NCBI GenBank assembly: GCA_015485125.1
Contig: WFUE01000040.1
Coordinates: forward strand, 1-45,889
Reading direction: 5' to 3'
Source of the DNA: Lysobacterales bacterium
GTDB lineage: Bacteria > Pseudomonadota > Gammaproteobacteria > Xanthomonadales > S139-57
Length of the DNA stretch: 45,889 nucleotides
This document shows, piece by piece, positions 1 to 45,889 of the stretch. Within the stretch, counting starts at the first letter, position 1, and the number at the start of each line of letters is the position of its first letter. The notes under the pieces are model-generated. The model was not told where the DNA came from. It worked only from the letters and a program-made list of their open reading frames with translations, and searched no databases. The translations under genes were made by a program, and so were the position numbers.

Positions 1-553
1 ACCGCGTGTAATCAACGAAAGCTCTGGCTGCAACACCAGGGATTTGAGCAAGCGTTTTCGTGAAGGTCAGGGGTTCATCTCTGACCGTTGGTCCGGTGGA
101 ACAACGCAGCGGAGATGAACGGCCGGCAGGGAAGCCGGACCGGGCTTTGCACCAGGGATGGAAAACCCGGTTGTCGGACAGCTCACTACCGGTGAGAGAG
201 ACGGCAGTCACTTAGCGATTCACGAAACAAGCTGCTCAGCCCTGAAGGCGGGGTATAAGAAACCGCGTGTAATCAACGAAAGCTCTGGCTGCAACACCAG
301 GGATTTGAGCAAGCGTTTTCGTGAAGGTCAAGGCACTGCCGTTGAGCGAACCGGGAGCATACATTTAGTATGTGACCGGTGAGAGAGACGGCAGTAACGC
401 AGAGATTCACGAAACAAGCTGCTCAACTCTGAAGGTGGCGTTTTTTCGCAAGCCAAGGCGGAGTTGCTGAGTGAGGAGGGAGCATACAACCAGTATGTGA
501 CCGACGAATGAAGCAGCTCCAACGCCGGATTGCGGAAAACAAGCCCCTTCAGA
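1..553. repeat. Cluster of three nested palindromic ERIC/IRU-like (MITE-like) elements
   Basis: 1-69 is identical to 262-330, 188-208 to 375-395, and 217-238 to 404-425. Imperfect inverted repeats: 45-64/219-238, 306-325/406-425, 428-435/546-553. The apical motif GGGAGCATAC-N5-GTATGTGACCG occurs at 353-378 and 478-503 and resembles the ERIC core GGAGCTTAC-N4-GTAAGTGAC. Confidence 0.8.
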
Positions 554-555
554 AA

Positions 556-632
556 TGGCCCGCCCGAGAGGATTCGAACCTCTGACCTCAGCCTCCGGAG
601 GGCTGCGCTCTATCCAGCTGAGCTACGGGCGG
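556..632 (-). tRNA. tRNA-Arg (anticodon CCG)
   Basis: Reverse complement CCGCCCGTAGCTCAGCTGGATAGAGCGCAGCCCTCCGGAGGCTGAGGTCAGAGGTTCGAATCCTCTCGGGCGGGCCA forms a cloverleaf with a GTTCGAA T-loop, anticodon loop CTCCGGA and an encoded CCA. Confidence 0.97.
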
Positions 633-701
633 GTCGTGAAGGATGTGCATTGTACCCGCCAGCCTCGGCAGCGTCCACAGCTTTGGCGCATCTCTGGAAG
701 C

Positions 702-1151
702 TCAGCTGAAGAAGCGTCCGAGCGTGCGGCTGAGCCAGCCTCCGCTTTGCCGTTTCATGTACTTGCTGACAAAGGGCCTGTAGTCCTGGTCGTCGTTGCG
801 AATATGATTGGTCAGCCAGATACGCAAATCGGAAAGCAGCCGGGCCGCCACATCATCACCCTGCTGGTGTTGACGGTACAGCGAGTGAATGCGCTTGATA
901 AAGCTTTTGTGTACTTGCTGATGGGCTGCGGAAATGGGGTAACCGGCCTGTTGCATCAAGTCTTCCTCGAAGGCGAAATGGGTCTCGGTATAATCCAGCA
1001 AACCGCACAGCACTTCCTCGATCTTTTCCCGCTGCCCGGCCACATGCGCCCGGTGCAGTTGATTCATGTAGTCCACGATCCGTTGATGCTGGCGGTCAAT
1101 CACATCCACGCCGATATTCAGCGAATCATCCCATTCCCAATACAATGTCAT
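702..1151 (-). CDS. Bacteriohemerythrin (single domain, Pseudomonas Mhr-like)
   Basis: True start is MTLYWEWDDSLNIGVDVIDRQH, inside the longer ORF. All di-iron ligands are present: H, HFAFEE, HQQVH, NHIRNDD. C-terminus is GGWLSRTLGRFFS. An AGGGAG RBS lies upstream. Confidence 0.93.
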   Translation of the reverse strand: MTLYWEWDDSLNIGVDVIDRQHQRIVDYMNQLHRAHVAGQREKIEEVLCGLLDYTETHFAFEEDLMQQAGYPISAAHQQVHKSFIKRIHSLYRQHQQGDDVAARLLSDLRIWLTNHIRNDDQDYRPFVSKYMKRQSGGWLSRTLGRFFS

Positions 1152-1230
1152 GAAGGTACTCCCTTGTCGTCCTGAAAATCTTGTATACAGAAACCGTCGC
1201 GCCAGTCTAAGAGCAGTTTGCATAAAAACA

Positions 1231-1244
1231 TTGATTTCGATCAA
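1231..1244. promoter_or_regulatory. FNR/ANR binding site, with a -10-like TAGACT on the minus strand at 1204-1209, driving hemerythrin
   Basis: TTGAT-TTCG-ATCAA is a perfect match to TTGAT-N4-ATCAA. Its spacing to TAGACT fits a class II promoter (about -41). Confidence 0.8.
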
Positions 1245-1310
1245 AAAATGCGCGCAAAACGGGTCTGACGGGGACTGTGGCATACTGTCGCCGGTGTACG
1301 GGGAGCGGCC

Positions 1311-1970
1311 ATGATCCGTCTGGAACAAGTCAGCAAGCGTTATCAGGGCAGTGCCTTTGTCCTGGCCAATATCAGTGTGGAGATCGCTGCCGGTGAGATG
1401 GTCTTTCTCACCGGGCATTCGGGCGCGGGCAAATCCACCCTGCTCAAGCTGATCGGCCTGCTGGAACGACCCAATGGCGGGCGCATCTCCATCGGCGGGC
1501 TGGATATCCGCGAGGTCAAGCCGCGCGGCATCCCCTGGTTGCGTCAGCGCATGGGCTTTGTCTTTCAGGATTTTCAACTGCTCGATGACCGCAATGTATT
1601 CGAGAATGTGGCCCTGCCGTTGCGCATTCTCGGCCTGGACGAGCGGGATGTCCGCCGGCGGGTCTCGGCGGCGCTGGACGCGGTGGGCCTGGTGGACAAG
1701 GGCAGGGTGCTGCCCCGCACGCTTTCCGGCGGGGAACAGCAGCGGGTGGGCATTGCCCGCGCGGTGGTGCACCGGCCGGCCATTCTGCTGGCCGACGAGC
1801 CAACTGGCAATCTGGATCCGGCCCTTTCGCGGGAAATCTTTGAACTGTTCCGTCACTTCAACGACCTGGGCACGACCTTGTTAATTGCTTCACACGACCT
1901 GGCGCTGCTCAGGGAAATGAACCAGCGCACATTGGTACTGGAACAGGGGCGCTTGCTGCATGACCCGTGA
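1311..1970 (+). CDS. ftsE: Cell division ABC ATPase FtsE
   Basis: [35 protein letters not shown]; followed by ftsX. Confidence 0.93.
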
Positions 1971-2895
1971 AAACCGGCGGAAACCGCGTTCCCAACTGCT
2001 GATTTGGCGTCGGCACTGGCGGCAGGCCTGGGCACAGGCGTGGCAATTACTGTGGGAGAAGCCCCTGGAGAGCGTGCTGACACTGCTGGTCATGGCCCTG
2101 GCTGCCTTGCCAGCTGCTGTTTTGTGGCTGGCCAGTGAGCAGTTACAGGGGGTGGAATTGCAGTCACAGGGAGACTGGGTCGTATTCACGCGCACGGAAA
2201 CAAGCGATACGGAAGCCCGTGCGCTGGCCGAAGCCCTGCGCAAGGAAGATGGTGTGCAGACGGTGACTGTGCTGTCGCCGGAAACCGTGTTGCAACAGTA
2301 CCTGCAGGACACGGCAGTGGAAGCTGGGCTGCAGCAGATGGCCGCGGGTATCTTCCCCTGGGTTCTGGAGGTTCGTGCCACACCAGGTTTGAGCGTGGAG
2401 AAAAGCACGCGGATGGCGGTGGACTGGCAACAACATTGGCCGCAGATCATTGACCAGGTTGATCATGACCCGGTCTGGCAGGCGCTGCGGATGCATCTGG
2501 CTCGTTTTTTGACCCGCAGTCTGCTCTGGGTGTCCCTGTTTTCCGTGGTCATTTTGTTTTTCGTGGTCAGCAATACCGTACATTTACGCCTGCGTCGGCA
2601 CCAGGCCGCCATCGAGGTGATGCAGGTACTGGGGGCCAGCAACGCCTATCTGCGCAGGCCCTATCTGTTGGCCAGCATGCTGGGCGGCTTGCTGGCTGGC
2701 TTGTTGACCGTATTGCTGCTGGCTCTGATTCTTCTCAGCCTGTCCCGGCCCTGGCATGACTTGCAACAGGGTCTGGGTCTGCCCCCATTCGAGTTGCGTC
2801 TGGCCGGGCGGGGCCTGTGGCTGTGGCCCTTGCTGCTGGCCGGCTTGAGCCTGTTGAGTGCGCGCATCTCGCTGCAAAAACTGCGCAGTTCGTGA
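1960..2895 (+). CDS. ftsX: Cell division permease FtsX (divergent)
   Basis: N-terminal TM, periplasmic loop, NTVHL..IEVMQVLGASNAYLRRPYL motif; overlaps ftsE. Confidence 0.85.
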   Translation: MTRENRRKPRSQLLIWRRHWRQAWAQAWQLLWEKPLESVLTLLVMALAALPAAVLWLASEQLQGVELQSQGDWVVFTRTETSDTEARALAEALRKEDGVQTVTVLSPETVLQQYLQDTAVEAGLQQMAAGIFPWVLEVRATPGLSVEKSTRMAVDWQQHWPQIIDQVDHDPVWQALRMHLARFLTRSLLWVSLFSVVILFFVVSNTVHLRLRRHQAAIEVMQVLGASNAYLRRPYLLASMLGGLLAGLLTVLLLALILLSLSRPWHDLQQGLGLPPFELRLAGRGLWLWPLLLAGLSLLSARISLQKLRSS

Positions 2896-2988
2896 ACCGG
2901 CTTCACATACTTTCACCGGGGTAAATCTGCTACCATGAACGTCTCACGGAAATGATCTGACCCCATGCAGCTACATCTGGAAAATCAC

Positions 2989-3801
2989 ATGGCCGCGGAG
3001 GCCAGCATTCTGGTGGTGGATGGTTCCCGCACCGCCCGCATGATGCTGAAAAAGATCCTGCACAAGGAGCTGCCCTCGGCGGAGATAACCCTGTGTGCTT
3101 CCGCGGACGAGGCTCGGCAGCAACTGGCCCTGAGCCAGTTCGATCTGGTCTGTCAGGCGCTGGTTCTGCCGGATGCCGACGGACTGGAACTGGCCCATGA
3201 AATCCGCAACCATCCCAATCAGCGCTATATTCCCGTGATCGTGGTTTCCGGGGATGTGGACGAACGGGTCTCCCGCCGCGCCTTGGGCCACGAGGTCACC
3301 GATTATTTCGACAAAAGCCTGGGTTTTTCCGCCCTGGCCAGCTTCATCCACGGTTATGTCCGCCCGGAGGACGAAGTCCCCGGACGGGTTCTCTATGTGG
3401 AAGACAGCCGGGTGGTGGCGGTCACCACCAAGCGCATGCTGCAGGGCAATGGTTTCGAGATCGAACACACCATCACCGCCGAGGAAGCGCTGGAGAAAAT
3501 CATGGAATCCATGGGTGACGGCAGCTTGCCCGCCTATGATCTGGTGCTCACGGATGTCTATCTCAAAGGCAGCATGACCGGCAAGGACCTGATGGAAAAA
3601 ATCCGCATCAACCTGGAGCTGGATCGCAACCAGTTACCCATGATCGTCATGACCGGCGACGATGATGCCGAAAAACAGCGCGAGCTGCTACAGGCCGGTG
3701 CCAATGACCTGGTGGTCAAACCGGTGGAAGAACGCGTGCTGGTGAGCAAGCTGCGTTTCCAGTTGAACCTGCATCAACGGGACAAGGCACATCTGTCCTG
3801 A
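2989..3801 (+). CDS. Tandem REC-REC response regulator without output domain (start could be 2965)
   Basis: REC1 ILVVDGS...DLVCQAL lacks the phospho-Asp. REC2 VLYVEDS...DLVLTD...MTG...VKP is intact. Confidence 0.85.
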   Translation: MAAEASILVVDGSRTARMMLKKILHKELPSAEITLCASADEARQQLALSQFDLVCQALVLPDADGLELAHEIRNHPNQRYIPVIVVSGDVDERVSRRALGHEVTDYFDKSLGFSALASFIHGYVRPEDEVPGRVLYVEDSRVVAVTTKRMLQGNGFEIEHTITAEEALEKIMESMGDGSLPAYDLVLTDVYLKGSMTGKDLMEKIRINLELDRNQLPMIVMTGDDDAEKQRELLQAGANDLVVKPVEERVLVSKLRFQLNLHQRDKAHLS

Positions 3802-3856
3802 GCGATTCCAGCCCGCTCAACGGTGAACAGGCTGGCAGAACTGACCGGGTCTAACT

Positions 3857-4300
3857 TCAGCGATTGCGGTGGTCCGGGTAGAATTTCTGCCGGAATTCCA
3901 CATTGAAATCCTGCATCGCGCCTTCGGGGCGCACCTTCAGCTGGATGCGCACATTTTCTTCCGGTGCGACGGTCCATTCAGCCAGGTAGTAGATGGCGCC
4001 GGTTTCTTCCACCTTTTTAAACTGGAGTTTCGTGGTCTGGCCCACCAGGTTGGTGGCGGTACCGCTGATAGTGGCAAGTACGGGCTTGCGCTGGCCGGCA
4101 CTTTCCAGCACGGAAAGGTTCAACACGGCGTTACGACCACTGCGCGTCAGGCCGTAGTTGCGGGCCATTTCCGGGCTCAGGGTATCGCCGGTGAAGGCCG
4201 ACCAGTGCAATTCCCACGGGCCCATGGGGATGGTATGGGTATTCTCAGCCAGTACCGGGCCGGTCAACAGCAGGGCGAGCAGAATGAGTAGACGATTCAT
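3857..4300 (-). CDS. DUF4426 family periplasmic protein
   Basis: Signal peptide, LSPEMARNYGLTRS, GTATNLVGQ, AIYYLAE, FRQKFY; position after yggT. Confidence 0.8.
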   Translation of the reverse strand: MNRLLILLALLLTGPVLAENTHTIPMGPWELHWSAFTGDTLSPEMARNYGLTRSGRNAVLNLSVLESAGQRKPVLATISGTATNLVGQTTKLQFKKVEETGAIYYLAEWTVAPEENVRIQLKVRPEGAMQDFNVEFRQKFYPDHRNR

Positions 4301-4401
4301 GGCAGTTCTCCTTTAAGGTGGACATGGCAAGGCGGCGTCGTTCGCGGATAGGGGTGAACCGGCGTCGTCTCTCTATTCAGACCCTGGCGAGGCAAAAATG
4401 C

Positions 4402-4941
4402 TCACAACCCCAACAGAATCATCAGCAACTGCATGCCGATCAGCACCACCAGCGGGGAGAGATCCAGCCCGCCGATGGGCGGAATGACCCGCCGGGCTGG
4501 TGCCAGCAGGGGTTCGGTGATCTGCCCCAGCACCCGTGCCAGCGGGTTTTGTCCGTATGGGTCCACAAAGGAGAGTACGGCGCGGATGATGATGGCGTAG
4601 AACAGGGTGTTGAAGGCCAGCCGCAGGGTTTCCACCAGTGCCTGAACCAGCAGAGGAACCAGGCTGAAGGCCTGTCCGACCACGGCCAGCATCAGCGCCA
4701 GTTTGATGCCTTGCAACAGCAGCAGGAGCAGCAGCCCGCCCCAGTCCATGCGGCCCCGGTTGGGAATGATGCCACGCAGCGGTTTGAGTACCGGGTCGGT
4801 CAGGCGCACAATGGCCTGGGAGATGGGGTTGAAATAATCGGCCCGCACCGCCTGCAGCAGCATGCGCACCAGCAGCACGGTGAGATAGAGGTTGAACAGG
4901 GTTTGTATCAGGAACAGGCCTGCGTGGGTTCCGGTGCTCAT
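4402..4941 (-). CDS. yggT: YggT family membrane protein
   Basis: RADYFNPISQ...TDP and IPPIGGLDLSP repeats; synteny with proC. Confidence 0.9.
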   Translation of the reverse strand: MSTGTHAGLFLIQTLFNLYLTVLLVRMLLQAVRADYFNPISQAIVRLTDPVLKPLRGIIPNRGRMDWGGLLLLLLLQGIKLALMLAVVGQAFSLVPLLVQALVETLRLAFNTLFYAIIIRAVLSFVDPYGQNPLARVLGQITEPLLAPARRVIPPIGGLDLSPLVVLIGMQLLMILLGL

Positions 4942-5765
4942 CAGGGGTTCTCCAGTTGCTGTTGCAGTTCACGGCTGCGTTGGGTGGCGGCGGCAATGGC
5001 CCGGGTCACCAGTTGCGGCAGGCCATGGGCATCCATCTGTCGCAGGGCCGCTTCGGTGGTGCCGCCGGGGGAGGTCACCTTGCGGCGCAGCTCCGCCGGG
5101 CTGTCCTCGCTGTCCTGGGCCAGTACCGCCGCGCCCAGTGCGGTTTGTAGTACCAGATCCCGCGCCAGTTCACGGGGCAGGCCCTGTTCGACGGCGGCTT
5201 GTTCCAGACACTCCATCAGGCGGAAAAAATAGGCCGGGCCGGAGCCGGACAGGGCGGTGACCGCGTGCATCTGTTCCTCATCCTCCACCCAGCGCACCAG
5301 GCCGGTGGCCGCCAGCAGCGTTTCCGCCAGTGTACGCTGGCTTTCCGTGGTGGTTTCACTGGCATAGAGCACGCTGGCGCCTTGCCCCACCAGGGCCGGG
5401 GTATTGGGCATGCAGCGCACCACCGGCAGTTGTGGATGCAGCCTTTGGCGGAAATAGTCGCTGGGCACGCCGGCGGCAATGGAGATCAGCAGGGGCTGCC
5501 GGGTTTGAAAGGCCGGTTGCAGGCTTTCGCTGACGGCGGCCATGACCTGTGGCTTGACGGCGATGATCACGGCGTCGGCCCCTTCACAGGCACGGGCGTT
5601 GTCCTCGGCCAGGGCCACTTTCAGGTGCCGGTCCAGCCATTGCCGGCGGGATGCATCGGGTTCGGAGACGGTGATTCGATCCGCCGGCCAGCCTTGCTGC
5701 AGCAGGCCGCCGATGATGCTGGCGGCCATGTTGCCGCCACCGATGAAGGTGAGTTGTTCGTTCAT
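4941..5765 (-). CDS. proC: Pyrroline-5-carboxylate reductase
   Basis: FIGGGNMA, AVKPQ, RCMPNTP, SGSGPAY, VTSPGGTT. Confidence 0.96.
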   Translation of the reverse strand: MNEQLTFIGGGNMAASIIGGLLQQGWPADRITVSEPDASRRQWLDRHLKVALAEDNARACEGADAVIIAVKPQVMAAVSESLQPAFQTRQPLLISIAAGVPSDYFRQRLHPQLPVVRCMPNTPALVGQGASVLYASETTTESQRTLAETLLAATGLVRWVEDEEQMHAVTALSGSGPAYFFRLMECLEQAAVEQGLPRELARDLVLQTALGAAVLAQDSEDSPAELRRKVTSPGGTTEAALRQMDAHGLPQLVTRAIAAATQRSRELQQQLENP

Positions 5766-5779
5766 GGTGATTCCTGTGG

Positions 5780-6481
5780 TCAGGGGCGCGGGCCGAACAG
5801 GGCCGTGCCGATGCGAACCATTGTACTGCCTTCGGCGATGGCTGCTTCCAGATCGTGGCTCATGCCCATGGACAGCGTGTCCAGCGCGTGTCCTCGTTGT
5901 TGCAGGGTCTCGAAGGCGCGCCGGGCCTGGGCAAACCAGTACCGCTGACGATCCGGCTCGGTCTCACGTGGTGGAATGCACATCAAACCGCGCAGTTTCA
6001 GCCGTGAGCTTGCAGCCACCGCTTCGGCCAGCGCCGGCAGCGCATCGGCCGCTGCACCGGATTTGGTGGCTTCATCGCCCAGTTTCAACTGTAGACAGAT
6101 ATGCAGCGGGGGCAAGCCGGCGGGTCTTTGTTCGTTCAGGCGGGCGATCAGCTTGGGCCGGTCCACGCTCTGTACCCAGTGCGCATGTTCGGCAATCAGG
6201 CGGGTCTTGTTGGATTGCAGCGGGCCGATGTAGTGCCATTCCAGTGGCAGCTCGGCCAGGTGCCGGATCTTCTCCACCATTTCGCTGGCATAGTTTTCGC
6301 CGAAGGCCAGTTGCCCCAGCGCGTGCAGTGAACGAATGGCTGGGGCCGGGTGGCGCTTGGATACGGCCAGCAGTTGCACGCTGTCGGGCCCGCGCCCGAC
6401 CTGCTCGCAGGCTGCCTGAATACGCGTCTGCACGGCGGCCAGCCGCTGGGCGTTTGAGGGAGAATGGTTGCTTGTTTGCAT
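5780..6481 (-). CDS. yggS: PLP homeostasis protein YggS
   Basis: LLAVSK, FGENY, WHYIGPLQSNK, LSMGMS, MVRIGTALFG; start taken as MQTSNH. Confidence 0.95.
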   Translation of the reverse strand: MQTSNHSPSNAQRLAAVQTRIQAACEQVGRGPDSVQLLAVSKRHPAPAIRSLHALGQLAFGENYASEMVEKIRHLAELPLEWHYIGPLQSNKTRLIAEHAHWVQSVDRPKLIARLNEQRPAGLPPLHICLQLKLGDEATKSGAAADALPALAEAVAASSRLKLRGLMCIPPRETEPDRQRYWFAQARRAFETLQQRGHALDTLSMGMSHDLEAAIAEGSTMVRIGTALFGPRP

Positions 6482-6530
6482 GGTTCCCGCTACTGTTTGC
6501 CTGTGGTGAATGGATGTTTGGAGGCTTGAA

Positions 6531-7568
6531 GTGGATATTGCCGAACTGTTGGCCTTTTCGGTGAAGAATAATGCATCGGACCTGCACTTGTCTGCCGGTC
6601 TGCCGCCGATGATTCGGGTGGACGGCGATGTGCGGCGCATCAATCTGCCGGCACTGGACCAGAAAACCCTGCACGCGCTGATCTACGACATCATGTCGGA
6701 CAAGCAGCGCAAGGATTACGAAGAGTTTCTCGAGGTGGATTTCTCCTTCGAGATTCCCGGCCTGGCCCGCTTCCGGGTCAACGCCTTCAACCAGAATCGG
6801 GGATCGGGCGCGGTGTTCCGGACCATTCCCACCAATATCCTCACGCTGGAGGATCTGAATGCGCCGGCGGTATTCAAGGAAATCATCAATGTGCCCCGGG
6901 GGCTGATTCTGGTGACCGGGCCCACCGGTTCGGGTAAGTCCACCACCCTGGCGGCGATGATCGACCACATCAACAAGACCGAGCAGGGGCATATTCTTAC
7001 CATCGAGGACCCCATCGAATTTGTGCACACTTCCAACAAGTGTCTGATCAACCAGCGGGAAGTGCACCGGGATACCCACGGCTTCAACGAAGCGTTGCGC
7101 TCGGCCCTGCGGGAAGACCCGGACATCATCCTGGTGGGCGAGCTACGGGATATCGAGACCATACGCCTGGCCCTGACGGCGGCGGAAACCGGCCACCTGG
7201 TCTTCGCCACCCTGCACACCAGCTCCGCGCCCAAGACCATCGACCGGATCATCGATGTATTCCCGGCCGGGGAAAAGCCCATGGTGCGCTCCATGCTGTC
7301 CGAATCCCTGCGGGCGGTGATTTCCCAGACCTTGCTGAAGAAGGTGGGTGGCGGGCGGATTGCCGCGCACGAGATCATGGTGGGCATACCCGCCATTCGC
7401 AACCTGATCCGCGAGGACAAGGTGGCGCAGATGTATTCCGCCATCCAGACCGGGCAGAACTATGGCATGCAGACACTGGACCAGAACCTGCAGGATCTGG
7501 TTCGCACCGGCAAGATCACCAAGCAGGCCGCCTATTCGCGCGCGCAGAACAAGGCCCTGTTCCAGTAA
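6531..7568 (+). CDS. pilT: Type IV pilus retraction ATPase PilT
   Basis: GTG start DIAELLAF after GGAGG; GPTGSGKST, TIEDPIE, AIRNLIRE. Confidence 0.97.
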   Translation: MDIAELLAFSVKNNASDLHLSAGLPPMIRVDGDVRRINLPALDQKTLHALIYDIMSDKQRKDYEEFLEVDFSFEIPGLARFRVNAFNQNRGSGAVFRTIPTNILTLEDLNAPAVFKEIINVPRGLILVTGPTGSGKSTTLAAMIDHINKTEQGHILTIEDPIEFVHTSNKCLINQREVHRDTHGFNEALRSALREDPDIILVGELRDIETIRLALTAAETGHLVFATLHTSSAPKTIDRIIDVFPAGEKPMVRSMLSESLRAVISQTLLKKVGGGRIAAHEIMVGIPAIRNLIREDKVAQMYSAIQTGQNYGMQTLDQNLQDLVRTGKITKQAAYSRAQNKALFQ

Positions 7569-7580
7569 GGAGACGCCGTC

Positions 7581-8699
7581 ATGGATTTCAATTCCTACCT
7601 CAAGCTGATGGCCCACAAGAAGGCCTCGGACCTGTTCATCACCGCCGGCGTGCCGCCCAGCATCAAGGTCAATGGCCGGCTCTCGCCCGTGGGGCAGAAC
7701 CCGCTGACACCGGGGCAGGCGCGGGATCTGGTCCTGGGTGTGATGACACCCAGCCAACGGGAGGAATTCGAGGCCACCCACGAGTGCAATTTCGCCATCG
7801 GCGTGGCGGGTATCGGCCGCTTCCGGGTCAGCGCCTTCTACCAGCGCAATCATGTGGGCATGGTGCTGCGGCGCATCGAGACCAAGATTCCCACGGTGGA
7901 GCAGCTCAACCTGCCGCCGATCCTCAAGAATCTGTCCATGACCAAGCGGGGCATCATCATCATGGTGGGTGCCACCGGCACGGGTAAGTCTACTTCACTG
8001 GCGGCGATGATCGGCTACCGCAATCTCAACAGTACCGGCCATATCATCACCATCGAAGACCCCATCGAATACGTGCACAAGCACGAGGGTTGCATCATCA
8101 CCCAGCGGGAGGTGGGTATCGACACCGATTCCTTCGAGATCGCCCTGCGCAACACCCTGCGGCAGGCGCCGGATGTGATCATGATCGGGGAGATTCGTAC
8201 CCGGGAAACCATGGAACATGCCATCGCCTTTGCCGAAACCGGTCACCTGTGCATGGCCACCCTGCACGCCAACAACGCCAACCAGGCGCTGGACCGCATC
8301 CTGCACTTTTTCCCCGAAGACCGGCGCGATCAGTTGCTGATGGACCTGTCTCTCAATCTCAAGGCCATGATCGCTCAGCAGCTCATCCCCACGCCGGACG
8401 GCAAGAGCCGGCGGGCGGCGGTGGAGATCCTGCTCAATTCGCCGCTGGCACAGGAGATGATCCGCAAGGGCGAGATTCACAAGCTCAAGGATCTGATGAA
8501 GGAATCCACCAACCAGGGCATGAAAACCTTTGATCAGGCCCTGTTCGAGCTGTATCAGGCCGGTGAAATCACCTATGAGGACGCGCTGCGACACGCCGAT
8601 TCCGCCAACGAGGTGCGCCTGCGCATCAAACTCAGCCAGGGTGGCGATGCCAATACCCTCTCTTCCGGCCTGGACGGCATCGAACTGATGGAAGACTGA
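7581..8699 (+). CDS. pilU: Type IV pilus retraction ATPase PilU
   Basis: ASDLFIT, GATGTGKST, LHANNANQ, TFDQAL; follows pilT. Confidence 0.96.
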   Translation: MDFNSYLKLMAHKKASDLFITAGVPPSIKVNGRLSPVGQNPLTPGQARDLVLGVMTPSQREEFEATHECNFAIGVAGIGRFRVSAFYQRNHVGMVLRRIETKIPTVEQLNLPPILKNLSMTKRGIIIMVGATGTGKSTSLAAMIGYRNLNSTGHIITIEDPIEYVHKHEGCIITQREVGIDTDSFEIALRNTLRQAPDVIMIGEIRTRETMEHAIAFAETGHLCMATLHANNANQALDRILHFFPEDRRDQLLMDLSLNLKAMIAQQLIPTPDGKSRRAAVEILLNSPLAQEMIRKGEIHKLKDLMKESTNQGMKTFDQALFELYQAGEITYEDALRHADSANEVRLRIKLSQGGDANTLSSGLDGIELMED

Positions 8700-8702
8700 T
8701 GC

Positions 8703-9494
8703 ATGGCTGAAGGCTGGTGCATCATGACCGAAATCCAGGGACTGTTGCAGACTCTGGATGGTCGGGCCGCTGCGGCATCCGATGCCCTGCGCCGCTTGCA
8801 GGCCATCGGTTTTCCCATCATCCCCAACAGCCGCTGCACCCTGCGGGAAATCGAAGGCACCCTCAAACAGTTGGGCATTCAGGGCCCGGCCATTTGTGAG
8901 CATGGCGCCGTGCTGCACACCGGCCAGGATGCACGCGCCGTCTGCCTGTCACCCACCCAGGACGTGGCCATGATCCGCAAGACGCTGAAAGCCCTGCGTC
9001 AGCAGCACGGCTGGCGGTTTCACTATCTGGAAGAGTTGGATGACCGGCAGGTGGCCGGCCTGCTGGAATGTGAACCCCGGCAGGTGGCGGGCAAGCGTCA
9101 GCGGCTGGGTAGCGAATGGCTGATCTGGGAAGATGCGCCACAAGAACTGGGTGCCTTCCAGCAGGCGCTGGCGGAAGCTGGCCTGCGCTTGCAGGAGGAA
9201 CACTATGGCTGGGTGGTGCTGCCGGAAATCATTCAGCGCAACACCGCCATGGAAGCCCTGTGCGGTGACCCGCAGCACCGCAAGATTCATATACTGGCCC
9301 TGGGCAATGACGAGGCCGACCTGCCCATGCTGCAGGCGGCGGATATCCCGGTCAGCATTCCGGCGGATAACGACAGCCCCGCGCCCACGCTGTCCCACCC
9401 CAACCTGATCGAGGCACCGGCCGCCGGCATGCTGGGCTGGTCGGTGGTGGTGGAACGCTGGCTGGATCTGGTCAGTCGTTCTCCAGACGAGTAA
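8703..9494 (+). CDS. HAD-IIB (mannosyl-3-phosphoglycerate phosphatase/YedP-like) protein with degenerate catalytic motifs
   Basis: GPAICEHGA, RLGSEWLIW and ALGNDEADLPMLQAAD match the MpgP/YedP layout, but motif I reads TEIQGL instead of TDLDGT. Confidence 0.65.
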   Translation: MAEGWCIMTEIQGLLQTLDGRAAAASDALRRLQAIGFPIIPNSRCTLREIEGTLKQLGIQGPAICEHGAVLHTGQDARAVCLSPTQDVAMIRKTLKALRQQHGWRFHYLEELDDRQVAGLLECEPRQVAGKRQRLGSEWLIWEDAPQELGAFQQALAEAGLRLQEEHYGWVVLPEIIQRNTAMEALCGDPQHRKIHILALGNDEADLPMLQAADIPVSIPADNDSPAPTLSHPNLIEAPAAGMLGWSVVVERWLDLVSRSPDE

Positions 9495-9547
9495 TCAACC
9501 CAGGCAATGACCATTGGCACATGTTGTTGTCCATCTTCATGTCTATA

Positions 9548-9567
9548 GTGTTATACATCAATAACAC
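9548..9567. promoter_or_regulatory. Palindromic operator (GntR/YtrA-like) overlapping a -10-like TATAGT
   Basis: GTGTTAT-ACATCA-ATAACAC is a perfect 7-bp inverted repeat in an AT-rich intergenic patch about 20 bp before the ATG. Confidence 0.55.
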
Positions 9568-9586
9568 ACCAGTACGGAGGTGGCAG

Positions 9587-10354
9587 ATGAAGATGCGATT
9601 TGTGTTGTGTATGACACTGTTGTTCTCGGGCCTGCAGGCGCAGGCTGCGGATGTGGATTGGGACATGCGCGAGGACTGCGGGATGGAAAGCGGCTATTCG
9701 CTGAAGTTACGCCAGCAGGCCATCCTGATCACCACGCAGGATGGTGATCTGCTGAGACTGCACAACGGCCAGTTGTTGTTCAATGGCGAGTCGGTACCGC
9801 TTTCCATGGATGCCCGCCAGGCATTGCAGGCCTATGAGCAGGCCTGGCACGAAATCACCCCCAGAGCACTGGATCTGGGCATTGAAGCACTGGAGGCGGT
9901 CGAGGATGTGGCCGAGCAATTGTCCACTGCCTTCGCCGAACTGGATGCGGAAGCGGCCACACAGATGCGCACCCGCCTGCAAGCCCAGTTGCAACAACTG
10001 CGCAATGCGCTGGAAAAGCAGCGCCAGCAGGATGAAGTGGATGAAAAGGCCTTGGAAAAAGCCATTCGCGACGCGGTGGAAGACCTGTTGCCCAGCGTAA
10101 TGGGGGATGCCATCCGTCTGGGGCTGAAGCTGGCCTTCACACACGATGAAGCCAAAATGCAGGCCTTCGAGCAGCGCATGGAAGCGTTGGAACCGGCCCT
10201 GAAGGCCCGTTTCGAAAACCCGGATGCGCCGTTTCGGCAAAAGGTGGCGCGTCTGTGCGAGCAGTTTCACACCATCGACAGCCTGGAGGCGGATCTGCCC
10301 CTGACCCTGCCCAATGGCCAACGGCTGGATGTGGTGCGGTTCAGGGCGGATTGA
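9587..10354 (+). CDS. YggN/DUF2884-like secreted helical protein
   Basis: GGAGG RBS, signal peptide ending AQA, early Cys, GQLLFNGESVPLS..ARQALQAYE, long helical region and late ARLCE Cys. Confidence 0.7.
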   Translation: MKMRFVLCMTLLFSGLQAQAADVDWDMREDCGMESGYSLKLRQQAILITTQDGDLLRLHNGQLLFNGESVPLSMDARQALQAYEQAWHEITPRALDLGIEALEAVEDVAEQLSTAFAELDAEAATQMRTRLQAQLQQLRNALEKQRQQDEVDEKALEKAIRDAVEDLLPSVMGDAIRLGLKLAFTHDEAKMQAFEQRMEALEPALKARFENPDAPFRQKVARLCEQFHTIDSLEADLPLTLPNGQRLDVVRFRAD

Positions 10355-10400
10355 AGGGGAGCATGATAGGATGAGAGGATAACGGGTACGGTATGGTGGG

Positions 10401-10656
10401 ATGGGCAAGCAGAAGAAAACCATGGAAAGGTTGCTGGCTGGGCAGGCCGATGCCCATATGGGGTTTGATGATTTGAGATCCCTGCTGTTGTCCCTGGGAT
10501 TCGAGGAGCGGATTCGAGGCAGCCATCATTTGTTCAGCAAGCGAGGCATCGTTGAAAAAAATCAACTTGCAACGCGATGGCCGTCATGCCAAACCGTATC
10601 AAGTCAGGTAAGTGCGTGCGATAATCCTCACATACCAGTTGATGAATCAGACATGA
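10401..10656 (+). pseudogene. hicA: HicA toxin pseudogene (+1 frameshift and nonsense codon)
   Basis: FDDLRSLLLSLGFEERIRGSHHLF..GIVEK, then an A7 run (10555-10561). The shifted frame reads INLQRDGRHAKPYQVR*VRAIILTYQL, with TAA at 10609-10611 and the terminal TGA at 10654-10656. Confidence 0.88.
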
Positions 10657-10868
10657 TGTACAAATACGAAATCATTCTCTATTGGAGCGAGCCAGATCAG
10701 CTGTTTGTGGCCGAGGTGCCCGAATTGCCCGGCTGCGTGGCGCATGGTAAAACGCAGGATGAGGCACTGAAGCAGGCCCGTATTGCCATGGGCTTGTGGC
10801 TGGATACGGCCCGTGAACAGGGTGAGCCGATTCCCGAACCCAAGGGTCGGCGGTTAATGTATGCCTGA
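10653..10868 (+). CDS. hicB: HicB family antitoxin (short, no DNA-binding tail)
   Basis: YEIILYWSEPDQLFVAEVPELPGCVAHGKTQDEAL...GEPIPEP; ATGA overlap with the original hicA stop. Confidence 0.9.
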   Translation: MMYKYEIILYWSEPDQLFVAEVPELPGCVAHGKTQDEALKQARIAMGLWLDTAREQGEPIPEPKGRRLMYA

Positions 10869-11382
10869 CAGGAGAAACCGGGGATACGCCTTGCGTGCTA
10901 TGCGTTGGTGGGTGGTGTTGTTCCTCTGGTCCTGCTCGCTCACCGCCGCCGAACTGCCCCACTATGACCCGGAAGCACAACCGGATCAGGAACTGGCCAC
11001 GGCACTGGCCGAGGCCCGCCAGGGCGGGCGCAAGGTGTTGCTGTTGTTCGGTTCGGAGTGGTGTCAGGATTGCCGCAGCCTCAACCGCCGCCTGATGCAG
11101 GCACCGTTGAAGCATACCCTGGCCGATGCGGTGGTCGTGGTGCATGTGGATGTGGGCAACTGGGACCGCAATCAGGATTTTGCCGCCCGCTATGACCACC
11201 CGGAAGCCAGGGGCATTCCGGCACTGGCCTTGCTGGATGCCGATGGGCGAACGTTGATGGTCACCCGCGCCGGTGAGCTGGCCAATGTCAGCAGCATGGG
11301 CAATGACGCGCTCAACGACTGGTTCAAGAGCCGCCTGCGCCAGTTTTCACGGCGAGGGCCAGAGACGGCTGGAAGCCGGTGA
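10861..11382 (+). CDS. Secreted thioredoxin-fold protein (start may be 10900)
   Basis: Signal peptide, FGSEWCQDC, GIP cis-Pro loop. Confidence 0.85.
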   Translation: MPDRRNRGYALRAMRWWVVLFLWSCSLTAAELPHYDPEAQPDQELATALAEARQGGRKVLLLFGSEWCQDCRSLNRRLMQAPLKHTLADAVVVVHVDVGNWDRNQDFAARYDHPEARGIPALALLDADGRTLMVTRAGELANVSSMGNDALNDWFKSRLRQFSRRGPETAGSR

Positions 11383-12582
11383 CAGGGCCTGTTCCACCTC
11401 GGTCTGCCGCGCCGGATACATGCGCTTGAACAACAGGTAGCCCAGTTGCAGCGCATCGGCCTGCAGCGCCTTCTCGCCACAGTCGACCCGCCCCAGCCAG
11501 CAGTCCTGATCCTCGTAGGCCAATGCCAGCGCTGTGTCGCGGTCGATATAGACAATGCGGTAGACGGCGGCATGGTCGCTGAGATCGAAACCGCCGGAGA
11601 GGCTGCCCTTCCAGCCCTCGAAGGCCAGCATCCATTCCTGGCCGCTGTTGCGATCCCGGAAGAACACCGTGTTGGGGCGTGTGGCCAGATCTTCCCAGTA
11701 AGGCGTGGGTGTGGCCTGTTCGATGAAATCGGCCATGGAACGATACTGGCTGTCACTGCCTACCACCATGGGCATGGCGGCGGTGGCCTGTGGATCTTCT
11801 TCCACACCGGTGGTTTCGGCATAGGGCGCCAGGGTCATCTGGTTGCGGACGGTGGGGATGACCCGGTCTTCGCTGTGGTAGAGATAGCCGTTGGCCAGAA
11901 AGCGGGTGAGGCGACCGGAGCTGCCGGCGGCAATGGGCAGAAAGCCGCGATACCACCAGTCCCCTTCCAGAATGGACCAGCGGCATTGGGCAGGCTGGTC
12001 GCCCGTGGCCGGGCTGCAACGGGCCGAATCACGCAGGCCATCCGCCCACTCCATCCATTGAAATTGCCGTAGTTCGCCACCCAGTTCCAGTTGCAGGCGA
12101 TCCGTGCCGGTGAAGCGCATGCGGGCCATGCCCAGGCCGCTGTCCACATAGTCGGGGGGGTGCTGGTTACAGCCGATGCAACGGCCATTGCGGGTTTCCT
12201 GTACCGGCCCGGTGCTTTCCAGCGTGCCGATCAGGCCCTGGGATTGCCACAGCGCCCAATCCGCCGGTTGCCAGTAGCCGGCCCAAGTGTACCAGCGGGG
12301 CAGGCCCGTCGCGTCATAGGTGTAGTAGCTGACGAACACCAGTCCTCCCCCGTCGGGGTCGATGCTGCCTTGCTGGATGTCCAGATTGAGGCCGGTGCCC
12401 GGTTCTTCCGGGTTCCACCACCAGCCGCTGCGGGGTTTGAGCAGGGCGCTGAGGTTGTCCAGCTCGTCGAAAGTGGGTACGGCCAACCCCTGGTAGTTCA
12501 GCTGGTAGGCGGGCGGTTCCGCCGCCCAGGCAGGCAGCATGCAAAGCAAGGCGAGCAGCATGGAAAGCCGCGTCATGCGCAT
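11347..12582 (-). CDS. Secreted uncharacterised protein with N-terminal GxWxN...YTY...W domain
   Basis: Signal peptide ending AWA; [19 protein letters not shown]...[13 protein letters not shown]; GRCIGC; start overlaps the prfA stop. Confidence 0.75.
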
Positions 12583-13676
12583 TGCCCCTGGGCCAGTTCC
12601 GCCAGCAATTCGGCCTGATGGGCCTGTTGCAGCGGTTCGAGCAGCAGGTCCAGATCACCTTGCAACACTTCATCCAGCCGGTAGAGGGTCAGGTTGATGC
12701 GGTGGTCGGTGACCCGTCCCTGGGGGAAGTTGTAGGTACGAATGCGCTGGGAGCGGTCACCGGAGCCGACTTGCAGTTTGCGGGCCTGGGCCTGTTCCGC
12801 CTGTTGCTCGGCCTGACGCTGTTCGCGGATGCGCGCGGCCAGCAGGGCCATGGCGCGGGCCTTGTTCTTGTGCTGCGAGCGCTCGTCCTGGCATTCCACC
12901 ACGATGCCGGTGGGCAGGTGGGTGATGCGAATGGCGGAGTCGGTGGTGTTGACGTGCTGCCCACCGGCGCCGGAGGCGCGGAAGGTATCGATGCGCAAAT
13001 CCTGGGGCGGCAGGTCGATCTCGCCGATATCTTCCAGTTCCGGCAGGATGGCCACGGTGCAGGCCGAGGTGTGAATACGGCCCTGGGATTCGGTCTCGGG
13101 TACCCGCTGCACCCGGTGGGTGCCGGATTCGAATTTCATCCGCGCGAAGGCTTCCGGGCCGATGACCCGGGCGATGACTTCGCGAAATCCGCCATGTTCA
13201 CCGGGGTTTTCGCTGAGGATTTCCACCCGCCAGCCTTGCCGTTCGGCGTAGCGGCTGTACATGCGGAACAGGTCGCCGGCAAACAGCGCCGCCTCGTCGC
13301 CGCCGGTGCCGGCGCGGATTTCCAGAAAGATGTTGTTGTCGTCGTCCGGGTCGCGGGGCAGGAGCAGGGTCTGTAGGCGCTCGGTCAGTTGCTGGATGCG
13401 GTTCTGCAGGCTTTCCTGTTCTTCCCGGCCCATGGCCTGCATGTCCGGGTCGTCGTCCTGCAGCAGTTGCCCGGCGGCCTGCAGGTCGGCCCGGGCGGTT
13501 TCCAGTTGCCGCCAGGTCTGCACCAGTGGTTCCAGACGGGCGAATTCTCGGCTCAGTTGCTGAAAGCGTTGCGGGTCGGCGGCGGCATCGGGCTCGGCCA
13601 TCAGCGCGGCCAGTTCTTCGTGGCGGTTGCGCAGGTCTTCCAGCCGTTGGTGCAGTTGCGGCAGCAGTTCAGTCAC
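12573..13676 (-). CDS. prfA: Peptide chain release factor 1
   Basis: [14 protein letters not shown] motif (RVPETE), [21 protein letters not shown]. Confidence 0.97.
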
Positions 13677-14925
13677 GGTTGTCCAGGCCCAGCAGCCAGC
13701 GGGCGGTGTCCAGCGTGTCCAGCTGCCCCTGTCCGGCGGCTTCGCGCAATTTGCTGGAAGGGGTATGCAGCAGCTTGTTGGTCAGGGTGTGGGCAAGGTA
13801 TTCCAGGGCCTTTTCCGGGGGCTGTTTCTCCAGCATGGCACGCGCCTTGCGCAGCACCTGTTCGCGGGTCTGTTCGGCCTGCTGGCGGTAGCGGCGGATC
13901 AGTTCCACCGCGTCCAGCGAGCGCAGCCAGCTCATGTAGTGCTGTACCTGCAAATCGATCATGGTTTCGGCTTCCTGCGCGGCCTTGCGGCGGGATTTCA
14001 TCCCTTCCTCGATCACCGATTGCAGATCGTCCACGGTGTAGAGGTAGACGTCCGGCAGCTTGCGGGTGCAGGGCTCGATATCGCGGGGCACGGCGATGTC
14101 CACCATGAACATGGGCTTGTGGCGGCGTTTCTTCACCGCCTGTTCCACCATTGCGCAGGAGATCACCGGCTCGGTGGCGCCGGTGGAGCTGATGATGACA
14201 TCGGCCTCGTGCAGGTGGTCGGGCAGTTGCGGCAGGCCGATGGCATAGCCGTTGAATTCCAGGGCCAGGTTCTGTGCCCGGCTGAGGGTGCGATTGGCAA
14301 TGATCAGCCGCTGCACGCCCTGGCCATGCAGGTGACGCGCGGCCAGTTCGATGGTTTCACCGGCACCCACCAGCAGCACGGTCAGCTCGTTCAGGTCGGA
14401 GAAGATCTGCCGGGCCAGGTGAACGGCGGCATAGGCCACGGAAACGGCGCTGCCGCCGATGGCCGTTTCGGTGCGTACCTGCTTGGCCACGGCAAAAGTG
14501 TGCTGGAACAGGCGTTCCAGTATCGGGTCCAGTGTATGGGCTTCCCGCGCCAGCTGGTAGGCCTGTTTCATCTGGCCGAGAATTTGCGGCTCGCCCAGCA
14601 CCAGCGAATCCAGCCCGGTGGCGACCCGCAACAGATGGCGTACGGCCTGTTCATTGCTGTGCTGGTAGAGGTAGGGGTCCAGCTGGCCGGCTTCCAGCCC
14701 GTGGTAGCGGTGCAGCCAGTCCACCGTGGGGCGGGGATCGTCACCGCTCAGTTCGCAGTAGAGTTCAGTGCGGTTGCAGGTGGAAAGAATGGCCGCGCCT
14801 TGCACGCCTTCCAGTGCGTTGAGCTCGCGCAGGGCATCATTGCAGGCCTCCGGGGTGAGGGAGACCTGTTCGCGGATATCCACCGGTGCGGTGTTGTGGT
14901 TGATGCCCAGAGCCAGTATGTTCAT
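13669..14925 (-). CDS. hemA: Glutamyl-tRNA reductase
   Basis: [35 protein letters not shown]. Confidence 0.97.
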
Positions 14926-15024
14926 GGTGTCGTTGCGCGGCGCAATCCAACCATTCTACCACGGGCGAACTATGGCATCATTGCACGAATGGTATAGCCC
15001 GTACTGCCCGAGGATAGTGCCCAG

Positions 15025-15762
15025 ATGAGCGATTCCCCGTTGACCGGCATCCGTGTGGTGCTGGTGGAAACCCATTACGCCGGCAATATCGGTGCCACGG
15101 CCCGTGCCATGAAAACCATGGGACTGCGGGATCTGTGGCTGGTGGCCCCCCGTTGTACGTTGAATGCGGAAGCCCGCATGATGGCGGCCTCGGCCCAGGA
15201 TGTACTGCAAGGTGTCCAGCAGGTGGAGCGGCTGGAACAAGCCCTGGCTGGTGTGGATCTGGCCGTGGCCCTGAGCCATCGTGGCCGCAGCGCCGATTGG
15301 CCGGTGTGGGATGTGGAGGAAACCGCCGATGCGGTGCTGGGGCAGGTGGCCCGGGGAGCCAGTGTGGCACTGGTGTTCGGGCCGGAGCCTTCCGGCCTGC
15401 GCTCGGAGCATCTTTACCAGTGCCAGGCGCAATGCCGTATTCCTTCCCATCCGGATTGCTCCAGTCTCAATCTGGCACAGGCGGTACAGGTCGTGTCCTA
15501 TGCGCTCTATCGCCGGCAGGCGGCGCCGGTGGCAGGTTCCACGCCACCACAACGGGCGGAACGCAAGGCGCTGGAGGCCTTTTTTACCCTGCTGGATACC
15601 TTGCTATGTGAAAGTGATTTCGCCCTGGCGCCGAGGGAAAAGGTGCTGGCCCGGCTCAAGGCTATTTATCTCAAGGCGGGCCTGACGCCCAGGGAGCTGG
15701 GATTGTTGCACGGCTTCATGGCCAGCTTGAAAGAAAAGATGACTCAGAAAGGCCAGAGGTAA
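15025..15762 (+). CDS. trmJ: TrmJ/LasT SPOUT RNA methyltransferase
   Basis: IRVVLVETHYAGNIGATARAMKTMG, FGPEPSGL, SSLNLAQAVQV. Confidence 0.85.
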   Translation: MSDSPLTGIRVVLVETHYAGNIGATARAMKTMGLRDLWLVAPRCTLNAEARMMAASAQDVLQGVQQVERLEQALAGVDLAVALSHRGRSADWPVWDVEETADAVLGQVARGASVALVFGPEPSGLRSEHLYQCQAQCRIPSHPDCSSLNLAQAVQVVSYALYRRQAAPVAGSTPPQRAERKALEAFFTLLDTLLCESDFALAPREKVLARLKAIYLKAGLTPRELGLLHGFMASLKEKMTQKGQR

Positions 15763-16577
15763 TCCAGCCAGCTTTTACCGGTTTTCTCCATGGGGTGCTT
15801 GAGGTTCTGCCGGTTGGCGGCCAGGGTCTGGCGGGTGTCGGCGGCCAGCCTGGGTTTGTTCAGCCCGTCGTAGGCCTGGGCCAGGATTTCCAGCGCCTCG
15901 ATGCTCTGCGGGGTTTCCGGAAAATGCTCGATGGTATAGCGCGCGCGGTTCTGGGCAGCAATCCAGGCACCCCGGCGCAGGTAGTAGCGAGCCACCTGCA
16001 GTTCCTGTTCGGCCAGCAGGTTCTTGAGATAGACCATGCGCTGGCGGGCATCGGCGGCATAGCGGCTATCCGGGAAACGGTTGATCAGATCGCTGAAATC
16101 GTAAAAGGCCTGTTCAGAAAACTGCAAGTCGCGGGAGTATCTGGCTTCTGGCAGGAAGCGGTCGAAAAAATTCTTGCTGCGTTCGAAATTCACCAGTCCC
16201 TTGAGATAATAGGCATAGTCCACCTGCTTGTGGGTGGGGTAGGTGCGGATGAAGCGCTTGGCCGCTGCCAGTGCCTTTTCCGGCTGGTCATTGCGAAAAT
16301 AGGCATAGGCCAGTTGCAGCTGTGCCTGTTCGGCATAAGGGCTGAAGGGGAAGCGGGCCTGCAGGCGGCGCAGATACTGCGTGGCCCGCGGGAAGTTGCC
16401 GACCTTCAGGGCATGTTCGGCATCTTCATACAGCTGGGCTGCGGTCAGGGTTTCCGTTTCATGGGTCTTGCCCTTGGTGCTGCTGCAGCCCGTGCTGCCC
16501 AGCAACAGGGCCAGTGCCGCTAGCAGAACGGCGGTATGCAGGAATGTCTTTTTCACTTCAGTGTGTACCTGGCGCAT
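15744..16577 (-). CDS. bamD: Outer membrane assembly lipoprotein BamD (start 16577, or GTG at 16556)
   Basis: Lipobox STGC, TPRs, FPFSPYAEQAQL, DYAYYLKGL, SRYAADARQRM. Confidence 0.93.
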   Translation of the reverse strand: MRQVHTEVKKTFLHTAVLLAALALLLGSTGCSSTKGKTHETETLTAAQLYEDAEHALKVGNFPRATQYLRRLQARFPFSPYAEQAQLQLAYAYFRNDQPEKALAAAKRFIRTYPTHKQVDYAYYLKGLVNFERSKNFFDRFLPEARYSRDLQFSEQAFYDFSDLINRFPDSRYAADARQRMVYLKNLLAEQELQVARYYLRRGAWIAAQNRARYTIEHFPETPQSIEALEILAQAYDGLNKPRLAADTRQTLAANRQNLKHPMEKTGKSWLDYLWPF

Positions 16578-16755
16578 GCAAATCAGCGCGCAAGGATAGC
16601 GCATCAAAGGTTAATGAACCAGAAAGGTATGGCAGGAGGTTGATTGGTCTCGGTCCCGGCTGTGGAAATGTGATGCAATGGGCGCTCCGCTGCAAGAATA
16701 TGTGGCAGGATCGGGTCAAACCACAAGATCGACGGGTATCGGGAGAGAGACACTC

Positions 16756-17874
16756 ATGCGGAAACTCATGGAACGGGCCAGAACGGGCCTGTGTGGCGCA
16801 TGCCTGTTGCTGGTCGGGCTGCCTGCCCTGGCAGCTTCCGGTTGCGATGATTTGAGTGCCATCGCCGAGACGGCGAATGTAGATTATGAAAGCCAGATTC
16901 AACCCATCTGGAATGCCAACTGTGCCGGTTGCCATACCAATGGGGGCAGCAATGGCGGGTTGAAACTGGATGCCGGCCAGTCACTGGATAATCTGGTGCG
17001 CATCCGTTCCACCAGCAGTAGCCTGCGGCGGGTGGAACCTGGCCAGGCGGCACAATCCTTTCTCTTCCAGAAGCTCAACTGTGACCAACCAGATGCCGGG
17101 GCACGTATGCCCCAGGGTGGGCAGTTGAGCATGACCCTGCAGGCACTGGTTCGGGATTGGATCAACCAGGGTGCACTGGCGCAGGCTGGGGCTTCCAATT
17201 CACCGCCCCAGGCCCAGGATGACCGTGCCAGTACCGCTTTTGGTGAGGCGGTGAGCATTGATGTGCTGGCCAATGACAGCGATGCCGATGGTGACACACT
17301 CTCGCTGGTTTCCGTGGCCGACCCGGCTCAGGGCACGGCCGTGATTCAAAACGGCCAGATCCTGTACACGCCGGATTTCGGCTTCAGCGGCAGTGATGGT
17401 TTCAGCTACAGCGTTTCTGACGGGCAGAACACGGCCACGGCACAGGTGAGCGTATCCGTGGCGGCAGCTCCCTTCGAGCTGAATTTCGGCCTGTCCGGTT
17501 CCTGGTTCAATGCCGCCACCGACGGGCAGGGTTTTGTCTTTGAAGTGGTACCCGACGATCAGGTGCTGGTGCTCTACTGGTACACCTACGCCAGCGACGG
17601 GCAGGGTGGCCAGCAGTGGCTGGTGGGTGCCGGCCCCTACAGTGGCAACCGCGCCATGGTGGATCTGCAACGGCCTGCCGGTGGCCTGTTCGACCAGGCT
17701 GGTGGCGTGGTGCGTGAAGACTGGGGCAGTGTGGAGATCGTATTCACTTCCTGCACCGAAGGCGAGTTTCATTACAGCTCCACCGTGGATGGTGTCAGCG
17801 GCAGCATTCCCATGGTGCGCATTACCGCCGACCCCTTGTGCCAGGCGCTGCTGGATCAGCAGGGGGCACAGTGA
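16756..17874 (+). CDS. Secreted monoheme c-type cytochrome + cadherin/Ig-like repeat + C-terminal WYTY domain
   Basis: Signal peptide; IQPIWNANCAGCH (CxxCH, 16921-16935) with a likely distal Met in RMP; PQAQDD...DVLANDSDADGD...YTP..GFSGSDGFSYSVSDG; SGSWFN...GQGF...WYTY. Confidence 0.8.
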   Translation: MRKLMERARTGLCGACLLLVGLPALAASGCDDLSAIAETANVDYESQIQPIWNANCAGCHTNGGSNGGLKLDAGQSLDNLVRIRSTSSSLRRVEPGQAAQSFLFQKLNCDQPDAGARMPQGGQLSMTLQALVRDWINQGALAQAGASNSPPQAQDDRASTAFGEAVSIDVLANDSDADGDTLSLVSVADPAQGTAVIQNGQILYTPDFGFSGSDGFSYSVSDGQNTATAQVSVSVAAAPFELNFGLSGSWFNAATDGQGFVFEVVPDDQVLVLYWYTYASDGQGGQQWLVGAGPYSGNRAMVDLQRPAGGLFDQAGGVVREDWGSVEIVFTSCTEGEFHYSSTVDGVSGSIPMVRITADPLCQALLDQQGAQ

Positions 17875-18341
17875 GACGCGCTGTCCCGTGGTTGTTCCTG
17901 TTGCTATGGCTGGCTGCGGCCCATGCCGAGGTGCCGCAGGCACAATGGTCGCCTTTGCAGGGGGAGGGCAGCGTCCGCCTGGCGGATTATCGGGGCCAGC
18001 TGGTCTGGCTGGATTTCTGGGCATCCTGGTGCGGCCCGTGCCGGAAATCCCTGCCCGCCTACCAGAAGCTCTGGGAACGCTACCATGCACGCGGGTTCAC
18101 GGTTTTGGCGGTTTCGCTGGATGAAGACCGGGCGGCGGCACAACGGATGGTTGAGCCCATGGCGCTGGCTTATCCCCTGCTCTGGGATATGAATCAGGAC
18201 TCGCCCCAGTCCTTTGGTGTGCGCGCCATGCCCATGGCCTTTCTCATTGATGCGGATGGGGAAGTGGTCTGGTCCCATGCGGGGTTTCGCCCGGGTGATG
18301 AGGTGGAAATCGCCCGCCAGATCGAGGCTCATCTGCCATGA
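17871..18341 (+). CDS. TlpA/ResA-like periplasmic thiol-disulfide oxidoreductase
   Basis: GTG start overlaps the upstream stop (GTGA); signal peptide; DFWASWCGPC; AMP. Confidence 0.9.
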   Translation: MRRAVPWLFLLLWLAAAHAEVPQAQWSPLQGEGSVRLADYRGQLVWLDFWASWCGPCRKSLPAYQKLWERYHARGFTVLAVSLDEDRAAAQRMVEPMALAYPLLWDMNQDSPQSFGVRAMPMAFLIDADGEVVWSHAGFRPGDEVEIARQIEAHLP

Positions 18342-18547
18342 AGCCGCTTTTGTGTGTCTTCCTCATGCTCGCTACCTTGACCGGTTGCGCCACCGTGCAG
18401 CCCTGGCAACGAGGCACTCTGGCGCGAGCGGACATGCAGCTGCGCTATCCGGCTGCCGACCAAACCCTGTGTGATCACATCTTCGCCGCCAAGGAGGCGG
18501 CTTCCGGCGGCATGGGTGCCCATGGAGGGGGCTGTGGCTGCAACTGA
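18338..18547 (+). CDS. DUF4266-like lipoprotein
   Basis: Lipobox LTGC, VQPWQRGTLA..DM, KEAASGG, C-terminal GGGCGCN. Confidence 0.85.
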   Translation: MKPLLCVFLMLATLTGCATVQPWQRGTLARADMQLRYPAADQTLCDHIFAAKEAASGGMGAHGGGCGCN

Positions 18548-19697
18548 TCGCAAGCTGCGACAAGGCTTGCAGCGGCTTTCCTTGCAGGCGGCGGCATTGG
18601 CGGTTTTGCCGGTACAGGCCGCCGAGCCACCGGAAGCCGGCCTGACCCTGCGCCAGAGCTTGTATCAGGAAGCGGATTTACCAGCAGATCAGTTGCAGTT
18701 TGGCAGCAACCGGCGTTATCGCATCCACATCAGCGAACTGCAAGCCGAGCTGCCGCTGGGCCGGCGCCAGGACTGGGGCTTGCGCATCCAGGCCAGTCAC
18801 GAGAGCATGAGTGGTGCCTCGCCCATGGCCAGCATTCGTGGAGAAAACGACCAGCCACGCCTGCTGATGAGCGGCGCGACCATTCGTGAGACGCGCAATG
18901 ATCTGAATGTAGTGCTGACCTGCTACCGGCCCGCGGGCACGCAGGGGTTTTCCCTGTATCTGTCGGAGGAAAACGATTACCGCTCCCGTGGTGGCGGCTG
19001 GTTCTTCAGCCGGGATTTCGACCGCAAGCACACTACCTTCAGTCTGAGTGCCCAGGCCTATCAGGACCGGTTGCGCCCCACCGACGCCGAACTGTACGGG
19101 CGGATCATTGCAGCCAGCAAGCAGCGCCGCCTGCTGGAAGCCGGCCTGACCCGGGTGATCAATGCGGAAACCCTGGCCAGCGTGTCGATCAGCCGTACCT
19201 GGCTGGATGGTTATCTGTCCGATCCCTACAAGCTGGCGGATGTGCGCCCGGACCGCAACGGCCAGTGGACGGCCAGCCTGCAACTTCGTCATTTCTGGAA
19301 GCCCTGGCAACTGGCACAGCATCTGGACTGGCGCTACTACAAGGATGATTTCGGCACCCGGGCACATACCTGGCAGCTGTCGGCTTTTCGCCGGTTGGGG
19401 CCGGTGCATCTGGGTCTGAGCCTGCGGGCCTACCGCCAGAGCGCGGCCCGTTTCTACACGCCCTTCGCCTTTGAACTGCCGCCGGATGTGGCACAGAGCA
19501 GTGATTTTCGCCTGTCCGCCTTCGGCGCGCTGGCCGCCAACCTCAGCGCCCGCTGGCAATGGCGGGACTGGGCCCTGACCGCCGTGGCGCAGCGTTATCA
19601 TGCCGAGGCCGGCTGGGGACTGGACAGAACCGGTCCGGCCCATCCGGCCCTGCTGGATTTTTCCCGTCTGACCCTGGAGCTGCACTATCGCTTCTGA
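18534..19697 (+). CDS. DUF3570-like outer-membrane beta-barrel protein
   Basis: GTG start (AATD) after GGAGGGG; signal peptide; MSGAS and MSGAT; SEENDYRS; GYLSDPYK; SSDFRLSAFG; C-terminal beta-signal LHYRF. Confidence 0.8.
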   Translation: MAATDRKLRQGLQRLSLQAAALAVLPVQAAEPPEAGLTLRQSLYQEADLPADQLQFGSNRRYRIHISELQAELPLGRRQDWGLRIQASHESMSGASPMASIRGENDQPRLLMSGATIRETRNDLNVVLTCYRPAGTQGFSLYLSEENDYRSRGGGWFFSRDFDRKHTTFSLSAQAYQDRLRPTDAELYGRIIAASKQRRLLEAGLTRVINAETLASVSISRTWLDGYLSDPYKLADVRPDRNGQWTASLQLRHFWKPWQLAQHLDWRYYKDDFGTRAHTWQLSAFRRLGPVHLGLSLRAYRQSAARFYTPFAFELPPDVAQSSDFRLSAFGALAANLSARWQWRDWALTAVAQRYHAEAGWGLDRTGPAHPALLDFSRLTLELHYRF

Positions 19698-19701
19698 ATG
19701 G

Positions 19702-20565
19702 TTGCAGGCGGATTTCACCGCCATGGGCTGCCCCTGTGAAATACGCCTGCTGGCTGAACGGCCACGGCGGGCCATCGAGGCGGCAGTGGAAGAAATCCGC
19801 CGTCTGGAACACAAGTACAGCCGCTGGCAGCCGGACAGCTGCTGGTTACGGACGCTTTCCGCCGCCAGCAAACCGGCGGGGGCCGTACTGGATGCGGAAA
19901 CGGAACAGCTGCTGCGCTTCGCGCTGGAAGCCTGGCAGTTGACCGAAGGGCATTTCCACCCCGGTCTACTGCCACTCTGGCAATACTGGCAGCAGGTGGA
20001 GCAACCGGATGACGCTACCATTGCCGCCCTGCTGGCGCAGGCGGATTTGTCCGGGCTGCGTCTGGAAAACGGACAGCTGTGGTTGGCCGAGGGGCTGGAA
20101 CTGGACCTGGACGGGCTGGTAAAGGAATATGCCGTGGACCGGGCCACGGAAGTCCTGCTGCGAGAGGCCGGTTCGATCGCGGGTGCGCAGGTCAATCTGG
20201 GCGGGGATGTGCGCGTGGCCGGGCCCGAGCCCCAGCGGGTGGGCATCGTCAGCATGGGCGGGGTTTCCCGAAGGGTCTGGCTGCGTGATCAGGCACTGGC
20301 CAGCAGCGGTACCCGCGAGCGCGGGCGGGAGATTCAGGGCCGCTGGTACAGTCATCTGATCCATCCCCAAACCGGCTGGCCCCTGCCGGGCAGGGACTTG
20401 CAATTGAGCGTATGCTCCCCCACTTGTCTGCTGGCTGGTACACTCAGCACCGCCGCGCTGCTGATGGGGGAAGCGGGGCCGGACTGGCTGCGCCGGGCCG
20501 GCGTGCCTTTTCTCTGGCAGCAAGGTGAGCGACAGATCGACCATCTCTGGAATGACGGAGCTTGA
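19702..20565 (+). CDS. apbE: FAD:protein FMN transferase (ApbE family), no signal peptide
   Basis: FTAMGCPC, LEHKYSRW, LDLDGLVKEYAVD, VNLGGD, ASSG, YSHLIHPQTGWP. Confidence 0.88.
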   Translation: MQADFTAMGCPCEIRLLAERPRRAIEAAVEEIRRLEHKYSRWQPDSCWLRTLSAASKPAGAVLDAETEQLLRFALEAWQLTEGHFHPGLLPLWQYWQQVEQPDDATIAALLAQADLSGLRLENGQLWLAEGLELDLDGLVKEYAVDRATEVLLREAGSIAGAQVNLGGDVRVAGPEPQRVGIVSMGGVSRRVWLRDQALASSGTRERGREIQGRWYSHLIHPQTGWPLPGRDLQLSVCSPTCLLAGTLSTAALLMGEAGPDWLRRAGVPFLWQQGERQIDHLWNDGA

Positions 20566-20568
20566 AGC

Positions 20569-21528
20569 ATGCGCAAGATCGAGCAGGATTTTCGGGTGAA
20601 CTTCAGCGAAGCCGGCGTTCGCCTGGATCAATTGCTGGCCCGGCACTGGCCGGCCTATTCCCGCAGCCGGCTACAGGCCTGGTGCAAGGACGGCAGCATA
20701 CAAGTGGATGGCAAGACCGCCCGCCCCGGGCAGAAGATGAAGGGCGGCGAGCAGGTGACCCTGCGCGCGGAACTGCCGGAGGAAGGCCGGGTGGAAGCCC
20801 AGGACATTCCGCTGGACATCATCCACGAGGACGAACATATCCTGGTGATCAACAAGCCTGCGGGGTTGGTGGTGCATCCGGCGGCCGGTAACCCGGACGG
20901 CACGCTGATGAATGCCTTGCTGCACCATGACCCCGGCCTGAACGCGGTACCACGCGCGGGCATCGTTCACCGGCTGGACAAGGACACCTCCGGCCTGCTG
21001 GTGGTGGCGCGCACTCTGCCGGCGCACAAGTCGCTGGTGGATCAGCTGCACGACCGCACCGTGCACCGGGAATACTATTGCGTCACCTACGGTCAGGTGA
21101 TCGCCGGCGGTACCATCGACTTGCCCATCGGCCGCGATCCGGCCGACCGCACCCGCATGACGGTGGTGGACGAAGGCAAGGAGGCCATCACCCATTACCG
21201 GGTGGAAGACCGCTGGCAGCATTTCACCGGCCTGGAAGTGCATCTGGAAACCGGACGTACCCACCAGATTCGCGTACACATGCACTGGATCGAACACCCC
21301 CTGCTGGGTGATCCGGTCTACGGTGGTCGCCTGCGTCTGCCGCGTGGCGCCAGTGATCCCCTGAAGGAAGTCCTGCAGGGGTTTCGCCGTCAGGCCCTGC
21401 ATGCGCGCAAGCTGTCGCTGGTGCACCCCGGCAGCTTCGAGGAAGTAACCTTTGAAGCGCCCTTGACGGCGGATTTGCAGCACCTGCGGCAGGTGCTGGA
21501 TGCGGAAGATGGGCTGGCATCCGCTTGA
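20569..21528 (+). CDS. rluD: 23S rRNA pseudouridine synthase RluD
   Basis: S4 domain, NKPAGLVVHP, HRLDKDTSG, GRTHQIRVH, RQALHA. Confidence 0.96.
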   Translation: MRKIEQDFRVNFSEAGVRLDQLLARHWPAYSRSRLQAWCKDGSIQVDGKTARPGQKMKGGEQVTLRAELPEEGRVEAQDIPLDIIHEDEHILVINKPAGLVVHPAAGNPDGTLMNALLHHDPGLNAVPRAGIVHRLDKDTSGLLVVARTLPAHKSLVDQLHDRTVHREYYCVTYGQVIAGGTIDLPIGRDPADRTRMTVVDEGKEAITHYRVEDRWQHFTGLEVHLETGRTHQIRVHMHWIEHPLLGDPVYGGRLRLPRGASDPLKEVLQGFRRQALHARKLSLVHPGSFEEVTFEAPLTADLQHLRQVLDAEDGLASA

Positions 21529-22240
21529 ACTGGGCCAGCCCGCGACGGTCTGCCTGGGATACACCACCCGGGAAGGGGGTGTCAGCGCATCACCCTGGGA
21601 CAGCTACAACCTCGGCATGCATTGTGGCGACCGCCCGGAAGCTGTCGCTGAAAACCGCCGGCGGCTGGCCGAACAGGCCGGCGTGACGCCGCGCTGGTTG
21701 CGGCAGGTGCATGGCTGTGCCGTGGCGGCCCGTCCGGCAGCACACGCCGACCATGAACTGCCCGAGGCCGATGCGGCCTGGACCGACCGGCCCGGTGAAG
21801 CGCTGGCCATTCTGACGGCGGATTGCCTGCCGGTATTGTGCTGGTCGGAAAGCGGCGACTGGGTCGGCGTGGCCCATGCCGGCTGGCGTGGTCTGGCCGC
21901 CGGTGTGCTACCGGCCCTGCTGGCTGCCGCGCCGGTACCACCGGGCCGGTTGGCCTGCTGGCTGGGGCCGGCCATCGGCCCACAGGCCTACGAGGTGGAT
22001 CAACCGGTACGGGCGGCCTTCAGTCACTGGTCCGGCCCCTGGCAGGCCGCCTTTCAGCCCGCCCGGCCGGGTCACTGGCAACTGGACCTGTTTGCCCTGG
22101 CACGTCTGCAATTGCAACAGGCGGGTGTGGGGAGCATTCATGGTGGCAATGACTGCACCTTCAGCCAGCCCGAGCGCTTTTTCTCCTATCGCAGGGACGG
22201 GCGGACCGGCCGGCAGGCGGTGATGGCCTGGTTGCAGTAG
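21500..22240 (+). CDS. pgeF: Peptidoglycan editing factor PgeF (YfiH)
   Basis: TTREGGVS, QVHG, TADCLPV, HAGWRG, FFSYRR; follows rluD. Confidence 0.93.
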   Translation: MRKMGWHPLELGQPATVCLGYTTREGGVSASPWDSYNLGMHCGDRPEAVAENRRRLAEQAGVTPRWLRQVHGCAVAARPAAHADHELPEADAAWTDRPGEALAILTADCLPVLCWSESGDWVGVAHAGWRGLAAGVLPALLAAAPVPPGRLACWLGPAIGPQAYEVDQPVRAAFSHWSGPWQAAFQPARPGHWQLDLFALARLQLQQAGVGSIHGGNDCTFSQPERFFSYRRDGRTGRQAVMAWLQ

Positions 22241-22250
22241 TCTCTTTTGT

Positions 22251-22685
22251 TCAGGGCTGGTGCCGGAGCCAGTCTTCCAGCATCAGGCGGGCGGCCACGC
22301 CGTCGAGCTGGCCGGCCTGCTTGCGCCGGGTCAGCCCCTGTTCCCGGCCACTCTTGTACCAGCTTCGTGCCGCCTGGGTACTGTGGCGCTCGTCCCAGTG
22401 TTCCACCGGCAGGCCGGTACGTTCGCCCAGTGCCGTGCCGAACTGGCGGGCCTTTTGACTGGTGGGGGTCACTTCCCCCTCCGGGCCCAGTGGTGCGCCG
22501 ATGATCAGCCGTTGCGGCTTCCATTCGGCAATCAGGGCTTCCAGCCGTGGCCAGTCGGGTGCGTTCTGCACGGCGGGTACGGTGGCCAGCGCCTGGGCCG
22601 TGCCGGTCAGGGTCTGACCTACCGCCACGCCGATCTTGCGATGGCCGTAGTCGAAACCCATGACCACCTGTGCCGGGCTGTTCAT
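22251..22685 (-). CDS. ruvX: Pre-16S rRNA nuclease / Holliday junction resolvase-like RuvX (YqgF)
   Basis: GFDYGHRKIGVAVG, DERHST, DGVAA. Confidence 0.92.
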   Translation of the reverse strand: MNSPAQVVMGFDYGHRKIGVAVGQTLTGTAQALATVPAVQNAPDWPRLEALIAEWKPQRLIIGAPLGPEGEVTPTSQKARQFGTALGERTGLPVEHWDERHSTQAARSWYKSGREQGLTRRKQAGQLDGVAARLMLEDWLRHQP

Positions 22686-23257
22686 GCGTGGCCGGAATTT
22701 GGATAGATACTGTGGATATCCACGCCAGCCCGCCGCGCCGCGGCCTCCCAGCGCTTGCCACAGGGGGTGTGGAAAACCACTTCCGGATCACTGGGGCCGG
22801 TGAGCCAGAAGTTGTTTTTCACCTCCTCTTCCAGTTGCCCCGGCCCCCAGCCGGCAAAGCCCAGGGCCACCAGATGCGCGGCCGGGCCATCGCCGCGACC
22901 GATGCGGTAGAGCAGGTCCAGCGAGGAGGTCATCTGGAAATGTGCATTGATGGGCAGGGTGGCTTCGCCGGGGGTTTCCAGTGGCGGGTGGAGGATGAAA
23001 CCATTGTCTTCCTGCACCGGCCCGCCGGTCATCACCGGTTCTTCGGCCCGTTGCGGGTCGATGTCGTGCTGATCCAGTTGTTGCAGCAGTTCGCCCAGCG
23101 TGGTGTCCGAGGGGTGGTTGATGACCAGTCCCAGCGAGCCTTCCTCGCTGTGGGAACAGACCAGGACCACCGAGCGGGTGAAATAGGGCCCGGCCAGGCC
23201 GGGCATGGCAATGAGGAACTGGCCGGTGAGCTGGTTGAAATCCTGTGCCTGTGTCAT
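22682..23257 (-). CDS. yqgE: YqgE/AlgH family protein
   Basis: FLIAMP, GLVIN, GGPV, GFAGWGPGQLEEE. Confidence 0.93.
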   Translation of the reverse strand: MTQAQDFNQLTGQFLIAMPGLAGPYFTRSVVLVCSHSEEGSLGLVINHPSDTTLGELLQQLDQHDIDPQRAEEPVMTGGPVQEDNGFILHPPLETPGEATLPINAHFQMTSSLDLLYRIGRGDGPAAHLVALGFAGWGPGQLEEEVKNNFWLTGPSDPEVVFHTPCGKRWEAAARRAGVDIHSIYPNSGHA

Positions 23258-24123
23258 TGACTGGACCCCAAACGGTTGCCTGGCAGGTATTGCCAGGTTC
23301 TGGTGATGTTCAGTATATCCGTTTCCTTGAGAATGTCTTCCGGCAGGGGCGCGAAGGGCGAGGCGAGGCGGATGATGCGCAGGGTGGCTTCATCCAGTAC
23401 CCGGTGGCCGGAGGGTTGCAGAATCTCGATATTGATCACCTTGCCGTCGGCATCCAGCGCCACGGAAACCACCAGTGAGCCGGTCAGGTGCTGGCGGCGG
23501 GCCTGATCCGGGTAGTTCAGGTTGCCCACCCGTTCCACTTTTTTCACCCAGGCTTGCATGTAGGCGGCATAGATGCTTTCGCGGGTATTGGCGGAGATGA
23601 ACTTGCGCCTTGGCCGTTTGGCATAGCGTTTCAGATCCTGGTTGATTTCCGCCTCCAGCCGCGCCAGATCCATGCTTTGCTGCAGAATCCGGCCCGCCCT
23701 GGTACGGGGCTTGGGTCGGGGTTGTTGCTGTGCCAGTGCCGTGGTGCGTTGGCGGCTGTTTTGGCTGGTCAGCTCAGGGGTCTGCTGACGCTGTTCTGCC
23801 CGGGGCTGTTCATTGCGCCGTTTTTGCCGTGCCAGCCCCTTGCGCAGGGGGGAGGGGCCGGCCACCGGGCTTTGCGGCCGGTCGGGCTCGACTTCGCTGC
23901 CGCCGCCCTGCTGGTTGGCCTGGGCGAGAAAATCGGCCTTTTCCGGTGCCTGTTCGCTTTGTTTGTGTACCAGAATGACATCCAGTTCCGGCAGTGGCGG
24001 TTCCTTGGGTTTGAGACTGGCGGAAAAGCCCACGCCGAGAATGAAGATGGCATGCAGGACGATGGCCAGCGTCAGGCTGATGCCGAAACGGTCCTGGTCA
24101 TTGACGTCAGGGGTGGGTCGCAT
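23254..24123 (-). CDS. tonB: TonB family energy transducer (TonB3-like)
   Basis: N-terminal TM with conserved His, ADFLAQANQQGGG, KVERVGNLNYP, SGHRVLDEA, ITRTWQY; position between gshB and yqgE. Confidence 0.85.
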   Translation of the reverse strand: MRPTPDVNDQDRFGISLTLAIVLHAIFILGVGFSASLKPKEPPLPELDVILVHKQSEQAPEKADFLAQANQQGGGSEVEPDRPQSPVAGPSPLRKGLARQKRRNEQPRAEQRQQTPELTSQNSRQRTTALAQQQPRPKPRTRAGRILQQSMDLARLEAEINQDLKRYAKRPRRKFISANTRESIYAAYMQAWVKKVERVGNLNYPDQARRQHLTGSLVVSVALDADGKVINIEILQPSGHRVLDEATLRIIRLASPFAPLPEDILKETDILNITRTWQYLPGNRLGSSQ

Positions 24124-25075
24124 GGGCCTGTTCAATGGCATCCAGCAGTTGACCGGCGATGTTGAGGCCGAACTGGCGGTCCAGTTCGCGGATGCAGGTG
24201 GGGCTGGTGACATTGATTTCCGTCAGCCAGTCACCAATGACATCCAGGCCGGCAAAGAGCACGCCACGACGACGCAGCTCCGGCCCGACTTCGCGTGCGA
24301 TCCATTCGTCCCGTTCGGACAGCGGTTGACCCCGGCCCGTACCTCCCTTGGCCAGGTTGCCGCGAAAATCCTCCTTCGAAGGAATGCGCGCCAGCGCGTA
24401 GGGCACCGGTTCGCCATTGACCAGCAGAATGCGCTTGTCGCCCTCGCTGATTTCCGGCAGATAGCGCTGGGCCATGATCAGGTGCCGGCCTTCCTGTGTC
24501 AGGGTTTCGATGATCACGTTGAGATTGGGGTCATGTGCGGAGGAACGGAAAATGGAAGCGCCGCCCATGCCATCCAGCGGCTTGAGAATGATCTCGCCCT
24601 GCTCGGCGGCGAAGGCGCGCAGGTGTGCCCGGCTGGCGCTGACCAGCGTGGGCGCGCAACACTGGGGAAACCAGGCGGTGAACAGCTTTTCGTTGGCGTC
24701 CCGCAGTGCCTGGGGGTGGTTGACCACCAGCGCGCCCAGATCCTGCGCCCGTTGCAGCACGTGGGTGGCGTAGATGTAGTCCATGTCGAACGGTGGGTCC
24801 TTTCGCATCAGGATGATCAGACCCGCTTCCAGAGCTTGAATGGCCGCCGGCCCGAGGGGGTGGTGCTGAAAATGCACGGGCGGGCCATCCCGATATTCCA
24901 GTTCAATTTCCGTGGCCAGTGCCAGCGGCTGGCCATCACGCAACTCCAGGGCCTGCGGTTGTGTGTAGAGCACGCGCCAGCCCCTGCGACGGGCTTCCAG
25001 CAGCATGGCCAGGGTGGAATCCTTGACCGGGTGGATGCTTTCCAGTGCATCCATCACAACCAGCAGTGTTTTCAT
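24107..25075 (-). CDS. gshB: Glutathione synthetase
   Basis: VMD..KDST, MRKDPPFD, NEKL, KPLDGMGG, RGNLAKGG, EINVTSPT. Confidence 0.96.
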   Translation of the reverse strand: MKTLLVVMDALESIHPVKDSTLAMLLEARRRGWRVLYTQPQALELRDGQPLALATEIELEYRDGPPVHFQHHPLGPAAIQALEAGLIILMRKDPPFDMDYIYATHVLQRAQDLGALVVNHPQALRDANEKLFTAWFPQCCAPTLVSASRAHLRAFAAEQGEIILKPLDGMGGASIFRSSAHDPNLNVIIETLTQEGRHLIMAQRYLPEISEGDKRILLVNGEPVPYALARIPSKEDFRGNLAKGGTGRGQPLSERDEWIAREVGPELRRRGVLFAGLDVIGDWLTEINVTSPTCIRELDRQFGLNIAGQLLDAIEQAHATHP

Positions 25076-25286
25076 TGATGAACCGTGTTTGCATGTCCGG
25101 GGTGGCGCTATTGTACCCTGTGCATGGGTTCTGCTGTAAAAACATGGGCACATCTATGAACAAGGGGCGTTTTTTTTGCTATCCTCGGAAATTGCTGAAA
25201 CTTCGGCCATTTGGCCGCTATAGTTCGATAATTTTCTAGGCAACCGATGTTCGGGAGCCGCTTGACTAGCGAAGGGAAGGGTTTCT

Positions 25287-25688
25287 GTGGAAGCTACGGC
25301 AAACGAAGAAGAGTTCACCGGGCTGAAAGTGATGGTGATCGACGACAGCAAGACCATCCGCCGCACGGCGGAATCGTTGCTGAAAAAGGCCGGTTGTGAT
25401 GTGGTGACCGCCATTGACGGGTTCGAGGCGTTGTCCAAGATCGCCGACCACAAGCCGGATATCATTTTTGTGGATATCATGATGCCGCGACTGGATGGCT
25501 ACCAGACTTGCGCGCTGATCAAGAACAACAGCCTGTTCAAGCAGACACCGGTCATCATGCTGTCCAGCAAGGATGGCCTGTTCGACAAGGCACGTGGGCG
25601 CATCGTGGGTTCCGAGGAGTATGTCACCAAGCCCTTTACCCGGGACGAACTGCTTGGCGCCATTCGCAAGCATGCCCGTACTCACTGA
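25287..25688 (+). CDS. pilG: Twitching response regulator PilG
   Basis: VMVIDDSKTIRRTAE, DIMMPRLDGYQTCALIK, SSKDGLFDKARGRIVGS. Confidence 0.96.
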   Translation: MEATANEEEFTGLKVMVIDDSKTIRRTAESLLKKAGCDVVTAIDGFEALSKIADHKPDIIFVDIMMPRLDGYQTCALIKNNSLFKQTPVIMLSSKDGLFDKARGRIVGSEEYVTKPFTRDELLGAIRKHARTH

Positions 25689-25717
25689 CCACCCGTCTTC
25701 CGGGGGAGAGGATTTGC

Positions 25718-26254
25718 ATGCAGGTACAGAATGAAGCATTTGCACTGTTGCAGGATCTGGAACGCCGCAGCCTGATTCATGCGGTGGGACTGCCGGAACA
25801 GGAAGGCGCCGGAGATGCCTGGACGGGTGTGGGTTTTCGACTGCATGGACAGGCGTTGGTGGCGGCCATTGACGAGATTGCCGAAATCATGCCGCTACCG
25901 CCGGTTACGCCGGTGCCCATGGCACAGGCCTGGGTGGTCGGGCTGGCCAACGTGCGGGGCACGCTGATTCCCGTGATCGATCTGCACCATTATCTGTTTG
26001 GCGAGCCGATGGGCCGCAACAAGCGGAGCCGGGTGCTGGTGGCCCGGCATGAAAGCGGTGATGTGGGGTTGCTGGTGGAAGAGATGCTGGGCCAGCGACA
26101 TTTCACCACCGAGGACGAGGTCGAAACGCCGGTCGTGGACGAGCCCATGCGGCCACTGGTGGAAGGGGCGCTGCAGCAGGGCGAGGCTGTCTGGGCCCGT
26201 ATTCATTTTGATCGTTTGTTCGAACAGGATCGATTCATGCAAGCCGCCGCCTGA
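25718..26254 (+). CDS. pilI: CheW-like PilI
   Basis: WTGVGFRL, TPVP..WVVGLANVRG; position before pilJ. Confidence 0.9.
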   Translation: MQVQNEAFALLQDLERRSLIHAVGLPEQEGAGDAWTGVGFRLHGQALVAAIDEIAEIMPLPPVTPVPMAQAWVVGLANVRGTLIPVIDLHHYLFGEPMGRNKRSRVLVARHESGDVGLLVEEMLGQRHFTTEDEVETPVVDEPMRPLVEGALQQGEAVWARIHFDRLFEQDRFMQAAA

Positions 26255-26286
26255 CAGGCGGCCTTTGAAAACTGGGGAGTTTTTTT

Positions 26287-28311
26287 ATGAGTAGCACCGC
26301 AGCCAACGTAGGCGAATCCCGTTCCACCATCAACTTTCTCTTTGTGTTGTTGGTGGTGGTTCTGGTCGCTGTTCTGGGCAACTTCCTCTGGTTGGGCCTG
26401 AAAAACGTGGATGACCGGATTTATCTGCAAAATACTTCCGAAATCCAGATCATGTCCCAGCAGATGGTTAAATACGCCAGGGAGTCGGCGCGAGGCAACT
26501 ATGAAGCCTTCAACGAGCTTCGGGCCATCAAGAAGAAACTGCAGGAAGACGTGGACAATGTCACCAAGGGCAACGAAGCTTTGGGCCTGCCCCCGCCACC
26601 GTCTGCCGTGGCCGATGAAGTGCATGAACTGGAGCAGACCTGGAAGCCCATGGCCGAGGCGGCCGATCTCATTCTCTCCAAGGAGACGGTGATTTCCGAA
26701 CTGGCGGATACCATTCAACGTTTCAACCAGAACATGTCGGTGTTGCAGACCCGTGCCGACCTGATGAACCAGTTGCTGACCAAAAAACGGGTGCCCGGGC
26801 GCACGGTGTACATCTCCAGCCAGCAGCTGGTGCTGGCCAACCGGATGCTGAAGGAGGTGGCGGATATCCAGTCCGGCGGCCCGGAAGCGGTTTCGGCCGC
26901 GGATGCCTTTGGTCGTGATGCCGCGGCCTTTGGCCGTATCCTCACGGCCCTGCTGGATGGCGACAAGGAGATGGGTGTCAAGGCCATCACTGACCAGGAA
27001 GCCTTGAAACTGCTGGGTGGGGTCTACAATGCCTTCGAGGAAATCAGCCAGGATGTGGAAAACATACTGCAATCAGCCACCCAGGTGTTCGACGTCACCG
27101 AAGCGGCTGAAAATATCTTCCTGGATTCGGAAGCCCTGCGTTTGAATGCAGAGCAACTGGCCGCCGCCTATACGGCCTACGCTGAAAAACGGTTGCTTCC
27201 CTCCGTGCTTTCCGGCCTGGCCATTGCCGCCATTGCGGCCCTGCTGATTCTCATCATTGCCTGGATGTTCTACCGTGAACAGGTGCAACGCCGTCGGGTG
27301 ACGGAACAGCTCAACCAGCGGAACCAGGAGGCCATTCTGCGCCTGCTGGACGAGATGGGATCTCTGGCTGAAGGGGATCTGACAGTAAATGCCACGGTGA
27401 CCGAGGACATTACCGGCGCCATCGCGGACTCGGTGAACTTCGCCGTGGAAGCCCTGCGTAGCCTGGTAACCACCATTAACGAAACCGCCGAACTGGTGGC
27501 AACTTCCGCCCAGGAAGCCCAGGCCACGGCAACCCACCTGGCCGAAGCCTCCGAGCATCAGGCCCAGCAGATCACCGCGGCCTCTGCGGCGGTAAACGAG
27601 ATCGCCGTCTCCATTGACGAGGTGTCCAAGAACGCTGCGGAATCCGCTGATGTGGCCCAGCGCTCGGTGGCCATCGCCCACAAGGGCGCCGAGGTGGTGC
27701 GCCAGAGCATTGAAGGCATGGATGACATTCGCGAGCAGATTCAGGAAACCTCCAAGCGAATCAAGCGACTGGGTGAATCCTCCCAGGAGATTGGCGACAT
27801 CGTGGAGCTGATCAACGATATTGCCGAACAGACCAACATTCTCGCCTTGAACGCGGCCATTCAGGCGTCGTCCGCCGGTGAGGCCGGTCGCGGTTTCGCG
27901 GTGGTGGCCGACGAAGTGCAGCGACTGGCCGAGCGCTCCACCAACGCCACCAAGCGAATTGAAACGCTGGTGAAAACCATTCAGGCCGATACGTTCGAGG
28001 CGGTGAAATCCATGGAAGAAACCACCGCCGAGGTGGTTAGCGGAGCCCACCTGGCCGAGAACGCCGGTGAGGCGCTGAACGAGATTGAAAAGGTGTCCAA
28101 TGATTTGGCGGACCTGATTCAGAACATCTCCGAGGCGGCCCGGCAACAGTCGGCTGCTGCCACCAACATTTCCGGCACCATGAACGTGATTCAGGAAATC
28201 ACCACCCAGACCTCGGCCGGTACCGAACAGACAGCCGAGTCCATTGGTCGTCTGGCGGAACTGGCGACGGAATTGCGCAAGTCGGTGGCCGGCTTCAAGC
28301 TGCCGGGTTAA
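26287..28311 (+). CDS. pilJ: Methyl-accepting chemoreceptor PilJ
   Basis: Two TMs, [46 protein letters not shown]. Confidence 0.95.
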   Translation: MSSTAANVGESRSTINFLFVLLVVVLVAVLGNFLWLGLKNVDDRIYLQNTSEIQIMSQQMVKYARESARGNYEAFNELRAIKKKLQEDVDNVTKGNEALGLPPPPSAVADEVHELEQTWKPMAEAADLILSKETVISELADTIQRFNQNMSVLQTRADLMNQLLTKKRVPGRTVYISSQQLVLANRMLKEVADIQSGGPEAVSAADAFGRDAAAFGRILTALLDGDKEMGVKAITDQEALKLLGGVYNAFEEISQDVENILQSATQVFDVTEAAENIFLDSEALRLNAEQLAAAYTAYAEKRLLPSVLSGLAIAAIAALLILIIAWMFYREQVQRRRVTEQLNQRNQEAILRLLDEMGSLAEGDLTVNATVTEDITGAIADSVNFAVEALRSLVTTINETAELVATSAQEAQATATHLAEASEHQAQQITAASAAVNEIAVSIDEVSKNAAESADVAQRSVAIAHKGAEVVRQSIEGMDDIREQIQETSKRIKRLGESSQEIGDIVELINDIAEQTNILALNAAIQASSAGEAGRGFAVVADEVQRLAERSTNATKRIETLVKTIQADTFEAVKSMEETTAEVVSGAHLAENAGEALNEIEKVSNDLADLIQNISEAARQQSAAATNISGTMNVIQEITTQTSAGTEQTAESIGRLAELATELRKSVAGFKLPG

Positions 28312-28326
28312 CGGGTACGATTGCAC

Positions 28327-29214
28327 ATGTCAGGCGCACCGCTGAGACAATCCAAACTGCCTGCCGAAGGAGGGGGCATGGATGATCACAGCTTCTACTG
28401 GTGGTCGAAGAAACTGGAAGAACGAGCCGGCATTGTCATTCCGGCCAGTCGCAAGCAGTTTCTGGCCAGCAATCTCAACCAGCGCGTGCATGCCAACAAC
28501 TGTGCCAATGAAGAGGAATACTACGCAAAAGTGCTGGAAGGCCCCCTGGGGGCGCGGGAATGGGCGCAGCTTATCGACTGTCTTACGGTCCATCAGACGC
28601 ATTTTTTTCGTCATCTGCCCTCGGTGGATCTGGTGCAGACACTGGCCCGTGAATGGTATGCACAGGGAGAGGGTAAAAAACGGGAGCTGCATGCCTGGAG
28701 CGTGGGCTGTTCCACGGGAGAGGAAGCCTGGACACTGGGGATGATCCTGGGCACGGAAGCGGCCGCATACCAACAGGCCTATTTCAGCGTGCTGGGGACC
28801 GATGTCAGTCAGCCGGCCTTGAGCCTGGCCCGTCAGGCCCGTTATGACCGTGACCGCTTGCGTGAAATCCCGTCCAGCTACCGGGAACGCTGGTGCCTGC
28901 CGGATGATCTGGGTTTCAGTATTCATCCGGATCTGCGCCGGCGGGTGGCCTTTGCAACGCTGAATTTGTTGGACAAGAGTGCGGCACCCATTCTGTCCAA
29001 TCTGGATTTGATCTTTTGTCAGAATGTCTTGATTTATATGCCACGCCGTACACGGCACCAGATACTGGACCGATTTGCGGCACTGTTGCGTCCGGGAGGC
29101 GTATTGCTGTTGGGGCCGGGAGAGGTCATGAACTGGGCGCATGAAGAAATGACGCCGGTGGACCACCCCAGAACCCTGGCCTTCCGTCGTCGAGAAAGAG
29201 GAAAACAAGCATGA
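28327..29214 (+). CDS. pilK: CheR-type methyltransferase PilK (start uncertain, 28321-28378)
   Basis: THFFRH, WSVGCSTGEE, GTDVS, IFCQNVLIY. Confidence 0.88.
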   Translation: MSGAPLRQSKLPAEGGGMDDHSFYWWSKKLEERAGIVIPASRKQFLASNLNQRVHANNCANEEEYYAKVLEGPLGAREWAQLIDCLTVHQTHFFRHLPSVDLVQTLAREWYAQGEGKKRELHAWSVGCSTGEEAWTLGMILGTEAAAYQQAYFSVLGTDVSQPALSLARQARYDRDRLREIPSSYRERWCLPDDLGFSIHPDLRRRVAFATLNLLDKSAAPILSNLDLIFCQNVLIYMPRRTRHQILDRFAALLRPGGVLLLGPGEVMNWAHEEMTPVDHPRTLAFRRRERGKQA

Positions 29215-32200
29215 AACTGCAGCAGGAAATCGACCACTCCACGCTGAGCTGGGTCAAGAACGAGCTGGATCTCACCCTGAAGCAGGCCATCGAGGCACTG
29301 GAGGCCTATTCCGAAGACCGGGATGACAGCAGCCAGATGCGTTTTTGTGCCACCTATTTGCACCAGGTACAGGGCACATTGCGCATGGTGGAACTCTATG
29401 GCGCTGCCCTGCTGGTGGAGGAAATGGAACAGCTGGCCGTGGATCTGCTTGAAGGCCGGGTGGACGATGAGGAAGCCGCCTTTGATGTGTTGATGCGCGG
29501 CATGGTGCAACTGCCAGACTATCTGGATCGCCTTGTGTCCGGCCATCGGGATATTCCGGTGGTGTTTCTGCCGCTGGTCAATGAAATTCGCGCCTTGCGG
29601 GGTCAATCCCTGGCCACCGAAGGTGCCCTGTTCAATCCGGATCTGAGCCTGGGTGTGCCGGAAAGCCTGCCTGGCCCGGCGCGCCGCTATGCTGACAAGG
29701 TCCTGCGGCCCAATATCGCCCGCCTGCGTGCCGCCTATCAGGTGGGTCTGCTCAAGTGGTTCAAGGATGGGGCCAGCGCGGATCTCTACCGGCGCATGGG
29801 CCTGTTGTTCGAGCGCCTGCTTTCGGTCAGTTCGGAGCCTGCATTGCGGCAACTGTTCTGGATTACAGGCGGGGTGGTGGAAGCACTGCAGAATGATGCG
29901 CTGGAGTTGTCCAACAGCGTCAAATCCCTGTTCGGCAAGGTGGATCTTGAACTGCGCAAGATGGCCCTGAGTGGTGAGCGCCATTTCCGCCAGAACCCGC
30001 CGGAAGCCGTGATTCGCAACCTGCTCTACTATGTGGCGCAGGCACAGCCCGGTAGCTTGCTGGTGGACCAGATCAAGGCACATTACGATCTCGATGCCCT
30101 GCTGCCACGCGAAGAAGATGTGGAACATGCCATGGGCACCATGTCCGGACACAACCGGGAAGTGCTCAGCTCGGTCGGTACCGTGCTCAAGGAAGAATTG
30201 CTGGGCGTCAAGGAACAGCTGGATCTGCTGTTGCGTAAGTCGGACACCCGGGGCGAGTCGCTGGCGGAACTGTTACCCGTATTGAGCAAGGTGCGTGAAA
30301 CCCTGGCCATGCTGGGGATCGGCTATGCGCAACATGTTGTCGAGGATCAGATTGGCCGCATCGAAGCCCTGCAGACCAGTGAAGAACCGGTGGCAGAAAC
30401 CGATCTGCTGGAAATTGCCGGTTCCCTTCTGACGGTGGAATCTGCACTGGACGACCATATCCAGAGTCTTGGCCTGGCGGACGAAACCAGCGAAGAAAAC
30501 GACCAAGGTCCGGATCTGCCGGGCAGTGAAGTGCAGGAACTGCTGAAACGCCTGATCGAGGAGGTCAACACCAACCTTTCACAAGTCAAGGAATCTCTGG
30601 TTCGCTTTATCGAAGCCCCCTGGGACCATAATGCCCTGCAGGATCTGCCGGGCAAGCTGCAAGAAGTTTCGGGTGCCTTGCGCATGCTGGAGATGGAGGA
30701 ACCCGCCACCATCATGCGCGGTGTTGGACAATATGTGCAACAGGACCTGCTCGATCAGCAGCAGATACCCAGCACGCGCCAGCTGGAGCTGTTGGCCGAT
30801 GCCATCGCGGGCATGGAGTATTTCATGGAAGCGCTGGTGGATCGGCGGTCGCCAGGGCAGGTGCTTACCCATATCGCCTCCGCATTGGAAGCCCTGCGCA
30901 GTTCCGAGCCGGCGTCGGTGGCAGCCCCCGTGGAAACCGATGAAGTCTCACTGGATACGCTGGAATATTCCGAAGATCTGTTGTCGGAAGAACCGGAAAC
31001 AATCGAGCCGGACATAGGCCTGCAAGATGATTCGGGCGCGCTGAGCCCGGTAACGGAATCCGGGGAAACCGGCGAGCCGGAAGAAGCAGACATGCTGCCG
31101 GCCTTCTCCGATACCGAAACGGAGTTGACCGATACCGAAATGGAGTTGGAGGAAGCAGAGGCGGATAAAGCTGGTGAGGAACCGTTTGTCGAAGTGCCGG
31201 TTTCCGAAGAGACCCATCAAACTGAGACTCAACCTGCCGAGCCCGACATCACCGAAGCCGTGGCCCTGGAGCTGCCGGAAGCGGCACAGGCCATCGACAT
31301 CCCTCCGGTTGTCGAAGCAGATGATGAAGAGTTGCTCAACATCTTCATCGAAGAAATGGCGGAGAACATGGGCAGCATGGTGGAACAACACCAGGCCTGG
31401 CAACAGAACCCGGAGGATGCGCAGGCGCTGTCTTCCATCCGCCGTTCCTTCCATACCCTCAAGGGCTCCGGGCGCCTGATTGGCGCCAAGCGAACGGGCG
31501 AGTTCAGCTGGCACATGGAGAACATGCTCAACCGGCTGATTGACGGCAGCATCGAAGCTTCACCGGCGCTCAAGGGGCTGCTGAATATCGCCATTCACCA
31601 GACCATCCCCGCCCTGTACAACCAGTTGGCCACACAGGCGGAAGGGCCCACGGAAGACGCGCTCAGGTTGCAAATGCACATGGCTGACCAGCTGGCGGAA
31701 AACCAGCCGGTGGACGATCGCTGGCTGGCCATGCTGGCGGGAGAAAGCGCGGGAAAGCCTGAAGCCGGCACTGATTCTCACCTGGACGAGGCTGCTGCCC
31801 CCGTGGCATCGGATGACACAGCCCAGGAAGAAACAGTGTCGGCAGCCGGGGATCATGTGGCAGAAACCTTCGAGATTGCGGATACAGAAAACCGTGATGA
31901 TGAAGCAGAGACCACTGCCGAAAGCGATACAACCACAGCAGGCGAAGAGGTTGACGAAACCGGGGAAGACCGGGAAGAACCAGCAGCCGCAGCGGATGTG
32001 GATGATGAGCTGTTGGGTATCTTTGAAGTGGAAGCCCGTACCCATCTGGCAGTACTGCGTAATTGGCTGGATGCCGTTGCATCTGATTCGCGCGTGACGG
32101 AGGATGTGCGGGTTGCCTCCCATACCCTCAATGGCGCGGCCTCCATGACGGAATTGCCGGAAATTTCTGCCTTGACCGGGCCGCTGGAAGGAGTGCTCAA

Positions 32201-35200
32201 GCGCCTGCACCATCTGGGCCGCCCACTGGACGAGACCGCACAACCCGTCATTGAACAGACGCTCAATGTGCTGGAACTGCAAGTGGAACAGCTGGTCAAT
32301 CGCCAGCCACTGGAATCGGCTCCTGACCTGCAGGCGGAACTGGAAGCGCTGAAGGCGGCACTGCCGGAACATGCGCCCATGGAAACCGCCACTGAAGAAA
32401 CAGACGAGGAAGCGCCGGTTCAGGAAGAGGAATGGACGCTGGATGTGGATGACCTGCCTTTGGATGTGACTGACACCACGGAAGTCTCGACGGAAGAAGA
32501 CGAAGCCATTGAGGAAATTCCGGTTCCGGTAGAAGATCTGTCGGAACTGGATCTGGACAACCTGGATGATCTGGAATTGACGCTGGGTGATGAAGCGGAT
32601 GTGCTGGCGGAGCTGGATCAGGCAACCGAGGCGCTGAGTGCGTTGGCCGAGATGCCGGATTCGGAAGCCTCGGAAGATGAGGAAGATGCACTGACGCTGG
32701 ATTGGCCCGAAGAACCAGAGGAAAACCACGAAGCACCGCTGGCCATGGATGATACGGCCAGTCCCGCAGGCGAAATGGAGAGTGTGGAGCTGGAAGCCAC
32801 GCCAGAAGAACGGATGGAAGAGCCGGTTGAAGAACCGGCGACTGAAAGCGCTGAAGATACTGTGCCCGACGAGCCGGAAATGGCGATGTCGCAGCAGGAT
32901 GAAACCCTCTCTGCGGCTGATGACCTGGCCCTGCGTGACGAGGAAACGGCGGAAAGTGAGGCCATCGCAGAGGATGAGAGCAATGAAACCCTGACAGAGG
33001 CAGTGCCCGCGCCAACGGATGATGCGATGGATCTGGAAGCAGAAGCTGCCGATACCGCTGGAGCAGCAGGCCTGGAAGACCCTGGCGCAGCGGGTGTAGA
33101 AGAAGACGGGGAAGATGCCCGTGACAAAGCAGGGGAAACGCAGCCGGTTGCCACAGAATCCGTTGAAAACACCCCAGCCCCGGAAAGTACTGTCGCACCC
33201 GTAACGGAAGACAAGCCACTGGATCTGGACGCGGAATTGGTGGGCATTTTTCTGGAAGAAGCGACCGATGTCACCGCTGATCTGGATCAGGCCCTGGAGC
33301 AATGGCAGCAAGGTGTGGATGAGCGGGAACCGGTGGATGCGCTGCAACGCAGCCTGCATACCCTCAAGGGCGGTGCCCGCACCATCGGCCTGGATGAGAT
33401 CGGCGAACTGGCTCACCAGATGGAGTCGGTGCTGATGGCCATTCAGCAAGAAGCCATTGCGCCCACAACAGCCTGTGTGGAAGCGGAAACCCGGGCTTTT
33501 GACCATCTGCAAGAGAATATCGACCGGGTTCGCAAGGGCCTGCAACCGGCTGTGGATAGCCGCTTGCTGGAAGAATTGCGGGCACTGGCTGCCGGTGTGG
33601 AAGCCGAGCCCGCGGTGGAGGCCGAACAACGAAGGGAAGAACTACTGGAAGAACGCGAGGCCGAGCAGGCAGCCATCGAAGAGACACCCTCGGCCGAGCC
33701 GGTGGAGCCCGTGGCCACGCTGGGCAAGGCGCCTTCCTCGGTGGTACGCCCCAAACCCGCACGCAAGCAGGAAGAGCAAGCGGGCAAGCAGGAACTGATC
33801 CGGGTCCGTTCCGATCTGTTGGGCAAGCTGGTGAATTTTGCCGGTGAGGTTTCCATCTACCGTTCACGCCTGGAACAGCAGATGGGTGACTACCGCTTCA
33901 ACCTGGATGAATTGCAGCAGACGGTGGTGCGTCTGCGTGACCAGTTGCGCAAGCTGGAAATCGAGACCGAGGCCCAGATTCTTTCCCGCTACCAGCGGGA
34001 GCACGAGCTGGAAGGCAGCGAGGAAGAAGAGTTCGACCCGCTGGAGCTGGACCGCTTCTCCACCCTGCAACAGCTCTCGCGCGCGTTGTCGGAATCGGTC
34101 AATGACCTGGTCAGCATTCAGGAGACCCTGGAGCAGTTGACCCGGGAGTCGGAAACCCTGCTGCTGCAACAATCGCGGGTCAGCACCGAGTTGCAGGAAG
34201 GCCTGATGCAAACCCGCATGGTGTCCTTCGACACCCTGGTGCCGCGTCTGCGCCGGATCGTGCGGCAGACGGCGGCCGAGCTGGGCAAGAAAGCCGTGTT
34301 GCGCGTGGAAGGTACGGAAGGCGAGATGGACCGCAATATCCTCCAGCGGATCACTGCGCCATTGGAACACACCCTGCGTAATGCGGTGGCGCATGGTATC
34401 GAATCCCCGCAAGCCCGCCAGGCCGCCGGCAAGCCCGAACAGGGTGAAGTCCGCATTCGTGTCAGCCGCGATGCCACCGATGTGGTACTGGAAATCACCG
34501 ATGACGGTGCGGGCATCAATACCGAAAAAGTCCGTGCCAAGGCCATTGAACAGGGCCTGATAGCCGAGGATGCCGATCTTACTGAGCAGGAAACCTTTTC
34601 CCTGATCATGGAGTCCGGTTTTTCCACTGCTGAAGAAGTTTCACAGATCTCGGGCCGTGGTGTGGGCATGGATGTGGTCAGCACCGAGCTGAAACAGCTG
34701 GGTGGCACCATCACCATCGACTCAGAAGCCGGCAAGGGCACGAAATTTACCATCCGCCTGCCCTTTACCCTGGCGGTGACCCAGTCCATTCTGGTGAAAG
34801 TCTCCGATAGCACTTTCGCCATTCCGCTGGCTTCGGTGGAAGGCGTGGTACGCATGCCCGTGGAAGCCTTCCGTGAACTGATGACGGAAGAACCGCCGGA
34901 AATCGTTTATGGCGGGCGCGAGCACCCGGTACGCATCCTCGCCGAGATGATGGGCCTGCGGGAATCGACGGCCATGGACATGATCCAGGTGCCCATTCTG
35001 GTGGTACGCGCGGGTGACCAGACACTGGCGCTGAAAGTGGACGGCATCGTCGGCAACCGGGAAATCGTGGTAAAGCCGGTCGGGCCGCAGATCTCCACCA
35101 TTGCCGGCATCTTTGGCGCCACCATCATGGGGGATGGCTCCGTGGTGCTGATTCTGGATATCGGTGCCCTGGCGCGGCAAGGCAAGATGCTGGTACACCG

Positions 35201-35624
35201 CCCGCAGGCAGAGGAATTGGCACAGGCGAGGACCCTGGAAGAACATCGCAAGCCGGTAATCATGGTGGTGGACGACTCCATCACCATGCGCAAGGTGACT
35301 TCGCGCGTACTGGAAAAACAGGATATGGAAGTGTTCACCGCCAAGGACGGACTGGACGCCCTGGAGCAATTGCAGGAACGCCAGCCGGATGTGATGTTGC
35401 TGGATATCGAAATGCCGCGCATGGATGGTTATGAACTGGCCACCCACATGCGCAATGACGAACGCCTGAAGCAGATTCCCATCATCATGATTACCTCGCG
35501 GACCGGTGAAAAACACCGTCAGCGGGCCATGGAGCTGGGCGTGGAGAAATATCTGGGCAAGCCCTATCAGGAAGAAGACCTGCTGCGGGAGGTGAGGGAC
35601 AGCCTTGAACAGCGCGCGCACTGA
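29211..35624 (+). CDS. chpA: Hybrid chemosensory kinase ChpA (PilL)
   Basis: Several Hpt domains (LHQVQG, FHTLKG, SHTLNG, LHTLKG), HATPase (RNAVAHGIE, DDGAG, GRGVGMD), CheW domain and C-terminal REC. Confidence 0.95.
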   Translation: MKLQQEIDHSTLSWVKNELDLTLKQAIEALEAYSEDRDDSSQMRFCATYLHQVQGTLRMVELYGAALLVEEMEQLAVDLLEGRVDDEEAAFDVLMRGMVQLPDYLDRLVSGHRDIPVVFLPLVNEIRALRGQSLATEGALFNPDLSLGVPESLPGPARRYADKVLRPNIARLRAAYQVGLLKWFKDGASADLYRRMGLLFERLLSVSSEPALRQLFWITGGVVEALQNDALELSNSVKSLFGKVDLELRKMALSGERHFRQNPPEAVIRNLLYYVAQAQPGSLLVDQIKAHYDLDALLPREEDVEHAMGTMSGHNREVLSSVGTVLKEELLGVKEQLDLLLRKSDTRGESLAELLPVLSKVRETLAMLGIGYAQHVVEDQIGRIEALQTSEEPVAETDLLEIAGSLLTVESALDDHIQSLGLADETSEENDQGPDLPGSEVQELLKRLIEEVNTNLSQVKESLVRFIEAPWDHNALQDLPGKLQEVSGALRMLEMEEPATIMRGVGQYVQQDLLDQQQIPSTRQLELLADAIAGMEYFMEALVDRRSPGQVLTHIASALEALRSSEPASVAAPVETDEVSLDTLEYSEDLLSEEPETIEPDIGLQDDSGALSPVTESGETGEPEEADMLPAFSDTETELTDTEMELEEAEADKAGEEPFVEVPVSEETHQTETQPAEPDITEAVALELPEAAQAIDIPPVVEADDEELLNIFIEEMAENMGSMVEQHQAWQQNPEDAQALSSIRRSFHTLKGSGRLIGAKRTGEFSWHMENMLNRLIDGSIEASPALKGLLNIAIHQTIPALYNQLATQAEGPTEDALRLQMHMADQLAENQPVDDRWLAMLAGESAGKPEAGTDSHLDEAAAPVASDDTAQEETVSAAGDHVAETFEIADTENRDDEAETTAESDTTTAGEEVDETGEDREEPAAAADVDDELLGIFEVEARTHLAVLRNWLDAVASDSRVTEDVRVASHTLNGAASMTELPEISALTGPLEGVLKRLHHLGRPLDETAQPVIEQTLNVLELQVEQLVNRQPLESAPDLQAELEALKAALPEHAPMETATEETDEEAPVQEEEWTLDVDDLPLDVTDTTEVSTEEDEAIEEIPVPVEDLSELDLDNLDDLELTLGDEADVLAELDQATEALSALAEMPDSEASEDEEDALTLDWPEEPEENHEAPLAMDDTASPAGEMESVELEATPEERMEEPVEEPATESAEDTVPDEPEMAMSQQDETLSAADDLALRDEETAESEAIAEDESNETLTEAVPAPTDDAMDLEAEAADTAGAAGLEDPGAAGVEEDGEDARDKAGETQPVATESVENTPAPESTVAPVTEDKPLDLDAELVGIFLEEATDVTADLDQALEQWQQGVDEREPVDALQRSLHTLKGGARTIGLDEIGELAHQMESVLMAIQQEAIAPTTACVEAETRAFDHLQENIDRVRKGLQPAVDSRLLEELRALAAGVEAEPAVEAEQRREELLEEREAEQAAIEETPSAEPVEPVATLGKAPSSVVRPKPARKQEEQAGKQELIRVRSDLLGKLVNFAGEVSIYRSRLEQQMGDYRFNLDELQQTVVRLRDQLRKLEIETEAQILSRYQREHELEGSEEEEFDPLELDRFSTLQQLSRALSESVNDLVSIQETLEQLTRESETLLLQQSRVSTELQEGLMQTRMVSFDTLVPRLRRIVRQTAAELGKKAVLRVEGTEGEMDRNILQRITAPLEHTLRNAVAHGIESPQARQAAGKPEQGEVRIRVSRDATDVVLEITDDGAGINTEKVRAKAIEQGLIAEDADLTEQETFSLIMESGFSTAEEVSQISGRGVGMDVVSTELKQLGGTITIDSEAGKGTKFTIRLPFTLAVTQSILVKVSDSTFAIPLASVEGVVRMPVEAFRELMTEEPPEIVYGGREHPVRILAEMMGLRESTAMDMIQVPILVVRAGDQTLALKVDGIVGNREIVVKPVGPQISTIAGIFGATIMGDGSVVLILDIGALARQGKMLVHRPQAEELAQARTLEEHRKPVIMVVDDSITMRKVTSRVLEKQDMEVFTAKDGLDALEQLQERQPDVMLLDIEMPRMDGYELATHMRNDERLKQIPIIMITSRTGEKHRQRAMELGVEKYLGKPYQEEDLLREVRDSLEQRAH

Positions 35625-36549
35625 TCGGTCCAGCCGTTGTACGGCGGTGATCGAACTGGTCACCGATACCGCCGTGTTGCCGGACGCATTGAAAACCGTA
35701 TTTCAGCGTTCGGGCATACGGCTGGCCGGCGTGCACCGCTGCCGGAAACATGGTTCCGCCCTGCAGCTGAAATCGAAGCAGCCGGTACTGGTCCTGATGC
35801 AGGATGATCTGCCGGACGCGGTGATGGAACAACTGCTTTCCCTGCAACAGCCCGTCTGGTTCGTGGACTGGGATGGTGAGTCCGTTCAGCCAGTGGTCAA
35901 GACCTTGATACACAAGCTGCAACCGCAACCATCCGTCGAACAAACCGTTACGGTCTCAGAAGATCCCGTCAGCGCGGATTACAACGAAACGGCCATGCCG
36001 ACCACCTGGCTGCTGGCCGCATCCATCGGTGGGCCGGAAGCCATGCGCAACTTTCTTTCCCGACTGCCGGGAGACTTGCCGGCCTGTCTGATTCTGGCGC
36101 AGCATATCGGCCGGGAATTCCAGAATCAGCTGGTGCAGCAGTTGGATCAGGCCTCGCCCCTGCCGGTCAGGCTGATGGCCGAAGGCATGCGTCATGCTCC
36201 GCAACAGGTGCTGGTGGTGCCCTCCGACCAGCAGATACGGCTGGACGACGAAGGTCGTTTCCGCCTGAAGCCCGGCAAGCATCGTTTCACCCCGTGTATC
36301 GACCAGGTGGTTTCCGGCCTGTTGCCACAACTGGGTAACGAGCTGGGCATGATCGTCTTCAGCGGCATGTCCAGTGATGGCGTGGCGGGCAGCCATGCCG
36401 TGCATGTGGCCGGTGGACCGGTCTGGGTGCAAACGCCGGAAACCTGCGTGGTCGCTTCCATGGTGGAAGGCACCATGCGCAAGACCGAGACCGGCCTGGC
36501 CGGTTCCCCGGACGAACTGGCCGACATGCTGGTGAGTGTCTATCACTGA
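35605..36549 (+). CDS. chpB: CheB-like methylesterase ChpB (start uncertain; GTG at 35647 possible)
   Basis: ASIGGP, AQHI and SGMSSDG supply the catalytic triad; the N-terminal domain is degenerate. Confidence 0.87.
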   Translation: MNSARTDRSSRCTAVIELVTDTAVLPDALKTVFQRSGIRLAGVHRCRKHGSALQLKSKQPVLVLMQDDLPDAVMEQLLSLQQPVWFVDWDGESVQPVVKTLIHKLQPQPSVEQTVTVSEDPVSADYNETAMPTTWLLAASIGGPEAMRNFLSRLPGDLPACLILAQHIGREFQNQLVQQLDQASPLPVRLMAEGMRHAPQQVLVVPSDQQIRLDDEGRFRLKPGKHRFTPCIDQVVSGLLPQLGNELGMIVFSGMSSDGVAGSHAVHVAGGPVWVQTPETCVVASMVEGTMRKTETGLAGSPDELADMLVSVYH

Positions 36550-36558
36550 GGATTAACC

Positions 36559-37035
36559 ATGTCAGAACTGATGAATGAAATACGCGGCGTCATGATTCCG
36601 GTGACCGGTGGTCATGTGGTGCTGCCCAACGCCGCCATTGCCGAACTGGTAGCCTACACGCCGCCGGGCAGCATGCCCTGTGAAGAGGACTGGGTGCTGG
36701 GTTTTATCAACTGGCGTGGCTGGCAGGTACCCCTGTTTTCCTTCTCGTTAATGGCGGAGCTGGCGGAAGAAGAGCGGGACAACACCGCGAGAGTGGCCAT
36801 TCTGAAAGCCCTGACCGGCAGCACCAACATGCCCTTTCTGGCGCTGATGACCCAGGGCTTCCCGCAACTGCACAACCTGAACAAGCAGAACCTGCAGATC
36901 ATACCCGGCGCGGAAATGACCCCGGGCGTGGCCTATCAGGTGGAAGTGGAAGGCCAGCAAGGGTATATCCCGGATCTGACCCATATTGAAAACACCCTGT
37001 CTCGCTGTCTGGCGGAAAGTAAACGGAGTGCTTGA
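36559..37035 (+). CDS. chpC: CheW-like ChpC
   Basis: IRGVMIP...LPNAAIAE...WVLGFINWRGWQVP. Confidence 0.88.
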   Translation: MSELMNEIRGVMIPVTGGHVVLPNAAIAELVAYTPPGSMPCEEDWVLGFINWRGWQVPLFSFSLMAELAEEERDNTARVAILKALTGSTNMPFLALMTQGFPQLHNLNKQNLQIIPGAEMTPGVAYQVEVEGQQGYIPDLTHIENTLSRCLAESKRSA

Positions 37036-39017
37036 TGAAAACCTTGCTGAAATGGGTGCTGATTCTGGTGGTTCTGGTCGTACTGTCAGGTGTGGCGGTC
37101 GTACTGCTGGTCAACCCGGATGATTATCGTGACCAGATCAGCCAGCAGGCCAGCAAGGCGCTGGGGACCGATGTGCGTTTGCAAGGGCCCCTGAAACTCT
37201 CACTCTGGCCCAGTCTGGGCCTGGTAACCGAAAATGTACAGGTATTGCAGCCGCAGGGTTTTGGAAAGGGTCTGTGGCTGGAAGCCGGTCAGGTCGCCTT
37301 CTCCACGGCGGTCGCCCCCCTGTTGCAGGGGCAGGTACAACTGGGAGAGATTCGCCTTCAGGGTGTGCGCCTGAAGCTGATCCGCAAGGCCAATGGGCAG
37401 GCCAACTGGGAACAGCTGGCCGGCCAGGCGAAAGCGGGCGGCTCTGGCTCCGCTTCGACGGATCAGGGCGATGACAAGGCACCGGTATCGCTGAAACTGG
37501 CGGGTTTGTATCTGGATGATGTGGAACTGGATTACATCGACCAGGCCGCGAAGACGGAACAGCGCTTTCGCATCGACACCCTGTCGCTGGAAGGGCTGGG
37601 TAGTCAACGACCTGCCCAACTGACCATGGCCGCCGAGGTCAGCACGCCGGCAACCTTCCAGATACAACTGCAAAGCCGTATCCGGCCCAAGGCGGATTTC
37701 AGTGAGGTTGCCATCAATGATCTGCAACTGACGGTGCAAGGCGACAGCCTGCCCCAGCCGGTTTCCCTGCAAGGCGACTTGCAGATTGTTCCTGCGGCAG
37801 GCCGGGTGAATATTGCGGCGCTGACCTTGCTGGACAAGCTGCGGGTAACAGGCCACGTGGGCCAGAAAATCAATTTGCAACTCCAGGCGGAAGGCCTGGA
37901 TCTAAAGCCCTGGCTGCAAGACCTGCCATTGCAAGAAAACGCGCTGGCACCGTTGCAGATGAAGATAGGCATACAGGGCACACCGGCAGCGCTGGCTGTG
38001 AAAGTGGAAAAACTGGATATGGACCCGGTGCGCCTGACGGGGCAGCTCCAGTGGAATGGTCGTCTGAAGGGTCAGTTGAATCTGGCCGCGCTGGATCTGG
38101 ATGCCTTGCTGCAACCCGCATCCGCTGAGCAGGCATCCACGGAAACGGCGGCGGATGCACCCTTGATGCAAGCCGGGCAGCTGCCGAGCCTGCAGGCAGA
38201 CATGAAAGTCACGCTGGCTGGTTTGAAGGTCTCAGGCTTGCAAATGCAGAATCTGCAACTGCATGTACAAACCCGGCCAGGGCAGCTGGCACTGCAATCC
38301 TTCACTGCTGACCTGTATCAGGGCAAGGTGGAGACCACCGCCACACTCAAGGCCAGCGGCAAGGCCGTATCCTTGCAGACCAGGGGTGAGCTGCAGGGCA
38401 TTCAGGCTGAACCGCTGCTAAAGGATCTGGCCGGGAAAAAACTGTTGACCGGTGAAGGTGGAGCTGAGTGGGCCCTGCAAACAGACATGAGCTCGCAACG
38501 GGCACTGATGGAGCAGCTGAACGGTACCGCCGGTCTACGCTTTGAAAATGGCGCCATTCTGGGGATCAACATCGCCGAACGGATTCGTCAGGGCTGGGCC
38601 TTGTTGAAGGGCCAGCCCTACGAAGCGCCGAAAACACCGCCCAAGACCGATTTTGCCGAGCTGCGTGCCAGTGTGAATATCAAAAATGGTGTGGCGGACA
38701 ATCAGGATTTCCTGCTGCAATCACCCCTGTTGCGCGTCACTGGCAAGGGGCAGGTGGACCTGGGCGCGCAGACCATCCGCTACAAGCTGACACCGGTGAT
38801 CGTGGGTACCCTGACCGGGCAGAATGGCGAATCGCTGGATCAACTCAAGGGCGTGCCCATCCCGTTGAAGATCAAGGGGGCGTTACCGTCGCCTTCCATC
38901 CAGCTGGACCTGGCCCGGGCCTTCACCGAACAGCAGAAGAAAAAGCTGAAAAAGAAAGCGGAAAAGGAACTGATGAACGCCCTGTTCGGCAAGAAAAAGA
39001 AAAAAGACAAGGATTAG
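37035..39017 (+). CDS. asmA: AsmA family protein
   Basis: N-terminal TM, NPDDYRDQI, LIRKANGQANW, GAILGINI, KTDFAEL, LQSPLLRVTGKG. Confidence 0.85.
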   Translation: MKTLLKWVLILVVLVVLSGVAVVLLVNPDDYRDQISQQASKALGTDVRLQGPLKLSLWPSLGLVTENVQVLQPQGFGKGLWLEAGQVAFSTAVAPLLQGQVQLGEIRLQGVRLKLIRKANGQANWEQLAGQAKAGGSGSASTDQGDDKAPVSLKLAGLYLDDVELDYIDQAAKTEQRFRIDTLSLEGLGSQRPAQLTMAAEVSTPATFQIQLQSRIRPKADFSEVAINDLQLTVQGDSLPQPVSLQGDLQIVPAAGRVNIAALTLLDKLRVTGHVGQKINLQLQAEGLDLKPWLQDLPLQENALAPLQMKIGIQGTPAALAVKVEKLDMDPVRLTGQLQWNGRLKGQLNLAALDLDALLQPASAEQASTETAADAPLMQAGQLPSLQADMKVTLAGLKVSGLQMQNLQLHVQTRPGQLALQSFTADLYQGKVETTATLKASGKAVSLQTRGELQGIQAEPLLKDLAGKKLLTGEGGAEWALQTDMSSQRALMEQLNGTAGLRFENGAILGINIAERIRQGWALLKGQPYEAPKTPPKTDFAELRASVNIKNGVADNQDFLLQSPLLRVTGKGQVDLGAQTIRYKLTPVIVGTLTGQNGESLDQLKGVPIPLKIKGALPSPSIQLDLARAFTEQQKKKLKKKAEKELMNALFGKKKKKDKD

Positions 39018-39586
39018 GGTTGCCGGTTGTCGCTGTGCGCCGGGCAGCTCAGCAGGTGATCATCCACCATGCCGGTGGCCTGCATGAAGGCATAGCAAAT
39101 CACCGGCCCGACAAACTGAAAGCCACGCTTTTTCAAGGCCCGGCTCATGGCTTGTGAGCGTTCATCCTGTGCGGGCACGGCCTCCATGCTTTGCCAGCGG
39201 TGAATGATGGGTTGACCACCGACAAAAGACCAGAGCCACGCCACGGGGTCTTCCTGTTCGCAGAGTGCCAGCCAGGCCCGGGCATTCTGCCGGCAGGCGG
39301 CCATTTTCAGACGATTGCGAATCAGGCCGGGGTCCTCAAGCCAGGTTTGCAGTTGGGCATCGCTGACCGTGGCCAGCCAGTGCGGGTTAAAGCCATGGAA
39401 GATTTGTCGATAGCGTGCTCGTTTTTGCAGCACCAGGCGCCAGCTGAGGCCGGCTTGCAGGCCTTCCAGCAGGAGAAACTCGAACAGTTTGTTACTCTCG
39501 TATACAGGCCGGCCCCATTCCTGGTCGTGATAGGCCCGTTCCAGCGCGCTGTCTTGTGCCCATGGGCAAATCCTTGCTTCGTTCAT
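39014..39586 (-). CDS. tag: DNA-3-methyladenine glycosylase I
   Basis: CPW..YHDQEWG, LEGLQAGLSW, IRNRLK, FVGP..YAFMQATGMVDDHL..C. Confidence 0.94.
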   Translation of the reverse strand: MNEARICPWAQDSALERAYHDQEWGRPVYESNKLFEFLLLEGLQAGLSWRLVLQKRARYRQIFHGFNPHWLATVSDAQLQTWLEDPGLIRNRLKMAACRQNARAWLALCEQEDPVAWLWSFVGGQPIIHRWQSMEAVPAQDERSQAMSRALKKRGFQFVGPVICYAFMQATGMVDDHLLSCPAHSDNRQP

Positions 39587-39773
39587 GCTCAGCAGTCTGC
39601 TGGTTGGCAGCCCCATCCGTCAAGGGTGGATTTTCAGGTGCAATGCCCTGCCAGTGTGGGCAATTCCGTTCGTGGCATGAACCGGGTAAACTGCCCATCC
39701 GGTGCAAACCCGGAAACCGCACGACCGGATGTGATTTTTGGGTTCGAGATGAATGCAACAGGAGACAGGCGGC

Positions 39774-40352
39774 ATGCTGCTGATGATCGACAACTATGAC
39801 TCCTTCACCTACAACCTGGTGCAGTATTTTGCTGAACTGGGTGCGGAGGTGGTGGTTCATCGCAACGATGCCATTGGCGTGGATGCCATCGAATCGCTCA
39901 AGCCGGAGAAAATCGTGCTTTCACCGGGCCCCTGCACGCCCAATGAAGCCGGTATCTCGCTGGAGGTCATCCACCGGTTTGCTGGTCGTATCCCCCTGCT
40001 GGGTGTCTGTCTGGGGCATCAGAGCATTGCCCAGGCCTTTGGTGGCCAAGTGATCCGGGCACGGGAAGTGATGCACGGCAAGACCTCTGCCATCCATCAC
40101 CGTGGCGAGGGCGTGTTCAAGGGGCTGAACAATCCGTTGGAGGCCACCCGTTACCACTCGCTGGTGGTGGCGGAGAAAGGCCTGCCCGATTGCTTGGAAA
40201 TCACCGCCTGGACGGAAAACGGACGCGGCGAGCGGGAAGAAATCATGGGTCTGCGGCATCGGGAATGGGCGGTGGAAGGGGTGCAGTTTCACCCGGAATC
40301 CATTCTGACCGAACAGGGTCACGCGTTGTTGAAGAATTTTCTGGAGCAATAG
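39774..40352 (+). CDS. trpG: Anthranilate synthase component II
   Basis: [31 protein letters not shown]; upstream of trpD. Confidence 0.93.
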
Positions 40353-40355
40353 GGC

Positions 40356-41369
40356 ATGAAAAGTATCCTGAACCAGCTGGCGGCCGGTGAGAATCTGAGC
40401 GAAGAAACCATGGAGCAGGCCATGAATCAGGTCATGACCGGCCAGGCCACGCCCGCGCAGATTGGCGCGCTGCTGATGGGCCTGCGGCAGAAGGGCGAGA
40501 CCGTCGAGGAAATCACCGCGGCGGCTCGTGTCATGCGCCGGCTGGCCGAACCGGTCAAGGTTGCGTCCCAACCGCTGGTGGATACCTGCGGTACCGGTGG
40601 TGATGGCGCGGGCATCTTCAATGTCTCCACCGCCGCGGCCATCGTTGCGGCGGCCTGTGGTGTCAAGATCGCCAAGCATGGCAACCGTTCGGTTTCCAGC
40701 ACCACCGGCAGCGCCGATGTACTGGAGCAGGCTGGTGTCAATCTGGATCTGCGTCCGGAAGATGTGGCTCAGTGTGTCGAGGAAGTCGGTATCGGATTTC
40801 TGTTTGCGCCGGCGCACCACAGCGCGATGAAATTTGCCATTGGCCCCCGGCGGGAACTGGGCATGCGCACCCTGTTCAATGTGCTGGGGCCGTTGACCAA
40901 TCCGGCCGGTGCCAAAAGGCAGGTACTGGGTGTATTCGCACAGGAATGGCAGCGACCGCTGGCGGAAGTGCTGAAAACCCTGGGCAGTGAACGGGTCATG
41001 GTGGTGCACGCGGAAGATGGTCTGGATGAAATCTCCGTGGCTGCGCAGACACGGGTGGTGGAACTCAAGAATGGAGAAATCTCGGAATATCGTATCAACC
41101 CGGCGGAACTGGGCATCTGGTACACCAGCCTGAAGGCCGCGCAGGTCAATACGGCCGCGGAGAGCCTGCGACTGATCGAAAGCGCCTTCCAGGGTGAAAA
41201 CGGCATTGCTGCCGACCTGATTGCGCTCAATGCCGCGGCGGTTTTGCAGGTAGCGGATCTGGCCGAGGATCTGCTGGAAGGCCTGGTCAAGGCGCGTACG
41301 GTCATGGGCAATGGCAAGGCGCTGCAAACCCTGCACCAGCTGCGTGACCTGACCCGGAGCATGGCCTGA
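40356..41369 (+). CDS. trpD: Anthranilate phosphoribosyltransferase
   Basis: [34 protein letters not shown]. Confidence 0.96.
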
Positions 41370-42172
41370 TGAACAGGATGGCCGACATTCTCAAGACCAT
41401 CCTGGCCCGCAAGGTGGAGGAAATTCGCGCTGGCGCGGAAAAAACACCGCTGGCGGCATTGAGTCGACAGGTGGAAGCCGCCCCACCGGCACGCGGTTTT
41501 TATCAGGCCATGGCGGATCAACGGGCGGCGGGCAAACCGGCGGTGATTGCCGAAATCAAGAAGGCCTCACCCAGCAAGGGGGTCATCCGGGAAGATTTCG
41601 ACCCCGTTGCCATTGCCCAAAGTTACGAACAACATGGCGCGTCCTGCCTTTCCGTGCTCACCGATGTGGATTTCTTCCAGGGGCATGCGAACTATTTGCA
41701 ACAGGCGCGCGCCGCCACCCGCCTGCCGGTGATCCGCAAGGATTTCATCATCGACCCGTGGCAGGTGTACGAGGCCCGGGTCATGGGCGCGGATTGCATT
41801 TTGCTGATCGTGGCCGCGCTGGGGGATGCGCAGCTGCTGGAGCTGACCCTGCTGGCACGGGAACTGGGCATGGATGTACTGGTGGAAGTCCACGATGAAG
41901 CGGAAATGGCCCGTGCGCTGGATTTGCCCACACCGCTGATTGGCGTGAACAACCGTAACCTGCGCACCTTTGAAGTCAGCCTGGAGACCACGCTGAACCT
42001 GTTGGCACAGGTGCCGGAAGACCGCTTGCTGGTGACTGAAAGCGGTATCCACACGCCAGCCGATGTCCGCAGGATGCGGGAAGCCGGTGTACAGGCCTTT
42101 CTGGTGGGAGAGGCCTTCATGCGTCAGCCGGATCCCGGTCAGGCACTGGCTGCATTGTTTCAGACCGGTTGA
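41369..42172 (+). CDS. trpC: Indole-3-glycerol phosphate synthase
   Basis: [34 protein letters not shown]. Confidence 0.96.
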
Positions 42173-42221
42173 TCGCGGCAGGTCGTGGTATAGTCATGGC
42201 AAGCCATAACTGGAGGCGGCC

Positions 42222-42977
42222 ATGACACCGGAAGAAAAACGGGCCCAGCTGGTACAGCTGAAAAAGGAATCCGTTATCGAATTGCTGGACACGGCGGTGG
42301 CCGTGCATGGACTCTCCCCCGAAGACTACCTCTCGCTCAAGCAGGATCTGCTGACCCAAATTGAACAGGACACCGGTCACCAGACCGGTCTTTTCCAATG
42401 GCTGGAACAGGCCAACCTGATGGCGGCCCAATGCCTGGGTGACCCGAGCATCCAGATTGCCGTGGGCGCGGAAATCCGCGAGGAAGTGCTGGAGGAAAAG
42501 CCAGAGAAGCCACGCAAGACCAAGGTGGATGCCAAGGCCGCGCCAGTGGACTACAAGGCCGCCCTGCTCCAGCAGATCGAGCTGCTGCCGCCGTGGCTCA
42601 ATGACAAGGAAGTCAAGCACTATCAGGAACTGGTCCGCCGCCTGCCCCGGGGCAAGCCCAGTGAAGGGTTGGCCATGAACACCGTGGGGGATGCGGAATA
42701 TGAATTGCTGGAAAAGGTGCGCGAGCGTTTTGGCAAGAAAATGGACCAGCTGGTGGCCAAGGCACCGGAGTTGTTTCGTGACAAGCTGGAACGGCCGGAT
42801 GGCTCGGTGCGCTGGGTGAATGTGGAGAAAAACCTGCGCATGCAACTGAAACGGGTGGCCAGTGTACGCCAGTTTCTCGCTTTCAAGGATCTGGTAGCCC
42901 GCTTTGTCAGCGACTACAAGCGGCGTCAGCAGGCGCAGAAAAAGGGCGGGCTGATGAGCAAGCTCAAATTCTGGTAG
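42222..42977 (+). CDS. Hypothetical helical protein
   Basis: GGAGG RBS and host-like codon usage; no family recognised; ends KKGGLMSKLKFW. Confidence 0.7.
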   Translation: MTPEEKRAQLVQLKKESVIELLDTAVAVHGLSPEDYLSLKQDLLTQIEQDTGHQTGLFQWLEQANLMAAQCLGDPSIQIAVGAEIREEVLEEKPEKPRKTKVDAKAAPVDYKAALLQQIELLPPWLNDKEVKHYQELVRRLPRGKPSEGLAMNTVGDAEYELLEKVRERFGKKMDQLVAKAPELFRDKLERPDGSVRWVNVEKNLRMQLKRVASVRQFLAFKDLVARFVSDYKRRQQAQKKGGLMSKLKFW

Positions 42978-43637
42978 TCAACGCGCATCCAGTACCACGA
43001 TGGTCTTGCCGGAGACGTTGATCATGCCGTCTTCTTCCAGCTCCTTGAGCACGCGCCCGGCCATTTCGCGGGAACAACCGACGATACGGCTGATCTCCTG
43101 GCGTGAAATGCGAATCTGTATGCCGTCGGGATGGGTCATGGCGTCCGGCTCCTGGCAGAGATCCAGCAAGGTTCGGGCCACGCGGCCGGTCACATCCATG
43201 AAGGCCAGACGGCTGACCTTGCGGCTGGTGTGCAGCAGGCGTGCGGTCAACTGGGTGCCGATGGCAAAGAGAATATCGGCCTTGTATTCGGCCAGCGTGG
43301 TTTCAAACAGCACCCACAGGCGGTCATAGGTGATTTCTGCCATTTCCGTGGGCGTGCGCGTCCGCACCAGTACTTCCCTTCTTTCCGGGCGCATGAACAA
43401 ACCCATTTCTCCGAGAAAATCCCCCTTGTTGAGATAACTCAGGATCAGTTCGTGGCCTTCCTCGTCCTCGGTGGAGATGCTCAGCGAGCCTTCAACAATG
43501 TAATAGAGAGTGCTGGCCCGGTCACCGGGACGGATGATGGCGGTTTTGTTGGGGTATTTCTTCTTGTGACAACAAGCCAGGAATGCCTCCATGGCTTCCG
43601 GGTTGGGTGGCAGAAAGTCGTCTCGTTTCATCCGCAT
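42978..43637 (-). CDS. crp: CRP family global regulator (Clp/Vfr-like)
   Basis: cNMP domain GDFLGEMGLF; HTH SRQEISRIVGCSREMAGRVLK; trpC-adjacent synteny. Confidence 0.93.
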   Translation of the reverse strand: MRMKRDDFLPPNPEAMEAFLACCHKKKYPNKTAIIRPGDRASTLYYIVEGSLSISTEDEEGHELILSYLNKGDFLGEMGLFMRPERREVLVRTRTPTEMAEITYDRLWVLFETTLAEYKADILFAIGTQLTARLLHTSRKVSRLAFMDVTGRVARTLLDLCQEPDAMTHPDGIQIRISRQEISRIVGCSREMAGRVLKELEEDGMINVSGKTIVVLDAR

Positions 43638-43778
43638 GAAGCTCCTGTGCAGGGCGACATCACCCGCCTTTATTTGATGCTTTATAGCATAATAAACCGC
43701 AATTGCAGGAAAGCAAATGTTTCACAAACGCATCATCGGGAAGATTTCCGTGATGAATGGCATAATCCGGAGGTTTTC

Positions 43779-44078
43779 TTGGACTGGATGATCTGGCTGG
43801 TGGCCGGCCTGTTCTATCTTCCGTTGCATCTTGGCTTGCCGGCCGGCTGGTTGTTCTATCGACTGCTCGACCAGCCTGTGGAAACCCGCAAGGCCCGGTT
43901 GCGCGTCTTCCTGCGGGAAGGGTTCGTGCTCTTGGCGCTGACGGTGGGGCTGGCGGCTGTTCTGTGGCAATTGCAGGTGGGCCTGGTCTGGCTGGTGGCC
44001 CTGCTGGTTCTGGCCAGCCTGCTGCCTTTCTGGCGCGTGGCCCGTCTGTCTGCTGATTGCGATCAGCCAGGGAAATAA
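43779..44078 (+). CDS. Small membrane protein (about 3 TM), hypothetical
   Basis: GGAGG at 43769-43773, then TTG start (ATG at 43788 possible); hydrophobic helices LVAGLFYLPLHLGLP, FVLLALTVGLAAVLW, LVWLVALLVLASLLPF. Confidence 0.6.
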   Translation: MDWMIWLVAGLFYLPLHLGLPAGWLFYRLLDQPVETRKARLRVFLREGFVLLALTVGLAAVLWQLQVGLVWLVALLVLASLLPFWRVARLSADCDQPGK

Positions 44079-44084
44079 ACTGAA

Positions 44085-44102
44085 CCCGCCCAATGGGGCG
44101 GG
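44085..44102. terminator. GC-rich hairpin between convergent genes
   Basis: CCCGCCC-AATG-GGGCGGG lies between the stops at 44078 and 44123; U-tracts are weak. Confidence 0.5.
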
Positions 44103-44122
44103 CTGTTGGCAGGTGGGATGGT

Positions 44123-45889
44123 TTACAGCTGGAAGCGGCTGACCATGCTTTGCAATTGCTCGGCCAGTGCATTGAGCTGCTGGTTGGATTGTGCCGTGCG
44201 CCGGGCGGCCTGCAAGGCATCGTCGGCGGTTTTCAGCACCTGCTTGAGACGCTCGGCCACTTCGTTGGACTTGCCACCCTGTTCATTGGCGGCCTGGGCG
44301 ATCTTCTGGTTCATCTCGTTGATGGTTTTTACCGCCTGGGTGATCTGTTGCAGGGCGGTTTCGGCCTTGCCGGCTTCTTCCACGCTGCTGCCAGCCTGTT
44401 TCTGCCCCTTGTCCATGACCTGCACCGCCTCGGCGGCACTGGATTGCAGCCGGGTGATCATGTCGTGGATTTCCTGGGTGGATTCCTGGGTACGGCTGGC
44501 CAGGGTGCGTACCTCATCGGCCACCACGGCGAAGCCACGGCCATGTTCTCCGGCCCTCGCGGCTTCGATGGCGGCGTTCAGTGCCAGCAGGTTGGTTTGT
44601 TCGGCAATCTCCTTGATCACATCCAGCACCTTGCTGATGGCATCAGTATCCTGCTCCACCTGGGTGATGACTTCGGCGGAAGTGCGCACTTCGTTGGCCA
44701 GGGCGTGAATGGAGTTGATGACATTGTGAACCACCTGCTGGCCGGTTTCCGCGGATCCATTAGCCTCAACGGCGGCTTCCGAGGCATCTTCGGCATGCTT
44801 GCGCATGTGTTGCGCGGCCTTGGACATATTGATCATTTCCAGGGTCACGGCATCCACTTCTGATTTCTGGGTTTCGGCGGATTGTTCCATGTCCAGTGCC
44901 ACCTGGCTGGCTTGTTGCGCGGCCTGGCCAACGGATACGGCGGCGTCCCGGGTGGATTGAATCATCTCCCGAAGTTGTACCTGGGTTTCGCCCAGCAGGC
45001 GCAGCATCTGGATGACTTCGTTGTGCTTGTCCTTGATGCTGCACTGGACCTCATAGCCCAGGTTGCCACTGGCCATGGCCTTGAGCAGTTCCCGTGCCTT
45101 GAACAGCGGCCGGAAGGCGCTGGTCAGCCGCCAGTAGAGAATGGCGATGGAGGTGGCAATCACCAGCAGCATGCCCATCCAGCCCAGGATCTGGGCCTGG
45201 TCCAGCTTCTGGAAATCAGTGCTGCGATCGCGCAGCACGCTGAGATAGCCGATGGTTTGCTGATTGAGGGTTTTCAGGGGCAAGATCACATGGGAATAGC
45301 TGGCTTCCTCCATGTCCAGCCGCAGCCGGGCAGGCAGATGGTCTACTTCCGGGAAATTCGGATGGAGGTTCTCGCCGGTGGCGAACAGCTCCTGTTGCTG
45401 CTGGTTCCAGAGAATCAGTTCCGCGCCGGCCTGTTTGGCGAAGTTCCGCCCGATTTGATCCAGGCCCAGGGCATAGAGCGCATAGCCTGCTAATTTTCCA
45501 CGGTTGAACAGCGGGAAGACCAGCGTGTTGTAGAGCATGCCCTGTTCGTCACTGGCCAGGCCCGAGATCACCTTGTGATCCGCCAGTGCCTGGGCAACCA
45601 GCGCCTTGCCCAGTTGGGGGCTGGTGTCTTCGGGGTCGGTGTAGACGGGTTGGCCGTCCTGATTCAGAATGATCAGCCGGTCCAGTACCCGGGCCACGCT
45701 CAGGCGGCGATAGCTGGGGGCGGCCGCTTCGGCCACTTCGGCCGGGTCCGCGCCCTCGGCCAATGCCGCGGTCAGGTCACGGTTGCGGGTGAGTGCGCGG
45801 GTATTGCCCTGCATGTCCTTGAGATTGCCTTCCAGCCATTCCTGCCACAAATCCCGCGAACCATCAATGGACAGTTCTTCGATTTGCTG
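44123..45889 (-). CDS. Methyl-accepting chemotaxis protein (5' end outside the window)
   Basis: Cache-like periplasmic region, [46 protein letters not shown]. Confidence 0.93.

Follow-up and report, generated by a model that had tools for sequence, protein, structure and literature searches.

The locus described here raises the question of what an outer-membrane barrel would do with two covalently bound flavins. In a contig of a Lysobacterales bacterium (WFUE01000040.1, assembly GCA_015485125.1), of which a stretch of 45,889 nucleotides was analyzed (the window), a gene for a predicted barrel protein with two ApbE-type flavinylation motifs precedes apbE. An earlier note on this DNA, made from the letters alone, had proposed that a doubly FMNylated loop inside an outer-membrane pore could relay electrons across the outer membrane without heme.

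Four genes abut or overlap on the + strand between positions 17838 and 20565, and encode a thioredoxin-like protein, a DUF4266 protein, a DUF3570 protein and ApbE, as assigned from the open reading frame list and Pfam profiles. The thioredoxin (17838–18341) is a TlpA/ResA-like periplasmic protein with a signal peptide and a WCGPC active site (18030–18041). It is followed by a small DUF4266 lipoprotein (18338–18547; PF14086, E = 2.4e-19), with the lipobox cysteine at 18386–18388 and a glycine-rich tail ending in GCGCN (CGC at 18533–18541). The DUF3570 gene (18522–19697; PF12094, E = 8.9e-37) encodes a protein with a signal peptide and a predicted 16-strand outer-membrane β-barrel that ends in LHYRF. 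The last gene (19702–20565; PF02424, E = 1.4e-49) encodes an ApbE-family FAD:protein FMN transferase without a signal peptide, which starts MQADFTAMGCPCE; its start lies 5 nt past the DUF3570 stop in the open reading frame list, so that the barrel protein is indeed encoded directly upstream of apbE, as the earlier note had stated. Upstream, and overlapping the thioredoxin gene by 37 nt, lies what we refer to as gene 1 of the operon (16756–17874, + strand), encoding an exported protein with a lipoprotein-like signal (...LAASGC), a cytochrome-c-like CxxCH motif, a Big_9 domain and a C-terminal domain.

For gene 1, the open reading frame list gives a start at 16678, and the ATG at 16756, which precedes the signal peptide, was chosen. 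Residues of the DUF3570 protein are numbered from the ATG at 18522, giving 391 residues (387 in the database protein of the window); the first possible start of this frame is a GTG at 18471, and a GTG at 18534 is another alternative. A promoter scan of positions 15600–22400 returned one site against a mean of 1.3 in shuffled sequences, and thus nothing above the shuffles, and a terminator scan of the same region gave only weak terminator-like sites, located within genes. The gene order is largely shared by 80 related loci, mostly from uncultured Gammaproteobacteria, in which blastp detected DUF4266 in 79/80, ApbE in 70/80 and a thioredoxin upstream of DUF4266 in 66/80.

It is near certain that the third of these four genes encodes an ordinary DUF3570 protein, the component that carries the flavins in a published module composed of a thioredoxin-like protein, DUF4266, DUF3570 and ApbE. 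The profile match scores 127.3 bits, where the gathering cut-off is 25, and places residues 37–368 on profile positions 3–386 of 427; PF12094 is present in all of the database homologues (69/69). The family is large, with 3,755 representatives of 50% clusters recovered in a profile search at an E-value of 1e-3 or better. DUF3570 was shown to be an ApbE substrate by Meheust, Huang, Rivera-Lugo, Banfield and Light (Meheust et al., 2021; eLife 10:e66878; PMC8238504), who report that 228 DUF3570 proteins associated with flavinylation share two conserved [S/T]GA[S/T] motifs (legend of their Fig. 3C). According to the same account, the DUF3570 protein of Chlorobium luteolum is flavinylated upon coexpression with its cognate ApbE, and Ser-to-Ala substitutions at both sites were required to abolish flavinylation; the coexpression and mutation experiment suggested in the earlier note has thus been carried out with another protein of the family. 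The clusters that these authors group as the "DsbD system" resemble the present one in Pfam family, in the presence of two motifs and in the neighboring genes (thioredoxin-like, DUF4266 with a C-terminal CXC, ApbE), and differ from it in that the present operon starts with an additional gene, whose product has a CxxCH domain. Because the family and its cluster were already described there, the finding of the motif pair is at its core a rediscovery of published DUF3570 flavinylation. The earlier note had listed NqrB/C, RnfD/G, NosR and PplA as the established substrates of this modification; the list holds for the classical ones and is incomplete, as DUF3570 itself is a published ApbE substrate (Meheust et al., 2021). 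In the words of that paper, the function of the DUF3570 system "remains uncertain."

The two motifs were confirmed from the codons, at the positions and distance given in the earlier note. Motif 1 is SGAS, encoded by AGT GGT GCC TCG at 18810–18821 (+ strand; residues 97–100), and motif 2 is SGAT, encoded by AGC GGC GCG ACC at 18870–18881 (+ strand; residues 117–120); they are spaced 20 residues apart and a methionine directly precedes each (MSGAS, MSGAT). We presume that FMN is accepted by the last residue of each motif, the serine of SGAS and the threonine of SGAT. Among 100,000 composition-preserving shuffles of the DUF3570 protein, 4,621 contained at least one [ST]GA[ST] and 92 at least two, and a pair within 30 residues arose in only 17/100,000, on which ground we rejected a chance origin of the motif pair. 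Among 42 proteins encoded in the window, 14,335 residues in total, the pattern occurs three times, twice in the DUF3570 protein.

Conservation of the motifs, a check suggested by the earlier note, is strong. When the protein is aligned with 35 of its 69 database homologues, every sequence has G98 and S100, at least 90% have S97, A99 and S117, and motif 2 has degenerated in the five sequences that diverge most within these 36 rows. At least two motifs are found in 78 of the 80 related loci, with a spacing of 20 residues in 75 of these, and a single motif in the other two (L066 and L075). We extended the comparison to 145 family representatives, being the best 150 of the 3,755 cluster representatives minus five that were shorter than 340 residues. 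At least two strict motifs are present in 107, one in 35 (with the other site often SGSS) and none in three. Since 35/145 have only one strict motif, two flavins are not obligatory in the family.

In the classical flavinylation motif, an aspartate stands three residues before the SGAS-type sequence. In the present DUF3570 protein, motif 1 instead has a glutamate at this position (ESMSGAS), and this residue, E94, is invariant in the 16 closest sequences; motif 2 lacks an acidic residue there. The classical substrates NqrC, RnfG and PplA (FMN_bind, PF04205) share with DUF3570 the type of motif and the transferase family, and are unrelated to it in fold and location, FMN_bind being a small soluble or inner-membrane-anchored domain. 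Two FMN_bind proteins are also encoded in the genome, away from the operon.

The earlier note had read the protein as an outer-membrane barrel on the basis of its terminal β-signal, and structure prediction bears this out. An AlphaFold model built with the 36-row alignment (mean pLDDT 90.9, pTM 0.85) has 16 long strands, and its top structural matches are 16-strand outer-membrane barrels, with BamA at a Z-score of 21.9, PelB at 20.1, PgaA at 19.9 and BcsC at 19.6, barrels also being returned by Foldseek. A profile search of PDB sequences gave no relative up to an E-value of 1, that is, no solved structure related by sequence. The N-terminus consists of a basic and then a hydrophobic stretch ending in VQA, and the terminal residue is a phenylalanine in 71/80 related loci, including the window protein (...LELHYRF). 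With a signal peptide, an even number of strands and a C-terminal aromatic β-signal, DUF3570 is predicted to be an outer-membrane β-barrel.

In the model, both motifs are part of the 22 residues that link strand 3 (residues 85–98) to strand 4 (121–136), on the side opposite to the termini; this link holds a small hairpin (101–106 and 112–116). On the side of the termini the connections are short, at 2–5 residues, while several on the opposite side run to 13–27 residues. As strands 3 and 4 adjoin, only a short distance is expected between the two acceptors, residues 100 and 120. Every alignment column that is invariant (21/21) falls in the outer strand halves or the outer loops, a region to which 225 of 351 classified residues belong (probability about 9e-5 by a binomial calculation, with the reservation that positions are not independent). 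As a general rule, barrels inserted by the BAM machinery have both termini in the periplasm. By this rule, which is not drawn from family data, the conserved site and its flavins would face the cell exterior, or would reach down into the lumen from the outside. In the literature that we searched on the outer-membrane nature of the family, no statement was found that DUF3570 is a barrel or on which side its motifs lie. In the passages of Meheust et al. (2021) that we consulted, DUF3570 is not called an outer-membrane barrel, its motifs are not given a location and nothing is said of a leaderless ApbE, and in a 2024 mSystems paper the term "outer membrane" occurs once, in a place where DUF3570 is not named.

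Such a placement allows more than one reading. Electron transfer across the outer membrane by DUF3570 would fit the predicted topology. Alternatively, the flavinylated barrel could be a scaffold anchored in the outer membrane, with its loops folded into the lumen and the flavins reached from the periplasm, so that no electrons are exported and the protein would serve periplasmic redox reactions between a thiol relay (the TlpA-like protein and DUF4266) and a one-electron carrier (cytochrome-like here, a cupredoxin in relatives). The partner proteins all have Sec or lipoprotein signals and thus start in the periplasm, and residues 81–130 have a pLDDT of 89–97, which is what one would expect if the loops pack on the barrel instead of floating free; surface-exposed proteins, moreover, seldom have conserved outer loops. 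The 21 invariant residues, however, sit at the outer strand ends and neither at mid-height nor at the periplasmic end, and a reaction in the periplasm would have no obvious need for a barrel of 16 strands. We consider the scaffold somewhat less likely than the transfer of electrons outward, and on the whole less likely than not.

The enzyme that would load the flavins differs from an exported ApbE in several respects. The PF02424 match of the cluster ApbE spans profile positions 1–258 of 266, and the protein matches 13 solved ApbE/Ftp sequences. It is a 287-residue open reading frame in a stop-to-stop frame of 297 codons, which leaves about nine open codons before the TTG start, and its residue 7 aligns to residue 16 of the solved Treponema pallidum enzyme. 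None of 70 related loci (0/70) has a 12-residue stretch with a hydropathy of at least 2.0 upstream of the conserved F-x-A-M-G start, a cut-off that is imperfect, given that four real signal peptides of the genome score 1.81–2.57 and that of DUF3570 itself 1.81. The highest hydropathy found upstream of a cluster ApbE is 1.88, in a stretch of only 14 codons, and the open frame upstream of F-x-A-M-G is shorter than 12 codons in 36/70 loci and shorter than 25 in 47/70. A signal-like stretch before ApbE was likewise found in none of seven loci from genomes of the same order (0/7), which include the same-genus locus L091, a locus with a close relative (L005) that is counted within the 70.

The cluster-type ApbEs also depart from the solved enzymes at the metal site. 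In an alignment of the window protein with those of 59 of the 70 loci (11 that were cut or contained X were dropped), all 60 sequences have a glycine where Thermotoga maritima TM1553 and T. pallidum Ftp have the aspartate of AD-x-L-[SA]-TA; the metal-site threonine is kept, and 59/60 have a cysteine at position 12. Residues D280 and T284 of E. coli ApbE bind metal 1 (PMC4767422, Table 3), and the D-x-x-x-T spacing suggests that the glycine is at the equivalent of D280. A second ApbE of the genome, encoded on another contig, is a lipoprotein with a lipobox, and has Asp and Val where the cluster ApbE has Gly and Cys12.

These features could be taken to mean that the motifs are left unmodified here, or are modified by the exported lipoprotein ApbE, while the cluster ApbE serves a different purpose, for example hydrolyzing or binding FAD. 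The absence of a signal peptide, the glycine at the metal-site aspartate in 60/60 sequences and the presence of the lipobox-bearing second enzyme would all agree with this. Against it, a leaderless apbE follows DUF3570 in 70/80 loci, which argues for a dedicated pair of enzyme and substrate, the motifs are strongly conserved, and the C. luteolum DUF3570 protein was flavinylated in the cytoplasm of E. coli (Meheust et al., 2021). We therefore regard another role for the cluster ApbE as very unlikely.

The simplest reading is a division of labor, in which the leaderless ApbE modifies the DUF3570 precursor before export; that the cluster ApbE would act on DUF3570 at all is assumed by analogy with the C. 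luteolum experiment. In that experiment, which used coexpression in the cytoplasm of E. coli, the bulk of the DUF3570 protein went to the cell pellet and purification was done under denaturing conditions, yet the protein was flavinylated (Meheust et al., 2021). Modification before export fits this behavior, and it fits the existence of cytosolic ApbEs that serve cytoplasmic substrates: in Klebsiella pneumoniae, a cytosolic ApbE serves a cytoplasmic fumarate reductase (review, PMC12052999). K. pneumoniae resembles the present genome in that a signal-less ApbE occurs beside a second, lipoprotein ApbE. It differs in that the substrate here has a signal peptide and a β-signal, so that modification would have to precede export.

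A supply of electrons may be sought among the neighboring genes. The thioredoxin matches the families AhpC-TSA, Redoxin and Thioredoxin (E-values from 5e-23 to 4e-12), and its best NCBIfam match, below the cut-off, is ResA; its matches are to AhpC-TSA, Redoxin and Thioredoxin_8, and not to the PF13899 family named for this component by Meheust et al. (2021). Elsewhere in the window, 7 kb off, a PF13899 thioredoxin-like protein is encoded at 10861–11382. The genome has one DsbD_TM match (E = 9.9e-105), which lies on another contig and is not adjacent to the operon. Non-adjacency of DsbD is a feature that the present operon shares with 316 of the published clusters, DsbD being present in 227 others (Meheust et al., 2021). 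DUF4266 has the character of a lipoprotein in 77 distinct sequences, and none of those listed has an aspartate after the lipid-bearing cysteine. C17, C66, G67 and C68 are invariant in 33 aligned sequences, as is the C-terminal G-C-G-C. Modeled alone with AlphaFold, DUF4266 has a helix at residues 39–55, followed by a tail (57–69) with a pLDDT below 50.

Gene 1 supplies a candidate partner of another kind. Its Big_9 Ig-like domain is clear (E = 4e-22), and the N-terminal part, which carries CAGCH at 16921–16935, gives weak matches, all below the cut-off, to PSCyt1 and Cytochrome_CBB3 and to the SO2930 family of diheme cytochromes (E = 1.7e-6). The CxxCH motif is kept in all seven aligned sequences that have the N-terminus, the window included (7/7). 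The C-terminal domain of 135 residues is without a Pfam family. Ten other matches to it occur in the genome, and elsewhere it is fused to LRR and other domains; we therefore rejected the idea that this domain is specific to the operon. In four relatives from the same order, the position of gene 1 is taken by a cupredoxin (PF00127 above the cut-off in 4/4), joined to the C-terminal domain of gene 1 at 31–36% identity. That a heme domain in this place is exchanged for a copper domain points to a one-electron carrier as partner of the flavins. The earlier note had envisaged electron transfer "without heme," which this exchange renders doubtful for the present genome, where gene 1 of the operon has a conserved CxxCH cytochrome-like domain.

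The same partners could be read in terms of metal assimilation, as opposed to respiration or a general export of electrons. The barrel would then be a channel, and its flavins would act on a passing substrate, for instance by reduction of Fe(III) or Cu(II) during uptake. The ferrous-iron transporter VIT1 is present in 25 DUF3570 clusters, for which a role in iron assimilation was suggested (Meheust et al., 2021). Copper handling would fit the cupredoxin partners in relatives and the C-terminal CXC of DUF4266, and the nearest folds are translocation barrels. The family is also patchy, occurring in 8 of 41 genomes of the order including the present one, as expected of an accessory trait. Among the window genes that adjoin the operon there is, on the other hand, no metal transporter and no metal-responsive regulator. 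To us, a metal channel is an unlikely reading of this locus, though clearly less remote than another role for ApbE.

The mechanism that we consider most likely, with a probability of roughly 0.4 for the chain as a whole, is one that runs from flavinylation in the cytoplasm to an electron acceptor at or outside the outer membrane. The leaderless cluster ApbE would transfer FMN to the final serine of SGAS and the threonine of SGAT in the unfolded precursor, in the cytoplasm. The precursor would then be exported by Sec, on the assumption that an FMN-bearing chain can pass, and be inserted by BAM as a 16-strand barrel. This would bring the two FMN sites next to each other atop strands 3 and 4, at the outward-facing end of the barrel and amid the invariant loop residues of the family. 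Reducing power would pass from cytoplasmic thioredoxin to DsbD, from there to the periplasmic TlpA-like protein, and on to the CGC tail of DUF4266, as an outer-membrane lipoprotein whose tail may reach the flavins through the barrel. The flavins would finally reduce an acceptor located at the outer membrane or beyond it, which could be a metal ion or the cytochrome-like protein of the operon.

In its most specific form, the proposal is a conduit in which DUF3570 itself is heme-free, with a pair of FMN at the outer mouth that was loaded in the cytoplasm before Sec export, the CGC tail of DUF4266 threaded behind a DsbD/TlpA relay, and electrons passed to an interchangeable cytochrome c or cupredoxin or to metals outside. 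In this full detail we think the proposal doubtful. The proposal can be likened to MtrCAB of Shewanella, a porin-cytochrome conduit whose larger barrel has other proteins, which carry the hemes, threaded through it. The two are alike in an outer-membrane barrel that lets a chain of redox cofactors bridge the periplasm and the outside. They differ in that here two FMN would be covalently bound to a loop of the barrel itself and fed by thiols; the likeness is one of description only.

The present window thus adds an ordinary new member to a known family, and the greater interest lies in what that family does. DUF3570 is a large family in which flavinylation has been proven in one member. If the cytoplasmic ApbE acts on a protein bound for the outer membrane, a bulky cofactor would be attached before Sec export, which would be unusual. 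If the flavins are on the outer side, the family would provide a second route for electrons across the Gram-negative outer membrane besides the porin-cytochrome complexes, and one that is powered by thiols.

The apbE gene of the operon (19702–20565, + strand) was compared with the ApbE genes of the related loci L005–L091. The ApbEs linked to DUF3570 are a type of their own: they lack a signal peptide, start at the N-terminus with F-x-A-M-G-x-x-C (the Cys being present in 59 of 60 sequences) and carry Gly in place of the metal-site Asp in all 60. A second Cys is found at alignment position 77 in 56 of the 60, where the ApbE of the window has Ala.

Many DUF3570 open reading frames share a conserved N-terminal 'AVAATD' (18522–18547 in the window), which looks like a by-product of the overlap between the two genes: the codons are those for the conserved GGGCGCN of DUF4266, translated in a different frame. 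The true start of DUF3570 is thus uncertain within a few codons.

The five-gene operon is flanked on one side by the divergent bamD (15744–16607, − strand) and on the other by rluD-pgeF (20569–22240, + strand). As only 3 nt separate the end of apbE from the start of rluD, the latter may be co-transcribed with the operon. A search of 41 same-order genomes found DUF3570 in only 8, that of the window among them, and the operon thus appears to have been inserted at this junction between housekeeping genes.

Another exported thioredoxin-like protein (10861–11382) is encoded 7 kb upstream of the operon, adjoining a HicB-like gene. It belongs to Thioredoxin_7 (PF13899), the family that Meheust et al. 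(2021; PMC8238504) named for DUF3570 clusters. The window also contains a Chp/Pil-type chemosensory cluster (25287–37035), encoding a response regulator, a PilJ-like MCP, a ChpA-like kinase of 2,137 aa that contains multiple Hpt domains, as well as CheB and CheW; two PilT/PilU-like ATPase genes lie upstream of the cluster (6510–8699).

Within the genus of the window, the gene directly 5' of the thioredoxin gene (16756–17874, + strand) encodes a CxxCH cytochrome-like domain, whereas four same-order relatives carry a plastocyanin/azurin-type cupredoxin at this position (L092:4242–5267, L093:4614–5384, L094:4475–5239 and, on the − strand, L095:114–1352). Both fusions have the same 135-aa C-terminal domain (17467–17871, + strand; 31–36% identity), indicating that haem and copper domains were swapped there. 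This domain, for which no Pfam family was found, contains the motif G-S-W-F/Y-N/D-P...G-Q/H-G-F and two conserved Cys. Ten further matches (L097–L106) occur in the 2.4-Mb genome of the window. Elsewhere the domain is placed behind LRR and further domain types, and the closest Atlas clusters are unnamed proteins of 150–170 aa. The domain may represent an undescribed module for sorting or anchoring.
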